A stretch of DNA of 64,000 nt, taken from positions 3,154 through 67,153 of the forward strand of contig CANRAL010000001.1 in NCBI GenBank assembly GCA_947628585.1, in the 5' to 3' direction. Position numbers and translations under genes: made by a program. Below are positions 1 to 64,000 of the stretch, one piece after another. Source of the stretch: an uncultured Bacilli bacterium. Lineage in GTDB: Bacteria; Bacillota_I; Bacilli_A; RF39; UBA660. Under the pieces are notes generated by a model that was not told where the DNA came from, ran no database searches, and saw only the letters and a program-made list of their open reading frames with translations. Each line of letters opens with the position of its first letter. Positions within the stretch are counted from its first letter, which is position 1.

Positions 1-442
1 CAAAGTAAATATTACTTTTTAATTTTTTATATCCACAGGTAATTAAATTATTTATAATATGATAATTAGAATTATATTCAATATTATTATTCTTAGGATT
101 AAGTTTTCCAATTGCAATTTCGGGATTAATTTTAATAAAGGCATATCCTTTGTTAGCGTAATATTGTTTTAATTGTTCAGTAAAAATTTTTAAAAATGGT
201 AAATTAGTATAATCAATTAAAAAACCTCGAGGAGCATAACCATAATATACATTTTTAATTTTTTTAGAAAGAATTAAAGCTGCGGCCATTATAGAAGAGT
301 TTTCCGTATAGCCAATAAATTCGTATTCATATCCTTGTTCTGCTTGTAATTTAGCATAATCTATAGATTGATAATAATTTCTTAAAGGATGATTTTTTAC
401 AAAAGCATTAAATTCATCTAAAGAGATAACGCGTATATTCAT
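1..442 (-). CDS. FemAB-family peptidoglycan interpeptide-bridge aminoacyltransferase, N-terminal part (3' end runs off window)
   Basis: Not in ORF track because it is truncated. Reverse-strand ATG at 442 gives MNIRVISLDEFNAFVKNHPLRNYYQS...YYGYAPRGFLIDYTN...AFIKINPE. This follows the FemX/FemA N-terminal pattern (FV..HP, RGF..DY, IKIDP). Confidence 0.7.
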   Translation of the reverse strand, partial: MNIRVISLDEFNAFVKNHPLRNYYQSIDYAKLQAEQGYEYEFIGYTENSSIMAAALILSKKIKNVYYGYAPRGFLIDYTNLPFLKIFTEQLKQYYANKGYAFIKINPEIAIGKLNPKNNNIEYNSNYHIINNLITCGYKKLKSNIYF

Positions 443-655
443 AATAACCACACATTCCTTTCACTTCGTTCAAGGCACACATAGTCTTGAAAAGATTATT
501 TTTCAGACTAACCTCCCAAGGGGTGTATTATATCATATAAGTAATTTCTATTTCAAGAATTTGGCAATGAAAATATTAATTTTTGCCTAATTATAAAAAA
601 TAAATAATTGAAAAAAATAGTATTTCAAGGTATAATTTTGATAGGAAGTGATATT

Positions 656-1240
656 ATGGCACAAACACCATTTAAAAAAAGTATAAAAAATAAATATCGG
701 AATTTTGTTAATTATTCCTTTATTATGGCATTAGGAACTTTTCTTTTAGGTTTATTATTGTTGTTTTTAACTGATTTGACAACAAGGGTTATTGGCATTG
801 TGGTCGGATTTAGTTGTCTTGCTAGTGGAGGAGCATCTTTATATAATTATTTTAAAAGGGATGGTGCAAAGTTATTTGAATTAAGTGTCTTTTTCGCCGG
901 ATTTTATTTCTTACTTGGCTTGTTATTAATTTTCTGGCCATATAAAGCGATGAGTTTTTTAATGGTATGTTTAGGTTTATATATGGTAGTTAAAGGCTTA
1001 TTAAAAGTTAACTATGGCTTATGGTTTAAAAGAGGAAATGAAGATTGCTGGTTAGTTACTTTAGTAACAGGTATATTATACGGAGTTATTGGTATTTTAG
1101 TTATGTTTAATCCTTTTGCTGCCGGATTTACTTTAAACCAAATAGTTGGGGCTTTTATGATGATAATTGGTGTTTTAGATTTTCAAAATGCCTTTATGTT
1201 TAAAAAAAGAACAAAAGAAATTATGGATATATTTTGGTAG
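656..1240 (+). CDS. HdeD/DUF308-like multi-pass membrane protein
   Basis: ORF 608..1240. I prefer the internal ATG at 656, preceded by AGGAAG, over the TTG at 608. Repeated hydrophobic helices with LLGLLLIFWP / GILVMFNP motifs typical of DUF308. Confidence 0.55.
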   Translation: MAQTPFKKSIKNKYRNFVNYSFIMALGTFLLGLLLLFLTDLTTRVIGIVVGFSCLASGGASLYNYFKRDGAKLFELSVFFAGFYFLLGLLLIFWPYKAMSFLMVCLGLYMVVKGLLKVNYGLWFKRGNEDCWLVTLVTGILYGVIGILVMFNPFAAGFTLNQIVGAFMMIIGVLDFQNAFMFKKRTKEIMDIFW

Positions 1241-1274
1241 TATTAACTACCTTTTTATTTAGAAGGAGTGTTGA

Positions 1275-2510
1275 ATGGTGAAAATAAAAGATATTTTAGC
1301 GCGAGAAATACTAGATAGTCGGGGAAATCCAACTATTGAAGTAGATATGATTTTGGAAAATGGCATTAAGGGAAGAGCTAGTATTCCTAGTGGAGCTTCA
1401 ACGGGGAGCCGGGAAGCATTAGAACTTAGAGATAACGATAAAAATCGTTATTTAGGAAAAGGTGTATTAAAAGCGGTAGATAATGTTTTAAACATTATTA
1501 AACCAGCTTTAGTAGGTAAAGAATTAAATCAAAAAGAAGTTGATAAAATTCTTTTATCTTTAGATAATACGGAAAATAAATCAAATTTAGGGGCTAATGC
1601 TATGCTAGCGGTATCATTAGCTAGTTTAAAGTGTTTAGCTTTAAGTGAAAAAAAAGAATTATATACTTACATTTCCAGTGGCAAAGTTTCTTTACCTATT
1701 CCAATGATTAATATAATTAATGGGGGAAAGCATGCGGAAAATAATTTAGATATTCAAGAGTTTATGATTATTCCTACTATGAAAGGAATGAAAGAAAGAG
1801 TTAGGGCGGCAGCCGAAATATTCCACGCTTTAAAAAGTATTTTACATGAAAATAATTTAAGTACTGGTGTAGGTGATGAAGGGGGATTTGCTCCAGATTT
1901 AAAAAATAATGAAGAAGCATTTAGTTTTTTAATCGCGGCGATTAAAAAGGCAAATTATGTTCCTGGCAAAGATGTTTTTTTAGGAATAGATGCTGCGGCA
2001 AGTGAATTTTATGATTCTACTGAAAAGAAATATAGTCTAGATGGAAAAAAGATTACAAAAGAAGAGTTAACTAATTATTATCTAGATATGATAAATAAAT
2101 ATCCTCTTATAAGTATTGAAGATCCTTTCTATGAAGATGATTTCGATGCTTTAGCAAATTTAACTAAATTAGTAGGAAATAAAATAATGTTAGTCGGTGA
2201 TGATTATTTTGTTACTAATGAAAAATATTTGAAAAAAGGAATTGAAATGGAAGCCGGAAATGCTATTCTTTTAAAGGCTAATCAAATCGGAACAGTAAGT
2301 GAAATGATTAATACTATTGTTTTAGCTAAAAATAATAAATATAAAACGATAATTTCCCATCGTAGTGGTGAAACTATGGATACTTTTATTGCTGACTTCG
2401 CGGTAGGACTTAATTTAGGATTTATTAAAACGGGTTCAATGTCTCGGGGGGAAAGAATTGCAAAATATAATCGTTTAATGGAAATTGAAGAAGAGTTATT
2501 AAAAAAGTAA
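1275..2510 (+). CDS. eno: enolase (phosphopyruvate hydratase)
   Basis: ILAREILDSRGNPTIEVD, SGASTGSREALELRD, NIINGGKHAENNLDIQEFMI, SHRSGETMD and KTGSMSRGERIAKYNRL are canonical enolase motifs. AGGAG RBS. Confidence 0.97.
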   Translation: MVKIKDILAREILDSRGNPTIEVDMILENGIKGRASIPSGASTGSREALELRDNDKNRYLGKGVLKAVDNVLNIIKPALVGKELNQKEVDKILLSLDNTENKSNLGANAMLAVSLASLKCLALSEKKELYTYISSGKVSLPIPMINIINGGKHAENNLDIQEFMIIPTMKGMKERVRAAAEIFHALKSILHENNLSTGVGDEGGFAPDLKNNEEAFSFLIAAIKKANYVPGKDVFLGIDAAASEFYDSTEKKYSLDGKKITKEELTNYYLDMINKYPLISIEDPFYEDDFDALANLTKLVGNKIMLVGDDYFVTNEKYLKKGIEMEAGNAILLKANQIGTVSEMINTIVLAKNNKYKTIISHRSGETMDTFIADFAVGLNLGFIKTGSMSRGERIAKYNRLMEIEEELLKK

Positions 2511-2543
2511 AGTATATTATTAATAAAATAAGCCATTATAATA

Positions 2544-2984
2544 ATGGTGAATAAAATGGAAGAAAATATAAATGCTTTAGATGAAATACATAAAGGGGCA
2601 ACTATGGGTATGGATGCTATTGGTTTTATTATTGATAAAGTTAAAGATAAGAAATTAAAAGAAGTATTAAAAAAACAAAATAATGGTTACAAAGATATTG
2701 CTAAAACGGTGGAAAAAATATATTCTAAGTATGATGATGGCAATGCTCATAGTACCAATTTAATGAATAAAGTTATGACTGATATGGGTATTGAAATGAA
2801 AACAATGAATGATACTAGTAATTCTAAAATCGCGGAAATTCTTTTACAAGGCGTAAATATGGGAATTATAGAAGGTAGAAAAATATTAAATAAGAAAAAA
2901 ATAGATAAAGAAGTTGAATCCATTGTTAGTGATTATGTAACCATGCAAGAAAAAGCAGTAGAGGTATTAAAAACTTATTTATAA
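2544..2984 (+). CDS. small helical protein, DUF2383/ferritin-like four-helix-bundle type (start may be ATG 2556)
   Basis: INALDEIHKGATMGMDAIGFIIDKVKD resembles clostridial DUF2383 proteins. Followed by a terminator. Confidence 0.45.
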   Translation: MVNKMEENINALDEIHKGATMGMDAIGFIIDKVKDKKLKEVLKKQNNGYKDIAKTVEKIYSKYDDGNAHSTNLMNKVMTDMGIEMKTMNDTSNSKIAEILLQGVNMGIIEGRKILNKKKIDKEVESIVSDYVTMQEKAVEVLKTYL

Positions 2985-3010
2985 CCAAAGATTTGGAACT
3001 TTGGTTTTTT
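2985..3010 (+). terminator. rho-independent terminator
   Basis: ccaaag / ctttgg stem followed by tttttt. Confidence 0.7.
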
Positions 3011-3038
3011 CATGATATAATTTTAACGGTGAATAAAA

Positions 3039-4421
3039 ATGTACGATGTTGTAATAATAGGCGCTGGCCCAGCAGGTTTATTCGCGGCCTATGAATTAAT
3101 TGAAAAAAATAGTAAATTAAAGATATTATTATTAGATAAAGGAAAGCTAGCTCAAAAAAGAGTTTGTCCTATAAATAAATCGAAAGATGGGTTATGTCAT
3201 AATTGTCAGCCATGTCAAATTTTATCTGGCTTTGGGGGCGCAGGAACATTTTCCGACGGTAAGTTAAATTTTATTCCAAAACTAGGTAAATCAAATTTAT
3301 TTAAGTATATGGATCAAACGGATGCTTATCATTTAATTGATGAAACGGAAGAAATATTTAATAAGTTTGGAATGACCGCGGAAAGTTATCCTAAAAATAT
3401 GGATGAAGCAAAAGCTATTGGCGAAAAAATTGCTAGAGTAGGAGCAAGCTTACTTATAATAAAACAAAAACATTTAGGTAGTGATATGTTACCCATATAT
3501 ATTGAAAAATTTACTAATTATTTAATTGATAAAGGGGTAGATATAAAAGAAAATATTGAGGTAAGTGATATTCAAAAAGTAAAATCTAATTATGAAGTTA
3601 TAAGTAAAAATGCTATTTTTAAAACTAAATATGTAATTGTAGCTCCGGGAAGAACTGGAGCAAAATGGGTTCAAGAGCTCGCCGACAAATATAAAATCAA
3701 TTATACTTCGCAAAGTATCGAAATAGGGGTTAGAGTTGAAGTAAGAAAAGAAATTTTAGATCCTATAACTAATATTATATATGATCCGACTATATTTATT
3801 AAGACTGATACCTATAATGATGAAATAAGAACTTTTTGTACTAATCCTGGAGGATATGTTAGTAAAGAAAATTATAATGGCTATATTTGTGTAAATGGGC
3901 ATTCCTTAAAAAATAAGAAATCTAATAATTCCAATTTTGCTTTTATTTCTAAAGTTAATTTGACAGAACCCGTGACTAATACGCGGGAATATGGCGAATG
4001 CATTGCTAAAATTGCCAATACTTTAGGCGCGGGAAAACCAATTATTCAAACATTAAGAGATTTAAGAATGGGTCGCAGAAGTAATATGGAACGAATAAAA
4101 AAAGGTTTTATAGAACCAACATTGAAAGATGTAGTTGCAGGAGATTTAGCCTTAGTATTACCTCATCGAATAATAAAAAATATTATTGAAGGAATCGATA
4201 TATTAAATAAAATTATTCCAGGGGTAAGCAACGGAGAAACCTTATTATATGGTCCTGAAATAAAATTTTTTAGTAATGAAATAGATACAAATAACAATAT
4301 GAAATTAAATGATGAAGATATTTACTTTATTGGCGATGGAGCTGGTAAAGCTGGGAATATAGTTACGGCGGCAGCAACAGGGTTAATCGCGGCAAGAGAT
4401 ATTTTGGAAAGAGAAAAGTAA
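3039..4421 (+). CDS. FAD-dependent oxidoreductase (COG2509-type uncharacterized FAD dehydrogenase)
   Basis: N-terminal Rossmann motif MYDVVIIGAGPAGLFAA and C-terminal GDGAGKAGNIVTAAATG. Confidence 0.75.
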   Translation: MYDVVIIGAGPAGLFAAYELIEKNSKLKILLLDKGKLAQKRVCPINKSKDGLCHNCQPCQILSGFGGAGTFSDGKLNFIPKLGKSNLFKYMDQTDAYHLIDETEEIFNKFGMTAESYPKNMDEAKAIGEKIARVGASLLIIKQKHLGSDMLPIYIEKFTNYLIDKGVDIKENIEVSDIQKVKSNYEVISKNAIFKTKYVIVAPGRTGAKWVQELADKYKINYTSQSIEIGVRVEVRKEILDPITNIIYDPTIFIKTDTYNDEIRTFCTNPGGYVSKENYNGYICVNGHSLKNKKSNNSNFAFISKVNLTEPVTNTREYGECIAKIANTLGAGKPIIQTLRDLRMGRRSNMERIKKGFIEPTLKDVVAGDLALVLPHRIIKNIIEGIDILNKIIPGVSNGETLLYGPEIKFFSNEIDTNNNMKLNDEDIYFIGDGAGKAGNIVTAAATGLIAARDILEREK

Positions 4422-4445
4422 TAAACTTTTTTCTTTTTTCTTTGA

Positions 4446-4475
4446 TTTACAAAAGATAGTTAATAATGATATAAT
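4446..4475 (+). promoter_or_regulatory. sigmaA-type promoter for tRNA-Thr
   Basis: TTTACA, 18 nt spacer, TATAAT. The tRNA starts 8 nt after the -10. Confidence 0.5.
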
Positions 4476-4483
4476 CTATATGT

Positions 4484-4557
4484 GCCGATTTAGTACAGTG
4501 GTAGTACAGATGCATGGTAAGCATCAGAGATCAGTTCAATTCTGCTAATCGGCACCA
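4484..4557 (+). tRNA. tRNA-Thr (anticodon GGT), CCA encoded
   Basis: Acceptor GCCGATT/AATCGGC, D arm GTAC..GTAC, anticodon stem GATGC/GCATC with loop ATGGTAA, T loop TTCAATT. One T-stem mismatch. Confidence 0.85.
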
Positions 4558-4567
4558 GATTGATACC

Positions 4568-4597
4568 AAACTCGAACTTTTATAGCTCGAGTTTTAA
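4568..4597 (+). terminator. rho-independent terminator after tRNA-Thr
   Basis: aaactcga / tcgagttt perfect 8-bp stem followed by a T-run. Confidence 0.7.
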
Positions 4598-4697
4598 AAT
4601 GATTAAATTTATGTTACTATATTTTATAGAAGAATTGATGTATTTGTCAATTTATAAAACACACTTGTATATTGATAAAGTCAATATATCTAAAAAT

Positions 4698-6215
4698 TTA
4701 ATGCTTTTTATAACCTTCAGTTTGTATGTCAATATTGTTATATAAATTAGTGTATTGTGAAGAAGTTGGAATTAGTCCACCACAAACAGTAGGAACTTGG
4801 CTGATATCACTTATAGTACCTTTACTCAAAAGTTTAGTTCTAACTCTTTCTAAATTACAATCCACATTGTCAGTTAAAGACCAATATGATATTCCATTTA
4901 ATTTTACTTCCGAATTATTGATGATAGATGATATACTATTAATTCTATCTCTTTTCATAGTATATACTTCTTCATAAGAAATTTCAGGATTATCCCCAAT
5001 TGTTTTTGAAGTTTCACTTTCACTTAAAGATAAATCAAATTCAGTTATTTGAATTTTGATATTTAGTTTATCTTGTAAAAATTTAAAATCTTTAAAACAT
5101 TCTTGTATTTGTTCATCACTAGTTCTAAAAGTTATATGCATTTGCGAACCTAAAGTATCAATTAGACCATTCGAAGTAGAGTTTATTGCTTGTAATACTT
5201 CAACAACTTTTTTTCTTCTTTCAGAATCTTCTAAAAATGGCTCATTATATAAATAACTAACACCTTCAGGTTTATGAGTTTTAGCATATTCAAATATATT
5301 ACATAAATCATTAATCGTTATACCATAACGACTTTCCCATATATTTTCATACTGCCCTTGACTGTTTTTATCAAAACTTACAATTTCATTAAATAAATCA
5401 ACAGCATTGATAACAGGTGTTCCATCTACTAACTTATGTGTTTCATTATATTCATTTATAAAATCTATAGTGGATTTAACATAAGAAGTTAATGTTTTTA
5501 AAATTTCTTCTTTCGATCTTCCTATAAATAAACTTTCAGCTGCTCCTTTGGTTAGAAGAGAATGAAATCGTATATGTTTATTATTTTTTAATGCAAAGTC
5601 TAAATCTTTTTTAGCAAAATAGAAATCAAATCGTTCTTGATTATCTTCGTCAAAAAATTCGTTTATGACAACTTCTGGTTTACCAGATCCCACTAATAAA
5701 GAATTAAATGTTGATAATTTTTCATTAAGCAATACAAACTCATCGTATAAATTAGGCATTTTATTTTGATCTCGTTCAGCTGAGACAAATCTGTGAGCCT
5801 GTTTAAAAATTTCCTCATAATTATTTGGATATCTATTTTTTATATATTCTTTAATATATGTTATTATTTCAATATTTTTATCGATATAAATTTTTTTGAT
5901 AACTTCAATATCTTCCTGCTTTATACCTAAATGATATAATGTATTATCTAATATATCTTGTTTATTACTGTTATGTGGTACTAAAGTATCTTGATATTCT
6001 TTGAAAACTTTTCGCTTTAATTTTTCTAAATCTTGATTAATAAAATTTTGCAAATCTTCCTTTGAAAATACTCCGTTTAATTGTTTACATTGATATATAA
6101 AAGAAATTATTTCTTCACAAGTTTGGCATTGTATAATCGATAACATATCTAATTGTTCACTACTGAAATACCCTCCAATATTACTAGTATTTACATTTAA
6201 ACCATACAAATCCAT
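4698..6215 (-). CDS. GH10-like TIM-barrel glycoside hydrolase with ~200-aa N-terminal extension, no signal peptide
   Basis: Ordered GH10-like motifs: IRFHSLL, DLFNEIV (NE acid/base), LYNEPF, IDTLGSQMH, IQITEFDL (TE-D nucleophile), ISYWSLTDNVD. AGGTG RBS. Confidence 0.55.
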   Translation of the reverse strand: MDLYGLNVNTSNIGGYFSSEQLDMLSIIQCQTCEEIISFIYQCKQLNGVFSKEDLQNFINQDLEKLKRKVFKEYQDTLVPHNSNKQDILDNTLYHLGIKQEDIEVIKKIYIDKNIEIITYIKEYIKNRYPNNYEEIFKQAHRFVSAERDQNKMPNLYDEFVLLNEKLSTFNSLLVGSGKPEVVINEFFDEDNQERFDFYFAKKDLDFALKNNKHIRFHSLLTKGAAESLFIGRSKEEILKTLTSYVKSTIDFINEYNETHKLVDGTPVINAVDLFNEIVSFDKNSQGQYENIWESRYGITINDLCNIFEYAKTHKPEGVSYLYNEPFLEDSERRKKVVEVLQAINSTSNGLIDTLGSQMHITFRTSDEQIQECFKDFKFLQDKLNIKIQITEFDLSLSESETSKTIGDNPEISYEEVYTMKRDRINSISSIINNSEVKLNGISYWSLTDNVDCNLERVRTKLLSKGTISDISQVPTVCGGLIPTSSQYTNLYNNIDIQTEGYKKH

Positions 6216-6444
6216 TACAACACCTACTTTCTATTCCATTATATTTTAACAAAAGTGACAGTAATTTTCAATGTAGGTAAAATCTAAGAATTTAAAAGAA
6301 ATAAAATATAAAAATTTTAAATTATATGAAGATTTAGTGAATTTTATCGAAAAATGAACTTTTAAATAAAAAATGTGGTAGAATCATTATAAATGCCTAA
6401 TGCATATTGTTATAATAGTTGATTTATTAAGGAAGGTATAAATT

Positions 6445-8205
6445 ATGTTAAAATTATTTAAAAACTTAAAGAAAGAAGATTGGATATATGCTGGTATTAG
6501 TTTTCTTTTAATAGCTTTTCAAGTATGGTTAGAATTAAAAATGCCAGATTATATGTCTGAAATTACCCAATTAGTTCAAACTGAAGGTAGTAAAATGGCT
6601 GATATTTTAATTAATGGTGGTTATATGCTTTTATGTGCCTTGGCTTCATTAATTTGTGCCGTTATAACTGGTTATTTGATTGCTAATGTATCGGCTAGAT
6701 TTTCGAAAAATATTCGAAAAAAATTATTTAATAAAACTTTAGAATTATCTATGGGAGAAATAAAAGATTTTTCCCCCAGTAGTTTAATTACGCGAACTAC
6801 CAATGATATAACCCAAATTCAAATGTTTATTGCAATGGGGCTTCAAATGATGGTTAAGGCTCCTCTTACAGCAATTTGGGCGGTAACAAAAATATTAAAT
6901 AAAAGTTGGCAATGGAGTACTTTAACCGCGGGGGCTGTAGTTATTTTACTTTCGACGGTGGCAATTATTTTAGTTATTGTTTTACCTCGTTTTAAAATAG
7001 TTCAAAAATTAATTGATCGAGTTAACAAAATTACGCGAGAAAATTTAATGGGTATTCGGGTTATTCGGGCTTTTAATGCCGAAGAATATCAAGAAAATAA
7101 ATTTGAGGAAGTAAATAAAAATTTAACTAATACGCAATTATTTAATCAAAAAGCATTTGCTATTATGCAACCAATTATGTATTTAGTAATGTATTTTTTA
7201 ACTTTAGCTATTTATATTATTGGTATATATTTGATAAAAAATAGTTTAATGGCAAATAAAATAGCTTTATTTGGGGATATGGTAGTTTATTCTTCATATG
7301 CTATGCAAGTAATTATGTCATTTTTAATGCTAGCTATGATTTTTATGATTTTGCCAAGAGCCAATGTTTCGGCGAATAGAATTAATGAAGTATTAGATAA
7401 ATTGGTAAGTATTAAAAACGGAACTTTAAAAGAAACAAAAACAGGAGAAGTTGGAACAGTGGAATTTAAAAATGTAAGTTTTAAATATCCGGATGCCGAA
7501 GATTATGTTTTGGAGGATATATCTTTTAAAGTTAAACAAGGAGAAACGGTGGCATTTATTGGTTCTACTGGTAGTGGTAAATCTACTTTAATTAATTTAA
7601 TTCCGCGATTCTACGATGTTACTAAAGGAGAAATCCTAGTTGATGGTATTAACATTAAAGAATATGATTTAAAATATTTATATAATAAACTAGGATATGT
7701 TTCCCAAAAAGCGGTTATGTTTAATGATACTGTAATAGGAAATGTTACATTTGGGGATAATGGACAAAAAAAGAGTAATGAATTAGTTAATAAAGCTCTT
7801 AAAGTGGCTCAAGCCGAAGAATTTGTTTCCAAAATGGAAAACAAAGAATATTCTAATATATCGCAAGGAGGAACAAATATATCGGGAGGTCAAAAACAAA
7901 GACTATCAATTGCCCGGGCTATTGCTCGAGAACCAGAAATATATATATTTGATGATTCTTTTTCTGCTTTAGATTATAAAACGGATAGTAAAGTTCGCCA
8001 TGAATTAAAAAAATATACGAAGAATGCTACAAGTTTAATTGTTGCTCAAAGAATAGGAACAATTATGAATGCAGATAAAATTATTGTTTTAGATAAAGGA
8101 AAATGCGTAGGAATTGGTAGCCATAAAGAACTTTTAAATAGTTGTGATGTATATAAAGAAATTGCTTTATCCCAATTATCAAAGGAGGAATTAGAAAATG
8201 CCTAG
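6445..8205 (+). CDS. ABC exporter, fused permease/ATPase (heterodimer subunit A)
   Basis: Six-TM N-terminal half, then Walker A GSTGSGKST, signature ISGGQKQRLSIARA and Walker B IYIFDD. Confidence 0.9.
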   Translation: MLKLFKNLKKEDWIYAGISFLLIAFQVWLELKMPDYMSEITQLVQTEGSKMADILINGGYMLLCALASLICAVITGYLIANVSARFSKNIRKKLFNKTLELSMGEIKDFSPSSLITRTTNDITQIQMFIAMGLQMMVKAPLTAIWAVTKILNKSWQWSTLTAGAVVILLSTVAIILVIVLPRFKIVQKLIDRVNKITRENLMGIRVIRAFNAEEYQENKFEEVNKNLTNTQLFNQKAFAIMQPIMYLVMYFLTLAIYIIGIYLIKNSLMANKIALFGDMVVYSSYAMQVIMSFLMLAMIFMILPRANVSANRINEVLDKLVSIKNGTLKETKTGEVGTVEFKNVSFKYPDAEDYVLEDISFKVKQGETVAFIGSTGSGKSTLINLIPRFYDVTKGEILVDGINIKEYDLKYLYNKLGYVSQKAVMFNDTVIGNVTFGDNGQKKSNELVNKALKVAQAEEFVSKMENKEYSNISQGGTNISGGQKQRLSIARAIAREPEIYIFDDSFSALDYKTDSKVRHELKKYTKNATSLIVAQRIGTIMNADKIIVLDKGKCVGIGSHKELLNSCDVYKEIALSQLSKEELENA

Positions 8206-10504
8206 AAGACCAATGAAACAAGAAAAGGCTAAAGATTTTAAAAAAGCCATTTTTCGATTATTTAAAGAATTAAAATCATTTAAATATTTAATTTTCTTAG
8301 GTTTAGCTTTAGCATCTTTAGGTTCCGTTCTTTCAATTATGGCTCCGAATAAACTTTCTAATTTAATAGATAAAATATCGGAAGGATTAGTAATTAATAC
8401 CACTAATATAAAAACTATCGCGGAAAATGTTGAAAATAGTTTTAATATGGATAAAGTTAATGAAAAAATGACATATTTATTAAAATTAGATATTAATGAA
8501 AATACAATTAAAAAGGTAATGTCTTCAAATACGATAACTGATTTAGAAAAAGAAGAATTTACTAGTTTTATCAATAATATTGATTCTAATAATCCTGAAG
8601 AAATGATTAATAATTTGAATAATTTTTCCTTAGAAACTTTAAAAATCATTTTGCCAGATACCTATTATAATGATACTTTAGTAACTACTGAGGATAAAAA
8701 AATATTAATTGATTTAATAATTAATAAAGATATTAATAAAATACCGGATAATATATATAATGTATTTTTTCAAGATATTGTAATTGATAATGTTACTATT
8801 ACACCTATAGAACAAGGTCAATTTATGAAAATTATGGCTAATATTGATCGTAATGATACGGCAATGCTTTATCAAAAAATTGATGAAATGCCGGATACAA
8901 TTAAAAATGTAATTGAACCGAAATTTAATGTTGAAGGTATTAAAAAAATTATTATCTTTTTAGTTATCTTATATTTAATATCAGCTTTATTTAATTATAT
9001 TGAGGCTATATCTATGACTATAGTTTCTAATTCCTTTGCTCGCAAATTAAGAAGTAATATATCGGTAAAAATTAATAAGTTACCTTTAAAATATTTTGAT
9101 AAAAATCAAACAGGAGATGTTTTATCGAGAATAACAAATGATGTAGATACTATTGCCCAAAGTATGAATCAATCTTTTGCTACCTTAATTAGTGCCATAA
9201 CTTTATTAGTAGGAACAATTATAATGATGTTTTATACTAATTGGATAATGGCTTGTACGGCTATTGGGGCTAGTATAATTGGATTTGCCTTTATGTTTAA
9301 AATATTGAGTAAATCCCAAAAGTATTTTAAAGAAAGACAAAAGTTTTTAGGAAAAATAAATTCGCATATTGAAGAAGTATATTCCGGATTAAATGTAATT
9401 AAAGTTTATAATGGAATAGATGAAGTAAATGAAAAATTTGATATTCTTAATGATAAAGTATATGAAGCCAATCGCAAAAGTCAATTTTTGTCTGGTTTAA
9501 TGATGCCAATGATGAATTTTATTGGAAATTTTGGTTATGTTGCGGTTTGTATTGTTGGGGCTTTACTTACTATGAATGGTTATATTACTTTTGGGGTTAT
9601 TGTAGCTTTTATGACTTATGTAAGACTATTTACTTCTCCATTATCCGAAATTGGGCAAGCTATGACTTCTTTGCAAACAACGGCGGCTGCCTCTGAAAGA
9701 GTATTTGAATTTATGGATGAAGAAGAGATGCCTAATCAAGAGTTATTAACCAAAAAATTAGATAAAAAAGAAGTTAAAGGAAATATTGAATTTAATAATG
9801 TGGAATTTACTTATGATGGCAATACTTTACCAACAATTAAAAACTTTAATGTAAAAGTTAAAGCGGGTGAAAAAATTGCTATAGTAGGACCAACTGGGGC
9901 GGGTAAAACAACAATGGTAAATTTATTAATGAAGTTTTACGAAATTAATAAAGGTGATATAAAAATAGATGGTGTTTCAACTAAAGAGCTTACTCGTGAA
10001 AATATTCATGATTTATTTACAATGGTCTTACAAGATACTTGGTTATTTGATGGAACAATAAAAGAAAACATTGTCTATAATCGGCATAATGTCAGTGATA
10101 AAAAAGTAGAAGAAGTTTGTAAAATTGTTGGCTTAGATCACTTTATTAAAACTTTACCACATGGTTATAATTCTCTTGTTAATGAAAGTGATAATATATC
10201 CGCGGGGCAAAGACAATTATTAACTATTGCTCGCGGTATGATTGAAAATTCTCCGTTTTTAATTTTAGATGAAGCAACTAGTAATGTTGATACCAGAACT
10301 GAAGAATTGGTGCAAAAAGCGATGGATAAATTAACGGAAGGTAAAACTTCATTTATTATAGCGCATAGACTATCTACTATCAAAAATGCAGATTTAATTT
10401 TAGTAATGAAGGATGGTAACATAATTGAACAAGGAAATCATGAAGAATTAATGCAAAAGAAGGGATTTTATGCTGAACTTTATAATTCTCAATTCGAGTT
10501 ATAA
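8198..10504 (+). CDS. ABC exporter, fused permease/ATPase (heterodimer subunit B) with large TM1-TM2 loop insertion
   Basis: GPTGAGKTT, SAGQRQLLTIARG and LILDEATS motifs. Overlaps the upstream gene by 8 nt. About 185 extra residues lie between TM1 and TM2. Confidence 0.9.
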   Translation: MPRRPMKQEKAKDFKKAIFRLFKELKSFKYLIFLGLALASLGSVLSIMAPNKLSNLIDKISEGLVINTTNIKTIAENVENSFNMDKVNEKMTYLLKLDINENTIKKVMSSNTITDLEKEEFTSFINNIDSNNPEEMINNLNNFSLETLKIILPDTYYNDTLVTTEDKKILIDLIINKDINKIPDNIYNVFFQDIVIDNVTITPIEQGQFMKIMANIDRNDTAMLYQKIDEMPDTIKNVIEPKFNVEGIKKIIIFLVILYLISALFNYIEAISMTIVSNSFARKLRSNISVKINKLPLKYFDKNQTGDVLSRITNDVDTIAQSMNQSFATLISAITLLVGTIIMMFYTNWIMACTAIGASIIGFAFMFKILSKSQKYFKERQKFLGKINSHIEEVYSGLNVIKVYNGIDEVNEKFDILNDKVYEANRKSQFLSGLMMPMMNFIGNFGYVAVCIVGALLTMNGYITFGVIVAFMTYVRLFTSPLSEIGQAMTSLQTTAAASERVFEFMDEEEMPNQELLTKKLDKKEVKGNIEFNNVEFTYDGNTLPTIKNFNVKVKAGEKIAIVGPTGAGKTTMVNLLMKFYEINKGDIKIDGVSTKELTRENIHDLFTMVLQDTWLFDGTIKENIVYNRHNVSDKKVEEVCKIVGLDHFIKTLPHGYNSLVNESDNISAGQRQLLTIARGMIENSPFLILDEATSNVDTRTEELVQKAMDKLTEGKTSFIIAHRLSTIKNADLILVMKDGNIIEQGNHEELMQKKGFYAELYNSQFEL

Positions 10505-10573
10505 AAAAAATTTAAAAAATTTTAAAATAGGTTAATATTATTTTAAAATTTTTTTATTATGAATATAATTAAT

Positions 10574-10625
10574 ATAAGGATAAAATTTCTTTATTAAAAA
10601 TAAGGATAAAATTTCTTTATTAAAA
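10574..10625. repeat. perfect 26-bp tandem duplication (2 copies)
   Basis: ataaggataaaatttctttattaaaa occurs at 10574..10599 and again at 10600..10625, head to tail. Confidence 0.95.
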
Positions 10626-10839
10626 TAGTGACAAATTAAATAAAATGTGTTAAAATAATTCTTAATCTTTGTTGAGGTGTGATACATAATGAAGAAATTT
10701 AGATTAAGTGCGAATATTTAATTTATTATATTATGATAAATCTTTATTTATATAATAAAAAAATTGAGATATTTTTAATAATATAATAAAATATAATAGG
10801 AAGCTTTTGAGTTTTAATGTTTTAAGGAGTGGTTTAATT

Positions 10840-13800
10840 ATGAACTCAAGATTAAAGAAGATAGTATTGTTTTTAATTACTAGTTTAATATTACCTTTTA
10901 GTGTTTTTGCTAAAGAAGATATAGAGTTAAGTGTTGATAAAAAAGATTTAAAAATTGGTGATGAGATAGTAGTAACTGCTAAAATGGCGGAAGATTTAGA
11001 AAGTTATGCTCTTATTGCCACTTTGAAGTATGATGAAAATGTTTTTCAAAGAATAGATGAATCTGATTTTGCGGTAGCTATTAATTCTAGTATTAATTAT
11101 AATAAAGCCAATAATAAATTTGGAATAATTAATCGAACTGGTCAAGCCCAAGATGGCATTCTTTTTCGAGTTAATTTAAAAGTAAAAGATAAAGCTAATG
11201 TTGGAGATACTAATATTGCTTTAACTAATATTTCTTCATCTGATGGTAGTGAAAAAAAAGAATATACAGCAAATACCCTTAAAGTATTTGTATCGCGGGA
11301 TATGGAAAAAAATGAAGAAATTTCTGGCAATAAGGAAAATAATATTAGTCCGGATACAGAAGAAATTATTAAAGTATTTACTAACAAACCAATTATAATT
11401 ATTTCTACAGTTTTAACTATAGGTTTATTAGGTTATATTTTATTTTATGGATTTAAAAAGAATAAGAATAAGAAAATATTAATTAGTTTAATTGTTGCTG
11501 ATGTTGCTTTGGGTGTTATAACCGGATCTATGTTTATTAATAATTATAATAAAAAAGATGTTAATGATGATGGTATTAAAAACTATGATGATGCGGAAGA
11601 AATTATCAAATATTTAATTGATATTAAAGGAATAGATGAAGAAGAAAAAATAGAAGAAAATGAAAAAGAGGATAATACAAATACCAATAGTACTTCAACT
11701 AATACTAATAGTAATAAAAAGCCTTCTTCTAATTCCAAACCAACTAAACCTAAAAATGATTATGATACAAATAATGATGGCAAAGTAGATGTTGATGATG
11801 TAGGGAATGTTGTAGAAGATGTAACTAAAAATACGAGTGTTAAATTACAAGAAGTAAATCCAAATAATGAATATTATATTGATAAAGGAACAATTGCACT
11901 TAATTTTAAGGCGGAAATTAATCCTCAAGATAGTAAAATAACTAAAGTTAAAATTGGTGATGAATTTTATGATGTTACTTTGGATAGTGATATTTATAGT
12001 GTAACTATAGATGTAAATGAAAGTGGAGAAAAAGATTTTGTAATTAGTGAAGTAATTTTAGATAATAATCAAAGTGTTAAAACTAATTTAAAAATTAGTA
12101 GGGAAATATTAAAAGAAATACCTTATGTTAATAACTTTAATTTGGAAGATGAAAAGAAAACATTAAGTTTTGATTTAGTGGATAATGATGATGCTTTTAA
12201 AGAAGGAACAGTTACTATTTATGATGGTACCGAAAGCATTAAAAGTGCTAAATTAAGTAAAAATAATATATTGAAAGATTTACCTATAGAAGAAGATAAG
12301 TCTTATGATGTTGAAATAATTGGTAGTTATGATTTAGATAGTAATAAAAATGAAGGTAAAAATTCTTATAATGAAGAAACAATGTTTAGTCATTCTTTTA
12401 CGATAGGTGGCGATTATAATTTTACTTTAACCGATGTAGTAATAACTGATGAGTTGCAACCGGGAGAAATTCCTGTTATATCGTTTAAGAGTACTAATAG
12501 TCGAAAAGCAAATATAAAATTAGCTAATTTTACTAATGACAAAAATGCTGCGAAATCTTATCAACTTATAGCCGTAAATGATAGTAATTATGAAGTTCCT
12601 ATAGTTGGGGCTGATATTACTCCTGGAGAACATACAATTACTTTAGACAGTGTTCAATTAGATAATTTGAAGTTTTTGGAAAATTCTAAGGATTATAATG
12701 TTAATGTTTTAAATTATACAGTTTTAAAAAGTGCTCCTAAAGCGGAAGATTTAACTCTTATAGATAAACGTGAGGAAAAAATTATTGAAGCGACATTTAA
12801 ATTAAATGATTCTAATGAAGCAGCAAATCATCTTATTATTTCTTTAACTGATTCATCTTATAAATTAGCTAGTAAAGTGGAATTTACTAAAGAAGAAATA
12901 GAGGCTTTAAGAGATAAAGAATTTAAAGTGTCTTTACCTTATGATAATAGCACTGATGGTTGTTATCGGGTAGTTGTTTATGCTGATTATGATTTATCGG
13001 ATAAATATCATTATACTCTTAAAAATATTGGAGAAAATTCTATTTTGAGTCCTAAAGATATTTATATTCAAGATATGTATTTAGTTAATGCTAAAAATGA
13101 AAAGATTGAAAGTCCTTATGTTTCTAAAGATAGTAATACTATTCAAGTAGCTTTTGAAATAGTAATTGGGGATGAAATAAAAAAATATAAATCTTATGGT
13201 GGCATATCTTATGTAACTATTAATGGTTTAAATTGTCCTATTAGTACTATAAAAACACCTGATAAAAATAATGGTGTGTATTTAATCAAAGCTACTGTTA
13301 AAGTTCCTAAAGAATCTGGTATTTTGGAATTAACAGCTAATCGGGTTCAACTTTCTAATAATTCATATTATCATATTTGGAGTGATTATTATGCTGTTGG
13401 AGAAAAATCTATTAAAATAGAAGTATTAAAAGATAAACCAAAAATAGAAAATTTAATAGTTACAGAAGAAGACTATGATAAAGGAAAAGTAACATTTGAT
13501 TTTGATATTGTATTAGATAATAATGCAACTTTAAATGATAATAGTTTTGATTTTGGTAGTCTTACTTTAGATGGTAAAGAAGGAAATCCAAGTGTTGTTA
13601 ATTCAACAGGGCATAATAAAGTAACTTTTGAAAATGTTTCAAAAGATAAAAAATTAGATTTAATATTTAAAGCTAAATTTGATTTAGATACTAATACTTT
13701 AGATACCGATAAAAATGAATTAGAGGAAGAAATATATAAAGTTAATTATGGTCTATATAATAAAAAATCTTATCAAGATGTAACTATTAATAAAGGATCT

Positions 13801-16800
13801 TCTAATAAAAAGTATTATGAAAAAAATGAAGATATAGAACTTACTTTTGATATAACTGGAAATTTTGAAAATTTAGGAATGAATCCTAAAAAAGTAATTA
13901 TTGATGATAAAGAATATGAATTAATAAAGAAAGATGATAGTTATAGTGTTAAAATTTTAGGATTTCATAGTTTTGGTAGAAAAGAAATAACTATTACTGA
14001 TGTAATTTTTGATTATGGTCAAAAAGTAACCTTAAAGGATAAATATTCATTAAATGTGGAAGTTTTAAAGGATGTTATTAAATTTAATAACTTAGAATAT
14101 GAAGTTTTAGAGAATTCTATTAAAGTTATTTTTAGAAAAGTTGATCCTGATAATTCTTTAGTAGGTAAAGCTAAAGTAATTATTAGTGATGAACAAAATA
14201 ATATTATTTATGATGGTAATTATCAAGATGAAATAAGTTTCAAACATGATGCTAATGTCTTAAGATATTTTGTTAAAGTAATTGGTTCATATGATCGAGA
14301 CATTAATGTAACGAAAAATAGTGAAAATTACTATGGTGATGTTACGTTACTTAATGAAATAATTTCGTTTGAAAGAAATAATATTGAATTAAAGAATATT
14401 ATTGATATTAATCTTTATAAACAAATAAATGATGGAACATATGATGAAATTATTAAAGTTGATGAAGTATCTTTAAAAGAAATAAATGATAATAAATCTG
14501 CTTATTTTGCTGAAGTAGTAATGGAAAATCTTCCAAGTATAAGAACTAGAATTAAGGAAGCAATTGAAAAAGATAAACATTTAATTTTAATACTTGATTA
14601 TAATTATGTAACTAAGGAAGGAAAAATAAAGACTAATAATGTTCAAATTGACTTTGGCGAAATAAAAGAGAATGGAATAGCTAAAAATGAATTTCATCCT
14701 GAAATAGCCATTCAAAAATTAATTGAAGAATTAAATGATAATAAAGATATAACCTTAATGCAAAATTATGATTTTTCGATAATTGATAATGAAGATTTAG
14801 TTTATGTAGAAAATTATAAAGGTACTTTAGAAGGAAATGACTATACATTTAAAAATTTAAGTAAACCATTATTTGATACTTTAACTGGTAAAGTAAAGAA
14901 TTTAAACATTGTTAATGTTGCTATGGAAAAAACTGGCCATGGAGCTTTAGCTAATAAAGCCGAAAACGCGGAAGTAACAAGTGTTTATATTGACAATGTG
15001 ACTAGAAATGCTGGCGATGATAGTGGTCAAAATGGGGGATTAATTGGTTCAACTGTAAATACTAAAGTAGAAGCATGTCGGGTAACAAATGTTACTATCA
15101 ATGCTGGTTACTATGCTCAACAAAATGGTTTATTAATTGGTACTACTAGTGGTAGTGTTGATAAATCAATAATAAAAAATTCTTATGCGGAAGGAAGACT
15201 TTTAGGTGGTTATAATTATACAAGTGGTTTTGTGGGTAATTGTAAATCAACGACTGTTATAAATAATTTTGTAAAAGTAACTGCCAGTGGTCAATCTGGA
15301 CCTGTTGCCGCTTTTGGGGATGCTTATGGGGACCAAAATAGTGTTTATGAAAACAATATAAGTATTGCCTCAGGTACAACAACTAATATGATTGGTAGTG
15401 CTAAAACTATTAATAATAATTATTTCTACATTGATAATGAAGCTACTAGTAAAGATGGTATTACGGTTATAGATAAAAATGATATTAATGATGAACTATT
15501 TATAACTAAAGCTAAATTTGATCCAAATATTTGGTATATTAATAATATTTCTTTTGATAATTTACCAATATTCCATAAAGAAAAGAAAACAGTATTAAAT
15601 GATACTTCTAATGAAAATTATCGGGAAGAAAATGAAACTTTATATCAAAATTTAATTAAATTAATGCCATTTTATGATAGTAATAAAATAATAACTATTG
15701 CTCAAAATGTTACAGATATAAATTTAAATACTAAGATTATTAATCATATTATTCCAATAGATAAAGAAGGAAAATTAGTAACTTATTTAACTAATTCTGA
15801 TATTCGAAAAATAGCTAAAATTAGAGTTGTATTCACGGATAAAACTAAAATAGATTATGATGTTATATATGATAAATCCTATGATATGGTAGCATCTTAT
15901 CGAATTATTAGTTTAGGTATTGATTATAATTATAATAATTATGTTATTGATGAAAATTCTCAAGTGGTAAATAATTTAACTAATTATTTACAAAAAATAA
16001 ATTATGGTACGGATTTGGATATTTTAACAACAAATAGTGATAGTCGGATATATAGAGATTTTTATAATGAAGTAACAAGTAAAGAATTAAAAGAATTTGT
16101 TTTAAAATATTTAGCTAATAGTGAATATACTAATACAACAAATGATAAGACAATTAATGATTATTTGGAAAGAGAAGTAAAGAAAAATCAAAAATTAGAA
16201 AAAGCCTTATATACTTATAATTATTTTAGAAGATTCTACGATGTAGAAGTTGGAAAAATGAAATTATATGATATTATGATGTTTAATATGGAAGGCTTTA
16301 ATAGTGATTTAACTACAAGTAAAATTGTTGATTTATTCTTTAGTGATAAAAGTGGAGCTAATTTTAATACTAATTTAACTAGTTCTAAATATTCTTCAGT
16401 TTTAGGATCATATACTAAAATAAATAATATAGTTGATTTTCTAGAATATGTAGTTACGGAATTTAGTAATGAAACTGATATGGCTAATTGGGTAAGAGAA
16501 CAATTTAAAGGAATTTTAGTGGAACTTCCAATTGAAGGACATCCTGAAATTTTATATACATTATGGGATCATTTCCGGAATCCTGACAAAAATTATCCTA
16601 ATGGAGTATATGGACATGATGCTCATGAATTTATATTACCAATTTTAACTTTACCAGAAAATTCAGCTTATATTATTTCGGCTCCAGTAGAATTTATTAT
16701 TGGTGCGCAAAGAACATATATTAGTGATCCTTTTGATCCCCAACAAGTTGCTGATTTTAAAGCTAAAATGGCAACATATACAACAAGATTACAATCTTAC

Positions 16801-18267
16801 TTTACAACTGCTTATGGTATTTTGGAAAATAAAGATTTATTTAATAATATGCATTTATTTATTCTTGATAAACGTAATACTAAAAATATAGATGGAACTG
16901 GAGTTTATAATAATCCATATACAACTACGGAACCATTCCATAAGAATTTTGATGAAATTTTAGGACTTTGGCCAGCAGCTGCCGGGAATAATGCCGCCGC
17001 ATGGGGTTACTACATTGAAATGCAAGTTGCCGGAGTATTAGATAGTAACTTAACTACTGATGGTTCATTAGATATTGGTCATGTTACATTTAAGACGCTT
17101 ACCCATGAATCTGCCCATAATTTAGATGATCGTTTATTCTTTAAGAATAATGGTCAAAGAGGGGGTGGAGAAGATTATGCCGATGCCTTCTTAATGCAAG
17201 CATTTGAAAAATTTGGTATTGTTATGAATTTATCAATTAATTTTGATTTAGAAAAGTTAAATGAAAATAATCAAGCTGTTGGTTCTAATTTAACGCCAGA
17301 ACGAATAAATACGGAAGCTAAAATATCTGATTTTTACAATAAAGCTTTCCAAACAATTTATACAATTGATTATTTAGAAGCACAAGCATTCTTACAGTTA
17401 CCAAAAGAAGCTCAAGAAAAGTTAGCTATTCAAATTTCTTATCCAAATGCGGAAAAAGAAGTAGAATTTAAAGATTCCGATGGAAAGGTATATATAGAAT
17501 ATGTTGATGAAAATGGGCAAAAACAACCTTTAGTAAGTAGAAAATATAAAGATGATCCTTATGCATTAAGCGCTGCTTATTCTTTAACTCAATATACAAA
17601 ATTAGATCAAGTTGAAGATTTTGATTTCAGTAAATTAAAAACCATTGATGATTTAATTGATAATAAGATAATGTTATATCCTGGTAAAGAAGGAGTATCG
17701 ACTTTAGGACCTGGACATTATGGTGGCGAAGGTTATAATGTTGTTCATTGGTACCAACCACATAATGATTACGGTTTCCCTGATTCTTATTCTTCTAAGT
17801 GGATTAGTTATGAAATGTTAGGTTATGCTGGATATACCAATGGTTTTGTAGAATATGCTAGTAATATTCATACTACCAAAAGAACATTCTACACTTCCTT
17901 ATCGGCAACTATAAATAAAAATGGTACTTTAGCTTTAAGTGAAATTAATTATAAAAGTGATGCTACAGCTTTAAAAATTATTACTAATAATCAATATGAA
18001 AATTTTGATGATTATAAGAAAGCTCGTTTTAGAGAAGTAGCTGCAAATTTAGATCACTTAAATAAAATAATAAATGCTAAAGAATATGTTCAAAAATTCT
18101 ATAATGCTTTAATGGAAGATGTTAATGATAAAAATTTAACTAAGAGTAGTGATGTTCGTTATCAAATTTATAGTACATTAAAAAATTATACTAATGATTT
18201 TAGAACTAATGAAATTATAATGGATAGTTGGCAACAAAATGTTAGTGATTTAAATGTTACTAAATAA
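10840..18267 (+). CDS. giant surface zinc metalloprotease, peptidase M26 (ZmpA/B/C, IgA1-protease-like) family
   Basis: ORF 10807..18267. ATG 10840 follows AAGGAG and gives signal peptide MNSRLKKIVLFLITSLILPFSVFA. GTLEGNDYTFKNLSKPLF...NLNIVNV matches the M26_N-like region. HESAH at 17104..17118 with Glu 22 residues after the first His (GGGEDYAD). Many beta-rich repeats lie between. Confidence 0.8.
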   Translation: MNSRLKKIVLFLITSLILPFSVFAKEDIELSVDKKDLKIGDEIVVTAKMAEDLESYALIATLKYDENVFQRIDESDFAVAINSSINYNKANNKFGIINRTGQAQDGILFRVNLKVKDKANVGDTNIALTNISSSDGSEKKEYTANTLKVFVSRDMEKNEEISGNKENNISPDTEEIIKVFTNKPIIIISTVLTIGLLGYILFYGFKKNKNKKILISLIVADVALGVITGSMFINNYNKKDVNDDGIKNYDDAEEIIKYLIDIKGIDEEEKIEENEKEDNTNTNSTSTNTNSNKKPSSNSKPTKPKNDYDTNNDGKVDVDDVGNVVEDVTKNTSVKLQEVNPNNEYYIDKGTIALNFKAEINPQDSKITKVKIGDEFYDVTLDSDIYSVTIDVNESGEKDFVISEVILDNNQSVKTNLKISREILKEIPYVNNFNLEDEKKTLSFDLVDNDDAFKEGTVTIYDGTESIKSAKLSKNNILKDLPIEEDKSYDVEIIGSYDLDSNKNEGKNSYNEETMFSHSFTIGGDYNFTLTDVVITDELQPGEIPVISFKSTNSRKANIKLANFTNDKNAAKSYQLIAVNDSNYEVPIVGADITPGEHTITLDSVQLDNLKFLENSKDYNVNVLNYTVLKSAPKAEDLTLIDKREEKIIEATFKLNDSNEAANHLIISLTDSSYKLASKVEFTKEEIEALRDKEFKVSLPYDNSTDGCYRVVVYADYDLSDKYHYTLKNIGENSILSPKDIYIQDMYLVNAKNEKIESPYVSKDSNTIQVAFEIVIGDEIKKYKSYGGISYVTINGLNCPISTIKTPDKNNGVYLIKATVKVPKESGILELTANRVQLSNNSYYHIWSDYYAVGEKSIKIEVLKDKPKIENLIVTEEDYDKGKVTFDFDIVLDNNATLNDNSFDFGSLTLDGKEGNPSVVNSTGHNKVTFENVSKDKKLDLIFKAKFDLDTNTLDTDKNELEEEIYKVNYGLYNKKSYQDVTINKGSSNKKYYEKNEDIELTFDITGNFENLGMNPKKVIIDDKEYELIKKDDSYSVKILGFHSFGRKEITITDVIFDYGQKVTLKDKYSLNVEVLKDVIKFNNLEYEVLENSIKVIFRKVDPDNSLVGKAKVIISDEQNNIIYDGNYQDEISFKHDANVLRYFVKVIGSYDRDINVTKNSENYYGDVTLLNEIISFERNNIELKNIIDINLYKQINDGTYDEIIKVDEVSLKEINDNKSAYFAEVVMENLPSIRTRIKEAIEKDKHLILILDYNYVTKEGKIKTNNVQIDFGEIKENGIAKNEFHPEIAIQKLIEELNDNKDITLMQNYDFSIIDNEDLVYVENYKGTLEGNDYTFKNLSKPLFDTLTGKVKNLNIVNVAMEKTGHGALANKAENAEVTSVYIDNVTRNAGDDSGQNGGLIGSTVNTKVEACRVTNVTINAGYYAQQNGLLIGTTSGSVDKSIIKNSYAEGRLLGGYNYTSGFVGNCKSTTVINNFVKVTASGQSGPVAAFGDAYGDQNSVYENNISIASGTTTNMIGSAKTINNNYFYIDNEATSKDGITVIDKNDINDELFITKAKFDPNIWYINNISFDNLPIFHKEKKTVLNDTSNENYREENETLYQNLIKLMPFYDSNKIITIAQNVTDINLNTKIINHIIPIDKEGKLVTYLTNSDIRKIAKIRVVFTDKTKIDYDVIYDKSYDMVASYRIISLGIDYNYNNYVIDENSQVVNNLTNYLQKINYGTDLDILTTNSDSRIYRDFYNEVTSKELKEFVLKYLANSEYTNTTNDKTINDYLEREVKKNQKLEKALYTYNYFRRFYDVEVGKMKLYDIMMFNMEGFNSDLTTSKIVDLFFSDKSGANFNTNLTSSKYSSVLGSYTKINNIVDFLEYVVTEFSNETDMANWVREQFKGILVELPIEGHPEILYTLWDHFRNPDKNYPNGVYGHDAHEFILPILTLPENSAYIISAPVEFIIGAQRTYISDPFDPQQVADFKAKMATYTTRLQSYFTTAYGILENKDLFNNMHLFILDKRNTKNIDGTGVYNNPYTTTEPFHKNFDEILGLWPAAAGNNAAAWGYYIEMQVAGVLDSNLTTDGSLDIGHVTFKTLTHESAHNLDDRLFFKNNGQRGGGEDYADAFLMQAFEKFGIVMNLSINFDLEKLNENNQAVGSNLTPERINTEAKISDFYNKAFQTIYTIDYLEAQAFLQLPKEAQEKLAIQISYPNAEKEVEFKDSDGKVYIEYVDENGQKQPLVSRKYKDDPYALSAAYSLTQYTKLDQVEDFDFSKLKTIDDLIDNKIMLYPGKEGVSTLGPGHYGGEGYNVVHWYQPHNDYGFPDSYSSKWISYEMLGYAGYTNGFVEYASNIHTTKRTFYTSLSATINKNGTLALSEINYKSDATALKIITNNQYENFDDYKKARFREVAANLDHLNKIINAKEYVQKFYNALMEDVNDKNLTKSSDVRYQIYSTLKNYTNDFRTNEIIMDSWQQNVSDLNVTK

Positions 18268-18270
18268 AGG

Positions 18271-18299
18271 TTAGGAAAATTTATTTCTTAATCTTTTTT
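18271..18299 (+). terminator. rho-independent terminator of the giant gene
   Basis: ttaggaaa / tttcttaa stem (one G-U pair) followed by a T-run. Confidence 0.55.
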
Positions 18300-18301
18300 A
18301 T

Positions 18302-18330
18302 TTGACAATTATTAGTATTTTAAGTAAAAT
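18302..18330 (+). promoter_or_regulatory. sigmaA-type promoter
   Basis: TTGACA, 17 nt spacer, TAAAAT, upstream of the 18355 gene. Confidence 0.55.
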
Positions 18331-18354
18331 AATTAAACAAAAAAGGAGAGTATT

Positions 18355-18981
18355 ATGAGTAACTTTGTTGATAAAGATGGTTATTATTTAAATAAATGTG
18401 GAATGTGTTATAATTACCCAATTGATGATATTAGTAAAGCAACTCCTCGAGGATATGTTTGTTCTAAATATCATACAGGTTGGCTTGGGGGAACTATAGG
18501 AATGGCTTTTGAAGATTCTTGTAATAGTCAAAGAAATGTAAGAGATAGACGGCATAAAGATATAAAAAAAGCATACGAAAATTTAATTCGTAAGTGTGGA
18601 CGTTATGAAGGAAAAAGCTATTGGAGTTATATTATGACTGCGATAAATAATATATTAGCAACTCCCCAAAGTCAAATGTATTATGAAATATTGGGTAAAT
18701 TTCGCGATGAATATATGCAAAATAATATAAAATATTGGCATTATTTAGTATCTTATGATATTTATGGTCGATTAATTGCTGAAGAACTATTAAATGATTC
18801 TTATGCTAAAGATATGGCTAATTATTTAATGAACGATTATTTAAATTATATTGTTAATTATATTTTAAATAATCAATATCAAGAAGCTATATTATTATAT
18901 GTAGAAATGGTTTGTTTCTTAAAAGAATTTTATAATATTAAATCTTTAGATGCAGATGAAAGAACAAGAAAATTAATGTAA
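18355..18981 (+). CDS. hypothetical protein with Cys-rich N-terminus
   Basis: AGGAG RBS. CGMCYNYP...CSKYH...C...C cluster followed by a Tyr/Asn-rich helical region. No family recognised. Confidence 0.6.
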   Translation: MSNFVDKDGYYLNKCGMCYNYPIDDISKATPRGYVCSKYHTGWLGGTIGMAFEDSCNSQRNVRDRRHKDIKKAYENLIRKCGRYEGKSYWSYIMTAINNILATPQSQMYYEILGKFRDEYMQNNIKYWHYLVSYDIYGRLIAEELLNDSYAKDMANYLMNDYLNYIVNYILNNQYQEAILLYVEMVCFLKEFYNIKSLDADERTRKLM

Positions 18982-19395
18982 TTTTTTACAAACTCCAGGA
19001 TCAGGATTATAAAAACAATGACTTTTATAGCGACCAGCTAAAGACTGATCATACCAAGTTTGTTTACAATCACTTCCCTTGGTTGGAGCATAAAACCATA
19101 AAGCGTTAGTTGCCGGATAGTAGTATTCACCTATTAAGATTCTTTTGGCTAATTGTTTCTCGGTAGTTGTAGCACTGCCATAAAATAAAGAATTTTGAGT
19201 ACCACTAAATTGATTTTTTTGATATATAACATCATATAAAGAATTAACATTTTTAAAAGTTAAACAGTCCGCGAGAACGCGATTTGCGACAACATTGCCA
19301 ACCATAAGCATTCCTAAATCACCATCGCCTAAAGCTTCGGCTCGCATTATTCTTGCTAATAAATCAAGATCATATTCTGTATAGTTAATAATCAT
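18973..19395 (-). CDS. SleB/CwlJ-type cell wall hydrolase domain protein
   Basis: LLARIMRAEALGDGDLGMLMVGNVVANRV...VIYQKNQFSG matches the Hydrolase_2 (spore cortex-lytic) domain pattern. Confidence 0.8.
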   Translation of the reverse strand: MIINYTEYDLDLLARIMRAEALGDGDLGMLMVGNVVANRVLADCLTFKNVNSLYDVIYQKNQFSGTQNSLFYGSATTTEKQLAKRILIGEYYYPATNALWFYAPTKGSDCKQTWYDQSLAGRYKSHCFYNPDPGVCKKLH

Positions 19396-19495
19396 AATCT
19401 CACCTAATTTATTTTATGTTTTTAGTGAAATTATGTAAACTTATAGTTTTTTTATTGGATAAATGATATAATATTTTTGTAAGTGAGTGATATAA

Positions 19496-19897
19496 ATGAA
19501 AAAAATAATAATAACTTGTTCACTTTTATTAAGTTTACTAATTTTAAGTGGATGGACAAATGAAGTTAAACCATTGACAACATCATCTCCCATTTTATTA
19601 TTAGATAGTGTAAATTGTACATCATTATTAGGCTCTCCTGGTGACAGTAATTATCCTGCTTATTGGATACAATTTGCTTTAAATGTAATGCGATATGTTG
19701 GTATCGCAGCCTTAGTAGTTTTAAGTACAATTGACTTTATTCAAGCAATAGTTAAACAAGATAATGATGCTTTAAATAAGGCTATTAAAACAACAGCCAA
19801 AAGATTTGTTTTCGCAGTTATTTTATTTTTCGTACCTCTTTTTGTAGAAACAATTATGAATTTGTTTGGAATATATGGCAATTGTCCAATTAATTAA
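19496..19897 (+). CDS. small secreted/membrane protein (signal peptide plus two TM helices)
   Basis: N-terminal MKKIIITCSLLLSLLILSG, then two hydrophobic helices. Vaguely TrbC/VirB2-like topology; family not recognised. Confidence 0.55.
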   Translation: MKKIIITCSLLLSLLILSGWTNEVKPLTTSSPILLLDSVNCTSLLGSPGDSNYPAYWIQFALNVMRYVGIAALVVLSTIDFIQAIVKQDNDALNKAIKTTAKRFVFAVILFFVPLFVETIMNLFGIYGNCPIN

Positions 19898-19926
19898 TTG
19901 CAAAAATAAAATATTACTGATATAAT
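19898..19926 (+). promoter_or_regulatory. sigmaA-type promoter for tRNA-Trp
   Basis: TTGCAA, 17 nt spacer, TATAAT. Confidence 0.6.
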
Positions 19927-19954
19927 AATAATGCTTTATAAAAGTAAAGCTTAT

Positions 19955-20028
19955 AGGGGATTAGTTAAATGGTATAATAGGAGTCTCCAAAACTTTAGTT
20001 GGGAGTTCGATTCTCTCATCCCCTGCCA
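19955..20028 (+). tRNA. tRNA-Trp (anticodon CCA), CCA encoded
   Basis: Acceptor AGGGGAT/ATCCCCT, anticodon stem GGAGT/ACTTT with loop CTCCAAA, T arm GGGAG-TTCGATT-CTCTC. Confidence 0.9.
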
Positions 20029-20038
20029 TAAAAAATGC

Positions 20039-20057
20039 CGGACTTATGTCCGTTTTT
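20039..20057 (+). terminator. rho-independent terminator after tRNA-Trp
   Basis: cggac / gtccg stem followed by ttttt. Confidence 0.6.
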
Positions 20058-20174
20058 ACATATTAGAAACGATTTTTTTAAATCAATATTAATTTATTAA
20101 TTTATTAAGTAAAAAATAACTATTGATTTTTATTTATGTTGTGGAATATAATAAACGAAAGGAGGTTTAGGATA

Positions 20175-20795
20175 ATGAATCAAAAATTATATATGATTGT
20201 AACTTATGATTATAAATATAGACCAGAATTTTTTTATAATGTAGATGATTTAAAAAATTGGTTTTTAACTCATATTGGTAGGGAAATACCTGAAATATAC
20301 GTTTTAGAATATATAGGTGAATTTAATGGTGTAAGTGATGTAATTAAGTTAAGCGTTTTAAGCCAAGAATATAGTTATTATATTACGGCAGTTAATAAAA
20401 AATTACTTATTGAATACAAAGAAGAAAAAAATTTATGGCAAAATATTAATCATATTTCTCAATCTAGTCCTTTTTATTACCCTAATCAAATTTATAATGC
20501 TTTGCAAGGCATGGGCATTAATTTAAATAATGTTTATGAAAATGAAAGTGACAGAATTAGCGAGTTTGATGTTGTAAATGAAAGTGGATTTTGTGCTATG
20601 AAAAATGATATTATTAAAGAATTAAATAAATTAACAGGCCCTAATGGATTTATATCAGCTAAAACTTCAAAAGAAAAGAAACATCTCAAAGCACTAAATG
20701 ATAGACTAAAATATATGGAAAATGAACAACAAAAATTAAAATTAGTAAGAACCAAACCTTTAATACATTTTCCTGATTATACCCGCTATTTTTAA
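20175..20795 (+). CDS. hypothetical protein
   Basis: ORF 20136..20795. ATG 20175 is preceded by AGGAGG. No recognisable motifs. Confidence 0.6.
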   Translation: MNQKLYMIVTYDYKYRPEFFYNVDDLKNWFLTHIGREIPEIYVLEYIGEFNGVSDVIKLSVLSQEYSYYITAVNKKLLIEYKEEKNLWQNINHISQSSPFYYPNQIYNALQGMGINLNNVYENESDRISEFDVVNESGFCAMKNDIIKELNKLTGPNGFISAKTSKEKKHLKALNDRLKYMENEQQKLKLVRTKPLIHFPDYTRYF

Positions 20796-21165
20796 TTAGA
20801 AACTCTAAAACATTGCTGTAAAGATTATATTATTAAGCAATATGAATAAAGATGCAGATAACATTAGACCTATATTTGTAGAACAAGAATCTCTTACATA
20901 AAAGTAAGGGATTTTTTCAAATTGGGTAAATTTTATTGTAAGTAGCAATAGCTTTAGTATAATATGTATGTAATGTTATTTGAAATTTAAGAGTTATTTA
21001 CTATATTTTAATAGTAAAGGTTGGATATAAGTTTAACTGATAGTTTGCATACCAAACAAGTAAAAAAACTGTCACAAAAACTGCCAATTCTGCCATTATA
21101 AAAGAAGATATATCAAGAAATAACAAAAAGATAAAAACTTGATATGCCTTGTTTTATGGTGGTTG

Positions 21166-21237
21166 GGGGCGATTGAGGGTTGTTATTTATGAACTCCAAA
21201 ACCTTAGTTGAAGGTTCGATTATTCTATGCCCTGTCA
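21166..21237 (+). pseudogene. decayed tRNA-Trp copy / att-like repeat of the tRNA-Trp 3' half
   Basis: 21194..21237 matches tRNA-Trp 19985..20028 at 34 of 44 positions (my count), including the CTCCAAA anticodon loop and TTCGATT T loop. Stems no longer pair and the 3' end is TCA, not CCA. Confidence 0.7.
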
Positions 21238-21255
21238 AAACGTTTATAATATATT

Positions 21256-21282
21256 ATCTAGTAACTGTTACTAGATATTTTT
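21256..21282 (+). terminator. hairpin terminator after the pseudo-tRNA
   Basis: atctagtaac / gttactagat 10-bp arms with a 1-nt loop, followed by attttt. Confidence 0.6.
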
Positions 21283-21331
21283 ACTTGTACAAAATTTCTC
21301 TTTGGAATTATAATAAGTTAGAGGTAATTTT

Positions 21332-22012
21332 ATGGAGAATGTTTTAAGAAAATTTATAGAAAGAAAGCGTAATTTATTAGTTCCTATTAATGGAGATAAT
21401 GATTATAAATATAAAATTTATAATGAAATAAGTCTTCAACATGAATTGGGTAATTTTTTAGAGGATGAAGGCTATGAAGTTTTTTATGAAAAAAATATGT
21501 ATAAATGCCAACAAGAAGATGCAAAAAAGAAAGATGAGGAAGATGATTGGGTAAAAAAAGAAGCAGATATCGTTGCTATAGATAGGAAGACTTCTAGAAA
21601 ATATGTTATAGAGTTAAAATTTGCTCAATCAAAAAACGGACAAATCCCAGAAGAAATGTATCAATTTGTAAAAGATATTTGTTTTATGGAACAAGTATTA
21701 GAAAAGAAAAAAGAATATACTGCTACTTTTAATTTAATCATAGTAAATGACAGGAAATATTTTTCACTCGATTATCATAAAAGGGATAAATATTATGGCA
21801 TTTTTAGAAATGATAAGGAAGAGGTTAAAATTCCTAAAAGTTTAGAAAATGGTGTTTATTCTAGACCGACTGGCAAAGAAAGTGGTAGAGAATTTTGTCT
21901 TAATAAATCGTATGATGAAAAGTGGGAGCGTATTTTTAATAACTGTAAGGAATATGAAAATTATAGATATTTATTAATTAGTCATTATTCGAAATCAAAA
22001 ACACAAAAATAG
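21332..22012 (+). CDS. hypothetical protein, possible PD-(D/E)xK nuclease fold
   Basis: EADIVAID...YVIELKF gives a D...E-x-K arrangement after an N-terminal acidic helix (QHELGNFLEDEG). Own terminator at 21998..22022. Confidence 0.4.
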   Translation: MENVLRKFIERKRNLLVPINGDNDYKYKIYNEISLQHELGNFLEDEGYEVFYEKNMYKCQQEDAKKKDEEDDWVKKEADIVAIDRKTSRKYVIELKFAQSKNGQIPEEMYQFVKDICFMEQVLEKKKEYTATFNLIIVNDRKYFSLDYHKRDKYYGIFRNDKEEVKIPKSLENGVYSRPTGKESGREFCLNKSYDEKWERIFNNCKEYENYRYLLISHYSKSKTQK

Positions 22013-22022
22013 TGTTTTTTTT
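21998..22022 (+). terminator. rho-independent terminator
   Basis: aaaacac / gtgtttt stem followed by a T-run, overlapping the stop codon. Confidence 0.6.
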
Positions 22023-22088
22023 AAACTCTACTTTTGAGGGGTGTCAATATGTTAATAAATAGGTTAATATATAAGAAGAGGTGTTAAT

Positions 22089-22703
22089 ATGGATCTTGAA
22101 AAAATAGGAAAATATATTGCTAAATGTCGTAAGAAAATTAATTTAACTCAAGAGCAACTTGCAGATTTAATGAATGTAAGTGTTAAATCTATAAGTAAAT
22201 GGGAATGCGGAATGTGTTTGCCTGATATTAGTAAAATGCAGGATTTATGTTATTTTTTAAAAACTAATTTATTTAATCTACTAAACGGGGAAGACTCTGA
22301 ATTCAAATTTTTTATAAAAAAAGTTGGGGGAATAGCTATTCAAGATAAAAATCATTATAAAAGATATCAAGTCAAATATTCTAAGTTAGATTCTCAAAAA
22401 GTAAAAAAGCTTAAAGATATTAAAGAAAATCAAAAAAAACATATTATTCAAGTTAAAATTATGGGATTCGATATTGAAGAAAAAGATGGTTTTACTCATG
22501 GCACACTATATGGGACGGATGGTTCAATGGAGGTCATATTAACTTTAAATGACAATGGAGAATATCAAAGTAGAAAGGTTATTGATAATATAAAAATTGG
22601 TGAAGAATATTTATGCAAAGGCTTTATTTTTGATATTTTTCCTAAATGTTCTATTCCAAAAAATATGATAGTGGAAGAAATAGAAAAAGTAATAGTGAAA
22701 TAA
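22089..22703 (+). CDS. XRE-family HTH regulator fused to a PolC-type OB-fold-like C-terminal domain
   Basis: N-terminus LTQEQLADLMNVSVKSISKWECG is a classic XRE HTH. The C-terminus IQVKIMGFDIEEKDGFTHGTLYGTDGSMEVILTL...IKIGEEYLCKGFIFD follows the PolC OB-domain pattern. Confidence 0.6.
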   Translation: MDLEKIGKYIAKCRKKINLTQEQLADLMNVSVKSISKWECGMCLPDISKMQDLCYFLKTNLFNLLNGEDSEFKFFIKKVGGIAIQDKNHYKRYQVKYSKLDSQKVKKLKDIKENQKKHIIQVKIMGFDIEEKDGFTHGTLYGTDGSMEVILTLNDNGEYQSRKVIDNIKIGEEYLCKGFIFDIFPKCSIPKNMIVEEIEKVIVK

Positions 22704-22733
22704 ACAATAAATCAAAAAACTAGGAGAAATATA

Positions 22734-23765
22734 ATGTATGAATATTTAAATACTATAGCAAAGGAATATCTTACAAAAGAATTGCAAAGAAATTTTTTTA
22801 AAAAATTTGATTTAAAGAATCTATTTAGAAGATGTGAAAAAGAAATAGATATTCTTTATGAGAGAAATTTACTTTTTGTTGTTGAATACTTATATAAATT
22901 TAAAAAAGAAAATAAAAATGTTAAGTATCATTTTAGAGGTACTATAAATAATCTATTACTTTTATATGTATTAGATATAAGTTATGTTAATCCTTTAGAA
23001 TATAACTTACCTTATGAGTTATTTAATGATAAAACTATTAATGTTGATATAATTAATGAACCTAGTATTCTTTTTGTTAATTATTTAAATCGCCAAGCAG
23101 ATAATTTTAAAATAGTCTATGGTTTTTTTGAAAAAGAAGATTTAAAAGAAGTTAATGAATTGTTAGAAAACCATTATTTATTATTGCCATGTAGTTGCCT
23201 AGATAATAATATGTTGTTAAGATTTAATGATTTAGATATATTAGAAACTATCGATGATTATAGAAGCTATAAAAATAAATATATGACCATAAGAATAGAT
23301 GAAAAAAATAAAATAAGATGTGATAATAGATGTCTTGATAATGTATTTACTAATGATTTTGAAAAAGACATAGCTAAAATTTTAAAACCTAAAACTATAG
23401 ATGATTATATAAAAATTAAAAGTATTGCTCATAGTACGGATGTATGGAATAATAATCAAAATAAGTTAGTTAAAGAAAAAAAGATAAATTTAAATAATTT
23501 AATTGCAACACGTGAAGATATATTGGAGTACCTATTAAATCATAAAATTGAAAGAAAAATAGCCTTAGAAATCGTAGCATTTATTAGTTTAGGGAAAAAG
23601 AAAAAAGAGCCTAATAAATGGGATGAATATGTTAAGGTAATGAAAGAACATAATTGTGATGATATGTTTATAGATATATTTTCAAAAATATTATTCATTT
23701 TTGGTAGAGGTCAAGCAATAAGTGAGTGTTTATATGTTTTAGATAAAGATAATTATTGTATATAA
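22734..23765 (+). CDS. mini-PolC-like protein 1 (C-family polymerase palm/fingers remnant, catalytic motif degenerate)
   Basis: Colinear with PolC motifs: FRGTINNLLLLYVLDISYVNPL, KPKTIDDYIKIKSIAHSTDVWNNNQ, TREDILEYLL, KILFIFGRGQAISECLYVL. INVDIIN (23037..23051) replaces PDIDLNF. Confidence 0.6.
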   Translation: MYEYLNTIAKEYLTKELQRNFFKKFDLKNLFRRCEKEIDILYERNLLFVVEYLYKFKKENKNVKYHFRGTINNLLLLYVLDISYVNPLEYNLPYELFNDKTINVDIINEPSILFVNYLNRQADNFKIVYGFFEKEDLKEVNELLENHYLLLPCSCLDNNMLLRFNDLDILETIDDYRSYKNKYMTIRIDEKNKIRCDNRCLDNVFTNDFEKDIAKILKPKTIDDYIKIKSIAHSTDVWNNNQNKLVKEKKINLNNLIATREDILEYLLNHKIERKIALEIVAFISLGKKKKEPNKWDEYVKVMKEHNCDDMFIDIFSKILFIFGRGQAISECLYVLDKDNYCI

Positions 23766-23788
23766 AAATTATCATAGGAGGATAAAAA

Positions 23789-24427
23789 ATGAAATATGAA
23801 AACTGCATATGTGATTTAAAGAATAAGGGACTAATAATTTTAGCGGGTTGTCCTAGTACGGGAAAAACAACATTATCTTTAAGTATAGCAAATTTTATAT
23901 CTAAACAAACTGATGGTAAAATATTGTTTTTTTCTTTAGAGGAAAGTAAAGAAAAATTAGAAAATAGAGTAATTAATGATAACATTAAAATTTTAGATAA
24001 GCCAAATATAGATATAAACTATATAAAAAATAAGTGTAAAGAAAATGAAAGAAATTTAAAATTAGTTATAATAGATTATTTTCAATTAATTGATACATCT
24101 GTAAATAATATCAAGAGAACTATAGATGAACTTAATTTAATAAGTGAACAATATAATATTCCTATAATTATAACTTTACAATTATCTAAAACCTCATTAA
24201 ATAAAAAAACTACATTAAAAGATTTTAATAATAAATATCTAATAGATAAAGCCACAAAAGTAATTGCTTTATCTAAAGATAATGAAGATATTAGACAAAT
24301 AAGTATAATAAATTTAAATTTTATTAAAGGAGAAGATAATATTAATTTTATGGTTATTATGAGTAATTATCAATTATGTGAATTTAAGATAGTTGAGTTA
24401 AATTTTAAAAATGAAAAAGATAAATAA
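23789..24427 (+). CDS. DnaB C-terminal (RecA-like) domain-only ATPase
   Basis: Walker A GCPSTGKTT (23846..23872), FFSLEES, Walker B LVIIDYFQLI and IPIIITLQLSK mirror the DnaB_C motifs. No N-terminal DnaB domain. Confidence 0.7.
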   Translation: MKYENCICDLKNKGLIILAGCPSTGKTTLSLSIANFISKQTDGKILFFSLEESKEKLENRVINDNIKILDKPNIDINYIKNKCKENERNLKLVIIDYFQLIDTSVNNIKRTIDELNLISEQYNIPIIITLQLSKTSLNKKTTLKDFNNKYLIDKATKVIALSKDNEDIRQISIINLNFIKGEDNINFMVIMSNYQLCEFKIVELNFKNEKDK

Positions 24428-25076
24428 TTTATTTAAAGCAACAATTACTTTTGAAAATGATAGTTATATGAGTATAGTTTTATATTTAGTTTATAATGGT
24501 AAAGAAAAGTTAAAAAACTTAGTTCCTCAAATAAAATTTGATACTTGGGAAGATAGAGATTTTTTAACTGTTGACATAAAAAATATTAAAATTTTAGAGA
24601 AATTGGAAAAATTAACTGAAATGGATAAATTATATATAAATGATGTTTTGGAATATGTAAAAACCCATCAAAAACTATTATTAGATTATTGGAATGCTGA
24701 TATACCAGAATTTGAAGCAAAACAAATATTTTTTGAAGAAACAAATGATTATTTTGGTTTTACTAATTTAAGTAAAAGAAAATCTGGTTTACCTATGAAT
24801 TTAGTTTTTTATTGTTCATATCTACTTGATAGAGATAATATATTATTTTTTCAAAATGATTATGGAAAACTTAATTATAATAATATGATTATGATGAGTG
24901 TTGATAAATATAATCCCCAACTATTAGTAGATAGGAAAATAAATATAAAAGAAGAAGATATGATATTATTAAAAAATTTTATCAAAAAACATTATAAAAC
25001 AATAACATATTATAATAACGATAAAATATATGATGCTGAAATATTTGATTTAATTGATGAAAGTTTAAATAATTAA
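24411..25076 (+). CDS. hypothetical protein
   Basis: Overlaps the upstream gene by 17 nt. Contains an LLLDYWN module that recurs in the 26620 gene. Confidence 0.55.
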   Translation: MKKINNLFKATITFENDSYMSIVLYLVYNGKEKLKNLVPQIKFDTWEDRDFLTVDIKNIKILEKLEKLTEMDKLYINDVLEYVKTHQKLLLDYWNADIPEFEAKQIFFEETNDYFGFTNLSKRKSGLPMNLVFYCSYLLDRDNILFFQNDYGKLNYNNMIMMSVDKYNPQLLVDRKINIKEEDMILLKNFIKKHYKTITYYNNDKIYDAEIFDLIDESLNN

Positions 25077-25102
25077 TAAAATATTAATTGGAGTTGATAC
25101 AA

Positions 25103-25579
25103 ATGTTTTTTAGAAAAATACAACAAAAAAGATATAATAAATATTTATTAAATGAGTTGCAAAGAAAATTAGATGATTCTATGGACAACTTGATCATTCA
25201 TTTACTTTTATGTTTAATACTACAAAACTCTACTAATAATTTAAGCCATTGGGAAGGCGAAGTATATTCTAGTTTATATAGGGTTCCTAAGCTTAAAGGT
25301 AAAAATAAATATCCAACTGAGAAAGTGCTTTATAGTATGACTTTAGATAGATTCGGAGATGTGTTATCTATTTGGGTTATAACCTATATAGATCAAATAA
25401 ATAATAAAGAAAATGTTAATATAACTAATTATGATGGTTCTTTATTAACTAATTATATAATTGACTACTATAAATGGTTAATTTCCATTTTAGCCAAAGA
25501 ATATTTTGTTACATATGATGAAGTAAGTAAGAAAATAAAAGAATTAATTGATGACTATAATAAAAATATAAAAAGTTAG
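25103..25579 (+). CDS. hypothetical protein
   Basis: ORF 25088..25579. ATG 25103 follows GGAG. No confident family. Confidence 0.55.
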   Translation: MFFRKIQQKRYNKYLLNELQRKLDDSMDNLIIHLLLCLILQNSTNNLSHWEGEVYSSLYRVPKLKGKNKYPTEKVLYSMTLDRFGDVLSIWVITYIDQINNKENVNITNYDGSLLTNYIIDYYKWLISILAKEYFVTYDEVSKKIKELIDDYNKNIKS

Positions 25580-25588
25580 GTGTTAATA

Positions 25589-26608
25589 ATGTATAATGAA
25601 TTAAATTTTGATTCTAAAAATTATTTATTAAAAGAATTAAATAAGATTTTTTATAAAAAATATAATGATAAAAATTTATTAAAAAGATGCTATTCTGAAA
25701 TAAATTTATTATATGAAAATGATGTTTTATTTATTATAGAATATCTATATAAATTTAAAAAAGAAAAGAAAGATGTTTCATATTATTTTAAGGGTATGAT
25801 TAACAACTTATTTGTTTTATATGTTTTAGGGTTAAATGTAGTTAATCCAATTAAATATAATTTATCTTATGAACTTTATTTTGATGAAACATTAGATGTA
25901 TATTTAAATAACTTTGATACTTATGATTTTATAAATTACTTAATTAAAAATAATAATGGGTTTCATATAGTAAAAGGAAAAACTAATCCCGGAATAAACG
26001 AAGATAATAATTATTTATTAATCCCTTATGGTTGTAAAGATGATGAAATACTATTTAAATTTAACCATGAATCTATTATGGAAATTGTAGAGGATTATAA
26101 TAAATATAAATTTACTTATTTAACTATTAAATTATCTAATAAATATTTTTTAAGCGGTTATGATAAGGTAGATTTAATAAATTGTATAAATACCCAAGAT
26201 GAAATAAAAATATTTGATACCATTAAACCTAAATCACTAGAAGATTATATTAAAGTTAAAAATATCGCTCATAGTGTAAAATGTTGGAAAAATAATCAAG
26301 ATATTTTATTTAATAGTAATAAATTAAATATTAATAATTTAATAACAAGTCGAGATGATATCTATGATTATTTAATTAAACACAATATAGATAAAGTTGT
26401 AGCAATAGATATAATCAAAATTATATGTAGGCATAATGCTAAAACATCTTATATTTGGAAAGAATACTTAAAAATAATGAAAGATAATAGTTGTGAAGAA
26501 GTATTTATTAAAGTAATCACTAACTTAATATCTATCCATGGTCGTGGTGAAGCAATAAGTGAGTGTTTATTTGTGTTAGATAAAAACAATTATTTAGGTA
26601 TCAATTGA
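25589..26608 (+). CDS. mini-PolC-like protein 2 (paralog of 22734..23765, more degenerate)
   Basis: ORF 25580..26608. ATG 25589 follows AGGTG and gives an MY.. start like copy 1. FKGMINNLFVLYVLGLNVVNPI, KPKSLEDYIKVKNIAHSVKCWKNNQ, SRDDIYDYLI, ISIHGRGEAISECLFVL. The catalytic-motif position reads TLDVYLN. Confidence 0.6.
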   Translation: MYNELNFDSKNYLLKELNKIFYKKYNDKNLLKRCYSEINLLYENDVLFIIEYLYKFKKEKKDVSYYFKGMINNLFVLYVLGLNVVNPIKYNLSYELYFDETLDVYLNNFDTYDFINYLIKNNNGFHIVKGKTNPGINEDNNYLLIPYGCKDDEILFKFNHESIMEIVEDYNKYKFTYLTIKLSNKYFLSGYDKVDLINCINTQDEIKIFDTIKPKSLEDYIKVKNIAHSVKCWKNNQDILFNSNKLNINNLITSRDDIYDYLIKHNIDKVVAIDIIKIICRHNAKTSYIWKEYLKIMKDNSCEEVFIKVITNLISIHGRGEAISECLFVLDKNNYLGIN

Positions 26609-26619
26609 GGAAAATTAAA

Positions 26620-27069
26620 ATGGTTTTTATAAAAGGACATCAAAAAAATTTATTAATTAATTTTAACTATGATTGGGTATTAAAGGAATTAAATAAAGAT
26701 AATGATATAAATGGGATAACAAGAATTGGATTTACTGATAAAGGTTATGAAGTAGTTATAGTAACTGATGATGATTTATTAAGTGATGTGCCACACTTTC
26801 ATTATCGTAAAAAAAAGAAAGGTAAGCCTAATGAATTTCATACTTGTATTAAAATAACTGATGTAGGATACTATCATCATATCGGTAATGAAGATAAGTT
26901 AAATAAAGAGCAAATAAATGATTTAATAAATTTTTTAAATTCTAAACCCCTAAAAACAAAATATTTTAAAAATAATTGGGAGTTATTATTATTTATTTGG
27001 AATAGTCAAAATAAGGATATACAAATTAATGATAACTTAAAAATGCCCGATTATCATAATTTGAAATAG
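26620..27069 (+). CDS. hypothetical protein with PHFH motif (DUF4160-like?)
   Basis: ORF 26605..27069. ATG 26620 follows GAGGAAA. VPHFHYRKKK and LLLFIWN motifs. Confidence 0.5.
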   Translation: MVFIKGHQKNLLINFNYDWVLKELNKDNDINGITRIGFTDKGYEVVIVTDDDLLSDVPHFHYRKKKKGKPNEFHTCIKITDVGYYHHIGNEDKLNKEQINDLINFLNSKPLKTKYFKNNWELLLFIWNSQNKDIQINDNLKMPDYHNLK

Positions 27070-27160
27070 AAAAAAATATTTTAAACATTAAAGTTATTAA
27101 GTTACTATATATATGGTACAATATTAAGGTAAGTAAATACTTTTTAAAAGGAGTTTTGTT

Positions 27161-28888
27161 ATGATAAAAAAGATATTAAAATCTGTACGGGAATATAAAT
27201 TAGGAAGCATTTTAACAGTTGTTTTTATTTCATTAGAAGTCATATTAGATGTTTTAATTCCCATTTTAATGACTAAAATTATTGATGAGGGAATTAATCC
27301 CAAAAATCTTAATATAGTATTTATAATTGGGGGAATTTTAGTTTTAGTGGCACTTCTATCTTTACTTTTTGGATATCTTTCAGGTACTTTTGCTGCTATT
27401 TCATCTTCGGGATTTGCTAAAAATTTAAGACATGATATGTATTATAAAATACAAGAATATTCTTTTGAAAATATTGAAAAATTTTTTTCTTCTAGTTTAG
27501 TTACGCGTCTTACGACAGATGTAAATAATGTCCAAATGACTTATCAAATGTTAATTCGAATTGCCATTCGGGCTCCAATGATGTTTTTATTTTCTTTACT
27601 TATGGTATTTACCATTCATAAAAAATTAGCTCTTGTATTTTTAATTATTGCTCCTATTTTGGGATTTTTGTTATTATATATTGCTAATAAAGCCCATCCT
27701 TTATTTGAAAGTGTTTTTCATACTTATGATGATTTAAATAACAGAGTTCAAGAAAATGTAAGAGGAATTCGCGTTGTAAAATCTTACGTGCAAGAAGATA
27801 CAGAAATTTCCAAGTTTAAAGAAATTTCTAATAAAATATATCAAAATTTTATGAAAGCCGAAAAATTAGTAGCCCTTAATACGCCAATTATGCGGTTATG
27901 TATTTATTCTTCTATTATTCTTATTTCTTATTTAGGCTCTAGATTTGTTATAGAAGGATCCCTTAGCACGGGAGAACTCACTGGAGTTATTACTTATGCT
28001 GCCCAAATTTTAAATAGTTTAATGATGTTATCTATGGTTTATGTAACTTGTATTATTTCCATTCCCTCTATGGAACGTATCACGGAAGTATTAGAAGAAA
28101 AACCGACGATTCAAAATGGCAAAAAACCTATTAAAGAAGTTGAAAATGGTGAAATAGAGTTTAATCATATGAGTTTTTCTTATGTAAAAGGAAAAAAAGT
28201 ATTAAAAGATATTAATTTAACGATTAAGTCTGGGGAAATGATAGGTATTATAGGGGGAATAGGGTCTAGTAAAAGTACATTAGTTAACTTAATTCCAAGA
28301 CTTTATGATGTAACTTCGGGAAGTATTAAAATAGCTGGAAAAGATGTTCGAGATTATGATATCAAGGTACTTCGTGATTCTGTTGCCGTTGTTCTACAAA
28401 AAAATGTATTATTCAGTGGCACAATAAAAGAAAATTTACAATGGGGAAAAAAGGATGCAACATTGGATGAAATAAAGAAAGTGTGTGATATTTCTTGTTG
28501 TAATGAATTTATTTCAAAGTTAAAAGATGGGTACGATACTTATATTGATCAAGGGGGAACTAATGTAAGTGGAGGTCAAAAGCAAAGATTATGCATTGCA
28601 AGGGCATTATTGAAAAGTCCTAAAATTATTATTTTGGATGATTCAACAAGTGCTGTAGATACAAAAACAGATGCAATGATTCGTAAATCATTTCGGGAAT
28701 ATATTCCTGAGGTGACAAAAATAATTATTGCTCAAAGAATTTCTAGTATTGAGGACTGTGATCGAGTTATTGTTTTAGATAATGGAGAAATTTCTGATTT
28801 TGATACCCCCAAAAATTTATTGAAACATAATAAAATTTATCAAGAAGTTTATTATTCTCAAGTAAAAGGAAGTGATTCTAATGAGTAA
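27161..28888 (+). CDS. ABC exporter, fused permease/ATPase (subunit A)
   Basis: Six-TM domain, then GGIGSSKST, VSGGQKQRLCIARA and IIILDD. Confidence 0.9.
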   Translation: MIKKILKSVREYKLGSILTVVFISLEVILDVLIPILMTKIIDEGINPKNLNIVFIIGGILVLVALLSLLFGYLSGTFAAISSSGFAKNLRHDMYYKIQEYSFENIEKFFSSSLVTRLTTDVNNVQMTYQMLIRIAIRAPMMFLFSLLMVFTIHKKLALVFLIIAPILGFLLLYIANKAHPLFESVFHTYDDLNNRVQENVRGIRVVKSYVQEDTEISKFKEISNKIYQNFMKAEKLVALNTPIMRLCIYSSIILISYLGSRFVIEGSLSTGELTGVITYAAQILNSLMMLSMVYVTCIISIPSMERITEVLEEKPTIQNGKKPIKEVENGEIEFNHMSFSYVKGKKVLKDINLTIKSGEMIGIIGGIGSSKSTLVNLIPRLYDVTSGSIKIAGKDVRDYDIKVLRDSVAVVLQKNVLFSGTIKENLQWGKKDATLDEIKKVCDISCCNEFISKLKDGYDTYIDQGGTNVSGGQKQRLCIARALLKSPKIIILDDSTSAVDTKTDAMIRKSFREYIPEVTKIIIAQRISSIEDCDRVIVLDNGEISDFDTPKNLLKHNKIYQEVYYSQVKGSDSNE

Positions 28889-30725
28889 AAAACATACTCT
28901 TTTACGTTTATTAAAATATATACTTTCGAAATTTAAAAAACAATTAGTCATTATTGTTTTAGCAATTATTATTAGTTCTATTTGTCATGTATACGGTCAA
29001 TTATTTTTACAAACATTAATCGATGACTACATTACTCCTTTAATTGGTGAAGAAAATCCTATTTATACTTCGCTATTTCAAGCAATTGGGTTTATGGCAT
29101 TTATTTATGTCATTGGTATTTTTACAACTTGGTTATATTCAAGATTAACCGTCAATGTAAGTCAAGGTGTTTTAAAACAAATTCGTGATGATATGTTTGA
29201 ACATATGGAAACGTTACCCATACGTTATTTTGATGATAATAATCATGGGGATATTATGAGTTATTATATTAATGATACCGATGCATTAAGAGAAATGATT
29301 TCGCAAAGTATTCCCAATTGTATAGCTAATGGAGTATTGATTATAGCATCTTTTATTTCGATGTTAACTTTAAATAGCTATTTAACTATGATGATTATAT
29401 TGGGTGTTAGTATTATGTTAGTTGTAGCAAGATATATTGGGAAAAAATCCGCCACTTATTTCATTGCCAGACAAAAGACTGTCGCCAAAGTAAATGCTTA
29501 TATAGAAGAAATGATAGATGGGCAAAAAGTAATACAAGTATTTACGCATGAAGAAGAATCAAAGAAAAAATTTGATGAATTAAATGCTGAATTATATGAA
29601 AATACCAAAAATGCTAACGTATATGCTAATATCATTATGCCAATAATGGGAAATATAGGTTATTTAGTGTATGTAGCAATTGCTATTTTAGGAGGATTCC
29701 TGGCTATCAAAACAACAACATTATCGGTTGGAGCAATTGCTTCTTTCCTCCTACTTACTAGAGGATTTACCATGCATATTAATCAATTATCTCAACAATA
29801 TAATTCAATTGCCTTAGCTTTAGCGGGTGCCAATAGAATTTTTGAATTAATTGATGCTAAAAGTGAAAAAAATGAAGGAAAAATTACTTTGGTAAATGCC
29901 TTACGAAAGGAAGATGGCTCTTTAAAAGAATCTAATACTTATACAGGTATTTGGGCTTGGAAAAATCCTATAAGTAAGGAATTAACCCAATTAAAAGGAG
30001 ATATCCGATTTGATTTAGTTGATTTTTCTTATGTAAAGGGGAAAAAAGTATTAGACGATATTAGCTTATATGCCAAACCGGGTCAAAAAATTGCTTTTGT
30101 GGGTGCAACTGGAGCTGGAAAAACAACCATTGCTAATTTAATTAATCGTTTCTATGATATTGATGAAGGTACTATTCTTTATGATGGCATTAATATTAAA
30201 GATATCAATAAAAATGATTTAAGAAAATCACTTGGTATGGTGTTACAAGATGTTAATCTATTCACGGGAACTATTATGGAAAATTTACGATATGGAAGAG
30301 AAAATGCTAGTGATGAGGAATGTATTGAAGCTGCCAAACTGGCCAATGCCGATAAATTTATTGAAAAATTACCAAATGGTTATAATACAATTATTACGGA
30401 CAATGGAAATAATTTATCTCAAGGAGAACGTCAATTACTGGCAATAGCAAGATGTGCCGTAAGTAATCCCCCTGTTATGATTCTAGATGAAGCAACTTCT
30501 AGCATTGATACCCGTACAGAAAAAGATGTTCAAGATGGAATGGATAAATTGATGGAAGGACGCACAGTATTTGTCATTGCTCATCGATTATCAACTATTC
30601 GGAATGCTAAAGCAATTATAGTATTAGAAAATGGCAAAATCATCGAACGGGGAAATCATGAAGATTTGCTAAAAGCAAAAGGAAAATATTATGAATTATA
30701 TACTGGAGCTTTTGAACTTTCTTAA
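28881..30725 (+). CDS. ABC exporter, fused permease/ATPase (subunit B)
   Basis: ORF from 28872 (GTG). ATG 28881 lies in the ATGAGTAA overlap with the upstream stop. GATGAGKTT, LSQGERQLLAIARC and MILDEATS. Confidence 0.9.
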   Translation: MSKKHTLLRLLKYILSKFKKQLVIIVLAIIISSICHVYGQLFLQTLIDDYITPLIGEENPIYTSLFQAIGFMAFIYVIGIFTTWLYSRLTVNVSQGVLKQIRDDMFEHMETLPIRYFDDNNHGDIMSYYINDTDALREMISQSIPNCIANGVLIIASFISMLTLNSYLTMMIILGVSIMLVVARYIGKKSATYFIARQKTVAKVNAYIEEMIDGQKVIQVFTHEEESKKKFDELNAELYENTKNANVYANIIMPIMGNIGYLVYVAIAILGGFLAIKTTTLSVGAIASFLLLTRGFTMHINQLSQQYNSIALALAGANRIFELIDAKSEKNEGKITLVNALRKEDGSLKESNTYTGIWAWKNPISKELTQLKGDIRFDLVDFSYVKGKKVLDDISLYAKPGQKIAFVGATGAGKTTIANLINRFYDIDEGTILYDGINIKDINKNDLRKSLGMVLQDVNLFTGTIMENLRYGRENASDEECIEAAKLANADKFIEKLPNGYNTIITDNGNNLSQGERQLLAIARCAVSNPPVMILDEATSSIDTRTEKDVQDGMDKLMEGRTVFVIAHRLSTIRNAKAIIVLENGKIIERGNHEDLLKAKGKYYELYTGAFELS

Positions 30726-30748
30726 AACTTTTATATTCTCATAAAAGC

Positions 30749-30780
30749 AAACAATATCTCATTTTATTTATATTGTTTTC
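30749..30780 (+). terminator. rho-independent terminator
   Basis: aaacaatat / atattgttt stem followed by a T-run. Confidence 0.55.
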
Positions 30781-30826
30781 TTAAAAAAACTAATATATAA
30801 TTTAAATAAGAATAGAAGTGAGTTAA

Positions 30827-33130
30827 ATGAAAAAATTAAAATTATGGTTACTATTAATTTTATTTATACCAATAACCGTTTTAGCGGATAGCATTGAAAA
30901 TTTTTACTATAATGTAACTATTTTAGAAAATGGGGATTTAGAGGTTGAAGAATATTTTAATTTAGAGGGATACTTTAATGGTATGGAACGCGAAATTAAT
31001 TTTTTCAACTCAGCTCCAGTTTTTGATGCTAATTTAGATAGTTATGGTGGTAGTAGTATCCATAATGGTAAAGATATTATTTTAGAAGAAATTAAAGGTG
31101 TTGAAATAAATAATGAATTTGATTTTCAAAATGTCATTGGTGATGAATTTGTTTACAATTCCGATGCTGTAAGTGGTGACTATGGTTATTATACTTATTC
31201 TGCAAATTTTTTAACTGGTAAAAAATTTAAGATTTTTTTGCCAAGTCGTAAAAATAAAGCTTTTTATTTAAAATATAGATTAGTTGATATGGCTATATTG
31301 CATAATGATATTGGGGAATTAGGATGGAATATTTTTAATAATAATTTTACTGAAGATATTCGTAATTTAAAAGTTATAATTAACATTCCTAATAATAAAA
31401 ATATGATTAAGATATGGGGACATGGTCCTTTAAATGGAGAAACTAAAATTTTAGATGTTGATAAAGCTGAGTTTACTATTAATAACTTAGATGCTAATAC
31501 AGCAATTGATGTAAGATTAGCTTTTGATAAAGAGGTAATTTTTAATAGCTCTAAAAAAACTGGAGTAGATGCTTTAACAAAAATAATTAATTATGAAACT
31601 GATTTGGCTTTAAAAGCTAATGCGGAAAGAGAAAGAATAAAGACTCAAAAAATTGCTGAAATAGAGGAAAGTTTTCAAAAATTAGATGATTTTCCAAGTA
31701 GATATTCTTATAATAATTTGGAAGATAAAATATCCAATTTAGAATATTTGGATTTGCAACAAACATATATGAATAGACTTTTAACATATCAAGATAAGGT
31801 TGATGACTTTGAATATGATATGTTTACTTCCTATATTAAAGAAGGGACTTTTTTCTCTTATGAACAAGCTTGTGATATAGTAAACTTAGTATTTAATGAA
31901 AATTTAAAAAATGAAATGCAAAAAGAATTAGAAGTATATAAAGAAGAAGTTTATCAACACGAATATTTTAAAGAAAAAGTTCTAATTGCAATTGCAATTG
32001 CTTTTATAATTATTTCTATTATAGCTAGACAAAAAAGTAAAATTTCTGGTCGTTTTATAAAAAATATTAGTCCTAAATATAATCGAAATATACCTAATAA
32101 TTTAAGCCCAGTAGAAGCAGGAATTTTAATAGATAGATGTATAGATGGTAAAGAAATTTCGGCAACATTACTGGATTTAATTAAAAGAAAAATTATTAAA
32201 TTAACTAAGGATAAAAAAGGTTATTTATTATCTTTAAATGTTGAAAAAGAAACTTTAACTTTTGAAGATAAGAAAATTGTTCAAATGATTTTTAAGGGTA
32301 GAAAAAGTGTTTCTTTAAAGAAAATAAGAAGAATAGAATATAATTATTTTGAATCTTGGAAAAAACATGAAATAAATATGTTAGTTGATAAAAAGTTAAT
32401 TACGAAAAAAAGTAAAAAGATAAAAAGGGATATTAGTATTTTATGGTTAATATTAGGTATATTTTTTTGCATAAGCGTTTGGGGTATACTTATAGGAATA
32501 GCTTTTTTAACTTATTATGGTTATAAACGATATCATGAAAATATATATTTATATTTTATTTTAGTTGCATCGGTTATATTAATATTTGTTTCTTTAATAT
32601 TTAATCATGTACATATTTCTTTAATATTTTCTATTATTGCAGTAATAGTTATTAAAATGAATTTGAGTAGAATGCCTCAACGGTTAGAAATAGAATTAAC
32701 AGATAAAGGTAAAGAAGAAGTAAATAAGTTATACGCTTTAAGAAATTTTTTGAATGATTTTTCTATATTAGATGAAAAAGAAATAAAAGAAATAGTATTA
32801 TGGGAAGATTATTTAATTTATGCTACTCTTTTTGGTATTAGTAAAAAAGTAATTAAAAATATGAAATTAAAAATAGATAATCCCGAAATATTAAATGAAA
32901 ATATATTATTTGATGTAGCAATGTTAAATTTTGTTAGTACGACGGCAAATAGTATTTCCAATGTAACTAATCGTTATGCTATTCCGAGTGTTCATGTTCC
33001 TTTAAGTGGTGGATCTTCATCGTCATCATCTTCCTCTTATTCCTCAGGTTCTGGTTCTGGCGGTGGTTTTTCAGGAGGTTCATCTGGTGGTGGCTCTTTT
33101 GGAGGCGGCTCTGGAGGCGGACGTTTCTAA
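30827..33130 (+). CDS. DUF2207-type membrane protein with Gly/Ser-rich C-terminal tail
   Basis: Signal peptide, large extracellular domain, several TM helices and the terminal GGSSSSSSSSYSSGSGSGGGFSGGSSGGGSFGGGSGGGRF typical of DUF2207. Confidence 0.7.
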   Translation: MKKLKLWLLLILFIPITVLADSIENFYYNVTILENGDLEVEEYFNLEGYFNGMEREINFFNSAPVFDANLDSYGGSSIHNGKDIILEEIKGVEINNEFDFQNVIGDEFVYNSDAVSGDYGYYTYSANFLTGKKFKIFLPSRKNKAFYLKYRLVDMAILHNDIGELGWNIFNNNFTEDIRNLKVIINIPNNKNMIKIWGHGPLNGETKILDVDKAEFTINNLDANTAIDVRLAFDKEVIFNSSKKTGVDALTKIINYETDLALKANAERERIKTQKIAEIEESFQKLDDFPSRYSYNNLEDKISNLEYLDLQQTYMNRLLTYQDKVDDFEYDMFTSYIKEGTFFSYEQACDIVNLVFNENLKNEMQKELEVYKEEVYQHEYFKEKVLIAIAIAFIIISIIARQKSKISGRFIKNISPKYNRNIPNNLSPVEAGILIDRCIDGKEISATLLDLIKRKIIKLTKDKKGYLLSLNVEKETLTFEDKKIVQMIFKGRKSVSLKKIRRIEYNYFESWKKHEINMLVDKKLITKKSKKIKRDISILWLILGIFFCISVWGILIGIAFLTYYGYKRYHENIYLYFILVASVILIFVSLIFNHVHISLIFSIIAVIVIKMNLSRMPQRLEIELTDKGKEEVNKLYALRNFLNDFSILDEKEIKEIVLWEDYLIYATLFGISKKVIKNMKLKIDNPEILNENILFDVAMLNFVSTTANSISNVTNRYAIPSVHVPLSGGSSSSSSSSYSSGSGSGGGFSGGSSGGGSFGGGSGGGRF

Positions 33131-33182
33131 GTTATTAACTAAGGGAAAAATAATGAAAATTAAAAATTTATGTTAAAATTCC

Positions 33183-33213
33183 TTGACTCTTCCCTTAAGG
33201 TAAATGTTATAGT
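33183..33213 (+). promoter_or_regulatory. MerR-type promoter with 19-bp spacer and internal palindrome
   Basis: TTGACT (33183), 19 nt spacer, TATAGT (33208). CCTTAAGG palindrome at 33193..33200 inside the spacer. Confidence 0.6.
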
Positions 33214-33234
33214 TAATTTGGAAGGAGGAATTCG

Positions 33235-34254
33235 ATGATAAAAATTGGTGATTTTGCAAACCTTTTTAATGTATCTATTAAAACAGTTAGATACTATGAA
33301 AGTTTGGGCCTAATAATTCCTAAATATGTCGACATATACACGGGATATAGATATTATGATGAAGATAACATCTATACTATGCAAGATATTATATCTTTAA
33401 AAAATTTGGGATTTTCTCTTGAAGAAATAAAATACTTTAATAAAAATAAAATTAAAGATAAAATTACTAATTACGAACAAGAAATCTTAAATTTAAAAAG
33501 CAAAATTAAAGTTTTAAAACAATTTTCTCTTTCTAAGGAAAGGAATGATTTAAAAATAATGTTTATTAATGATGAAGAAGCTAAAGGCAAATGGGGATTG
33601 CTTGGAGTAGCCGAATCTAAAGAAAAAGCTCAAGAAGAAAACTTTGAAGATGATGATTATAACATTAATGAATTATATTTACTTCCTAATGGTGAACCTT
33701 ATTGGGTAATATCTTGGACCAAAGATACTATTTATATAGGTGGTAGACCAAATCATTATGAAATAATTAATGATAAATTATATTTAACTATAACTGATTT
33801 TTTAGATTTAAAAAATTCCAAAGTTGCAGTTTATTATAATATTGACCATAACGATTATAAATTAGAAGATATAAAACAAAAAGATAATACTAATATTGAA
33901 TTTGGGAAAGATGAAAGAGTAGAGGGAACTTGGAAGACAGTTGATTTTATTAATAAACCTAAAAGTTTTAATCCTCAAAAATTCCAAAGTACTAAAGATA
34001 TGTTATCTTTAGAAAAGTTAATTTTTGATGGAAATGGTAAAGTAAATGTAAGTTATACCTCTGGTAAATCTTTTAATACTAAATATACCAAGAATTATGT
34101 TATTAATTTAATTTTACCAGATACTTTATGTAAATATACTTATGAGGAAATTTTAGGTAAAAAATATATCATTATGGAATGGAAAAGCGGTGATTATGTT
34201 TTTGGCAAAGTTATTAATGGTTATTATGTATTAGAAAAACAAGAAAGAATGTGA
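33235..34254 (+). CDS. MerR-family transcriptional regulator with large C-terminal domain
   Basis: IKIGDFANLFNVSIKTVRYYESLGLI...YRYYDE is the MerR HTH. Followed by a coiled coil and a ~220-aa unknown domain. Confidence 0.85.
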   Translation: MIKIGDFANLFNVSIKTVRYYESLGLIIPKYVDIYTGYRYYDEDNIYTMQDIISLKNLGFSLEEIKYFNKNKIKDKITNYEQEILNLKSKIKVLKQFSLSKERNDLKIMFINDEEAKGKWGLLGVAESKEKAQEENFEDDDYNINELYLLPNGEPYWVISWTKDTIYIGGRPNHYEIINDKLYLTITDFLDLKNSKVAVYYNIDHNDYKLEDIKQKDNTNIEFGKDERVEGTWKTVDFINKPKSFNPQKFQSTKDMLSLEKLIFDGNGKVNVSYTSGKSFNTKYTKNYVINLILPDTLCKYTYEEILGKKYIIMEWKSGDYVFGKVINGYYVLEKQERM

Positions 34255-34263
34255 GATTATTGA

Positions 34264-34746
34264 ATGAATTATAGTTTAGAAGATGTTAAGAATCTTTTTG
34301 AAAAATACAATTTACAAAAAGATGATACAGGTGCTTATATTGCGGTAAAAAGGGGTTCAAATATTTTTTATGATGCTCCAGAATTTTTAGAAAAAGTTAA
34401 ATTTGCTCATACTTGGTTTGCAGCTACGAGATATGCTAGATCATTGGAAAGTCCTAATGCTAATCAAATAACTCCATCAGATTATAATTATGCTTTTGGC
34501 TCTAATGCAAATGAAGTATATGATTATATAATGCTTCAGGTTTCCAATACGATGCAAGCTGCGGGTGTATTAATGCGTGAAGAAACACTTGAGAAGGAAG
34601 TAATTGATGCAATAAATTATAAATATGCTTCATCAATTGTGAAAGGATTATATTCAAAAGATCATTTTAAAAATGCTTTTCTAAATTGGGTTAGAATGGC
34701 AAACAATATGCCCATTCTAAATGAATATAACATTTATAGAAAATAA
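34264..34746 (+). CDS. hypothetical protein
   Basis: ORF with a 9-nt gap after the MerR gene. No motifs recognised. Confidence 0.55.
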   Translation: MNYSLEDVKNLFEKYNLQKDDTGAYIAVKRGSNIFYDAPEFLEKVKFAHTWFAATRYARSLESPNANQITPSDYNYAFGSNANEVYDYIMLQVSNTMQAAGVLMREETLEKEVIDAINYKYASSIVKGLYSKDHFKNAFLNWVRMANNMPILNEYNIYRK

Positions 34747-34775
34747 AAATACCTTTAAAATTAGGTATTTTTATT
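34746..34775. terminator. bidirectional terminator between convergent genes
   Basis: aaaatacct / aggtatttt stem flanked by A- and T-runs. Confidence 0.55.
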
Positions 34776-35048
34776 TTTAATGATTAAATCATTTTTAGGT
34801 AATAATTCTTTAACTTGAGCTTCAATTATTTGCCATTCTTTATCAGTGGTAATTTTTTCAAATTTAGAATCGTCAAAAGGATCATAAATTGCCGCATAAA
34901 TATTTATAGAATTATCTTTATTTATAGAATTATCAGTATAAACTACATAATATTTATTTGTTTCTTCTAATTTGAAAGACATAATTATTTCATACTTAAT
35001 TACATTATTATTTTCATCAATTAATTCTAAATATTTTGTTTCACGCAT
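34761..35048 (-). CDS. DUF1292 family protein
   Basis: LELIDENNNVIKYEIIMSF...KYYVVY...IYAAIYDP...DKEWQIIEAQVKEL fits the DUF1292 pattern. Confidence 0.6.
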   Translation of the reverse strand: MRETKYLELIDENNNVIKYEIIMSFKLEETNKYYVVYTDNSINKDNSINIYAAIYDPFDDSKFEKITTDKEWQIIEAQVKELLPKNDLIIKNKNT

Positions 35049-35057
35049 AATAACTCC

Positions 35058-36311
35058 TTATCTTTTGGGAACTTCATCATCTGAATAAAAAGTAAAATCG
35101 TCCATTGACTCAACTTTTATGGGTTCACTATTAAATTTTATTTTTCCAAATTTTTCTTCAAGTTCATCCAATTCTTGATTTATGGCACTTTGTATTTTTT
35201 GTTGTTTTTGTTCCCATTCTAATTTATCTATTTGTTCTTTTTTTTCTTTGATAATATCATTTAAATAGTTATCAATAATATTATCAATTTCATTTATGGA
35301 AAAAACACTTCCAATTTCAAAAGCTTTTGTGCGAGCTTCTTGTAAAAAAAACATAAGACTATTTTGATTTTCAAAAGTCATTTCTTTTATCTGAATTTTA
35401 GTCTTTTCTAAATAAGCTTTTAATAAAAATATTTCAATGCCTTTTAAACAATTATCCATTTTTTCTTTTAAACTTAGATCATCTTTATATGTTTCCCAAA
35501 GATCCATATTTTGAAGAAATTGTCTAATATTTTCCCCTGTTTGATACTTAGTTAATTCATTAATTAATCCTTTTAAATTAGCTTGTAAATATAAGCTTTG
35601 CATTAAATCTTTGCCTATAATATCTTCAAGTATTTTGGCATATTTTTTTTCATGTATATAACTTCTAGATTCATTAATATTAGAATAGCGATTTGCTAAA
35701 ACCTCGGTATAACCTTCGTTTAATCCTATTCCTATATCTAAATCTTTTCCTTTTTGGCGAAAACCTATATATGAAATATCTTGATCTTTTTCATAATATG
35801 AACTAGCCATATGAAATAATTCGTGAATAATAGTATTGCTATTAAAATCTTTAATAAAAGTTATTTTATTATCTTTAGCAGTGTAATAAGCAAGTGTATT
35901 ATCTTTTTTATCCTCTATTTTTTGAAAATCTAGCGATTCAATATTTCTAAAAAAGAACGTTAAATCTTTAGGTTTAAAATTTTTCTCTAAAATTTCTAAA
36001 AATTTATCAATTTCTTTTTGCATAGTTTCTTCGTATTTATTATGAATTTGTTCCGTACCTAAAAAATCTATTGATAATTCAGGAGGCATTTTTACTTTTT
36101 TAATATTTTTAGGTATAAAATCTCGTCGAAAATAAACATTATTAAAAATCATCTCAGTAACATAGGAAGGTAAAATAAAGTATATATCATATAATTTTTT
36201 GAAAAATTTAGGTAAATTTCTCTTAAGAAGAGGATTTTTCATTTCCGCATAGCTTTGAAAATCTTTTTTAAATTGATCAAAATAATCTTTATCCATTTTT
36301 ATGCTTTCCAT
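35058..36311 (-). CDS. putative zinc metallopeptidase-like protein (HExxH)
   Basis: HELFH at 35811..35825 with downstream GLNEGYTE. No signal peptide. GAAGGAAAG RBS. Confidence 0.45.
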   Translation of the reverse strand: MESIKMDKDYFDQFKKDFQSYAEMKNPLLKRNLPKFFKKLYDIYFILPSYVTEMIFNNVYFRRDFIPKNIKKVKMPPELSIDFLGTEQIHNKYEETMQKEIDKFLEILEKNFKPKDLTFFFRNIESLDFQKIEDKKDNTLAYYTAKDNKITFIKDFNSNTIIHELFHMASSYYEKDQDISYIGFRQKGKDLDIGIGLNEGYTEVLANRYSNINESRSYIHEKKYAKILEDIIGKDLMQSLYLQANLKGLINELTKYQTGENIRQFLQNMDLWETYKDDLSLKEKMDNCLKGIEIFLLKAYLEKTKIQIKEMTFENQNSLMFFLQEARTKAFEIGSVFSINEIDNIIDNYLNDIIKEKKEQIDKLEWEQKQQKIQSAINQELDELEEKFGKIKFNSEPIKVESMDDFTFYSDDEVPKR

Positions 36312-36435
36312 ATTATTTAACTTTCCTTCTTAATAATATTATACATTAATAATTAAATATTTTAAAAAAATAATAAAGGTAAAATGTAAAATGGTGTTTT
36401 TGGGTAATTTAATAATCAAAAATAGTTTTTATATA

Positions 36436-36464
36436 TTGACAACTGTGTATATACTGTATATAAT
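36436..36464 (+). promoter_or_regulatory. consensus sigmaA promoter with palindromic operator (YtrA-type)
   Basis: TTGACA, 17 nt spacer, TATAAT exactly. The spacer contains the GTATATAC palindrome, with a related TATATATAC just downstream. Confidence 0.7.
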
Positions 36465-36486
36465 TATATATACAAAGAGGTGAACA

Positions 36487-36861
36487 ATGGATATAATTAT
36501 CAGTAATAATAGTAATGTACCTATATATGAGCAAATAAAGGAACAATTTAAAAGTAAAATAATTGCTGGAGAATTATCCACGGGTGAATTGTTACCTTCA
36601 ATTAGGGTTTTAGCTAAAGATTTAAGATGTAGTGTTATAACTACTAAAAATGCCTACGAAGAATTAGAAAAAGAAGGTTTTGTTAAAACCATACCGGCGA
36701 AAGGAGTATATGTTAGCAAAATTAATAAGGAAATTGCTAAGGAAGAACAATTAAAGAAAATTGAAAAAATGCTCGAAGATGTAGTTATTTTAGCTAAAAT
36801 AAACAAAATAAATAAAAAAGAATTAAATACTATTTTAAGTATTATATATGAGGAGAGATAA
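36487..36861 (+). CDS. GntR-family (YtrA subfamily) transcriptional regulator
   Basis: PIYEQIKEQFKSKIIAGEL..GELLPSIRVLAKDLRCSVITTKNAYEELEKEGFV; short, YtrA-like length. Confidence 0.85.
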   Translation: MDIIISNNSNVPIYEQIKEQFKSKIIAGELSTGELLPSIRVLAKDLRCSVITTKNAYEELEKEGFVKTIPAKGVYVSKINKEIAKEEQLKKIEKMLEDVVILAKINKINKKELNTILSIIYEER

Positions 36862-37703
36862 TGAAAAAAGCTATAGAAGTAAAAAATTTAACTAAAGAAT
36901 ATAAAGATTTTAAATTAGATAATATTAGTTTTACCTTACCAGTTGGAACTATAATGGGATTTATTGGAGAAAATGGTGCTGGAAAGACAACTACAATTAA
37001 GTCTATATTAGATATTATAAAATATGATGGTGAAATAAAACTAATGGATAAAGATAATAAAAATGAAGCTTTAAAAGACATTGGAGTTGTTTTAGATGAT
37101 GCCTTTTTCCCTGAAATATTAAATGCTAAAGATATTAATACAATTATGAAAAGTACATATCAAAATTGGGATAGTAAATTATATTTTAAATATTTAAATG
37201 ATTTTAAAATTCCTTCAAAAAAACAAATTAAACAGCTTTCTAAAGGTATGCATAAAAAATTAGAAATTGCAGTAGCTTTAGCGCATCATCCCAAATTACT
37301 TATTTTAGATGAACCAACAACGGGATTAGATCCGGTAGCTCGAAGTGAAATTTTAGAAATATTTCAAAATTTTATGGTTGATCCTGAATGTTCTATTTTT
37401 ATATCTAGTCATATTACTAGTGATTTAGAACATATCGCGGATTATATTGTTTTCATTAATGAAGGAAAAATTTTATTAAATGAAAAATGTCATGTTTTAT
37501 TAGAAGAATATGGCATAGTAAAATGTAAAAAAGAAGAATTAGAAAATATTGCTAAAGAAGATTATATAAGGGTTCGAAAATATCGTTATGATTATGAATT
37601 ATTGATTAAAAATAAAAAAGAATTTAAGAAAAAATATAATTCCGAAGTAATTGATAAAATATCATTAGAAGAATTAATGGTATTAATGTTAAAAGGAGAA
37701 TAA
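36861..37703 (+). CDS. ABC transporter ATP-binding protein (ABC-2 type)
   Basis: GENGAGKTT, LSKGMHKKLEIAVAL and LILDEPTTGLDP. Confidence 0.9.
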   Translation: MKKAIEVKNLTKEYKDFKLDNISFTLPVGTIMGFIGENGAGKTTTIKSILDIIKYDGEIKLMDKDNKNEALKDIGVVLDDAFFPEILNAKDINTIMKSTYQNWDSKLYFKYLNDFKIPSKKQIKQLSKGMHKKLEIAVALAHHPKLLILDEPTTGLDPVARSEILEIFQNFMVDPECSIFISSHITSDLEHIADYIVFINEGKILLNEKCHVLLEEYGIVKCKKEELENIAKEDYIRVRKYRYDYELLIKNKKEFKKKYNSEVIDKISLEELMVLMLKGE

Positions 37704-37704
37704 A

Positions 37705-38325
37705 ATGTTAGGATTTATTAAAAAAGATTTATTAATTGTGAAAGGTAATCTTAAAACCTTTTTACTAATATTTGTTTTTTATGCTTTTTTAGCATATACA
37801 GGTGATGTAGATATAACTTTTATATTACCATTTTTAAGTGTAATGGTAATGATGTCTAGTTTTAGTTATGATGCTTATAATAAATGGGATAGTTATGCTT
37901 TAAGTATACCTAAGGGGAGAGAAAATATTGTTAAAGCAAAATATTTAGTTACCTTGATTTTAATTACTATTACTTCTCTTTTAGTATTATTTTTATTTAT
38001 ATTTTTATCTTATATTAAAAAAGAACCTTTAGATTTAGATATGGTTTTTAGTACTTTTATAGGAAATATAATTGGTACAGTATTAGTAGAATGCGTAATG
38101 TATCCGATTATATTTAAATGGGGAATTGAAAAAGCTCGAATTGCCATATTTGCTTTGGTTATTATATTTGTTGTTACTTTAGGATTTTTAATATCTAAAG
38201 TAGATACTATTAATTTAAATTTAGTTTTTAATTATCTTTTTAAATACTGGTATATATTTACTATTTTAATTTTATTAATGTCATTAGCTTTGTCTATTCA
38301 TATTTATCGTAAAAAAGAATTTTAA
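37705..38325 (+). CDS. ABC-2 family transporter permease
   Basis: Six predicted TM helices, immediately downstream of the ATPase. Confidence 0.7.
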   Translation: MLGFIKKDLLIVKGNLKTFLLIFVFYAFLAYTGDVDITFILPFLSVMVMMSSFSYDAYNKWDSYALSIPKGRENIVKAKYLVTLILITITSLLVLFLFIFLSYIKKEPLDLDMVFSTFIGNIIGTVLVECVMYPIIFKWGIEKARIAIFALVIIFVVTLGFLISKVDTINLNLVFNYLFKYWYIFTILILLMSLALSIHIYRKKEF

Positions 38326-38354
38326 TGTAACTTATTTGTAACTTTAGTTATAAT
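38326..38354 (+). promoter_or_regulatory. candidate response-regulator-dependent promoter (direct repeats plus -10)
   Basis: TGTAACTT at 38326 and 38337 (11-bp periodicity) overlapping a weak -35. TATAAT at 38349. Confidence 0.4.
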
Positions 38355-38376
38355 ATAATTTAACTAGAGGTGAAAA

Positions 38377-39048
38377 ATGGAAATATTAAGAGTAGAAAAT
38401 CTAACGAAAATATATGGTAAAGATACTACTAAAGTAGTAGCTTTAGATAATGTATCTTTTACGGTAGAAAAAGGAGAATTCGTTGCTATTGTTGGTGCTA
38501 GTGGTTCGGGAAAATCAACACTATTACATTTAATCGGAGGAGTAGATAGACCAACAAGTGGTAAAGTATTTATTGATGGTAATGATATTTTTAGTTTCGA
38601 TGATGATAAATTAGCTATATTTCGGCGAAGACAAGTAGGTTTAATATATCAATTTTATAATTTAATACCTATTTTAAATGTGGAAGAAAACATAACTTTA
38701 CCTTTAGCCCTTGATAATAGAGTAGTAAAATCAGAAAAAATAAATGAAATGTTAAAACTCTTAGGTTTAGAAAATAGAAAAAATCATTTACCTAATGAAT
38801 TATCGGGTGGACAACAACAAAAAACTAGTATTGGTCGAGCTTTAATAACGAATCCTACTTTAATTCTCGCGGATGAACCAACGGGAAACCTTGATAGTAA
38901 ATCTAGTGATGAAATTGTTGCCTTACTTAAAAAATCTAATAAAGAATTAAAACAAACTATTATTATGATTACGCATAATTTAGAAATTGCTAAAGTAGCT
39001 GACCGAATTATTAAAATCGAAGATGGTAAAATCGTAGGTGAAAACTAA
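38377..39048 (+). CDS. ABC transporter ATP-binding protein (MacB/BceA-like)
   Basis: GASGSGKST, FRRRQVGLIYQFYNL, LSGGQQQKTSIGRAL and ILADEPTGNLD. Confidence 0.9.
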   Translation: MEILRVENLTKIYGKDTTKVVALDNVSFTVEKGEFVAIVGASGSGKSTLLHLIGGVDRPTSGKVFIDGNDIFSFDDDKLAIFRRRQVGLIYQFYNLIPILNVEENITLPLALDNRVVKSEKINEMLKLLGLENRKNHLPNELSGGQQQKTSIGRALITNPTLILADEPTGNLDSKSSDEIVALLKKSNKELKQTIIMITHNLEIAKVADRIIKIEDGKIVGEN

Positions 39049-41648
39049 TGAGTTTACTAAATAAATTAACAATTAAAAATTTAAAATTAAATAAAAAAAG
39101 AACAATTGTAACTATCATTGGAATTATCTTATCGGTTGCTTTAGTAACTGCTGTAGCTAGTATGTATTCTAGTTTAATTGCTTCCTTAATTAAATATGAA
39201 ACACAAGAAAAAGGAAATTTTCATGTTGCATTTTATGATGTAAAGATAGCGGATTTAAATTTATTTCAAAATAATCGGGAAATTGAAAAATATTATCTTA
39301 CCCAAAATATTGGTTATGCTTTAATTAATAGTAAAAATGAAAATAAGCCTTATGTTTATGTTAAGGCATTTACGGATGAAGCCATCAGTAATTTAGCGGT
39401 TAATCTTGTAGAAGGTAAACTTCCTGAAAAAGAAGATGAAATAGTTATTCCAACTCATTTAAAAACAAATGGGCGGGTAGATTTAAAAGTTGGCGATAAA
39501 ATAACTTTAGAAGTTGGTACGAGGGTTGATAGTAATGGTAATGTTCTATCTCAATTAAATGGTTTTATTGGCTTTGATGAAAAATTAATTGCTACTAAAA
39601 GTATAACTTATACTATTGTTGGTATTATTAATCGCCCGGCGAATAGTGTTGAGCCTTATTCAGCACCAGGTTATACATTTATTACTAAATTAGATAGTAA
39701 TAATTTAAATTCCAAAGTCGATGTATTTGTAAGATATACTAAAAAAGGTTTAAAAAATGCCAATAATCTAACGGCAGGAATTTTAGAAGTTGATCCGGAC
39801 TGTTATCAAGTATCTATAACCGGAGAAAGCAATAGAAATATTCCTATGGAAAAAGTAAATGAAGAAATGGCTCATAAAAAATATGAATTTAACACCAATA
39901 AATACTTAATTGATTTAGAAATTAATCCTTTTCAAAATGAATCTTTAATTTCTCTGGGAGGCGTTATTGTTGTAGTATGTTTAATTATTGTCGTAACTTC
40001 GGTATTTTGCATAAAAAATAGTTTTGATATTTCTATAACTGAAAAAATAAAGCAATATGGAATGCTTAAAAGTATAGGCGCTACTAAAAAGCAAATCAAG
40101 AAAAATGTCTTTTTTGAAGCAACTATATTAGGATTAATCGGTATTCCTTTAGGCTTATTAAGTGGCATATTGGCATCTTTCATTTTGATAATTGTTAGTA
40201 ATATTTTCTTAGGTGACGCTATGGCCGAAAATTTAGTTTTAATTTTTTCTTTAAATATTTATTGTTTAATAATCGCGGTACTGCTTGGAGTTATAACTTT
40301 ATATTTCTCGGCTTTTCGTTCCGCCCATCGAGCTAGTAAGATTTCTCCTATTGAATCTATTCGCAATAGTGCTAATTTAAAAATAAATAACAAAAAGATT
40401 AAAACTAATAAATTAATTCATAAATTATTTGGCATCGGAGGAGATATTTCGTCTAAAAATTTAAAAAGGAATAAAAGAAAATATCGCACTACAGTAATTT
40501 CTATTATTGTTTCATCCTCCGTTTTTATTGCTTTATATTCTTTTATGTCTTTAGCTTTTGACTCTGTTAAATTAGAATTAGGAACTTATAATTATGATAT
40601 CGTTTTACAATTAAAAGAAACAAAAGAAAATATGGAAAAAGTTAAAGAGACAACATATTTAGATAATATAACTAATTATGCTATTCAAAAAAATATTAGT
40701 TTAACAATTAATAAACCTAAGCTAAGTAAAGAATACTTAGAAATATTCCCAAATTATGAAGACGAATCTTTCTTACAAGTTTATGCAATAAGTGATAATG
40801 AATATATTAATTATTTAAAAGAATTAGGTTTAGATTATGAAAATACTAAAGATAAAGGTATTTTAATTGATAATAGTTTTATAAATCATTATAATAAAAA
40901 GAAAGATAAGGTAGAAAATATATTTATTTCTAATTATGATTATCAAGAACATGATATTATAAGTGGCGTCTTAAGTAATGATACTAATATTGATATTGAA
41001 ATAGCTAAGTTAACCGAAAAAATGCCATTTCCCCATAGTATTTTATATAACCCAACTTTAATTATTAGTGATGAACTATATTATGATAAGATAAACCCTA
41101 ATTTTAATAATAATAGTTATGCTACTATATTTTATAAATCCAACAATGCTATTAAATTACAAGATGATATCGAAAAAACTTTAAATGGCTTAGATTATAG
41201 CTTAAATAATATTGAGGAACAAGCTAATATGATGAATAATATATTTATTTTAATAGGTATTTTCTTATATGGTTTTATTATTGTTATTTCTTTAATTGGG
41301 GTTACTAATATCTTTAATACGATAACAACTAATATGGAATTAAGAAAACCGGAATTTGCTATGTTAAAGTCAATTGGGATGACCAATAAAGAATTTAAAA
41401 AAATGATTCGGTTAGAAAGTATTTTCATGGGAGTAAAATCTTTAATTATTGGTATTCCTATTGGTATTTTACTATCATACATAATATATTATTTATTTAA
41501 TTATCCCGACAATTATAAATTACCAATTATAGCAATTATCATAACTATTGTAGCTGTTTATTTATTAATTACCTTAATTATGCATTATTCTTTAAAGAAA
41601 ATTAATAAACAAAATACGATTGAAACAATTCGTAATGAAAATATATAA
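39048..41648 (+). CDS. FtsX-family ABC transporter permease (two FtsX modules)
   Basis: Two FtsX-type TM bundles (KQYGMLKSIGATKKQI and FAMLKSIGMTNKEF) with large extracellular domains. Confidence 0.85.
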   Translation: MSLLNKLTIKNLKLNKKRTIVTIIGIILSVALVTAVASMYSSLIASLIKYETQEKGNFHVAFYDVKIADLNLFQNNREIEKYYLTQNIGYALINSKNENKPYVYVKAFTDEAISNLAVNLVEGKLPEKEDEIVIPTHLKTNGRVDLKVGDKITLEVGTRVDSNGNVLSQLNGFIGFDEKLIATKSITYTIVGIINRPANSVEPYSAPGYTFITKLDSNNLNSKVDVFVRYTKKGLKNANNLTAGILEVDPDCYQVSITGESNRNIPMEKVNEEMAHKKYEFNTNKYLIDLEINPFQNESLISLGGVIVVVCLIIVVTSVFCIKNSFDISITEKIKQYGMLKSIGATKKQIKKNVFFEATILGLIGIPLGLLSGILASFILIIVSNIFLGDAMAENLVLIFSLNIYCLIIAVLLGVITLYFSAFRSAHRASKISPIESIRNSANLKINNKKIKTNKLIHKLFGIGGDISSKNLKRNKRKYRTTVISIIVSSSVFIALYSFMSLAFDSVKLELGTYNYDIVLQLKETKENMEKVKETTYLDNITNYAIQKNISLTINKPKLSKEYLEIFPNYEDESFLQVYAISDNEYINYLKELGLDYENTKDKGILIDNSFINHYNKKKDKVENIFISNYDYQEHDIISGVLSNDTNIDIEIAKLTEKMPFPHSILYNPTLIISDELYYDKINPNFNNNSYATIFYKSNNAIKLQDDIEKTLNGLDYSLNNIEEQANMMNNIFILIGIFLYGFIIVISLIGVTNIFNTITTNMELRKPEFAMLKSIGMTNKEFKKMIRLESIFMGVKSLIIGIPIGILLSYIIYYLFNYPDNYKLPIIAIIITIVAVYLLITLIMHYSLKKINKQNTIETIRNENI

Positions 41649-41678
41649 AAATTATGATATAATGCTTTGGGAGGTTAT

Positions 41679-42122
41679 ATGGAAAATTTATTTAGTGATA
41701 TACCTAAGGCAGATTTAAGAATATATGGAGTTGATAATTTTTCTTCAGGAATATATTTTTTAAATGAAGTTGATTTATATCATGCAATAGCCAATTACGA
41801 AATTCCTTTTTGGAGTAATATCATTGTTTTAGAATATTACCAAGAATACGCCGGCAGAAAAGATGTTATCAAAAAGATCGATAAAGAAGGTAAGATGGGA
41901 ATTTATGCTATAGAATCAACTAATGAATTAAGAATCTTAGATATTCCCGCGAGTTTAGAAGTAAAATCTTACGTTTGGAAAATTATTCCTGGTAATTTAA
42001 AAAAGGAATATGGTGTTTTAAGAAATCTTGGTATTACCTTTACTCATGATTTATATCAAGAGGAAGAAAAATTACAAGAACTTCAAAGAAAAAAATTATA
42101 TAAAGAAACTTTTAAAAATTAA
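41679..42122 (+). CDS. hypothetical protein
   Basis: ORF 41667..42122. ATG 41679 follows GGGAGG. Soluble, no motifs recognised. Confidence 0.55.
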   Translation: MENLFSDIPKADLRIYGVDNFSSGIYFLNEVDLYHAIANYEIPFWSNIIVLEYYQEYAGRKDVIKKIDKEGKMGIYAIESTNELRILDIPASLEVKSYVWKIIPGNLKKEYGVLRNLGITFTHDLYQEEEKLQELQRKKLYKETFKN

Positions 42123-42146
42123 AGTTTCTTTTTTAAAGAGGCGCAA

Positions 42147-42800
42147 ATGAAAATTTTATTAATAGAAGATAATTTAACAATAGCTAAAGGTTTACTTTAT
42201 TCTTTTAAACAAAATAATTATGAACTTATTCATACATCTAATTTAAAGAAAGCTTATACTTATTTAACTAATACAATAGTTAATTTAATTATTTTAGATA
42301 TAACTTTACCTGATGGAAATGGTTTTAATTTTTATAAGGATTTTATTAAAAATAAAAATATTCCAACTATCTTTTTAACCGCGAAAGATGAAGAAGATGA
42401 CATTGTTAGAGGTTTAGAAATAGGTGCTGAAGATTACATAACTAAACCATTTAGTACTAAAGAACTTTTAGCTCGAGTTAATAAAATAATTCTAAGGGAA
42501 AAGAAAAATAATTTAATTACCGTTCAAGATATAACCTTTGATATGGCTAAAATGGTAGTTTTAAAAAATAAAAAAGAAATCGATTTAACTCCTTTAGAAA
42601 AGAAAATATTAATGTTATTATTTTTAAATTTAAATAAAGTAGTAACTCGAAATGCTATTTTAGATAATATTTGGGATATTACGGGTAATGATGTTGATAA
42701 TCACACAGTTACTGTTTATATTAAAAGAATAAGAGAAAAATTAAAAAGTGATATTATTAAAACTATTAAAGGAATAGGCTATGAAATCAATGAAGAATAA
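42147..42800 (+). CDS. OmpR-family response regulator
   Basis: Receiver domain (ILDITLPDGNG, phospho-acceptor Asp) plus a winged-helix C-terminus (VYIKRIREKL...IKGIGYE). Confidence 0.9.
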   Translation: MKILLIEDNLTIAKGLLYSFKQNNYELIHTSNLKKAYTYLTNTIVNLIILDITLPDGNGFNFYKDFIKNKNIPTIFLTAKDEEDDIVRGLEIGAEDYITKPFSTKELLARVNKIILREKKNNLITVQDITFDMAKMVVLKNKKEIDLTPLEKKILMLLFLNLNKVVTRNAILDNIWDITGNDVDNHTVTVYIKRIREKLKSDIIKTIKGIGYEINEE

Positions 42801-43998
42801 TATTAAACTAAAAAAGTGTTTAACTAAAGTATTTTTTCTATCTATTATTTTGTTAACATTATTTATTATTTTAAATATATTAGAATATAATTATTTAAAA
42901 AATAATAATAATCAAAAAATAATGGAAATATTAAGTGTAGTTAAAGAAAATTATCCTTTAATAACGGATGAGGAGTTATTAAAGATTTTAAATCGTAAAA
43001 GTAATACCCAAATTAATTTAAATAAATATGGTATCAATATTTTAAAAGATGATATTACAATTACTAATATTTATTCTTATCCTTATATTTTAATAATTAA
43101 TACTTTATATTTAATTATAAGTATAAGTCTTATTTTATATTTAATATTAAAGTATATTAAATATAAAAATAAGGAATTAAGAGATATTACTGATTATCTT
43201 GAAGAAATTAATAATCAAAATTATAGTTTAAAAATGGATAGTTTAAGTGAAGATGAATTATCTATTTTAAAAAATGAATTATATAAAGTAACAATTTGTT
43301 TAAAAGAAAATGCTTTAAATAATGAAAATGATAAATTAAATTTAAAGACTTCTTTAGAGGATATTTCTCATCAATTAAAAACACCGTTAACTAGTATTTT
43401 AATTATGCTTGATAATATTTTAGAAAATGAAAATATGGCGAAAAATCAAAGAAAAGAATTTCTAAAAGATATAAAAAGAGAAGTATTAAATATAAATTTT
43501 TTAGTTCAAAATTTATTAAAATTAGCTAAATTTGATGTAAATACCATAACTTTTACTAAAGAAAATATATTTTTAAAGGATATTATTGAAAAAACAATTA
43601 AAAAGGTAGCTTTTTTAAGTGATTTAAAAAATATTAATATAGTTATAAAAAAGGATAATGAAGCTAAGATAATAGGAGATATGAATTGGGAAATTGAAGC
43701 CTTAACTAATGTTTTAAAAAATTGCTTAGAGTATTCGCCTATGAATAGTAAAATAGATATTAAATATGGGGAAAATAAAGTTTATAGTTATATTTTTATA
43801 ACGGATTATGGTCAAGAAATAAAAAAAGAAGATATAAAACATATATTTGAAAGGTTTTATCAAGGAGAAAATAAAAGTAATAATAATGTAGGTATAGGTT
43901 TAGAACTTGCTAAAAAAATAATAAATAAAGATGCGGGAACAATTGATGTAATATCTAGTAAAAAAGAAACTACTTTTAGCATTAAATATTATAAATAA
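42781..43998 (+). CDS. sensor histidine kinase
   Basis: Two TM helices, H-box EDISHQLKTPLTSI, N box and G box (GIGLELAKKI). Overlaps the regulator gene. Confidence 0.85.
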   Translation: MKSMKNNIKLKKCLTKVFFLSIILLTLFIILNILEYNYLKNNNNQKIMEILSVVKENYPLITDEELLKILNRKSNTQINLNKYGINILKDDITITNIYSYPYILIINTLYLIISISLILYLILKYIKYKNKELRDITDYLEEINNQNYSLKMDSLSEDELSILKNELYKVTICLKENALNNENDKLNLKTSLEDISHQLKTPLTSILIMLDNILENENMAKNQRKEFLKDIKREVLNINFLVQNLLKLAKFDVNTITFTKENIFLKDIIEKTIKKVAFLSDLKNINIVIKKDNEAKIIGDMNWEIEALTNVLKNCLEYSPMNSKIDIKYGENKVYSYIFITDYGQEIKKEDIKHIFERFYQGENKSNNNVGIGLELAKKIINKDAGTIDVISSKKETTFSIKYYK

Positions 43999-44064
43999 TT
44001 TAATTTATTTGACTAATATTTAAAAATATTATAAAATAATTTTTGCTAAAAAAGGAGATAACTT

Positions 44065-44511
44065 ATGGAAAAAGTATTTGATTTTGTCGAAGGATATTTT
44101 AATGATGAAAAAAAGGTAAAAACAATAGTATATACAGATGGATTAATATTAGATATTAAAGAATCAGAAAAAATTCCTGCCGATTCTATATATATAGATA
44201 GTGTTTTATATGAAGGCAAAATTAATAATATTAAAGTTAAACAAGTATTAATTAAAGATGCAAATTATGTTTTAACTATTACGGCCGTAGAAGAAATAAT
44301 TAATAATAAACATTTTTATAAAATAAAAAAATATGAAACATATTATTATGTTACAGATTTAAGCGTTATTAGGGAAGTTAATAAAACATTAGATATGGTG
44401 GCAAGTGATTTAGATATAATTGATAAATTTTATATTCCTAATAATGTTTATTATGAAGATTCTGCAAAAGAAGTATATTCATTAAAGAGAGTAAAAGATG
44501 GAAATAGATAG
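44065..44511 (+). CDS. hypothetical protein
   Basis: AGGAG RBS. No motifs recognised. Confidence 0.55.
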   Translation: MEKVFDFVEGYFNDEKKVKTIVYTDGLILDIKESEKIPADSIYIDSVLYEGKINNIKVKQVLIKDANYVLTITAVEEIINNKHFYKIKKYETYYYVTDLSVIREVNKTLDMVASDLDIIDKFYIPNNVYYEDSAKEVYSLKRVKDGNR

Positions 44512-45088
44512 TATTGTAAAAGATATTAAAGATGGTTTAATTATAATAATGCCAACTGATACTACTTATGGTATTGTTTGTGATGCTACTAATTTAGAAG
44601 CTGTAAAAAGAGTTTATGAAATAAAAAAAAGAGATTTTAGTAAACCTCTAATAATATTAGTAAGTGATTATAATATGTTAAATGATTATGCTTTTATCAA
44701 TACGGATTTAGAAAAAGAAATTATTCATAAATATTGGCCGGGACCATTAAGTATTTTATTTAAGAAAAAAGATAGTATTAGTGATTTAGTAACTGCGAAT
44801 AGTCCTATGGTTGCTGTAAGAATTCCTCTTGATAATGGATTAAGAGATATTATTAAAAAAGTTAATAAACCAATTATTGCTAGTAGTGCTAATATATCTG
44901 GTAGTGATGTAATAACAAATATAAAAGAAATAGAAAAAGATTTATTAGCTAGTATTGATAAAGTTTATGATGGAGGTAAAATTAATTGTTTACCTTCAAC
45001 TTTAATTAAAATTACTAACAATAATATTGTAATTTTAAGAGATGGTTTATTAAGTGAAAAAATTAAAAAAGATTATAAGTTAAATTAG
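44498..45088 (+). CDS. tsaC: L-threonylcarbamoyladenylate synthase (YrdC-domain, TsaC type)
   Basis: PTDTTYGIVCDA, KPLIILV, WPGPLSIL, VAVRIP and PIIASSANISG. Confidence 0.85.
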   Translation: MEIDSIVKDIKDGLIIIMPTDTTYGIVCDATNLEAVKRVYEIKKRDFSKPLIILVSDYNMLNDYAFINTDLEKEIIHKYWPGPLSILFKKKDSISDLVTANSPMVAVRIPLDNGLRDIIKKVNKPIIASSANISGSDVITNIKEIEKDLLASIDKVYDGGKINCLPSTLIKITNNNIVILRDGLLSEKIKKDYKLN

Positions 45089-46443
45089 TTTTCTTGATAT
45101 TTTAAAATTTCTTCCTTATCACTTAAATGATATTTAGTATGTCCAATTATTTGATAATCTTCATGGCCTTTTCCGAGTACTAATAAAATATCATTTTTAT
45201 CTAGCATATTTAAGGCTTCTCTAATAGCTTCTTTACGATCAAAAATAACTTTATAGTTATTTTTTTTAACGCCTTTTAGAATGTCTTGCATAATTTTTTC
45301 TGGATCTTCAGTTCGCGGATTATCATTAGTAAAAATGACAAAATCACTTAAACGGGTGGCTATTTCACCCATTATAGGTCTTTTAAGAGGATCGCGGTCG
45401 CCACCACAGCCAATTAAAGTATAAATTTTCTTTTCTTTTATTACTCTATAGGCTTCGATAATTTTTTCAACAGCATCAGGAGTATGCGCATAGTCAATAA
45501 CTACATATTTGTTATTAATATTATAAGTTTCGCATCGTCCTTTAGGGGCTTTTATATTAGGTACTATTTGGAATAATTCTTCTAATGAATAGCCTAAACT
45601 ATTTACAATAAATAAAGATGTTAAAAAATTATAAACATTAAATTTACTAGTTAAATTATAACTTATTTGATAATCTTTATTTTGATAATTAAATTTTAAA
45701 GTTGTTGTGCTCGGATTAAATTGATAATCTAATATTTTAATATCCCCATTATAGCCTAAAGATAAAGAATTTGGCCAAATATCTGTAAATTTTTTAGAAG
45801 CTTCATCATCGGCATTAACAATAAATAAAGCATCTTTAGTTAAGTAATTTAATATTTTTAATTTTTCATGTAAATAATTTTCCATTGTTTTATGAAAATC
45901 TAAATGATCTATTGTTAAATTAGTAAATGCTCCTACTTTAAACTTTAAACCTAAAATTCTTTCATAATAAAGAGAATGACTACTAACTTCCATTACTAAA
46001 TGGGTACAACCTTTATCAAGGGCATCAAGTAATAAATTATAAATAGTTAGAATATCGGGAGTAGTATTTTCTAGATTTTTTTCTTCATCGAGAAAATAAA
46101 AACCAATAGTTCCTAAATAAGCTACCTTAACACCTAATAGTTTTAAAAATTGATAAGTTAAATAGCAAGTGGTGGTTTTACCATTAGTTCCAGTTACTCC
46201 CACCATAGTTATAGCCTCCAACTTTTGACTATATTCTTTTACTAAATGTTCTTTTAAATATAAATTTGTATCTTTAACAACTTTAACGGGAACATCCGCT
46301 TTAATTTCTTTTTCCGATATAATTTCTTTGGCACCATTTTTAATGGCATCAAAAATATAATCATGACCATCCACAGTGTGTCCTTTGATAGCGATGAAAG
46401 TTTGACCTTCTTTTACTTTCCGGGAATCAGTTTCATATTTCAT
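45085..46443 (-). CDS. murE: UDP-N-acetylmuramoyl-L-alanyl-D-glutamate ligase MurE (DNPR motif, DAP-type signature)
   Basis: GVTGTNGKTTT, DYAHTPDA, GCGGDRD and TNDNPRTEDP. Confidence 0.9.
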   Translation of the reverse strand: MKYETDSRKVKEGQTFIAIKGHTVDGHDYIFDAIKNGAKEIISEKEIKADVPVKVVKDTNLYLKEHLVKEYSQKLEAITMVGVTGTNGKTTTCYLTYQFLKLLGVKVAYLGTIGFYFLDEEKNLENTTPDILTIYNLLLDALDKGCTHLVMEVSSHSLYYERILGLKFKVGAFTNLTIDHLDFHKTMENYLHEKLKILNYLTKDALFIVNADDEASKKFTDIWPNSLSLGYNGDIKILDYQFNPSTTTLKFNYQNKDYQISYNLTSKFNVYNFLTSLFIVNSLGYSLEELFQIVPNIKAPKGRCETYNINNKYVVIDYAHTPDAVEKIIEAYRVIKEKKIYTLIGCGGDRDPLKRPIMGEIATRLSDFVIFTNDNPRTEDPEKIMQDILKGVKKNNYKVIFDRKEAIREALNMLDKNDILLVLGKGHEDYQIIGHTKYHLSDKEEILKYQEN

Positions 46444-46556
46444 AAAAAACCTCCATAAATTTTTCTAATATATTTTATTATAACATTTGTTTTAACTTTC
46501 CAAAAGTGATATAATTATAGTACTTAACAAAAAATAATAAAAATTGGGGTGATGAT

Positions 46557-48926
46557 GTGAATAATGAGGTTAGTTCCAAAAATACTATTATTCAAGGCAA
46601 AAATTATCGATTTACGGTTTTAAGTGAGAGATTAGTTCGTTTAGAATTTAGTATTGATGGTAAATTTAATAACAATAAAACTTTGTTAGTTAAAAATCGT
46701 AATTTTCCTAAATGTGATTTTCAAGTACAACAAGATGATAAATTTTTAGTTATAAATACCAAGTATTTTTCTTTGCAATATATTAAAGAAAAACCTTTTA
46801 AAGGACCAAGTTATGCTCCAGATATTAATTTAAAAATAGCTCTTTTAAATACGGATAAAACTTGGTATTATGATCACCCTGAAGCTCGTAATTTTAAAAG
46901 TGATGCTTTTAGTTTAGATGATTATAAGGGACTTATAAAATTAAATAATGGCTTATATTCTACGGATGGTTTCGCTGTATTAAATGATTCTAAAACCTTA
47001 GAAATAAATGAAAATGGTTTTTTAAAAAAACCGGATTCTAATCGTGTAGACTTATATGTTTTTATGTATAAAAGAGACTTTGGTTTATGCTTAAAGGATT
47101 ATTATACTTTAACGGGTTATCCCCCTTTAATACCAAGATATGCCTTAGGTATTTGGTGGAATAGAGAAAGAATATTTAGTGCGGAAGAATTGTTAGATAT
47201 GGTAGTTTTGTTTAGAAGATATCAAATACCAGTTTCCGTTATTTTATTAAGCGAATTTTGGCATATAAAAGATGAAAGTAATTATAATTTATATAAATCG
47301 GGATATACTTTTAATCCTAAATTATTTCCTAATCCCCAAGAATTTATTAAAAAATTAAATGCCGAACATATAAGAATTGGTTTAAATATTGACCCTGTTG
47401 AAGGAATTAGAAAAGAAGAACCTAGTTATCGTTTATTCGCAGAAAATTTTAATATAACAAATGGTGATAATATTCCTTTTAATATGTTTGATCCTAATTT
47501 TATTAAATTATATTTACAAAGTATTATTAATCCTTTAATAAGTATTGGTACAGATGTTTTTTGGCTTGATTATCGGAAAGATATGGAAACTTTACAAGCT
47601 TTAAATTATTATCAAAATGAAAATATTAAGGCTTTTAATAAACGAAATTTAGTTTTAACGCGTAATCCTTTAGTTGCTCCTCATAATTATCAAGTTTTAT
47701 ATTCTGGAGAAACAATTGTTAGTTGGAATACTTTAAAATATTTACCTTTTTATAATGCTTTAGGTTCTAATAAAGGTATTAGTTGGTGGAGCCACGATGT
47801 TGGAGGCTATAAAGATGGAATCGAAGATGGCGAACTATACATAAGATATGTTGAGTTTGCTTGCTTTAGTCCAATATTTCGTTTTAGTGCTAAAAGAGGC
47901 CCATACTATAAAAGAGAACCTTGGTTATGGGATATTAAAACTTATACTGTAGCTCGAGAATATTGTTGGCTAAGACAGCGACTTATTCCTTATATTTATA
48001 CGGAAAGTTATAATTATTATAAAAATGGTATTCCGTTGGTTCAACCATTATATTACATTTATCCGGAAATATATGATGAACCTTTATATAATAACGAATA
48101 TTATTTTGGCCGAGAATTAATTGTTGCTCCGATTACTCGACCAATGAATACCTTAATTAGTCGTTCAATCCATCGAATATTTTTACCTGAAGGGGTATGG
48201 TATGAATTTAAAACAGGGAAGAAGTTTATTGGTAACAAACGTTATGTAGTTTTCTATAATGAAGAAAATTATCCTGTTTTTGCTAAAAGTGGAACAATTA
48301 TTCCATTAGCTAACTTAATGGAAAATAAAAATGATACTTCTAATCCTCACGATTTAGAAATAAATGTTTTCCCAGGCAGTAATAATATTTATAAATTATA
48401 TGAAGATGATGGCATAAGTAATGATTATCTTAATGGTAAATATATTATTACGGCAATAGATTACAATTATTTAAAAAATAATTATACGTTAATAATTCAC
48501 CCTGTAGAAGGAGATATAAGTCTTTTACCTCCTGAAAGAAGTTATAAAATAAGATTTCGTAATACTAGACAAGCAGATAATGTAAGTGTTTATTTAAATC
48601 AAGATATATTAAATAATATTGTTTCTTATGAAGATGCTAATGATTTTGTAGTTGAAATAAAAAATGTTGATCCTAAAAAACAATTAACAATTAATTGTAA
48701 GGGTAGAGATATTGAAATTGATGCTACTCGGATTATTAATGAAGATATTAATGCTATTATCAATGATATGAATATAAGTACTAAATTAAAAGAAGAAATT
48801 GCGCAAATTGTTTTCAGTGATTTAGAAATTCATCGTAAAAGAATTGAATTAAGAAAAATTAGAAATTTAAATAGTAAAGTTAAAAAAATGTTCTTGAAAT
48901 TGCTTGAATATATTGCGGAAATTTAA
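46557..48926 (+). CDS. glycoside hydrolase family 31 (alpha-glucosidase/xylosidase-like)
   Basis: YALGIWWNRE, VFWLDYRKD and SWWSHDVGGY resemble the YicI-type GH31 catalytic region. GTG start as in the ORF track. Confidence 0.75.
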   Translation: MNNEVSSKNTIIQGKNYRFTVLSERLVRLEFSIDGKFNNNKTLLVKNRNFPKCDFQVQQDDKFLVINTKYFSLQYIKEKPFKGPSYAPDINLKIALLNTDKTWYYDHPEARNFKSDAFSLDDYKGLIKLNNGLYSTDGFAVLNDSKTLEINENGFLKKPDSNRVDLYVFMYKRDFGLCLKDYYTLTGYPPLIPRYALGIWWNRERIFSAEELLDMVVLFRRYQIPVSVILLSEFWHIKDESNYNLYKSGYTFNPKLFPNPQEFIKKLNAEHIRIGLNIDPVEGIRKEEPSYRLFAENFNITNGDNIPFNMFDPNFIKLYLQSIINPLISIGTDVFWLDYRKDMETLQALNYYQNENIKAFNKRNLVLTRNPLVAPHNYQVLYSGETIVSWNTLKYLPFYNALGSNKGISWWSHDVGGYKDGIEDGELYIRYVEFACFSPIFRFSAKRGPYYKREPWLWDIKTYTVAREYCWLRQRLIPYIYTESYNYYKNGIPLVQPLYYIYPEIYDEPLYNNEYYFGRELIVAPITRPMNTLISRSIHRIFLPEGVWYEFKTGKKFIGNKRYVVFYNEENYPVFAKSGTIIPLANLMENKNDTSNPHDLEINVFPGSNNIYKLYEDDGISNDYLNGKYIITAIDYNYLKNNYTLIIHPVEGDISLLPPERSYKIRFRNTRQADNVSVYLNQDILNNIVSYEDANDFVVEIKNVDPKKQLTINCKGRDIEIDATRIINEDINAIINDMNISTKLKEEIAQIVFSDLEIHRKRIELRKIRNLNSKVKKMFLKLLEYIAEI

Positions 48927-48956
48927 TATAATGAATATTAACAAAGGAAAAATTAT

Positions 48957-49002
48957 AAAAATGGTATCAATCGGAAAAATATCCCTTTGGATACCATTTT
49001 TT
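48957..49002 (+). terminator. rho-independent terminator of the GH31 gene
   Basis: aatggtatc / gataccatt stem followed by a T-run. It lies inside the TTG-extended version of the next ORF. Confidence 0.65.
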
Positions 49003-49014
49003 ATTGGAGGAAAG

Positions 49015-49404
49015 ATGGAATTTAAAATAAGTATTATCACGGGAATAATAACTTTTATCTTAATTTTTTTAATTGATTATTGTTTTATTTTATTACCTAA
49101 ATATAATATTATGTCGGGTAAAAAAAAGGCTAAAAAAAATAAAAAAGAAGTTAGTATGATGGAGTTACTTTATTTACAAAAGAAATTTAAATTGGATTTA
49201 TTTAAGGTAGATTTAGATTATTTAATTAAATGGTTTGCTTTTTTAAATGCTTTTATTATTTCTTTAACTTCAACGATAATTATGTTAATACCTTTAAATA
49301 TGATTTTTCAATTATTGATAGGTTTTGTTTTATTAATTGGTTTAATATATGCCTTATATGAATTATTAGGGCGCCATCTAGTTAAAAAAGGATGGGGAAG
49401 ATAA
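49015..49404 (+). CDS. small membrane protein
   Basis: ORF 48904..49404 trimmed to ATG 49015, which follows GGAGGAAAG. Upstream part is occupied by the terminator. Three TM helices. Confidence 0.6.
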   Translation: MEFKISIITGIITFILIFLIDYCFILLPKYNIMSGKKKAKKNKKEVSMMELLYLQKKFKLDLFKVDLDYLIKWFAFLNAFIISLTSTIIMLIPLNMIFQLLIGFVLLIGLIYALYELLGRHLVKKGWGR

Positions 49405-49417
49405 CACTTTACATAAT

Positions 49418-49446
49418 TTGACAAAAATTAATTAATAGTGTATAAT
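49418..49446 (+). promoter_or_regulatory. consensus sigmaA promoter
   Basis: TTGACA, 17 nt spacer, TATAAT with a TG-extended -10. Confidence 0.65.
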
Positions 49447-49475
49447 ATAGACATATATAACGGGGGTTGATGGTA

Positions 49476-50231
49476 ATGAAAGTATATCGGTTTATGGCCT
49501 TAAAAGAAGATGCCAGTTATAGTGAAAAAGAATTAGAACATTTAAAAAAGGGAATTGTATGCCCTTCAAGTGAATATTTTAAATATACGAAAAATCCGCG
49601 AGCAGGTTTAAATTCATTTAATAATGCTTCAGCTTTAAATAAATATTTTTTTGCTAGTCTTTTAGATGCTCTTCGTTATCAAAATAACTTTTATAATCGG
49701 ATGCATTTGCAAGGAAAAAATGTAGAGTGTTTAATTTGGGAAGTAGATATTCCTAATAATTTATTAAAAAAATATTTAGGATTAGGTTATTATAGTCCTA
49801 GTGATTCGCGAATTGAATATAAAATTCCTTATCATTCATTAGCTTCCTTATTAGGTACTTTATCAGAAGAATATATAAATATTATAAGTATTTTAGAACA
49901 AGCTTATGGCTATCAAGATTTAAGTGAAGAAAGTAAAAAAACTTTATTAAGTTTAGGTTTTAATATTGAAAATTATTCTAAAGAAGAATTATATGCTTTT
50001 TTAAGTTTTAAATTATGGCAAAGAGCTAAAATATTAGAAAATAAAGATTATTTAAATAAAGAATTTGTTGATGAATGTTTACAAATTGCTTTTAAAAATC
50101 GTCTTACTAAGCATAACCATTATAAAGAAAAAGATATACCTTATTTAGATCAAGAAACAGAATATATAGATAGAGAAAATGAAGAAATAAAAAGAGCTTT
50201 AAAAAAGGAAAATATTGCTTTTCATCTTTAA
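49476..50231 (+). CDS. hypothetical protein
   Basis: ORF 49467..50231. ATG 49476 lies ~9 nt after GGGGG. No motifs recognised. Confidence 0.55.
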   Translation: MKVYRFMALKEDASYSEKELEHLKKGIVCPSSEYFKYTKNPRAGLNSFNNASALNKYFFASLLDALRYQNNFYNRMHLQGKNVECLIWEVDIPNNLLKKYLGLGYYSPSDSRIEYKIPYHSLASLLGTLSEEYINIISILEQAYGYQDLSEESKKTLLSLGFNIENYSKEELYAFLSFKLWQRAKILENKDYLNKEFVDECLQIAFKNRLTKHNHYKEKDIPYLDQETEYIDRENEEIKRALKKENIAFHL

Positions 50232-50269
50232 TTCGACATATTTTTATTAATCTTTAATATATAATAAAA

Positions 50270-50452
50270 ATGGTGATAAATTTGAAAGTTAAAGTTATAG
50301 ATGAAGCTCATGAAAAAGATTTAGAAAATAGTGTTAATGCCTTTCTTTCTTCAGGTGATTTTGATATAATAGATATTAAATATCAAGTAGCAATTGGTGT
50401 TTGTGGAGAAGAACAATTATATTGTTTTAGTGCGATGATTATTTATAATTAA
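50270..50452 (+). CDS. Cse60 (YteV) family sporulation protein
   Basis: KVKVIDEAHEKDLENSVNAFL...IIDIKYQV...EQLYCFSAMIIY closely follows the Cse60 pattern. Confidence 0.7.
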   Translation: MVINLKVKVIDEAHEKDLENSVNAFLSSGDFDIIDIKYQVAIGVCGEEQLYCFSAMIIYN

Positions 50453-50475
50453 AAAAACTTACAAAAAGTAAGTTT
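50451..50475. terminator. bidirectional terminator between convergent genes
   Basis: cttac / gtaag stem flanked by an A-run and a T-run. Confidence 0.45.
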
Positions 50476-50764
50476 AAAGCATATACATATTAGTTGTGTT
50501 AGTGTCGTAATCGTCAATTATGGTATTACTCGTAGTTTCTAGCTTGCTAATTCGATGATCTAAGCGATTTATTTGCCTTTCTATTTTGGCTAAACGGCTT
50601 TCTAAATCATTATTGGCTAAACCCATATTAGGGTTAGGTCCTGTATAAAAAGAATTATAAGATTGACTAGCTTGATAGGGATTAGGCCCCATATTAAAAT
50701 TGGGATTGTATCCTTGGTAAGCCATATTTCCTTCACTAAAAAATGAATTTCTTGTTTTTTTCAT
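50474..50764 (-). CDS. hypothetical N/P/Q/Y-rich protein with C-terminal coiled coil
   Basis: GYNPNFNMGPNPYQASQSYNSFYTGPNPNMG followed by LESRLAKIERQINRLDHRISKLE. Confidence 0.55.
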   Translation of the reverse strand: MKKTRNSFFSEGNMAYQGYNPNFNMGPNPYQASQSYNSFYTGPNPNMGLANNDLESRLAKIERQINRLDHRISKLETTSNTIIDDYDTNTTNMYML

Positions 50765-50810
50765 TTTCCCTCCTATAACATTATATGCTTGGTTAAAGGA
50801 AGTGTTATAA

Positions 50811-51443
50811 ATGCGGATAAGAAATCCTAAAGATAAAGATGAAGTAATTAATAATTGTAATTTTTTTTACCATGATGATTTTATAAATAATAATCCTATT
50901 CATTTAGAAATTGGGATGGGTAAGGGAAAATTTATTTTAGAAATGGCTTTAAAATATCCTAATATTAATTTTATTGGCGTAGAAAAATTTAGCTCTGTGG
51001 CATCATTTGCAATTAAAAAAATTGCTCCTTATAACTTACCAAATTTAAGAATAATTATTGGCGATGCTATTGACTTAGGAGAAATTCTTAAAAATAAAAT
51101 ATCTTGTATTTATTTAAACTTTTCGGATCCTTGGCCTAAAAAAAGGCATGCGAAAAGGAGATTAACTTCCCGGGAATATTTAAAAAGCTATGATGAATTA
51201 TTTAAAGATAATAAGGTAATTATTCAAAAAACAGATAATGATGAATTATTTCTTTTTAGTGTGACTTCTTTAAAAGAATATGGATATAATATTGAAGAAA
51301 TAAACTATGATTTAAATTCGGAAGATCCTAACAATGTTATGACAGAATATGAAGAAAAATTTCGTAATAAAGGCATAAAAATTAAATATTTAAAAGCAGT
51401 GAAATTGATAGATACTGGTAAGGAAAAAGAAAATTTGCTATAA
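50811..51443 (+). CDS. trmB: tRNA (guanine46-N7)-methyltransferase
   Basis: LEIGMGKGKFI, GVEKF and LNFSDPWPKKRHAKRRL. Confidence 0.9.
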   Translation: MRIRNPKDKDEVINNCNFFYHDDFINNNPIHLEIGMGKGKFILEMALKYPNINFIGVEKFSSVASFAIKKIAPYNLPNLRIIIGDAIDLGEILKNKISCIYLNFSDPWPKKRHAKRRLTSREYLKSYDELFKDNKVIIQKTDNDELFLFSVTSLKEYGYNIEEINYDLNSEDPNNVMTEYEEKFRNKGIKIKYLKAVKLIDTGKEKENLL

Positions 51444-51461
51444 TTATAATTGGTGAAGTTT

Positions 51462-52097
51462 ATGAAAAAGATAATAATCTTAAGTTTTATAATTTTTATC
51501 TTGAGTGGCTGTAGTAATGTAGAAAATTTAAATTATGAACAAATATTAAAATCTTTTAATGATTATGGACATAAAGCTAATGTTTATCGATCTGGATATA
51601 AATATTATTTGCCAAGATCTTTACAGGTTGATGATAGCACTTTATTTAATGAAATAATTTCTAGTGAATATGCTAATTATTATTTATATGTGGATGCTTT
51701 AAGTTATAAAGAAAAAGTTGAAAAAAAATACCAAGAAAATAGTACTAGTTTTTATTCTGTGGCTTTAAATTATAATAATAAATATGGTTATATTGAAATA
51801 AATAAACAAGAAAACGATAAATATTTGATTGAAATTATGTATAATTATGCTAAAATAGAAGTAATAGTAAATAAAGATAAGATAAATGAAGCTTTACTTA
51901 CTAGTATAAGTATTTTAAAAAGCGTTACTTATAATGATGAAATTGTAGACAATTTATTTTTGAATAATGTTTTAGATTTTACAGAAGAAGAATTTAACAT
52001 TTTTAATACGACAAGTAATGATAGTACATATCTGCAAATGGGTGAAGATATTGATGAGACTGATGAGATTTTGCCAGATACAGATTTATTAAACTAG
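51462..52097 (+). CDS. lipoprotein, function unknown
   Basis: ORF 51450..52097. ATG 51462 gives MKKIIILSFIIFILSGC with an LSGC lipobox. Confidence 0.65.
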   Translation: MKKIIILSFIIFILSGCSNVENLNYEQILKSFNDYGHKANVYRSGYKYYLPRSLQVDDSTLFNEIISSEYANYYLYVDALSYKEKVEKKYQENSTSFYSVALNYNNKYGYIEINKQENDKYLIEIMYNYAKIEVIVNKDKINEALLTSISILKSVTYNDEIVDNLFLNNVLDFTEEEFNIFNTTSNDSTYLQMGEDIDETDEILPDTDLLN

Positions 52098-52109
52098 GAA
52101 GGTGAAAAC

Positions 52110-53018
52110 ATGGGATTGTTTGGAAAATTAAAAGATATTTTATTTGAAGAAGAAGAGGAAATTGAGGAAACTATACCTCCTGAAATAAAAAGAGAAACTA
52201 TAAAAGTAGACGAAGAAAAAGTTGAAAAAGAAAAAAAGGAAGAAATAAGAGAACCAAAAGAAAATAAAATGGGAGAAGTGAAAAAAACTGTTCCCGAAGA
52301 AAAAGAAGAATTCCTTGGTGAAAGAGATTTTTATCGTCAAGAAAAAAGTTCGCCATTTTTAGACTTTGATGAAAAAGAGTTTTCAAATTATATGGTTAAA
52401 TCACAACCAAAAACACCAAATGTTATTGAATATGAACGTAAGAAAAAAGTGGAAAAAAGAACTGATTATGGAAGATATGAAAAATCCGAAATTAGAGAAA
52501 CAATTGAAAAGAAAAAATTTAAACCATCACCTATTATCTCACCTGTTTATGGAATTTTGAATGAAGATTATCGGATAGAAGATATTAAGAGTAAAGATAG
52601 TGATAATTTGGATATTGATAAGGTTCGAAAAAAAGCTTTTGAAAAAAAAGAAGTAAAAAATGATCCAAAAGTAGATTATTATGAAGAAGAAACTGTAACT
52701 GTAAAATACAAAGAAGAAGAAGATGAAAAAGAAAAGAAAGATAAGACTATTGAGGATTTATTAGAAGATACATCTGATGAAATAATTAAAGTTGATTTAG
52801 ACACAAATGAAGATGAACTGGAAGATAAATCTCGCATAAAATATGAAGAGATAGAAGAAGAATTAGATTTAGATAATGAAGAAAGTAGTAAACAAGAAGA
52901 TAAAATAATCGAAAATACTGAAGAAACACCTGATAAAGAAGAAGATGATTCTACAATTGAAAGTGATTTATTTGATTTAATTGATTCAATGTATGAAGAA
53001 AGAGAGGATGGTGAATAA
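52110..53018 (+). CDS. highly charged Glu/Lys-rich protein with N-terminal amphipathic helix
   Basis: MGLFGKLKDILF followed by an E/K-rich low-complexity region and a conserved-looking KPSPIISPVYGILNEDY segment. Confidence 0.6.
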   Translation: MGLFGKLKDILFEEEEEIEETIPPEIKRETIKVDEEKVEKEKKEEIREPKENKMGEVKKTVPEEKEEFLGERDFYRQEKSSPFLDFDEKEFSNYMVKSQPKTPNVIEYERKKKVEKRTDYGRYEKSEIRETIEKKKFKPSPIISPVYGILNEDYRIEDIKSKDSDNLDIDKVRKKAFEKKEVKNDPKVDYYEEETVTVKYKEEEDEKEKKDKTIEDLLEDTSDEIIKVDLDTNEDELEDKSRIKYEEIEEELDLDNEESSKQEDKIIENTEETPDKEEDDSTIESDLFDLIDSMYEEREDGE

Positions 53019-53317
53019 TGGATTTTTGGTTAAAATTTTTACCACTTATAATATACATTTTATTAATAATTCTCCTAGTTGTTGGCATAATTTTAGGAAT
53101 TAAGACTATAATAACAATGAGTAAGGTAGAAACGGTAGTAGATAATGTTAACAAAAAAGTCGAATCACTAAATTCTATATTTAATATAATTGATTTCACA
53201 ACTGATAGGATTACGAATATGGCTGATAAGGTTGTTGATTTTCTAGCTAATTTGTTTATGAAAATATGGCCTAAAAAAAGAATAAAAGAGGAGGATGAAA
53301 ATGGAAAAGAAGAGTAA
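53018..53317 (+). CDS. DUF948 domain membrane protein
   Basis: Single N-terminal TM then a coiled region (VETVVDNVNKKVESLNSIFN), adjacent to a YtxH gene as in Bacillus. Confidence 0.65.
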   Translation: MDFWLKFLPLIIYILLIILLVVGIILGIKTIITMSKVETVVDNVNKKVESLNSIFNIIDFTTDRITNMADKVVDFLANLFMKIWPKKRIKEEDENGKEE

Positions 53318-53741
53318 TTTTGGAAAATTTTTAACAGGTGCTGTAATTGGCGCGGGATTAGGTATTTTATTTGCTCCTAAAACTGGAGAAGAAACAAGAA
53401 AAGAATTAAAGAAAAAAATCGATGAATTAATTCAAAAAACTAAAGAAATAGATGTTGATGAAGTAAAAGAAAATATTTTAAATAAAATTAATGAAATCGA
53501 AGTAGCAGTAAAAGACTTAGATAAAGAAAAAGCCTTAAATATTGCTAAAGAAAAAGCTAAACAAATTGAAGAAAAAACAACAGAATTAGTAAATATGGCA
53601 ATAGATAGTGCCAAACCTAAATTGGAACAAATGGCTGAAGATGTAAAAAAAAGTACAATTAAAAATTTAAAAGTTATAATAAAAAAATTAGAAACTAAAG
53701 ATACTCAACCTAAAAAAACAGTTAAAAAAGCTACTAAATAA
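53295..53741 (+). CDS. YtxH domain protein
   Basis: FLTGAVIGAGLGILFAPKTGEETRKELKKK is the YtxH signature. Confidence 0.8.
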   Translation: MKMEKKSNFGKFLTGAVIGAGLGILFAPKTGEETRKELKKKIDELIQKTKEIDVDEVKENILNKINEIEVAVKDLDKEKALNIAKEKAKQIEEKTTELVNMAIDSAKPKLEQMAEDVKKSTIKNLKVIIKKLETKDTQPKKTVKKATK

Positions 53742-53748
53742 AAATATG

Positions 53749-53775
53749 AAAACTACATTTTAGTAGTTTTTTATT
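53749..53775 (+). terminator. rho-independent terminator
   Basis: aaaactac / gtagtttt stem followed by a T-run. Confidence 0.65.
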
Positions 53776-53882
53776 TTGTCAAACTTTTGTAAAGTTTTAT
53801 TTTTTGCAAAGCAAACCATTGATATATATATATATAGTAAAATGGGCTTTAGATAGAGTATTTGCGAAAGGATATGATATAT

Positions 53883-55775
53883 ATGAAAGGTAATAAAAAG
53901 TCTTTAATTTTATTAATTGTTGGCATATTTGTAATATTAATAGTTGTAATAGGAGCAACCTATGCATATTTTCAAAGTGTAAATGGTAATACAACAATTT
54001 CTAATATAAATACGACAACTGGAACAGTAGATAGTTTATCTTTTATTGGTGGAGATAATATAACTCTTGAAGTAAAACCAGATGAATTTAAATTAGGTGA
54101 TAGTAATCAAGAAGGAACAACAAATGTAAGTGCTACCTTAATAGCTAATAATACAACAAATGAAACAGAAGATTATAAATATAGTATATATTTAGAGATA
54201 ATAGAAAATAATTTGGAATATTCTTCATATAAAGATGAAGGAAAAGAAGACCCAATAGTATTTTTAAAAGAATATGATAAAACATTAGGAAATAATGTCG
54301 ATTATAATGGGTTAACTTTAGGGTATGAGGCGATACCTGAGTTATTTTTAACAGTAAAAGGACCAGATGGTTATGATGGAAATATAGAAGGATTAAATAA
54401 AGCAACATTAAAAGAAATAGATGATAGTTATGATATAACGGAGTTAAGAGAAGGAATATATCCTATAGTAGAAGATTATGTAATAAAAGTAAATAAAGAT
54501 AATCATGATATTGAAAAAGAAAATACAAAAACGGATAAATGGGAAATAACAATAACATTTAAGAACTTAGAAACAAATCAAGAATTAAATACAGGAAAAA
54601 GTTTTAAAGGAAGAATAAGAATTCAAGAAAAGAAAATAGCCAATGATTTAATGGATGTATGTAATGAAGGGGAAGAACTAGCTGAATGTATAAAAAAGTT
54701 ACATGATGAAAGTGAATATGGAGCAAGTAATCTAATCTATCATGATGGAAAAGCAGATTATGAAGGAGAAACAAATGCAAATTTAGAAGCCAATGATAAA
54801 AGTTATAGATATACAGGTTCATTCGAAAAAGTAAATAATTATATATGCTTAGGAACTGACTGTAATAATAAAGATAACTTATTTAGAATAATCGGAACAT
54901 TTGGAAGTGATGGGATAAAAGTAGTAAAAGCGGATTATGCAAATAAAGAATTATTAGGAGCTGGAACAACAAGTACCTTAGATTTTGAAGCGACTGATCC
55001 TGAAACTTATGGTTCATATTCTACAGTAAATGCTTATCAAAAATCTCAAGGTAGTAATGAAGAACAAGATGCATTTACTCATAGATATAAAGGCTTATTA
55101 GACCATGTAGATAGATATAGATGGCAAGAAAACGGAACAGAAGCAACAGTAGCAAATTGGGAAACATCATTACTTAATAAAATTCATTTAAATAAAAAAT
55201 ACATAAGTACAATAGAAGAAAAATATCGAGAATTAATACTGGAACATGAATGGATATATGGAAATAAGAATGCAACATGGGATAATATAGCAATAGCTAA
55301 TAATGTCAAAACAGTATATAATAATGAATTAGGAACAGATGCTCAAGATGATAAAAAAACCGATCCAGAATATATAGGCTTATTATATGTAAGTGATTAT
55401 TTATATGGCGCAGCACCAAAAAATTGGAATAAACAACCATTCACCGGAATATTGAATTATAATAAGGATACAGGAAAAACTGATAAAGATAAAAACCCAG
55501 CAGGAAGCTTCGCAGAAAAGACAATAGATAATGATTATCGTTCGGCAACAGATAGTAACTGGTTGTATATGGGTCTATGGGAATGGTTAATAATTCAAAG
55601 ATCCGATTCTCCTGTCTTTGCGTTCTATGTGGCTGCTACCGGTCTTGTCTACAACGACTTCTTTGTCGGCGCGTTCACGCTTGTGGTCCGCCCAACATTC
55701 TATATTAACAATGATGTTCAATTAGGTGGTGGAACAGGTACAATTAATGATCCATATACTTTAGTTGTTAATTAA
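53883..55775 (+). CDS. secreted protein with TasA/SipW-class-like signal peptide and C-terminal W.WL...VRP domain carrying an A-depleted patch
   Basis: ORF 53862..55775. ATG 53883 lies 10 nt after AAAGGA and gives MKGNKKSLILLIVGIFVILIVVIGATYAYFQS. C-terminus WEWLIIQRSDS...VRPTFYI...GTGTINDPYTL. Confidence 0.75.
   Translation: MKGNKKSLILLIVGIFVILIVVIGATYAYFQSVNGNTTISNINTTTGTVDSLSFIGGDNITLEVKPDEFKLGDSNQEGTTNVSATLIANNTTNETEDYKYSIYLEIIENNLEYSSYKDEGKEDPIVFLKEYDKTLGNNVDYNGLTLGYEAIPELFLTVKGPDGYDGNIEGLNKATLKEIDDSYDITELREGIYPIVEDYVIKVNKDNHDIEKENTKTDKWEITITFKNLETNQELNTGKSFKGRIRIQEKKIANDLMDVCNEGEELAECIKKLHDESEYGASNLIYHDGKADYEGETNANLEANDKSYRYTGSFEKVNNYICLGTDCNNKDNLFRIIGTFGSDGIKVVKADYANKELLGAGTTSTLDFEATDPETYGSYSTVNAYQKSQGSNEEQDAFTHRYKGLLDHVDRYRWQENGTEATVANWETSLLNKIHLNKKYISTIEEKYRELILEHEWIYGNKNATWDNIAIANNVKTVYNNELGTDAQDDKKTDPEYIGLLYVSDYLYGAAPKNWNKQPFTGILNYNKDTGKTDKDKNPAGSFAEKTIDNDYRSATDSNWLYMGLWEWLIIQRSDSPVFAFYVAATGLVYNDFFVGAFTLVVRPTFYINNDVQLGGGTGTINDPYTLVVN
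55602..55700 (+). other. adenine-depleted, GC3-rich patch (candidate DGR variable region)
   Basis: In 33 codons I count 20 ending in G/C, and none of the first 30 ends in A. Only 8 A in 88 nt (55606..55693). There is a sharp switch from the flanking AT-rich codon usage. Confidence 0.45.
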
Positions 55776-55853
55776 AAAAATAATTTGAATAAATTAAATA
55801 AATAAGATATACATATAGATATGTTACCGGTTAGGTAACACCTATTGTGATTA

Positions 55854-55884
55854 GATGCTACACCAATTGACTAGCATCTTTTTT
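55854..55884 (+). terminator. rho-independent terminator
   Basis: gatgcta / tagcatc stem followed by tttttt. Preceded by the tight hairpin gttacc/ggtaac at 55823..55839. Confidence 0.7.
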
Positions 55885-56206
55885 CCATATTAAATGTAAA
55901 ATAATAACAATTAATTAGATTATAATTACTAAGATGAGTATAAAACCCCCTCGTAAAAATTACTCATAAATATGGTAAGGTGCTACTAACAAGTAACAAA
56001 GACATTATTATAAGTGAAAAATAAGCAAAATCAAGGCTTTCGACAAAACTAGAAATTATTTTTGAAATAAAAAAATGGAGCCGCTTGTTGCGACTCCTAA
56101 AGAATAAAAAGGGGTTGACTAGTGTGATACTAGCACCAATTCGCCTTCTTTAAGTGAATTGGTGCTTATTATCCTAACCGATTTGTTCTACTTTGTCAAC
56201 ATTTTT

Positions 56207-56235
56207 TTGCAACTTTTTTAAAATTTTGTTATAAT
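56207..56235 (+). promoter_or_regulatory. sigmaA-type promoter of recG
   Basis: TTGCAA, 17 nt spacer, TATAAT. Confidence 0.6.
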
Positions 56236-56250
56236 TTTTTAGGAGATACT

Positions 56251-58233
56251 ATGAATATAGAACAACTAAAGGGAATTGGACCTAAAAATCAACTTATTTT
56301 TAATAAAATGGATATTTATACGGTTGAAGATTTAATAAATTATTTCCCTTATAAATATTTATTTATATGCTTTAAAGAATTAAAGAATTTAGAAGATAAT
56401 GAAAGCGCTTTTGTTAAAGCTCTTATTTTAACACCTCCAAAAGTTTATTACATAAGAAGAAATTTTAACTATTTAAGTTTTATGGTAAAGATTTCTGAAT
56501 TTGAAGTAAATGTTAAAATTTTTAATCGAGCTTTTATGCAAAATAATTTAAAAGTAGGACGAGAAATAGTATTAGTTGGTAAATACGATAAAATTAAAAA
56601 TTCATTCTTAGCAAGCGATATAAGATTTAATTTAGAAAATAATAAAATAGAACCTAAATATCATTTAGTAAGTGGTTTAAAAGAAAATTTTTTAGTAAAA
56701 GCAATTGATACTATTTTAACAAGTAAAATAAATTTTAATGATTATGTTCCAAATGAATATAATGAAAAATATAATTTAATATCTAAAAAAGAGGCATTAA
56801 ATTATATTCATAAACCCAACAATACTGAAGAAATCAAAAAAGCTAAGTTAAAATTAATATATGAAGAATTTTTTAATTATACTTTTAAAATAAATGCTTT
56901 AAAGTTAAAAAATAAAAAGGTTTTAGGAATTAAAAGAAATATAGATCAAGATAAAGTAGATTCTTTTTTAAGTGAATTGCCTTTTAAATTAACTACCGAT
57001 CAATTACAAACTATTACGGAAATAATAAAAGATTTAAATGGGGAAGAGAGAATGAATCGTCTTGTTCTAGGGGATGTAGGTAGTGGTAAAACAATTGTCG
57101 CTATAGTTAGTATTTTAGCTAATTATTTAAGTGGTTATGAAGCGGCTTTTATGGCTCCAACTGAAATATTAGCTAAGCAACACTATGAAACAATTAAAGG
57201 ATATTTAAATAATTTAAATATTGTTTTATTAACTGGCCATTTAAAGAAAAAAGAAAAACTTCAAATTTATGACCAAATAAAAGAAGGAAAAATTGATTTA
57301 GTAATTGGAACACATGCTTTAATAAATGATAATGTTATATTTAAAAAATTAGGTTTAGTTATAATTGATGAACAACATTTATTTGGGGTTAAGCAACGGA
57401 ATGCTTTGCAAGAAAAGGGAGAAATAAAGCCCGATGTTTTATATCTATCGGCAACACCTATTCCTCGAAGTTATGCCTTGTGTCTTTATGGAGACTTGGA
57501 TTTATCAATGATTAAAACTAAACCAAATAAAAGAAAAGAAGTAAAAACAATTATTAAAACGGAAAAAGAAATAAAAGACTGTCTTTATAAAATGCTTGAA
57601 GAAATTAAGTTGGGACATCAAGTTTTTGTAGTTTCACCTTTAATTAATGATGAAGAAGAAAAAAATGAAATAAATAGTGTAGTTAAATTAAAAGAAAAGT
57701 TAGAACTTGCTTTTCAAAATAAAATTGAAATAGCTATTATTCATGGTAAAATGAAACAAAATGAAAAAGATCAAATTATGGAAGATTTTTTAAATAAAAA
57801 AATAAAAATTCTTATTTCTACAACCGTAATTGAAGTAGGAATAGATATTCCTAATGCTACGATGATGGTTATTTTTAATGCGGAAAGATTTGGCTTAGCC
57901 GCTCTTCATCAATTAAGAGGAAGAGTAGGAAGAAATGACTTACAAAGTTATTGTTATTTAATAAGTAATCAAGATAATAAAAGATTAAAGGTTATGGAAG
58001 AAAGCAATGATGGTTTTTATATTAGCGAAAAAGATTTTGAACAAAGAGGCCAAGGCGATTTATTTGGTGTTCGGCAAAGTGGAGATATTATATTTAAAAT
58101 AGCTAGTATTCAAAATGATAGTAAAATATTATTACAAGCCAGTAAAGATTCTATGGATTATTTAGTAAATCATAAATATAAGAATAATAGTTATTATGAA
58201 AAAATCTTAGAAGAAATAAATTTTTTAGATTAA
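56251..58233 (+). CDS. recG: ATP-dependent DNA helicase RecG
   Basis: Wedge/OB N-terminus, LPFKLTTDQ, GDVGSGKT, DEQHLFGV, SATPIPRS, HGKMK and QLRGRVGR. Confidence 0.93.
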   Translation: MNIEQLKGIGPKNQLIFNKMDIYTVEDLINYFPYKYLFICFKELKNLEDNESAFVKALILTPPKVYYIRRNFNYLSFMVKISEFEVNVKIFNRAFMQNNLKVGREIVLVGKYDKIKNSFLASDIRFNLENNKIEPKYHLVSGLKENFLVKAIDTILTSKINFNDYVPNEYNEKYNLISKKEALNYIHKPNNTEEIKKAKLKLIYEEFFNYTFKINALKLKNKKVLGIKRNIDQDKVDSFLSELPFKLTTDQLQTITEIIKDLNGEERMNRLVLGDVGSGKTIVAIVSILANYLSGYEAAFMAPTEILAKQHYETIKGYLNNLNIVLLTGHLKKKEKLQIYDQIKEGKIDLVIGTHALINDNVIFKKLGLVIIDEQHLFGVKQRNALQEKGEIKPDVLYLSATPIPRSYALCLYGDLDLSMIKTKPNKRKEVKTIIKTEKEIKDCLYKMLEEIKLGHQVFVVSPLINDEEEKNEINSVVKLKEKLELAFQNKIEIAIIHGKMKQNEKDQIMEDFLNKKIKILISTTVIEVGIDIPNATMMVIFNAERFGLAALHQLRGRVGRNDLQSYCYLISNQDNKRLKVMEESNDGFYISEKDFEQRGQGDLFGVRQSGDIIFKIASIQNDSKILLQASKDSMDYLVNHKYKNNSYYEKILEEINFLD

Positions 58234-58270
58234 AAAAATGGACCCATAGGGTCCAAAGGGGGTTTTGGTT

Positions 58271-58351
58271 GATCTACAACTCACATTTATTAAATTATCG
58301 TAAGGTTGTAGATCGATTTGTTTTTTGCATAGCCATGGGCTATGCTATTTT
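58271..58351 (+). terminator. tandem terminator hairpins after recG
   Basis: gatctacaac / gttgtagatc 10-bp stem plus T-run, then gcatagcc / ggctatgc stem plus tatttt. A tggaccc/gggtcca hairpin precedes at 58239..58255. Confidence 0.65.
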
Positions 58352-58478
58352 AAATATAACGTGTTTTATTTTTTTTGTCAATTACTTTTTCAAAACTTTA
58401 CATAATAAATATTTCTTAAAATCTTTACAATAAAATAATAATTTTGATATAATTATTTTAATAGTAGGAGGATAAATT

Positions 58479-59048
58479 ATGAATGATGAAAAAAATAATC
58501 GGAAAGTAATTGTTGGTGTATTAATAATAATAGTGGCAATTGTATTTTTAGGTATCTCTTTTGCGTATTATATTATGGAGTTAAGTGGAACGGCTAATGT
58601 TGGTGTAGCTAAATGGAATGTTTTAGTAAATGGTTCAGCTTCTAAGACTTTTACTCCTAAGTTTACTTTAGATTCTAATGCAAATGTTGTTGATAATAAA
58701 TTGGCTCCAGCATCTTCAATGACGGGCAATATTGAAATAAATTTAGAAGGTACAGAAGTAGCAGTAGAAGTTTTAGCAAGTGTAGATACTAGCAAAATAA
58801 AAAATATAATTGGTGAATCTAAAATTTCGGTAGATGTTCAAATTGATGGAGTTGAAGATAACATTATTCGGTTACCTGAAGATGGTGCTTTTAATAATTC
58901 AAATGGTAAGAAAAATGTTGAAATAAAAATTACTTGGGATGATGATAATGGAAGTCATAATGAACAAGATACTATAATTGGTCAAACTATTGAAAATTTA
59001 GAAATACCTGTTACTTTAACAATTAAACAATATATTGAAAAGCAATAG
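58479..59048 (+). CDS. TasA/camelysin-like small secreted protein (SipW-class-like signal)
   Basis: VIVGVLIIIVAIVFLGISFAYY signal-anchor. VAKWNV and KLAPASSMTGNIEINLEG resemble the TasA L.PGD....F.N.G region. Confidence 0.6.
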   Translation: MNDEKNNRKVIVGVLIIIVAIVFLGISFAYYIMELSGTANVGVAKWNVLVNGSASKTFTPKFTLDSNANVVDNKLAPASSMTGNIEINLEGTEVAVEVLASVDTSKIKNIIGESKISVDVQIDGVEDNIIRLPEDGAFNNSNGKKNVEIKITWDDDNGSHNEQDTIIGQTIENLEIPVTLTIKQYIEKQ

Positions 59049-59058
59049 AGGTTTTTGA

Positions 59059-59565
59059 ATGAAATTAAAAAACAATACTTTAATTTTGTTTGTTTTATCT
59101 TTAATTCTATTAACTTTTATTATGCAAAGTTTTGCTATTTATGCTAGTAACTATGATAATTTAAACTTAGTATCAGTTGCAAAATGGCAATTTAATGAAG
59201 ATAACCCTTATGAAAAAATAACAATTAATTTAGATAATTCAGCCGATTTAACTAATTTAAGTGGCGGAAAAATAGCTCCTGGGAGTAAGGGAAATTTTAC
59301 AATTAAAGTATCTAATAAAACTAGTGATGTTGCTATTAATTATAAAATAGATATATTAGAATCTAATGTTCCTATGAATTTTCATATTACTAATTATGAA
59401 GAATTAAAAGAAGGATTATTAAATTATCATGAAGAAAAAGATCTTACTTTTTATTGGGAATGGGATTATTCTTCTTCTTTAGAAATGGATGAAGATGATT
59501 CTTTATACATGGGAAAAGATTTAATATTGAATTTAGCCATAACTGGTAGTCAAAAAATAAATTAA
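59059..59565 (+). CDS. TasA/camelysin-like small secreted protein (paralog)
   Basis: LILFVLSLILLTFIMQSFAIYAS signal. VAKWQF and KIAPGSKGNFTIKVSN parallel the preceding gene. Confidence 0.6.
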   Translation: MKLKNNTLILFVLSLILLTFIMQSFAIYASNYDNLNLVSVAKWQFNEDNPYEKITINLDNSADLTNLSGGKIAPGSKGNFTIKVSNKTSDVAINYKIDILESNVPMNFHITNYEELKEGLLNYHEEKDLTFYWEWDYSSSLEMDEDDSLYMGKDLILNLAITGSQKIN

Positions 59566-59584
59566 AAGAAGGAGGTTTAGATTA

Positions 59585-60124
59585 ATGTCAAAATTTTTAA
59601 ATATTTTAAAAAAGTATCGATATACGTTTTTAATTTTAATTATTTTGTTTATTTTTCTATCCTCTTTATTGGCAACTTATGCTCATTATGAAAGTAAAGT
59701 ATCTAAAGATGTTACGGCGAGTGTAGCATCTTTAATCTGTGAAATTGATAGTAAAGAACTTAATACTAATTTAGCTCGTGGAACCAAATTAGTTCATTAT
59801 TTTAATGTTAATAATTATAATGATTTAAAAACTACGGAAGTAGCATACGATTATTATATTTATATTTTAGATGAATATGAGGAAGTTATTTCGGATGCTA
59901 AATTATATAAATATGAACAAGTAGAATCGGATAATTTAATAACTAAGGAAAATCCTAATACATATAAAAAGTTATCTATGGAAGAAGTAGGGTATTTAAA
60001 TAGTTTTTATGGTGGTGAATTTTTTTTGGACAAAGGAACTCAAAAATTTAAATTGGAAATAGATAAAGTTAATACTAATAATATAAAAATTAAAGTAATA
60101 GGAGTTCAAAAAAATTTAAGTTAG
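59585..60124 (+). CDS. small secreted protein with the same signal type
   Basis: AAGGAGG RBS. FLILIILFIFLSSLLATYAHYES signal, then a beta-rich mature part. Confidence 0.55.
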   Translation: MSKFLNILKKYRYTFLILIILFIFLSSLLATYAHYESKVSKDVTASVASLICEIDSKELNTNLARGTKLVHYFNVNNYNDLKTTEVAYDYYIYILDEYEEVISDAKLYKYEQVESDNLITKENPNTYKKLSMEEVGYLNSFYGGEFFLDKGTQKFKLEIDKVNTNNIKIKVIGVQKNLS

Positions 60125-60133
60125 GAGATTATC

Positions 60134-62224
60134 ATGTTTAAAAATATAAAAACTAAAAAATATTTAATATATATTATATTAATAATAGTTGCTATTTTAG
60201 TAATTAATATTCATATTAGTTTTGCTAAGTTTGTCTATAATAATACTTTTTCTTTAAATTATAATTTAGTTGGAGAAGAATTTGAAGAAAGTGGTTTAAT
60301 AAATTCAGATTTATCATTAAAGGCTACAAGAGAAAATTTACTTAATCCTTATCGAGGATACTATGAGTTAGATAGTCCTAAGGTTTTTAGTTATGATGCT
60401 ACTAATATGGAAGCTAATGAGGCAAATAAAGAAGAATTTATTAAGCATGCTAAAACAGCGGTAGAAGAAATATTAGAAGAAAATGAAACATTAGGTTTAA
60501 TTGTATTTTATTTAAATAATTATAAAGAAATAAAGGAAATACCCGAATATGTTTTAAATTCTTTGAATGAATATATGGACGTATATCGGCAAAAGGGACT
60601 AAAAGCAATTGTAAGATTTGCTTATGGAGATACTCATATTGAAGGCCAAGAAGAAATAAATGATCCATCAGATTTTAGTATAATTTTAAATCATGTAGGA
60701 CAATTAAAAAATTTTTTTGAAGTAAATATGGATGTTATTCACATAGTTCAGTTAGGTTTTATTGGACCTTGGGGGGAAATGCATTCTAGTAAATATATTG
60801 GTGATGAAGTAGGTTCCATTTATTTAAAGCAATTGGTTAAAAAGGCTTTAGAAGTTGTTCCTTATCCGATGCAAATATCTTTACGGAGACCAAAATATTA
60901 TCGGGATTATTTTGATGAATCTTCCTTTTTTGATGAATCTTTAGGTTTAAGTTTAGATGAACACGCAAGGATTGGCTTATTTAATGATGCTTTTGTTTCT
61001 TCTAAAAGCGATATGGGCACTTACAAATCTGAAGAAAGGGAAAGTGAGTTGGAATGGCAAAGTTATTTAACTAAATATACCATTTTTGGGGGCGAAGTTG
61101 ATTATAAAGTTCCCGAAGATTATGTTTTAGAGGATAATCCTTATATAGCCATTAAAGAAGCTAAAAGAAATATGAAAATGGTTCATTTAAATTATTTACA
61201 TGATGCTTATTCTAGTTTATTTACTTATTGGCAAAATCAAATAGTTAGTGAAAGTGATGATAATTATTATTATGGAATGAATGCTTTAGATTATTTTGGT
61301 TTAAAAATGGGATATCGTTATTTAATAACTAGTGCTAAAGTACCAGGATATGTTGTTAAAAAGGGTGGTAAGGTTTATTTTGAAATAGATATAAAAAATG
61401 AAGGTTTTGGTAATTTAATTCACGAGGGAAAAGTATATGTCGTATTAGCTAAAGATGGAAAATATTATCGGGCTTTAACCGATAAAGATCCTCGAAAATG
61501 GGAAAGTAATGATACGGTTAAAGAAAGATTTGTTTTAAAAATACCTAGTAATATAGAAGAAGGAAAGTGGCAAATTTATTTAGTCCTTGCGGATAAATTT
61601 GATAGTTATGCAAAATATGAAAATGCTTATATCAAAATAGCCAATGAAAATGCTTATTTATCTCAAGTAAAAGGAAATTATATTGGTTCAATAGATATAG
61701 GGGGAGAAAGTGATAATGCCAATAATGGATTTTATCAACTTAATGGCACAGATACTACAATATTAGATAATGCTGTTTTGTATACTTTCGATAGAAATAT
61801 AACGATTGATGGTCAAAAAACCGATGAATATGAATGGTATGAAAATGAATTAATTTTTAATAATGAAGTAACAAGTGTTTACATGCGAACCGATGATAAT
61901 AATTTATACATTTTAGGAAAAATAGAAGGTTATGACTTAAGTCAACATAATATTCATATAAGTATAGAAACAATTAATAGTGGGGGCGATTATACATATA
62001 TGATCGAAAATGGTAGCGTATATGATGGAAGTTATGATGGTAAAGTTTCGGTTAATAGTGCTAGTAAAAGTAAAATAACATATAAAAAAGGAGAATATTT
62101 TGAATATCAAATTCCTAAAGATAGAATAAATATTAGTAAGGTAAATGATTTAATTAGAATAAAACTTAGTTATTTAGATAGTGCTTGGGATGCGGTATAT
62201 AAACAAGAAATAAATATTAATTAA
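60134..62224 (+). CDS. secreted DUF4874/DUF4832-like (glycoside-hydrolase-like TIM barrel) protein with the same signal type
   Basis: YLIYIILIIVAILVINIHISFAKF signal. LNPYRGYYEL and LGFIGPWGEMHSS motifs as I recall for DUF4874/DUF4832. Confidence 0.5.
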   Translation: MFKNIKTKKYLIYIILIIVAILVINIHISFAKFVYNNTFSLNYNLVGEEFEESGLINSDLSLKATRENLLNPYRGYYELDSPKVFSYDATNMEANEANKEEFIKHAKTAVEEILEENETLGLIVFYLNNYKEIKEIPEYVLNSLNEYMDVYRQKGLKAIVRFAYGDTHIEGQEEINDPSDFSIILNHVGQLKNFFEVNMDVIHIVQLGFIGPWGEMHSSKYIGDEVGSIYLKQLVKKALEVVPYPMQISLRRPKYYRDYFDESSFFDESLGLSLDEHARIGLFNDAFVSSKSDMGTYKSEERESELEWQSYLTKYTIFGGEVDYKVPEDYVLEDNPYIAIKEAKRNMKMVHLNYLHDAYSSLFTYWQNQIVSESDDNYYYGMNALDYFGLKMGYRYLITSAKVPGYVVKKGGKVYFEIDIKNEGFGNLIHEGKVYVVLAKDGKYYRALTDKDPRKWESNDTVKERFVLKIPSNIEEGKWQIYLVLADKFDSYAKYENAYIKIANENAYLSQVKGNYIGSIDIGGESDNANNGFYQLNGTDTTILDNAVLYTFDRNITIDGQKTDEYEWYENELIFNNEVTSVYMRTDDNNLYILGKIEGYDLSQHNIHISIETINSGGDYTYMIENGSVYDGSYDGKVSVNSASKSKITYKKGEYFEYQIPKDRINISKVNDLIRIKLSYLDSAWDAVYKQEININ

Positions 62225-62227
62225 ATA

Positions 62228-62262
62228 AAAAACAGAATGAAAGGAAATCTCATTCTGTTTTA
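62228..62262. terminator. bidirectional terminator between convergent genes
   Basis: aacagaatga / tcattctgtt 10-bp stem flanked by A- and T-runs. Confidence 0.7.
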
Positions 62263-62268
62263 AAATGG

Positions 62269-63258
62269 TTAACTTAAATTGTATTTATTAATAACATATT
62301 CTCTTGTACCATCCATTTTATAATGATAGTCTAGAACTAATTCGTTATTTAAAGTTAATTTAATTCGTACAGCGAAACCAACTAGACCAGTATTACTTAA
62401 ATTAGGTATTGGATCAATTTCTCGTGTTACTTCAATGGTTCCATTAAGATTTAATTTTTCAAATTCATTTTTAATTTTAGCAAGTTCACTATCTAAAATA
62501 GGAACTAATACTTCCGGAATATTTTCCTTATTATATACTAAACCATTTAAGGCACAATTATTTTCACTAATATCTACTGCGATAATGTATTTTTCTGTAT
62601 CAAAAGAATTATCTCCATAAGTACATTCAGGTTCTTTAGGTTTGCCTTCCCCAATTGTTAAAGTAGTTTTTATTGGATTACTTTGATTATTAGCTTCATC
62701 TTTAGCAATTATTTCAATTGGATAAGTACCATCTTCAGTAAATGAAGAATAATCGATATTTACGCCTTCTTGAGTCTTGGCTAAATTATAGAATTCTATA
62801 ATGCAGTCTTTATTACTATTGTCAGTACAGCTTTCAACAAAATCTAAGGCCGTATAGGTAGCTCCTTTTTCAATTTTTAATTCCTTTAAAACTAATACGG
62901 GACTAAGAGTATCTACAATTTTTAAAGTTGATGTATATTTTTTATTATGAACTTTAATAAATACTTGATATTCGCCAATATTTTGTAAATTTATATCCGG
63001 ATATTCAACAACAATATCACTTTCTTTAACGTTTTCTAATTTGGAAAAAAATGTTGTTTTATTTGGTAAAGAACCATTAACTTCAATTGCGACTGAATCT
63101 CGAAGTTCAACTACAGCTCCGCTTGGTAGCAAATTATTAAAATAATGAGCTATAAAAAAACATGAAACGATACCTATTAAGCATACACTTATAATGATAA
63201 TTTGGGTAATTGTTTTCTTTTTATTTCGAACTTTTTGTTTAAAAAATTTATTAGCCAT
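62269..63258 (-). CDS. membrane-anchored protein with Ig-like (DUF5011-type) extracellular domains
   Basis: ORF to 63291. ATG 63258 follows GGAGGA. TM IIIISVCLIGIVSCFFIA, and DTLSPVLVLKELKIEKGATYTALDF resembles DUF5011 repeats. Confidence 0.6.
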   Translation of the reverse strand: MANKFFKQKVRNKKKTITQIIIISVCLIGIVSCFFIAHYFNNLLPSGAVVELRDSVAIEVNGSLPNKTTFFSKLENVKESDIVVEYPDINLQNIGEYQVFIKVHNKKYTSTLKIVDTLSPVLVLKELKIEKGATYTALDFVESCTDNSNKDCIIEFYNLAKTQEGVNIDYSSFTEDGTYPIEIIAKDEANNQSNPIKTTLTIGEGKPKEPECTYGDNSFDTEKYIIAVDISENNCALNGLVYNKENIPEVLVPILDSELAKIKNEFEKLNLNGTIEVTREIDPIPNLSNTGLVGFAVRIKLTLNNELVLDYHYKMDGTREYVINKYNLS

Positions 63259-63379
63259 AAGTTCCTCCTTCATATAAATAAAATTATTCAAAGTAATAAT
63301 ATCATAAATTAAAGAATTAAACCATAAAATATCGTAAAAAATGTTGTTTTTGTTGTCAAATTATGTTATTATCTATATT

Positions 63380-63470
63380 GCCAATTGAATTTGGCTAAGT
63401 GGAAGGGAAAGATTTTAGCGGACTTGCCCAATACCACTTACGCGAAAAATATTTATTATATAGGAGGTGT
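63380..63470 (+). promoter_or_regulatory. structured 5' leader of rplK (possible ribosomal-protein autoregulatory element)
   Basis: gccaa/ttggc hairpin, then a long-range aagtgg (63397) / ccactt (63434) stem enclosing GGGAAAGA...GCGGACTTGCCC. Confidence 0.35.
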
Positions 63471-63474
63471 TTTC

Positions 63475-64000
63475 GTGGCAAAAGAAGTCGTAAAGAAAAT
63501 TAAATTACAAATTGAAGCAGGAAAGGCTACTCCTGCCCCACCAGTTGGTACAGTTTTAGGACCTGCTGGAATTAATTTACAAGATTTCTGCTCTAAATTT
63601 AATGAAGCAACTAGAGATAAAATGGGTGATGTTGTACCATGTGAAATTTCTATTTATGATGATCGGAGTTTTGATTTTGTATTAAAGACTGCGCCAGCAC
63701 CATTTTTATTAAAGAAAGCGGCGGGTATTGCTAAGGCTAGTAAAAAAGGTGCAAATGAAATCGTAGCGACTATTAGTAAAGATCAATTACGTAAGATTGC
63801 AGAAGAAAAATTACCTGATTTAAATGCTTATGATGTTGATGCTGCTATGAAAGAAATTGCCGGTACTGCCCGTAATATGGGAATTGCCGTTAAAGGTTTA
63901 AACGATGCTGAACTTGCTGAACAAGCAGCTGAAGCAGCCGAAGAAGAAAAAGAACAATTAAAACGGGAAGCAGAACTTGAAGAATTAGAACAAGAAGCTA
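63475..64000 (+). CDS. rplK: 50S ribosomal protein L11 with unusual Ala/Glu-rich C-terminal extension (runs off window)
   Basis: Not in ORF track because it is truncated. GTG 63475 follows [41 protein letters not shown]...[13 protein letters not shown], then [33 protein letters not shown] continuing. Confidence 0.9.

Follow-up and report, generated by a model that had tools for sequence, protein, structure and literature searches.

Reduced, apparently non-catalytic PolC derivatives in modular cassettes of tRNA- and tmRNA-adjacent variable regions in uncultured gut Bacilli

The operon at positions 22089-27069 of the window (the whole 64,000-nucleotide stretch of DNA analysed) is one configuration of a modular cassette family found in tRNA- and tmRNA-adjacent variable regions of uncultured gut Bacilli. 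Two of its seven genes encode paralogs of about 340 amino acids, here termed mini-PolC. These are genuine derivatives of PolC, the C-family replicative DNA polymerase III alpha subunit of Firmicutes, reduced to the palm and fingers, and apparently they are non-catalytic. The operon is tentatively read here as a repressor-controlled module of replisome interference, that is, of genetic conflict, an explanation that is possible though short of probable.

The operon and its island

The tRNA-Trp gene ahead of the operon is an insertion hot spot, and the variable region starts on its 3' side. From this gene to the end of the operon, the features are the following:

19955..20028, + strand: tRNA-Trp (CCA), called by ARAGORN
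20136..20795, + strand: g0a, a 219-aa orphan between the tRNA-Trp and its degenerate copy; no family match
21164..21238, + strand: degenerate full-length tRNA-Trp copy, with 74% mean column identity to the intact tRNA over its full length
21332..22012, + strand: g0b, a 226-aa unknown protein directly upstream of the operon; no family match
22089..22703, + strand: g1, XRE-type HTH (residues ~7-69) and putative PolC-type OB-like domain (~115-185), from HTH_3 and profile links
22734..23765, + strand: g2, mini-PolC copy A, 343 aa; PolC palm (without thumb) and fingers, with an incomplete catalytic triad (TINVDII; RIDEK)
23789..24427, + strand: g3, DnaB C-terminal RecA-like ATPase by itself, 212 aa, from a DnaB_C match
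24411..25076, + strand: g4, a 221-aa acidic protein with no assigned fold, described from cluster and context data
25103..25579, + strand: g5, a 158-aa protein without a family (163 aa with a TTG start at 25088), known from same-position homologs
25589..26608, + strand: g6, mini-PolC copy B, 339 aa; catalytic strand TLDVYLN, later strand IKLSNK
26620..27069, + strand: g7, a 149-aa DUF4160-like protein, from BLAST to a fusion protein of L027/L028

The degenerate tRNA copy is the scar of serial insertions and forms the left edge of the operon-bearing segment. Its 3' 47 nt are 77% identical to the intact tRNA (repeat family D4), and it is not among the tRNAs that ARAGORN calls. Homologs of g0a occur only in an identical contig (L001), and this gene is probably the cargo of a separate insertion, outside the operon. 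On the strength of its sequence, g0b may recall PD-(D/E)xK nucleases through a D...ELK motif; proteins of similar size, without significant similarity to it, hold the same position in L014, L027, L029, and L039. The same tRNA-Trp and a Hydrolase_2 neighbour lie ahead of the mini-PolC clusters of L002 and L017.

Between 19.9 and 27.3 kb there is no integrase or recombinase, initiator, primase, complete helicase, or iteron or AT-rich origin-like array. The 'satellite-type island' suggested in the earlier note is unsupported, because integrase, initiator, origin-like repeats, and packaging genes are all absent.

Seven tightly packed open reading frames make up the operon, at the coordinates first given. 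That they are co-directional and close-set or overlapping was confirmed: their intergenic distances, in order, are 30, 23, -17, 26, 9, and 11 nt, and the 26-nt gap between g4 and g5 shrinks to 11 nt if g5 starts at the TTG. A G-rich Shine-Dalgarno-like stretch is visible for six of the seven genes, the exception being g4, whose start codon lies inside g3. Terminator-like sites were not found within the operon. The GC content is 18.5-20.6% in g2-g4 and g6, and 22-25% in g1, g5, and g7, compared with ~25% for the window.

Mini-PolC: homology, fold, and catalytic residues

The two mini-PolC proteins of the window are 45-46% identical. Pfam DNA_pol3_alpha matches residues 5-98 of g2 (24.2 bits) and DNA_pol3_finger also matches this protein (21.6 bits), while its residues 208-329 align with positions 1161-1277 of the NCBIfam PolC model (E=9.5e-23). 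The match of g6 to the PolC model has E=1.2e-11. In the PDB, the family profile finds PolC 9qpc (E=7e-23). The AlphaFold2 model has a pLDDT of 95.3, and Foldseek ranks PolC 3f2b_A first with it (E=7.8e-13, TM 0.76 across the whole query), followed by DnaE structures. The proposal that the operon holds two palm/fingers paralogs of PolC is thus borne out by family model, profile search, and predicted structure alike.

Homology to PolC (3f2b, 9qpc) in sequence and fold covers palm and fingers, and mini-PolC is only one quarter the length. Neither g2 nor g6 has a Pfam match to a PHP or other extra domain, and the exonuclease (DnaQ), clamp-binding, and HhH regions are absent because both proteins begin at the palm and stop right after the fingers. 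Those absences had been predicted; the N-domain, thumb, and C-terminal domains are missing as well. Mini-PolC further differs from PolC in that the fingers 'KAH' has become 'RGQ', and in being island-borne, multi-copy, and patchily distributed.

Across 111 mini-PolC members, the first catalytic Asp column holds Asp in none and the second in 10, and the third-Asp strand cannot be aligned. The G of the RG(S) motif is kept in 108 and the fingers RED motif in 102-110 of these members, and many non-catalytic residues are invariant. With the conserved catalytic carboxylates lost, the proteins appear to be non-catalytic, and their description as pseudo-polymerases with a degenerate catalytic motif holds for the family, which has no conserved triad. 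Residual or altered catalysis is possible for g2, since two acidic residues persist close to its former active site. In two members (P0110 and P0116), the palm still has the CxxC...CxxC zinc-finger insert that is specific to PolC.

Degenerate catalytic motifs and truncated domains could also mark the decaying, functionless pseudogene remnants of a second set of replisome genes gained by horizontal transfer, and the very low GC content and a broken mini-PolC copy in L038 point the same way. This explanation is nonetheless highly improbable and has largely been refuted already. The ~117 clusters of the family are nearly constant in length (338-370 aa) even where identity falls to 33%, and purifying selection acts on it (dN/dS 0.19-0.30 in ten pairs). 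The invariant residues, the high pLDDT, the intact frames, the Shine-Dalgarno-like stretches, and the operon-like spacing likewise argue against decay.

Partner proteins and genomic neighbourhoods

Residues 10-54 of g1 match HTH_3 (E=3.4e-8). Searched against an 863-protein set, a profile built from the last ~100 aa of g1 matches a cluster (c5) of free-standing ~130-aa proteins (E=2.8e-5; the reverse search also matches), whose genes directly precede those of mini-PolC in other genomes. One c5 member matches the OB domain of the PolC model NF001688 (positions 224-323, E=0.003), and a joint profile of the g1 C-terminus and c5, searched against 177,635 PDB sequences, has the Geobacillus PolC OB as its top match (3f2b residues 3-92, E=0.02). 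The C-terminal domain therefore seems to be a PolC-type OB, the match being specific but weak, and the reported fusion of an XRE HTH to a PolC-like OB stands, more firmly for the HTH. The AlphaFold model of g1 has a low pLDDT (41.6), and family-model searches found no LexA-type peptidase domain on the protein, which is presumed to be the operon's repressor or sensor.

As had been recognised from its sequence, g3 is a DnaB C-domain ATPase (DnaB_C, E=2.9e-23) that retains Walker A (GCPSTGKTT), the catalytic Glu (FFSLEE), and Walker B (VIIDYFQL). DnaB models match it only from positions ~185-250 onward; the DnaB N-terminal domain and an internal ~35-aa segment are missing, and alignment with real DnaB shows that the arginine finger is gone (DLRESG to DFNNKY). 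The DnaB-C proteins of the family lack this finger, and subgroup c12 also lacks Walker A.

The three small proteins that complete the operon, g4, g5, and g7, were described as unknown, and the window copies indeed match no curated family. The commonest small partner of mini-PolC is g4, with homologs in 39 clusters at 55-100% identity and no relatives found in the PDB. Homologs of g5, which has no family or PDB match, occupy the equivalent operon position in L013, L014, L037, and L029. The BLAST match of g7 is to a g4+g7 fusion protein of L027/L028 (E=6e-15), and the g7-like part of the L027 fusion matches DUF4160 (E=1.3e-6).

Save for distant relatives, the mini-PolC family is confined to uncultured gut Bacilli. 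A tmRNA or tRNA lies 0.1-4 kb upstream of mini-PolC in 12 related loci, and orthologs of the B-type copy (g6) occur in L015, L016, L033, L034, and L039. Mini-PolC lacks partners in ~8 of 30 loci, and the minimal islands hold it by itself or with one small partner. The partner set shuffles, and includes OB-only, SSB-core, DnaB-C-only, DnaA-AAA-only, DUF1810, and DUF4160-like proteins. In L009/L031 the partner is DnaA domain III (AAA+) only, and in L058 it is a 110-aa SSB core, a length at which the SSB tail is probably missing. The same architectures are seen in Hda, which is the DnaA AAA+ domain only, and in short SsbB-type SSBs, both being paralogs of replisome proteins with one domain each. 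These two regulators are chromosomal and their known partners are the clamp, DnaA, and the competence machinery, whereas the mini-PolC partners are encoded within variable island cassettes.

Restriction and other defence genes often surround mini-PolC, an association that is qualitative. One locus has Z1/AIPR and LlaJI as neighbours; another has McrBC with a methylase, zeta toxin, Fic, and SMODS. Further sets are MTaX1 with a methylase, GmrSD with type I R-M, and Fic with Macro, and CBASS genes are also present. PADLOC, run on 146 neighbour proteins, gave matches that include GmrSD-related, REase/MTase, GajB, DRT, AriA, and AbiL models. No member of the mini-PolC operon matches any PADLOC model; PADLOC, PHROGs, Pfam, and NCBIfam contain no dedicated mini-PolC model, and no member is named in any source. 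Fragments lacking an active site were expressly set aside in two surveys of C-family polymerases. These database and literature searches agree with the earlier note, which knew of no described system with such a composition.

Possible functions and nearest known systems

Both functions proposed at the outset, island replication or hijacking and a replisome mimic or decoy, still lead, and the data lean towards the second without settling the matter. Under the first, which is rather unlikely, the operon would be an accessory module with which an integrative mobile element replicates or hijacks replication. Once the element has excised, or in an ancestor that was a plasmid or phage-plasmid, mini-PolC would be a non-catalytic subunit, either structural or an adaptor, for a C-family polymerase that is catalytic (host PolC/DnaE or a 'midi-PolC' encoded by the element). 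The OB protein and DnaB-C ATPase would help the element to replicate itself. Analogues would be ImuB, Hda, the clamp-loader delta' subunit, and the replication modules of SCCmec.

Every recognisable partner does stem from replication proteins. Butyrivibrio pCY186 carries two mini-PolC-like genes (480 and 332 aa) in one co-directional cluster with initiators, dnaX, a DnaA/Hda-like protein, full-length polC, dnaB, and a loader-like ATPase. In L052, a g4 homolog directly follows a 731-aa PolC-like protein (PHP+palm+fingers) that looks active, its PDIDINF and KFDILGH motifs being intact. A 426-aa mini-PolC adjoins two large serine recombinases in L047, and resolvase or large serine recombinase genes lie near ~8 of 30 loci. 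The distant relatives in apparently genuine replication clusters (pCY186, L052) and the serine recombinases, which fit a mobile-element core function, count against a conflict role, as does the tendency of tRNA/tmRNA hot spots to gather mobile cargo of every kind.

An accessory role is at odds, however, with the missing recombinase and replication genes of the window island, and with the minimal islands. In L009, mini-PolC is among the cargo, and the integrase, relaxase, and AAA_25 genes of the element itself are ~5 kb away. L047 is the one distant match among 2.9 million IMG/VR viral contigs, and a search of a phage collection gave finger-region matches only. Moreover, the deleted domains are exactly those that link to the replisome: clamp and tau binding, the DnaB N-domain, and, to judge from length, probably the SSB tail.

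SCCmec-type replication modules comprise a truncated polymerase, CCPol, with a small partner, MP, as well as the Cch helicase, an OB-fold ssDNA binder, and large serine recombinases. They resemble the mini-PolC cassettes as island-borne, cut-down replication proteins linked to serine recombinases. However, CCPol is an A-family polymerase and the helicase is MCM-like, both catalytically active; no SCC protein is known to be homologous to the operon proteins, and the window island has no recombinase.

The closest prior art, compared by description rather than sequence, comes from jumbo phages, which have a minimal Pol III alpha in split form. In group 2.2 jumbo phages, this C-family polymerase is stripped to approximately the nucleotidyltransferase core and a template-binding part, with no other Pol III domains (Iyer et al. 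2021, PMC7824862). Its two proteins are encoded far apart, beside a family B polymerase, and are predicted to be active on reconstitution (PMC7824862). Mini-PolC differs in being single-chain, PolC-type, and borne on chromosomal islands, without conserved catalytic residues and in the company of other replisome fragments.

ImuB, a polymerase homolog that has lost catalysis, and ImuA', an inactive RecA-fold protein, act as scaffolds by a C-family polymerase (PMC3919608, PMC12926913). By analogy with imuA'-imuB-dnaE2, the operon could be a host-beneficial damage-tolerance or fork-repair cassette. Controlled by an HTH repressor, the inactive polymerase paralog and RecA-fold ATPase would be scaffolds that divert the host's catalytic polymerase. 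In composition the two cassettes agree formally (dead polymerase homolog, RecA-fold ATPase, N-terminal HTH regulator), yet such a role is improbable. The patchy, island-borne, multi-copy distribution and shuffling partners are unlike a repair pathway, g1 has no LexA-type peptidase domain, and mini-PolC is surrounded by restriction and toxin genes rather than SOS genes. Unlike the C-family mini-PolC, ImuB is a Y-family protein with clamp- and RecA-binding motifs. Catalytic DnaE2 is part of the imuA'-imuB-dnaE2 cassette, which is under SOS control; the operon sits in a defence-rich island and, like most mini-PolC loci, has no linked catalytic partner.

If the operon is instead a replisome-interference module, as tentatively preferred here, it would make no DNA and would work by mimicry or competition at replication forks. 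In favour of this reading are the lost catalytic residues, the purifying selection, the island setting beside tRNA and tmRNA genes, the conflict-gene neighbours, the shuffling partners reduced to core domains, the missing integrase, initiator, and origin-like repeats, and the near-absence of the family from viral contigs; the lack of PADLOC matches counts against it. The HTH-OB protein would hold the operon silent until a trigger. The connector-less cores would then join or compete with the real helicase, SSB, initiator, or polymerase, or with phage proteins that target those. Mini-PolC might sit on primer-template ends or on the binding partners of the polymerase core; strong DNA binding gets no backing from the family's median pI of 5.8. 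The DnaB-C ATPase would be a nucleotide-dependent switch, not a translocating helicase. The outcome would be that the replication of an invading element is arrested or sensed, an abortive-infection or anti-MGE conflict function.

Operon layout and chromosomal setting

The operon at 22089-27069 belongs to a larger cassette family, not described before, whose partner genes are shuffled between members. Its seven genes are co-directional and tightly packed, as the earlier note described: the open reading frames (ORFs) agree, and the intergenic gaps from g1 to g7 are 30, 23, -17, 26, 9 and 11 nt.

Genes of the operon
22089-22703, + strand: g1, ORF
22734-23765, + strand: g2, ORF, mini-PolC
23789-24427, + strand: g3, ORF, DnaB C-domain
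24411-25076, + strand: g4, ORF
25103-25579 or 25088-25579 (two possible starts), + strand: g5, ORF
25589-26608, + strand: g6, ORF, mini-PolC
26620-27069, + strand: g7, ORF, DUF4160-like

A G-rich, Shine-Dalgarno-like stretch lies upstream of six of the seven starts, the exception being g4, which starts inside g3. No terminator-like hairpin occurs within the block, the sole one at 19.9-27.3 kb sitting after the tRNA. GC content is 18.5-20.6% in g2-g4 and g6 and 22-25% in g1, g5 and g7, with a window value of about 25%. Promoter-like sites are at chance level (79 observed, 76 expected), and a search for repeats and origins returned just the g2/g6 paralogy and a tRNA copy, with iterons absent. 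Three copies of the heptamer GTTAATA (22051-57, 22063-69 and 22083-89) lie just before and across the start codon of g1 and may, in this AT-rich DNA, be a candidate operator for the HTH-OB protein that g1 encodes.

The remaining window carries ordinary chromosomal functions (ABC transporters, a two-component system, a glycosidase). Upstream of the island is a very large surface-protein gene (10807-18267, 2486 aa) with a Peptidase_M26 C-terminal domain. A second low-GC patch (42000-44000, 19.2%), which has no link to the operon, falls in the stretch occupied by an ORF of 151 aa without a Pfam match (41667-42122) and by genes for a response regulator and a histidine kinase (42147-43998). A 'DnaB_C' profile match at 38377-39048 was rejected as an ordinary ABC-transporter ATPase.

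Descent and active site of the mini-PolC proteins

The mini-PolC proteins g2 (copy A) and g6 (copy B) are derivatives of PolC, homologous to its palm and fingers. The g2 protein matches DNA_pol3_alpha (PF07733) over residues 5-98 with 24.2 bits (Pfam gathering cut-off 23.9), and DNA_pol3_finger with 21.6 bits, just under the cut-off of 22. Against the full-length PolC model NF001688, residues 208-329 of g2 correspond to PolC 1161-1277 (E=9.5e-23), and g6 is matched at E=1.2e-11. A profile of 33 family members searched against all PDB sequences recovers the PolC chains 9qpc (7e-23) and 3f2b (2e-18). An AlphaFold2 model of mini-PolC (pLDDT 95.3, pTM 0.91) has PolC 3f2b_A as its top Foldseek match (E=7.8e-13; TM 0.76, query-normalised), in an alignment with about 120 gap columns; other PolC and DnaE structures follow, and no other fold falls under E=0.4. 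The kinship with PolC that the earlier note proposed for these paralogs of about 340 aa is upheld by profile and structure searches alike. Two family members, P0110 and P0116, also retain the PolC-specific CxxC...CxxC insert that follows the 'VNPL' motif. The window copies share 45-46% identity and represent two subtypes that both recur elsewhere; orthologs of the g6-like B type are found at loci L015, L016, L033, L034 and L039.

Mini-PolC begins at the first palm helices (profile position 3) and ends about 15 aa past the fingers. The proteins yield no Pfam match to PHP, DnaQ-type exonuclease, thumb, clamp-binding or HhH/C-terminal domains, all of which are absent. PolC also has three catalytic carboxylates, on its PDxD and KxDxLG strands, and mini-PolC does not conserve this triad. 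In an alignment of 111 members with three PolC-type sequences bearing PDIDLNF and KFDILGH, the first catalytic Asp column contains Asp in none of the 111 (mostly Thr), and the second contains it in 10 (otherwise mostly Asn, Cys, Ser or Lys), with an acidic residue two positions beyond the second column in 87. The strand of the third Asp is unalignable, and the matching 'RIDEK' position varies between D, S, G, K, M and N. The catalytic strands read TINVDII and RIDEK in g2, which keeps the acidic residues D105 and D189 near the old site, and TLDVYLN and IKLSNK in g6, where the two positions are Tyr and Ser. In the RG(S) nucleotide-binding motif, Gly is kept in 108/111 members; in the fingers, the HG residues are kept in 98/111 and 82/111 and RED in 102-110/111, and 'KAH' is replaced by a conserved 'RGQ'. 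The catalytic carboxylates are not conserved, in agreement with the earlier view of these proteins as pseudo-polymerases. Judged from the alignment, they are almost certainly not polymerases, with the scaffold preserved and the metal site gone.

The family is sizeable. A word-indexed search, clustered at 90% identity, gave 117 mini-PolC clusters, nearly all of 338-370 aa and with identities as low as 33%, and no source has a name for any of them. An exhaustive profile search returned 1,588 proteins, of which 56 (representatives at 50% identity) lie below E=1e-30. Beside the family of about 340 aa and true PolCs, there are palm-and-fingers proteins of about 400 aa and PHP-palm-fingers proteins of about 700 aa; PDIDLNF and KFDILGH are kept in the long forms and mostly missing from the short ones. 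With dN/dS of 0.19-0.30 in ten pairwise comparisons, the mini-PolC genes are functional and under selection. Gene decay with no present function was rejected as a reading and deserves almost no credence, since dN/dS, uniform length and model confidence all speak against it. Lachnospiraceae MAGs also hold ORFs with PolC fingers only, at L041 20-466 (148 aa; NF001688 E=1.9e-35) and L043 9824-10498 (224 aa; E=1.3e-46); these could be fragments, or else a further form that stands alone.

Partner genes and genomic neighbourhoods

The partners of mini-PolC are single-domain cores of replisome proteins, located in tRNA- and tmRNA-linked variable regions. The N-terminus of g1 is an XRE HTH (PF01381, HTH_3, E=3.4e-8; phrog_8, E=8e-13). 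The profile of its C-terminus and the c5 family, a free-standing OB partner of about 130 aa, match each other reciprocally, and in 10 other loci a c5 gene immediately precedes mini-PolC. One c5 member matches positions 224-323 of the PolC model (the OB domain) at E=0.003, and a joint OB profile against the whole PDB sequence set has the Geobacillus PolC OB as its best match (E=0.02). The g1 C-terminus has one relative in a set of 5.8 billion proteins, and the AlphaFold model of g1, built on a two-sequence alignment, reaches a pLDDT of 41.6. Of the HTH-OB fusion claimed for g1, the HTH half is firm; a PolC-type OB is the probable identity of the other half, on matches that are specific and agree with one another but have weak statistics. 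A longer form of the OB partner, of about 325 aa, lies just upstream of mini-PolC elsewhere (L022, L023, L024 and L030; for example L024 8989-9963), whose extra C-terminal 190 aa or so resemble short beta-strand repeats and have no family match.

The g3 protein (212 aa) matches DnaB_C from profile position 11 (E=2.9e-23). Aligned with real DnaB, it retains Walker A (GCPSTGKTT), the catalytic Glu (FFSLEE) and Walker B (VIIDYFQL), which upholds its description as a lone DnaB C-domain with intact Walker motifs. These RecA-like motifs are shared with DnaB, whereas the N-terminal helical domain, linker and arginine finger belong to DnaB only: DnaB models match g3 only from about position 185, and DLRESG..EQDAD of the DnaB arginine finger aligns to DFNNKY..DK-AT. 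An internal segment of about 35 aa is also missing. In c12, a 145-aa partner family related to g3, Walker A is wholly missing.

The three small proteins g4, g5 and g7 have no meaningful match among PDB sequences. The label of small unknowns fits g4 and g5, which have no curated family match or relative of known structure; g7 is DUF4160-like. Homologs of g4 form 39 clusters, and a 347-aa protein at L027 12826-13869 (also in L028) fuses a g4-like N-terminal half to a DUF4160-positive, g7-like C-terminal half, which suggests that g4 and g7 act together. PADLOC-DB 2.0 gave no match for g2, g5, g6 or g7 and only generic or weak ones for g1 (generic HTH), g3 (weak P-loop; mad8, 6e-5) and g4 (weak; DUF3644, E=0.046), and PHROGs has no family for g2 or g5-g7. 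A separate idea, that the ORF upstream of g1 (g0b) and same-position proteins of about 210 aa (c51, c123, L047 with 251 aa, L052 with 497 aa) form one PD-(D/E)xK family, was dropped because phmmer and hhalign gave no significant similarity.

Among 185,579 species genomes there are 28 convincing matches, 27 of them from uncultured 'Bacilli', 'Tenericutes' or 'Clostridia' gut MAGs of rabbit, mouse and human, with one exception labelled Muribaculaceae. Clusters lie 0.1-4 kb downstream of tRNA-Trp (the window, L002, L017), tmRNA (L012, L015, L019, L020, L033, L034, L039) or tRNA-Arg/Pro (L018, L027). An orphan gene and the operon segment are separated in the window by a full-length but degenerate copy of tRNA-Trp (about 21164-21238), not called by ARAGORN. 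It has 74% mean column identity to the intact gene at 19955-20028, and its 3' 47 nt are 77% identical. This copy is a signature of serial insertions, and splits the variable region into two of them.

Minimal islands
L015: tmRNA, then mini-PolC, mini-PolC and g4, then tRNA-Gln
L020: tmRNA, then g4, mini-PolC and DnaB-C, then tRNA-Gln
L034: tmRNA, then DUF1810 and mini-PolC

Over about 30 non-redundant loci, partners are OB (11), DnaB-C-like (9), g4/g5/g7 (9) and DUF1810 (7), and more rarely DnaA AAA+ only (2) or an SSB core of 110 aa (L058); mini-PolC stands alone at about eight. DUF1810 (E=1.9e-51) is a recurrent immediate neighbour, at L016, L017, L023, L025, L034, L039 and L040; to our knowledge its function is unknown and there is hardly any literature on it.

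Conflict genes are frequent beside the cassettes, by a qualitative tally of raw neighbour counts. One context combines HATPase/Z1/DUF4420/AIPR with a LlaJI-type enzyme, and another zeta toxin, DUF3644, a cytosine methylase with McrBC, Fic and SMODS; MTaX1 with a methylase, and elsewhere Fic with Macro, also occur. The most widespread member lies between GmrSD and a type I R-M system. A scan of 146 distinct neighbour proteins matched GmrSD, restriction/methylase, GajB, DRT reverse transcriptase-helicase, AriA and AbiL models. The survey of co-occurrence proposed at the outset returned recurrent partners, tRNA/tmRNA sites and restriction-rich neighbourhoods.

Relatives, known systems and possible roles

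Two systematic surveys of C-family polymerases admitted no classes beyond DnaE1-3 and PolC, and took out fragments whose active site was not intact. The nearest precedent is the minimal Pol III alpha of group 2.2 jumbo phages, two proteins predicted to be active (Iyer et al. 2021, PMC7824862). Compared by description, the likeness lies in the NTase core and template-binding subdomain. The phage version is split, phage-encoded and predicted active, whereas the proteins here are single chains in islands of Bacilli MAGs with the catalytic residues lost. As concepts, reduced Pol III alpha modules and polymerase paralogs that have lost activity are already known. The literature searched describes neither inactivated PolC cores in a single chain nor this set of genes, and together with the PADLOC searches it agrees with the claim that no system of this composition has been described. 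Matches in phage records are confined to the finger region and all fall in full polymerases, fold matches in BFVD are all phage polymerases of 650-1474 aa with no viral protein of similar size, and IMG/VR gave one distant match only, adjoining two serine recombinases.

An accessory role in the replication of mobile elements is the main rival explanation, though less likely than not. It draws on Butyrivibrio proteoclasticus pCY186 (L045/L046, record 116-138 kb), where a co-directional cluster of initiators, dnaX, a DnaA/Hda-like gene, full polC, dnaB, a loader-like ATPase and an FtsH-like AAA+M41 protein without membrane segments includes two 'hypothetical proteins' that resemble mini-PolC (480 aa, and 332 aa with PDIDLNF replaced by LSIEINV). 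It also draws on L052 (4788-10905), where a 731-aa PHP-palm-fingers protein with intact zinc finger, PDIDINF and KFDILGH precedes a g4 homolog of 70% identity, an MBL-fold protein and a 497-aa protein that carries a nuclease-like D..ELK motif; L052 may hold an active 'midi-PolC' module, from the same bacterial lineage as the window. About eight of the roughly 30 related loci, moreover, have small resolvases or large serine recombinases nearby. Such a role is weakened by the solitary mini-PolC cassettes and by the window itself, where recombinase, initiator and origin are absent. The satellite-type island suggested for the operon is not supported: at 19.9-27.3 kb, integrase/recombinase, initiator and primase-helicase genes and any iteron-like array are absent, and the sole att-like trace is the degenerate tRNA copy.

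The cores that are kept appear to be core or oligomerisation domains: the SSB OB, the DnaB RecA ring, the DnaA AAA+ filament domain and the polymerase cleft. Every domain joining these partners to the rest of the replisome would have been lost, and connector-less cores of this kind would suit competing with, co-assembling into or imitating real machines, rather than recruiting them. It is quite conceivable, if short of an even chance, that the operon is a repressed replication-interference module for conflicts with phages or other elements, a reading that fits surroundings rich in restriction genes, an operon headed by an HTH gene and the absence of any further effector gene. That mini-PolC cassettes are a new immune or conflict class acting by replisome mimicry is a realistic possibility, though less likely than not. 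Under mimicry, dead polymerase, helicase, SSB and initiator cores would poison the forks of invading DNA, or alternatively would be decoys detecting phage proteins aimed at the host replisome. A role as a repair scaffold is improbable.

C-family polymerases have been treated as a closed set of DnaE1-3 and PolC, and a sizeable, selected, well-folded family of dead PolC cores went unseen because surveys discarded fragments lacking the active site. That single-domain replisome cores accompany it so steadily, in hot spots rich in restriction genes, suggests replication interference or sensing outside current defence catalogues. If mimicry is true, no C-family polymerase paralog before these would have combined loss of catalysis with a function of its own; if they are instead accessory replisome subunits of mobile elements, they would be a C-family counterpart of ImuB or delta'. 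In both cases they open to direct experiment the contacts that the PolC core, an antibiotic target, makes with proteins and DNA, and likewise the biology of uncultured gut Bacilli.

Follow-up and report, generated by a model that had tools for sequence, protein, structure and literature searches.

A probable diversity-generating retroelement variable region, with no adjoining cassette, in a surface protein gene of an uncultured gut Bacilli bacterium

A probable variable region in an AT-rich genome

Near the 3' end of a gene encoding a 630-aa protein (53883..55775) in an uncultured Bacilli bacterium lies a short, adenine-poor and G/C-rich patch which is very probably a variable region (VR) written by a diversity-generating retroelement (DGR). 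The gene was found in the window, the 64,000-nt stretch of DNA that was analysed, and its limits are those of the open reading frame (ORF) and of the homologues, which start at ATG 53883. The VR itself covers 55608..55694 (87 nt, 55% GC, 8 A; residues 576-604 of 630) and aligns to two template repeats, TR1 and TR2. All features of this gene and its flanks that are described here lie on the forward strand.

The patch differs strongly from its surroundings in composition. From 55602 to 55700 the GC content is 53% and A accounts for 11% of the bases, compared with 25% and 39% in the whole window; per 99 nt the patch has 53 G+C, where the window averages 25.0 +/- 6.0, and 11 A, where it averages 39.3 +/- 6.9. 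A preliminary description, made from the sequence alone, had reported 8 A in 88 nt and 20 of 33 codons ending in G or C, with no A-ending codon among the first 30, and our recount agrees with these figures (11 A in 99 nt; 15 codons end in C and 5 in G). It had also held that the encoded amino acids do not explain the codon choice. This is borne out by simulations that keep the encoded amino acids and draw codons at the frequencies seen in the window's other long ORFs: the expectation is 4.5 +/- 1.9 GC-ending codons, and the highest count in 200,000 simulations was 15, short of the observed 20. The G/C-ending codons of the kind seen in the VR each have a usage of 4-10% in this 25%-GC genome. 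The sole other stretch of similar composition in the 64 kb is 33022-33128, which was rejected as a second VR-type patch, as it is the Gly/Ser-rich C-terminal tail of ORF 30827-33130, with an amino-acid-driven composition and an unrelated sequence.

The block was originally described as sharply bounded, with borders at 55602 and 55700. The sharpness stands, whereas the exact limits do not, the template-homologous segment (55608-55694) being slightly narrower, and the edges of the GC-rich block are the ends of TR homology on both sides. At the 3' side, template homology ends at 55694, right after the G/C-rich end of the VR, GTGGTCCGCCC (55683..55693), which both TRs and the freshest VRs have in exactly this form. 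GTGGTCCGCCC may represent an IMH-like boundary, its IMH function being carried over by analogy from the Bordetella phage DGR. It is followed by a 3' gene tail (55695..55775), denoted type B, which consists of ordinary AT-rich codons and shares only 58% identity with the corresponding tail, type A, of the cassette-linked gene in a related assembly (see below). In cassette-linked loci the stop codon is followed by a GC-rich hairpin, of which folding found no counterpart after 53883..55775; 3' of the gene there is only an ordinary terminator hairpin, and a conserved VR end is here combined with a type B flank.

Related cassettes and their templates

A homologue of the target protein with 90% identity, P0002, is encoded on the ENA contig L001, where the gene order is target, TR, a 124-aa ORF, an Avd-like ORF and a reverse transcriptase (RT). 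The VR of this contig (3994-4077) and its template TR1 (4251-4334) have 20 mismatches, of which 17 are at template adenines, and 17 of the 22 adenines of the TR are thus altered in the VR. The Avd-like ORF (125 aa) matches bAvd at 5.7e-4 and NF033474 DivGenRetAVD at 1.7e-6, both weak matches below the curated cut-offs, and the RT matches RVT_1 at 6e-15 and contains the motifs IGNMTSQ and YMDDF. In RTs of DGRs, motif 4 has the form (I/L)GxxxSQ; a neighbouring RT fragment, with QGSILSP, belongs to the group II intron type. From L016, a second copy of the cassette with an RT of 93% identity, comes TR2 (L016:154-237). The element represented by L001 and L016 carries both DGR-type RT motifs and an Avd-like accessory protein. 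The loci of P0002 and P0005 have an identical RT, and their VR differences are all at A codons, a comparison which is supportive only, as it is not cleanly isogenic and the two proteins are mosaic elsewhere too.

Comparison of the window VR with these templates, which come from related assemblies and are not demonstrably those of the window's own genome, shows the adenine specificity expected of a DGR. Relative to TR2, and after removal of one extra VR codon, 16 of 23 template A sites differ but just 2 of 61 non-A sites (Fisher p = 4.8e-10). Of these two non-A differences, one agrees with TR1 and the second lies at the last base. Relative to TR1 (L001:4251-4334), differences are seen at 15/22 A sites and 3/62 non-A sites. 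In blastn searches the TR matched the VR in the window at E = 8e-13, and the intergenic region of L001 had its sole window match at 55608-55693. The identification of the patch as a DGR VR is upheld by these comparisons, the differences from two template variants being almost only at template adenines. The preliminary description had, however, taken the few A-containing codons of the VR for the diversified sites, and here it was mistaken: the diversified sites are the 23 positions with A in the template. At 16 of these the base is now T, G or C, which gives the codons TTT, TAT, GCT, GCT-ACC, CTT, TAC, GAC, TTC, GCG, TTC and CTT, and the C-ending codons of the VR are NNC/NNT codons derived from AAC/AAT.

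In the best gapped alignment the extra codon is TTT at 55662..55664 (or, equivalently, the neighbouring TTC). The VR is thus one codon longer than TR1 and TR2, and because this codon is absent from both, neither can be taken as the exact template of the window VR. An extra residue at this site is also found in one other homologue, P0026.

These observations can be explained by a pathway in which a TR of about 84-87 nt would be transcribed and then reverse-transcribed by the DGR-type RT. The enzyme would misincorporate opposite template adenines, and the cDNA would replace exactly the TR-homologous segment of the target gene. The TR of this family is G/C-rich, with adenines almost solely in AAY, ACN and TAC codons, and randomising the adenines would produce NNC/NNT codons at the diversified sites, leaving the scaffold codons GCG, GTG, GTC, GGC, CGC and CCN unchanged. 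An adenine-poor, GC3-rich block would then arise in a 25%-GC genome because template adenines are randomised and the G/C-rich scaffold is kept, and it would be sharply bounded because the cDNA replacement covers exactly the template-homologous segment. About 13 residues would be diversified, and to judge from other DGR targets these would lie on the ligand-binding face of the DUF6273-type domain.

Variability across the protein family

Public data hold 91 homologues of the target protein, and alignment and entropy analysis were carried out on 29 homologues. In this alignment hardly any variation is seen on either side of the patch, and inside it a scaffold, P.V.AF.V.A.G.V...YVG....VVRP, is fixed. 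The positions between the scaffold residues accept almost any residue, even among proteins which are 80-90% identical. Variability depends on the type of template codon: sites with AAY codons have an entropy of about 3 bits or more, ACN sites are mostly T/P/A/S, and TAC sites are mostly Y/F/C/S. Adenine-free codons are conserved, with G, R and P invariant. At A-containing codons, the residues in 340 of 375 alignment cells fall within the sets that can be reached by A substitution. Site-restricted variation among strains or reads had been proposed as a check on the DGR interpretation; across the 29 homologues, variability follows the adenine codons of the template. When only the 9 closest homologues are compared, no other stretch of 30 columns varies as much as the VR.

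Fold of the VR-bearing domain

The VR is located at the end of a C-terminal globular domain (residues 260-630; 54660..55772) which is predicted to be of the DUF6273 type. The AlphaFold model of residues 260-630 has a pLDDT of 96.4 and a pTM of 0.94, and a model of the C-terminal core (residues 445-630) has a pLDDT of 90. With Foldseek the only significant PDB neighbour of residues 260-630 was 9qa6, an IgA peptidase of Thomasclavelia ramosa (E = 6e-8), and the C-terminal core again retrieved 9qa6 alone (probability 0.99). The N-terminal domain (NTD) of the 9qa6 protein is annotated as DUF6273 (PMC12402451) and has been described as an enlarged C-type-lectin-like domain, with Legionella Lcl as a relative (PMC12237041). 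DUF6273 has itself been considered C-type-lectin-like (PMC10743442), and DGRs are documented to target it, the VR being located C-terminally in the domain (PMC11792537). Among the predicted viral structures of BFVD, the top matches were DUF6273 proteins of gut phages.

At the level of sequence profiles, the target protein does not match Pfam DUF6273 (PF19789), and one of the 29 family members does (P0037, 8e-5); judged from the models, the kinship to DUF6273 is structural only. In the Foldseek searches neither model found Mtd, TvpA or any other solved DGR variable protein, and canonical C-type lectins appeared in the structure search with an E of only about 8-10. The models thus point to a DUF6273-type, enlarged C-type-lectin-like domain, with an indirect assignment to CLec. 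Modelling of the C-terminal domain had been suggested as a check for a lectin-like fold: the models suggest such a fold indirectly, by way of DUF6273, and a direct structural match to Mtd or TvpA was not obtained.

Remote target or relic

The preliminary description had found neither a TR nor an RT in the 64 kb, and our searches give the same result. A search of the window for TR-like copies in which mismatches were permitted at template A alone gave A-rich noise only, and tblastn and blastn found no RT, Avd or other cassette ORF there, the match of TR to VR being the sole one. No TR, RT or Avd is present in the 5.2 kb upstream of the window on L013, which belongs to the same strain and is 100% identical to the window over 12.5 kb, and no TR, RT or Avd is present in about 8 kb downstream, where L017 carries ribosomal-protein and EF genes. 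The RT homologue search returned no close homologue on a 74,677-nt contig. Scans for VR/TR patterns gave, in genome contigs, the known Lapin MAG contig and two chance matches only, in metagenome contigs one chance match (L015), and in viral contigs nothing. IMG/VR contained no close relative of the RT, and its one distant target homologue (L020) has no VR signature or nearby RT.

In this target family, copies typically have no RT nearby. The dispersed paralogues sit amid housekeeping genes, with RT absent within 10 kb, and a rabbit-gut MAG (uncultured Bacilli bacterium) has at least four target paralogues among housekeeping genes. The metagenomic sample ERZ27249530 contains both L017 (NODE_602), a contig of the window strain, and L001 (NODE_2711), which carries the cassette. 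Coverage is 17x for NODE_602 vs 37x for NODE_2711, and because of this twofold difference the cassette contig may belong to another strain.

The non-A sites of the window VR are 97% identical to TR2, including 26/27 third positions, whereas the flanks are 86% and 58% identical (p = 4e-4). L010, a remote copy from another MAG with a gene only about 75% identical to the cassette-linked one, likewise has 97% identity to TR2 at its non-A VR sites and 26/27 matching third positions, far above its flanks (p = 7e-5). High identity at these sites in both copies indicates that remote copies are rewritten from a template. A trans-acting cassette elsewhere in the genome is plausible, because dispersed copies are usual in the family, the non-A sites are 97% TR2-like and the sample of the window strain also contains a cassette contig. 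We infer that the window VR was written at its own locus, recently and in trans, by a cassette elsewhere in the genome, and we lean slightly towards the view that the copy is a remote target which is still being serviced.

The main competing explanation is that the VR is a fossil, once written by a DGR whose cassette has since been lost, or which no longer recognises this copy, so that a frozen and slowly decaying footprint is left. This is a serious possibility, which we place on the lower side of even. The cassette is absent from the contig, the VR has a codon that both known templates lack, and the 3' tail of the gene is divergent and lacks the cassette-type hairpin. Two other copies with type B tails, L007 and L008, look decayed: outside the template adenines they carry 12-21 changes, most of them towards A/T. 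The window and L017, two assemblies of one strain, share an identical VR, although this is a weak test of ongoing diversification; the 90% cluster of the target protein has one member. Against a fossil, the window VR has just 2/61 non-adenine differences from TR2 and has kept 26/27 third positions, and because these sites are retained in a 25%-GC genome, any loss of the cassette must be recent. The presence of the cassette in the same sample also speaks against loss.

Diversification could also have taken place in a cassette-linked paralogue, the VR then being brought here by homologous recombination or gene conversion instead of local retrohoming. The mosaic structure of the gene relative to L001 would fit such an import, as it is near-identical over 54873-55412 and strongly divergent over 55413-55592 and past the VR; in addition, the assemblies of the strain break within the gene, and the start of L017 has a different paralogue-like segment. 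Import is nonetheless improbable, because a recombination tract would rarely end exactly at both edges of TR homology, which is where the block ends, and the cassette-type tail was not carried along. The pattern recurs in the remote copy L010, whose gene is only about 75% identical to the cassette-linked one. A fragment from an unrelated higher-GC organism, or an artefact of amino acid content or chance, would account for the raw composition only, and we consider it hardly credible. Amino acid content predicts 4.5 GC-ending codons where 20 are observed, and the scaffold is conserved family-wide. The patch matches a template repeat in relatives that are just as AT-rich, with adenine-specific differences, which rules out the fragment from a higher-GC relative that the preliminary description had named as a possible refutation.

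A wider proposal is that in these gut Bacilli, which have small genomes of 25% GC, one compact cassette continually rewrites, in trans, at least four to seven dispersed membrane-anchored DUF6273-type surface proteins; it is put forward tentatively, and we think it rather unlikely as it stands. Its targets would include copies such as that of the window, which have neither the cassette-type 3' flank nor the hairpin. If true, it would imply looser target recognition than in the Bordetella paradigm, and copies would drift in and out of targeting, with the window copy and L010 as fresh examples and L007 and L008 as decaying ones.

Relation to known systems

The prototype DGR, that of Bordetella phage BPP-1 (mtd VR/TR/avd/brt), likewise transfers TR to VR with adenine-specific changes, and its VR is likewise at the 3' end of the target gene and terminates in a G/C-rich stretch. 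The related L001 cassette also shares with it an Avd-like four-helix protein and an RT of the (I/L)GxxxSQ type. Bordetella phages are among the distant tblastn matches of the cassette RT, whose identity to sequenced phage RTs does not exceed 36%. In contrast to BPP-1, the order in L001 is target-TR-orf124-avd-RT, the target has a predicted DUF6273-type fold with no Foldseek match to Mtd, and the window copy has no adjoining cassette.

The window VR domain is structurally alike to the DUF6273 targets of gut phages (Faecalibacterium prophages Lelie, Roos and Pioen; the 'tentaclins' of nd4 and nd12), in which the VR is also at the C-terminal end of the domain (PMC11792537), and phage nd12 is among the best phage matches of the cassette RT. 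Unlike these targets, the window protein is cellular and membrane-anchored, has 630 aa and is encoded amid housekeeping genes. Cellular DGRs (Legionella LdtA, Treponema TvpA, and those of cyanobacteria and CPR, as well as the remote targets of DGRscan-remote) likewise act on a surface-exposed lectin-fold protein, and they have several paralogous targets scattered away from the RT, as in the window's family. Remote DGR targets are an accepted category (PMC6602519, PMC8144416, PMC7517822). The present case differs from those cellular DGRs in its host, an uncultured low-GC gut Bacilli lineage, and in that the cassette is known from other contigs. The NTD of 9qa6, the only significant solved structural relative, is an enlarged CTLD with a sequence identity of 12-13% to the window protein; it is part of a protease with no known DGR association, whereas the window protein has no protease domain.

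The mechanism is not new, and both remote targets and DUF6273-type targets are already known (PMC6602519, PMC8144416, PMC11792537). Catalogues built on fragmented assemblies miss off-contig targets by design (PMC8144416), and in this AT-rich genome a DGR target could be recognised from composition alone with the cassette off the contig. Our analysis suggests that uncultured gut Bacilli have a hitherto uncharacterised family of hypervariable, lectin-like surface proteins, of which a genome carries several dispersed copies; these proteins are candidates for adhesion or for evading recognition by phage or host. The fresh and decayed copies form a natural series on the competence of remote targets.

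Other features of the target gene

Searches of Pfam and NCBIfam matched no curated family to the 630-aa protein, and a profile search of the target family against PDB sequences gave spurious matches only. The N-terminal half of the protein, which precedes the DUF6273-like domain, is uncharacterised. Two codons 5' of the template homology, a TCC codon (55602..55604) aligns with TAC/TGC (Y/C) in close homologues; it looks like the product of adenine mutagenesis of TAC, though it is outside the coverage of TR1 and TR2. Downstream of the gene, a terminator-like hairpin, GATGCTA...TAGCATC, followed by a T-run (55854..55885), was recognised from the sequence and from folds, its loop exceeding the range of the hairpin scanner.

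Synteny between the window and L001 begins at 53819, and the leader or promoter region upstream of the gene (53819..53882) is 98% identical by blastn to L001:2210-2274, upstream of the cassette-linked paralogue. The protein begins with a hydrophobic signal-anchor (53883..53978) that ends in the family-invariant motif GATYAYF, the invariant alignment columns being G24, A25, T26, Y27, A28 and F30. This signal-anchor may resemble signal peptides of the TasA/camelysin type.

Mosaic structure of the target gene

The target gene of the diversity-generating retroelement (DGR; window 53883-55775, 630 aa) acts like a repeated or mosaic sequence at which assemblies break. In two ENA assemblies, contigs of this strain (L013 and L017) start or stop within it, at window positions ~54279 and ~55386. 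L017 opens with ~90 nt (window 55413-55480) of another, paralogue-like sequence, which has 11 mismatches. Compared with the cassette-linked gene of L001, an ENA contig with a 90%-identical homologue and a complete DGR cassette, the 540 nt at 54873-55412 are nearly identical (0-2 differences per 90 nt). Immediately before the variable region (VR), a segment of 180 nt (55413-55592) is strongly divergent from the same gene, at 13-25 differences per 90 nt. This is a second variable segment, whose divergence the DGR does not account for and which suggests that paralogues have recombined.

Only one other stretch of the window besides the VR patch is GC-rich and A-poor, at 33022-33128. It encodes the C-terminal tail of a 767-aa multi-pass membrane protein (ORF 30827-33130), and it was rejected as a relative of the VR, being unrelated in sequence; its composition is due to the Ser/Gly-rich amino acid content of the tail (SSSSSSSSYSSGSGSGGGFSGG...).

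Cassette loci and a viral homologue

The two cassette loci, L001 and a second copy, L016, conserve a GC-rich hairpin (GGCTTGTCTTCGTGCC-TTCAC-GGTACGAGGCAAGCC; L001 4163-4199, L016 64-100), located between the cassette-linked target, whose stop codon it follows immediately, and the template repeat (TR). The hairpin is missing in all of the remote copies (target paralogues without a cassette alongside), and may serve as a cruciform for target recognition or belong to the DGR RNA. A conserved 124-aa ORF (L001 4484-4858, L016 391-765) lies between the TR and Avd; it has no family match, accompanies the cassette, and belongs to a 90% cluster found on at least 13 contigs. Its product is a possible further accessory protein of the DGR. 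Directly downstream of the L001 cassette is a truncated group II intron-type reverse transcriptase (RT) with the motifs QGSILSP and YADD, bracketed by 152-nt direct repeats of 98% identity (6513-6664 and 7524-7675; whole segment 6513-7675).

A distant homologue of the target family (32% identity) is found at 6001-7519 of L020, a predicted viral contig (IMG/VR UViG_3300045988_181655). It ends in ...VVRP.LYL..., as does the target family, and has neither a GC-rich VR signature nor an RT within 6 kb.

Other putative surface-associated or secreted proteins

A giant ORF of 2486 aa (window 10807-18267) had no match in a Pfam scan, despite the Peptidase_M26_C (IgA-protease-like) match recorded for the identical gene in L013. 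This record, taken with the DGR target's IgA-peptidase-like lectin domain, hints at life on a mucosal surface.

At window 58479-60124, small ORFs of 189, 168 and 179 aa lie in tandem. None of the three has a family match in Pfam or NCBIfam, and their N-terminal signal-anchors end in SFAYY, SFAIYAS and ATYAHYES, similar to the invariant GATYAYFQ of the target protein. They may share with the target a common secretion or processing class, possibly a TasA/camelysin-like one.

Follow-up and report, generated by a model that had tools for sequence, protein, structure and literature searches.

SipW-class leaders are predicted in two separate systems, a fibre-like operon without sipW and a retroelement-diversified protein family, of a gut Bacilli genome

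Five genes of an uncultured Bacilli bacterium that had initially been annotated as one extracellular matrix locus, combining an enzyme with a possibly hypervariable adhesin, are not one locus but two separate systems with a common leader type. All five genes are located in a single stretch of 64 kb (i.e. the window), in which recG separates the gene for a 630-aa protein (i.e. protein 1) from a four-gene operon, and protein 1 belongs to a dispersed multigene family. The explanation that we consider probable is that the leaders are of the SipW class, that the two systems are a fibre-like orphan operon and the DGR-diversified protein 1 family, and that the leaders are cut in trans.

Results

Five proteins with one N-terminal design

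The features of the two systems are listed below by window coordinates, with a slash at the predicted cut.

53883-55775, plus strand: protein 1, 630 aa, an ORF with alternative starts at 53862 and 53874
53958-53972, plus strand: predicted SipW-type site of protein 1, T-Y-A/Y-F (P3 to P2'), coordinates checked
55602-55700, plus strand: DGR variable region of protein 1, inside its C-terminal lectin-like domain, from alignment to the template repeat
56251-58233: recG
58327-58345: terminator-like hairpin after recG (pattern match)
58424-58453, plus strand: promoter-like site, TTTACA / 18-nt spacer / TG-TATAAT, 25 bp upstream of s1 (consensus scan 11/12, pattern match only)
58479-59048, plus strand: s1, 189 aa, small exported beta-sandwich, predicted site S-F-A/Y-Y at 58557-58571
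59059-59565, plus strand: s2, 168 aa, paralogue of s1, predicted site S-F-A/I-Y at 59128-59142
59585-60124, plus strand: s3, 179 aa, small exported protein and more distant paralogue, predicted site T-Y-A/H-Y at 59675-59689
60134-62224, plus strand: cargo enzyme, 696 aa, predicted site S-F-A/K-F at 60218-60232
62229-62261, no strand assigned: hairpin with a 14-bp stem, flanked by the enzyme gene and by the convergent gene 62269-63291 (terminator-like scan, pattern match only), the likely end of the operon

All five ORFs were found where the initial annotation had placed them and exhibited the single N-terminal design that it had described, in which a basic stretch is followed by a hydrophobic segment of ~17-20 residues and then by [ST]-[FY]-A-x-[FY] (i.e. 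TYAYF, SFAYY, SFAIY, TYAHY and SFAKF in 5' to 3' gene order). The 1.24-Mb genome contains 25 instances of this layout as compared to ~0.5 expected by chance. For this comparison, the pattern [ST][FYW]A.[FYW] was scored at the end of 388 N-terminal hydrophobic segments in the proteome, and the background rate was derived from 17 occurrences in 265,378 residues past residue 90. One of the 25 carriers is a housekeeping YceG/MltG protein (GATFAWYF), indicating that the motif by itself is no proof of processing.

Each of the five sites fits that of TasA (T-W-A/A-F) in combining a small P3 residue and a P1 alanine with aromatic residues at P2 and P2'. The site was the most conserved N-terminal part of both the s1 and protein 1 families (127 and 46 homologues, respectively), with 93-100% conservation per position, whereas the hydrophobic cores were variable. 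Frequencies in the s1 family were T/S 94% at P3, Y/F 93% at P2, A/S 99% at P1 and Y/F 97% at P2'; the five successive positions in the protein 1 family were T 98%, Y 100%, A 100%, Y/F 100% and F 100%. Together with the location of homologues beside SipW-like genes, these sites bear out the earlier assignment of the N-termini to the TasA/SipW class. We infer from the sequences that all five N-termini belong to the SipW-dependent (i.e. ER/archaeal-type signal peptidase I) class of Sec signal peptides. A search with the profile for such signals, TIGR04088 (cut-off 19 bits), speaks against this, as none of the five proteins reached the cut-off: the N-terminus of protein 1 scored 16.1 bits, and s1, s2, s3 and the enzyme gave no match. 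One paralogue of protein 1, on contig C40, scored 19.3 bits.

SipW-type peptidases and their linkage to related operons

The 64-kb window contains no SipW gene, as had been noted initially. Elsewhere in the genome, where the initial annotation had proposed to look, two genes matched TIGR02228 (SipW-type; cut-off 51.85 bits), namely C2:3815-4591 (88.9 bits) and C32:4040-5134 (87.9 bits). The intact Ser-His-Asp triad is present in both, so that a genome lacking such an enzyme, initially named as a ground for taking the N-termini as ordinary anchors instead, is not what was found. The C2 enzyme is a genus-conserved protein of 258 aa and the C32 enzyme is a multi-TM protein. As one separate LepB-type peptidase is also present (TIGR02227, 127 bits), the SipW types are additional enzymes.

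Of 44 related loci that carry small-protein homologues in MAGs of gut Bacilli and Clostridia, 43 contained a SipW-like ORF. The 80 motif-bearing ORFs were separated from a SipW-like ORF by a median of 92 bp, with 79 lying within 3 kb. In these relatives, the operon usually opens with sipW and s1, continues with a membrane-anchored paralogue and then with s2 and s3, and closes with another sipW and the gene for a large cargo protein. In the two closest loci (i.e. L018 and L020), the order s1, s2, s3 and enzyme is kept behind sipW. An s1 homologue occurs in three same-genus genomes, each time with an additional SipW next to it. The presence of SipW-like genes beside homologues in nearly all of these loci indicates that a sipW-linked operon is widespread and that the s1-s2-s3-enzyme operon is an orphan copy of it; the window operon has lost the membrane-anchored paralogue and the two sipW genes of the usual operon.

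These findings bear on whether the leaders are cut at all. The N-termini could be uncleaved signal anchors, the motif forming an aromatic belt at the membrane-water interface and not a peptidase site. In AF2 models of s1 (pLDDT 79.7) and of residues 1-262 of protein 1 (pLDDT 80.8), the helix runs unbroken through the motif and a disordered segment of ~15 residues follows directly. The continuous helix would suit an anchor, as would the absence of a peptidase gene from the window operon, the occurrence of the motif in YceG/MltG, which is classically N-terminally anchored and normally uncleaved, and the reported anchoring of BsaA oligomers in the membrane via the leader before cleavage (PMC11580942). 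Conservation, however, falls exactly on P3, P2, P1 and P2', where the small-x-Ala rule is obeyed, and the helix varies, the motif is common to unrelated mature domains, and motif-bearing genes adjoin SipW-like genes across the 44 loci. Uncleaved anchors are, in our view, unlikely.

A similarly low probability is given to cleavage by the single general LepB-type peptidase, with the SipW types serving their own neighbours only (e.g. at the C32 locus). This alternative would account for an operon without sipW in a genome with one LepB-type enzyme; the site obeys the ordinary -3/-1 rule, and SignalP-type predictors also find TasA unremarkable (PMC10269814). Moreover, the C2 SipW exhibits only 30-37% identity to the operon-linked SipWs, and this distance, together with the lack of an own sipW, makes processing in trans an assumption. 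On the other side, LepB is blocked by the aromatic residues that TasA has at P2 and P2', SipW being the dedicated enzyme (PMC10269814), and such residues are conserved at 93-100% here. Furthermore, the operons of relatives contain one or two dedicated SipW genes each, and 22 of the 24 same-genus genomes, in which the protein 1 family has 7-45 copies, have kept one SipW-type gene. Cleavage by a SipW-type peptidase encoded elsewhere in the genome is hence the reading followed below.

Small proteins s1-s3 and their relation to TasA

The s1-s2-s3-enzyme operon has internal gaps of 9-19 bp, and s1 is the candidate major subunit. Relatives of s1 comprised 21 homologues and 4,249 representative clusters at E<=1e-3. 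A phmmer search within the proteome linked s1 to s2 (E = 4e-4), and the VAKW and K(L/I)AP segments noticed initially in two of the small proteins are real and common to s1 and s2, where they include the family-invariant positions A44, W46, A76 and P77 (alignment A1). In L018 and L020, the operon has an s2 orthologue in the corresponding place and also an s3 orthologue (5e-50 and 4e-43, respectively); s3 otherwise exhibited weak matches to s1/s2-type proteins.

A TasA/camelysin core had been proposed for the small proteins and is weakly supported. A search with Peptidase_M73/TasA models had been suggested as a check, and none of the window proteins matched Peptidase_M73 (PF12389), TIGR04089 or TIGR04090. 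Genome-wide, Peptidase_M73 gave just two sub-threshold N-terminal matches, both outside the window, and TIGR04090 (BsaA family, cut-off 60 bits) gave no match at E<=10. Weak matches were obtained among the 127 s1 relatives with TIGR04088 (8), TIGR04087 (8) and TIGR04090 (4; best 2.3e-6). Alignment of the s1 family to the BsaA family by hhalign reached a probability of 91% (E = 1e-6) over the first 51 columns, which cover the leader and first strand, and the similarity ended there without extending into the domain. The top Foldseek match of the s1 model was the TasA fibre 8aur_A (prob 0.99, E = 1.1e-3), which is marginal at a TM of 0.33, followed by the donor-strand pilins FimG, CS20, FimI and CanA. 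The kinship of the small proteins to TasA is only weakly indicated.

The leaders might be SipW-dependent and yet serve no fibre, s1-s3 being monomeric secreted or wall-associated beta-sandwiches (e.g. carbohydrate-binding proteins or enzyme scaffolds) and protein 1 a stand-alone hypervariable receptor-binding protein. The missing matches to TasA-family profiles and the marginal structural match are in keeping with this, as are a protein 1 N-terminal module without a fibre-like match and weak Pfam signals that point to Ig-like domains and to the N-domains of carbohydrate esterases. Against it, three small paralogues followed by a cargo protein mirror the TasA/TapA and BsaA/BsaB/BsaC layouts (PMC11580942, PMC9674648), subunits with donor-strand exchange dominate the Foldseek matches, the s1 module is an N-terminal carrier for varied C-terminal domains among relatives, and the disordered segment after the predicted cut is constant in length. 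We regard the absence of a fibre as somewhat unlikely and retain a fibre-like operon as the preferred interpretation.

The DUF4874/DUF4832 enzyme

The 696-aa protein had been described as DUF4874/DUF4832-like, and Pfam searches confirmed both domains above the gathering score in the order DUF4874 (1.6e-34, 119.3 bits, residues 71-255) and DUF4832 (5.2e-47, 160.8 bits, residues 279-504), with a C-terminal region of ~190 aa beyond them. No sequence relatives of the enzyme were found in the PDB. The enzyme shares the leader type of the small proteins, as had been noted initially, and A31, K32 and F33 of its SFAKF site are invariant among orthologues. In one relative, the enzyme is fused to an s1-type module (L050:4035-6044). 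The enzyme is also the last gene of the same operon in L018 and L020.

Protein 1 and its retroelement-diversified family

In protein 1, the SipW-class leader is followed by a conserved N-terminal module of ~250 aa, a beta-sandwich, and then by a middle region, and a lectin-like domain forms the C-terminus. The N-terminal module has 28 dispersed matches in this genome and 7-45 copies in each of the 24 same-genus genomes. No SipW adjoins the homologues of protein 1 found elsewhere. A TasA-like fold is not supported for this protein, as a structure search with the N-terminal module gave no significant match (best E = 0.011). Three tandem 300-aa proteins encoded beside rpsI/rplM share this module.

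The patch of protein 1 that had been likened to a variable region is indeed a DGR variable region with template adenine bias. The template repeat adjoins a reverse transcriptase on contig C16 (RVT_1 matches), and the variable region differs from the template at 16 of 27 adenines as compared to 9 of 72 other bases, with a one-codon indel that may bear on current DGR activity at this copy. Protein 1 thus combines adenine-concentrated differences from a template repeat with a reverse transcriptase in the genome, as is characteristic of DGR targets. The 53883-55775 gene is one of 28 dispersed paralogues with a leader, an N-terminal module and a DGR-diversified lectin-like head.

Discussion

In the proposed mechanism, the five proteins would be exported by Sec and cut in trans at [ST]-[FY]-A/x-[FY] by the C2 or C32 SipW-type peptidase, the aromatic P2 and P2' residues being what renders the TasA site unfavourable for LepB-type peptidases. 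The donor strand of TasA consists of residues 28-38, which follow the cut directly, and TapA mimics this strand (PMC9674648). Once freed, the N-terminal segment that is disordered in the models may likewise serve as donor strand, as happens in TasA and BsaA, and s1-s3 would then polymerise into a surface or matrix fibre bearing the enzyme.

A bolder and rather doubtful extension is that cleavage by SipW uncovers an N-terminal donor strand of one common type, which acts as a universal plug, such that shafts of small subunits accept dozens of interchangeable heads. The shafts would be s1-s3 in the operon and the three tandem rpsI/rplM-side proteins for the protein 1 family; the heads would include enzymes (e.g. 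the DUF4874/DUF4832 protein) as well as the 28 lectin proteins diversified by the retroelement. If true, a gut bacterium of 1.2 Mb would display a fast-evolving, modular repertoire of fibre-borne binding and enzyme activities, with one genus-conserved peptidase providing the processing in trans.

Several known systems resemble parts of this arrangement. The B. subtilis tapA-sipW-tasA and B. cereus sipW-tasA-calY operons share the leader T-[aromatic]-A/x-[aromatic], which is cut in those systems by an ER-type Ser-His peptidase. Further likenesses to tapA-sipW-tasA are small beta-sandwich subunits, whose new N-terminus may act as donor strand in s1-s3 also, an accessory paralogue sharing the N-terminus of the subunits, and the TasA fibre as best, albeit marginal, PDB match of the s1 model. 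In contrast to tapA-sipW-tasA, the window proteins lack a Peptidase_M73 profile match, three small paralogues replace TasA and TapA, and the operon lacks sipW and is closed by an enzyme bearing the same leader.

The C. perfringens operon sipW-bsaA-bsaB-bsaC (TIGR04090) encodes paralogous subunits and a large cargo protein (PMC11580942). The operon of the relatives is similarly sipW-linked, with several TasA-like paralogues followed by large cargo, and the Bsa cargo also needs SipW (PMC11580942). The likeness to BsaA, as seen in the few s1 relatives matching TIGR04090 and in the hhalign result, stops short of the domain, and the cargo is a DUF4874/DUF4832 enzyme here but a vWA protein there. 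AbpX-type loci of the TasA superfamily (bioRxiv 10.64898/2026.01.04.697558), compared by layout, similarly unite minor subunits and tip proteins with a dedicated signal peptidase I in one cluster. The C32 locus of the same genome has this exact layout (i.e. a multi-TM SipW together with a small subunit and with a protein in the place of the DUF5305 accessory), whereas relatives of the window operon have short two-TM-type SipWs and no DUF5305 partner. Finally, protein 1 resembles Mtd of Bordetella phage and TvpA of Treponema denticola in ending in a lectin-like domain with a DGR variable region, but differs from both in that ~11 close paralogous targets share one template and in that these targets bear a SipW-class leader and a conserved N-terminal module.

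Organization of the locus and the shared leader

All five ORFs ascribed to this region in the initial annotation were found in the window (C1:3154-67153) of genome G000, a 1.24-Mb draft with ~25% G+C and 95% completeness. Sequences of relatives were from MAGs of uncultured gut Bacilli and Clostridia, and ORF calls for other contigs and loci were made in this analysis. The features of the region are as follows.

53883-55775: protein 1 gene (630 aa), recG next downstream
56251-58233: recG, between the protein 1 gene and the four-gene operon
25 bp upstream of s1: promoter-like site
58479-59048: s1, small exported protein, first gene of the operon
59059-59565: s2, small exported protein, 10-bp gap after s1
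59585-60124: s3, small exported protein, 19-bp gap after s2
60134-62224: enzyme, 696 aa, 9-bp gap after s3, DUF4874 and DUF4832 by Pfam
3' of the enzyme gene: long hairpin

Each of the five proteins has an N-terminal basic stretch and a single hydrophobic helix, followed by a short motif (i.e. TYAYF, SFAYY, SFAIY, TYAHY and SFAKF) whose predicted cut lies after the alanine at P1. Convergent with the operon is a gene (62269-63291, minus strand) for a 340-aa protein that has an N-terminal membrane helix and weak Ig-like matches (LapB repeat, InlK_D3); the FIAHYF closing this helix has no small residue at P3, unlike the motif.

Frequency of the motif was examined in the whole-genome ORF set. The pattern [ST][FYW]A.[FYW] had 17 occurrences among the 265,378 residues that lie past position 90, while 25 occurrences were observed at the end of 388 N-terminal hydrophobic segments as compared to an expectation of ~0.5. 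The bearers were the five window proteins, ~15 paralogues of protein 1, three 300-aa proteins encoded in tandem on contig C12, one 206-aa protein and one YceG/MltG. The last, a housekeeping homologue (C39:4630-5661) with GATFAWYF where its N-terminal helix ends, is either the sort of single chance match that the expectation allows or an indication of wider use of the site in the genus, and is a reminder that the motif by itself proves nothing. Conservation is more telling than enrichment.

Conservation of the site among relatives of s1 (n = 127) and of protein 1 (n = 46)
P3: T/S in 94% of s1 relatives; T in 98% of protein 1 relatives
P2: Y/F in 93%; Y in 100%
P1: A/S in 99%; A in 100%
P2': Y/F in 97%; F in 100%

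The hydrophobic core upstream of the site was freely variable in both families. A conserved site behind a variable core has the look of a recognition site, and in these alignments the site corresponds to that of TasA (T-W-A before and A-F after the cut) in other letters. The proposal that these leaders are TasA-like is thus upheld by both the enrichment and the 93-100% conservation of the four positions. It is the aromatic residues at P2 and P2' that make TasA a poor LepB substrate, and SipW is an ER-type Ser-His peptidase dedicated to TasA (PMC10269814). Type IV or Tad pilin leaders were ruled out, as the motif comes after and not before the hydrophobic segment and there is no pilin site (i.e. 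G before and F/M...E after the cut). A 399-aa exported protein (C17:17887-19086; locus L016) has a TasA-like start (...GISYSAFFS...TTGTLNV), a 13.7-bit match with the N-terminal part of Peptidase_M73 and a CarboxypepD_reg-like domain, and may be a further SipW client with a shifted motif.

SipW-type peptidases of the genome

No SipW gene lies in the window, as had been noted from the sequence, and a search of the remaining contigs detected two.

C2:3815-4591: SipW type, 258 aa, TIGR02228 88.9 bits
C32:4040-5134: SipW type, 364 aa with a long multi-TM N-terminal part, TIGR02228 87.9 bits

Both scores exceed the TIGR02228 cut-off of 51.85 bits and the Ser-His-Asp triad is intact in both enzymes. 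One ordinary bacterial-type signal peptidase (TIGR02227, 127 bits) is also present, so the SipW types come in addition to it. The initial annotation would have taken the leaders for ordinary anchors in a genome devoid of SipW and with no profile similarity to the TasA/camelysin families; G000 does encode SipW types. Tad-like genes adjoin the C2 gene and are a separate matter from the leaders. Of the 24 same-genus genomes, 22 have a gene of the C2 kind; the two that lack it are 64% and 83% complete. A recent translocation of the C2 gene from the window operon was unsupported, given only 30-37% identity to operon-linked SipWs and the presence of one copy per genome across the genus. The C32 gene belongs to a second SipW system (C32:3562-6052; loci L002 and L064) that adjoins a large serine recombinase gene and encodes a 166-aa small protein (leader ...AVGYSTFATDF), the 364-aa multi-TM SipW and a 305-aa membrane protein.

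Gene-order linkage of s1 homologues and SipW

Searches detected 21 close homologues of s1 and, with the s1 profile, 4,249 representative clusters at E ≤ 1e-3; no consistent Pfam or NCBIfam domain family was found among 127 relatives scanned. A survey of one genome per species yielded 44 related loci, which were then searched with a SipW HMM made for this analysis; its five seeds included both TIGR02228-positive G000 genes and two ORFs of locus L014 with precomputed Peptidase_S24/S26 matches. At least one SipW-like ORF was present in 43 of the 44 loci, usually as the gene just before the s1 homologue, and in many cases with a second copy 2-4 kb downstream. The median distance from the 80 motif-bearing ORFs of these loci to a SipW-like ORF was 92 bp, and 79 of them lay within 3 kb of one. 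Both the site conservation and this linkage argue against two alternatives: that the leaders are uncleaved anchors, which we regard as improbable, and that they are cut by the general signal peptidase, for which the prospects are equally poor. Processing by a SipW-type enzyme is the favoured reading.

In the recurrent arrangement, sipW precedes s1, a membrane-anchored paralogue, s2 and s3, after which come a further sipW and a large protein that carries this leader. L018 and L020, the two loci nearest to that of the window, have sipW, s1, membrane paralogue, s2, s3 and a DUF4874/DUF4832 enzyme, which is the window operon plus its two missing genes. A search of G000 for the membrane-anchored paralogue found no copy. 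The operon has a patchy distribution in the genus, with a clear s1 homologue in three of 24 genomes (G004, G011 and G015), each with an extra SipW gene adjoining it. As sipW is beside s1 in relatives and absent here, the window operon is an orphan copy that, if processed at all, must depend on a peptidase encoded elsewhere, the C2 and C32 enzymes being the candidates.

A full triad was present in 63 of 79 SipW-like ORFs. In one subclade (L034:8336-8953, L014:9392-9946, L037:9344-9916 and ~9 others) the upstream SipW-like gene lacks the catalytic serine, with SGSMEP replaced by LD[DG][DKN]M[DE], while the downstream copy retains Ser-His-Asp; the upstream product looks like a pseudo-peptidase partner.

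Relationship of the small proteins to TasA

The initial annotation had also proposed a TasA/camelysin core for the small proteins. Profiles for Peptidase_M73, TIGR04089 and TIGR04090 had no match among the window proteins, nor did TIGR04089 or TIGR04090 across the whole of G000; Pfam and NCBIfam scans of the small proteins returned nothing relevant and the s1 profile matched no PDB sequence. Peptidase_M73 matched only once in 399 sampled genomes. Weak matches were obtained among the 127 s1 relatives for TIGR04088 (8), TIGR04087 (TapA; 8) and TIGR04090 (BsaA; 4, best E = 2.3e-6). A comparison using hhalign of the s1 family with a BsaA-family alignment, assembled here from TIGR04090-found loci, gave a probability of 91% (E = 1e-6) limited to 51 columns, which cover the leader, site and first strand. 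At the sequence level, the case for TasA likeness thus appears thin.

The AF2 model of s1 is a beta-sandwich (pLDDT 79.7) whose best PDB match was the TasA fibre 8aur_A (E = 1.1e-3, prob 0.99), followed by the donor-strand-exchange subunits FimG, CS20, FimI, PapH and CanA, with TM-scores of only ~0.3. The proposed core is at best weakly favoured by the top fold-level match and the BsaA similarity of leader and first strand, and disfavoured by the family profiles. These data are suggestive of s1-type proteins being a divergent branch of the TasA superfamily outside every described family. Within the operon, s2 is a detectable paralogue of s1 and s3 a more distant one.

Association of the enzyme with s1

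The s1 module also forms the N-terminal part of longer proteins. In one locus (L050:4035-6044), a single 669-aa ORF contains an s1 module with leader (residues 17-193) fused to a DUF4874/DUF4832 enzyme (residues 290-668). This fusion can be read as a Rosetta-stone link between two genes that are separate in the window operon, and speaks for physical cooperation between the enzyme and the s1-type module. DUF4832 genes have been reported to accompany Gram-positive Pel exopolysaccharide loci as accessory genes (bioRxiv 10.1101/768473), so that the enzyme may plausibly have a role in matrix polysaccharide. PDB searches with the enzyme sequence and profile found no solved relative.

Protein 1 belongs to a dispersed hypervariable family

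A single locus combining the enzyme with a hypervariable adhesin, as initially envisaged, did not hold: recG intervenes and protein 1 is one of a dispersed family, residues 1-262 having 28 matching places in G000. Protein 1 is a different system from the window operon with the same leader. Copies of its conserved N-terminal part (the N-module) numbered 7-45 in each of 24 same-genus genomes (0.9-1.5 Mb) and none was found in 16 genomes of other families; for genomes so small, this is an unusually large expansion specific to the lineage. Homologues elsewhere, as in G000, lie among housekeeping genes with no nearby peptidase. The AF2 model of the N-module is a beta-sandwich (pLDDT 80.8) with no significant PDB match; the N-module can therefore not be called TasA-like. 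The three tandem paralogous genes on C12 (12489-15713; 295-335 aa) directly adjoin rpsI/rplM, and their products share with the protein 1 family the leader and post-site segment VVGATFAYFTAQNGN (with ~20 residues after the leader) and ~140 N-module residues at 27-30% identity; these are candidates for abundant shaft or surface-layer subunits.

The C-terminal patch of protein 1 (55602-55700) aligns to a template repeat adjoining a reverse transcriptase on C16 (cassette C16:21620-26746; loci L061 and L062).

C16:22925-23998, minus strand: DGR reverse transcriptase
near C16:24868-24950: DGR template repeat
C16:25043-26746: DGR adjacent target gene

Differences from the template occur at 16 of 27 adenines as compared to 9 of 72 other bases, and, besides the adjacent target, ~10 paralogous variable regions, that of the window among them, have the same mainly-adenine pattern. 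The suspected hypervariability of this adhesin is borne out by this DGR signature, which indicates that protein 1 is probably a retroelement-diversified, lectin-headed surface protein.

Proposed mechanism and comparison with known systems

We propose that the leader-bearing proteins would be exported by Sec and that a SipW-type enzyme, acting in trans, would cut them after [ST]-[FY]-A. The freed N-terminal segment, which is disordered over ~15 residues in both AF2 models, could then serve as a donor strand by analogy with TasA (residues 28-38; PMC9674648) and BsaA (PMC11580942). That the proteins are SipW-dependent yet non-polymerising is a realistic alternative, albeit one that we consider rather unlikely. 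If donor-strand assembly is true, it would explain surface attachment of variable adhesins and enzymes that lack sortase signals, and the five-residue site and dedicated peptidase would be simple experimental handles.

In Bacillus and Clostridium biofilms, the main protein scaffold consists of TasA-type fibres that depend on SipW. To our knowledge, almost nothing is known of surface structures in the uncultured Bacilli with small genomes that commonly inhabit animal guts. The s1 family, large at 4,249 representative clusters, is without a Pfam or NCBIfam model; gene order ties it to SipW-like peptidases in nearly all loci examined, and one leader type is found on both an enzyme and multigene hypervariable lectin-headed proteins. 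The window operon, if functional without a peptidase gene of its own, is a natural case on which to test trans-processing.

Nearest among the known systems are tapA-sipW-tasA, sipW-bsaA-bsaB-bsaC and AbpX-type loci, the last having a multi-TM signal peptidase I and a DUF5305 accessory (bioRxiv 10.64898/2026.01.04.697558). An AbpX-type locus seems to be present separately in G000, on C32, with its small subunit, multi-TM peptidase and 305-aa membrane protein. The latter had no match in a Pfam scan and holds the position of DUF5305 in the second cluster of L014 (L014:15971-18953, third gene annotated DUF5305). The window operon would work like these three systems, yet fails the profile tests of each family and differs from all of them in having three small paralogues, a leader-bearing enzyme as cargo and no sipW.
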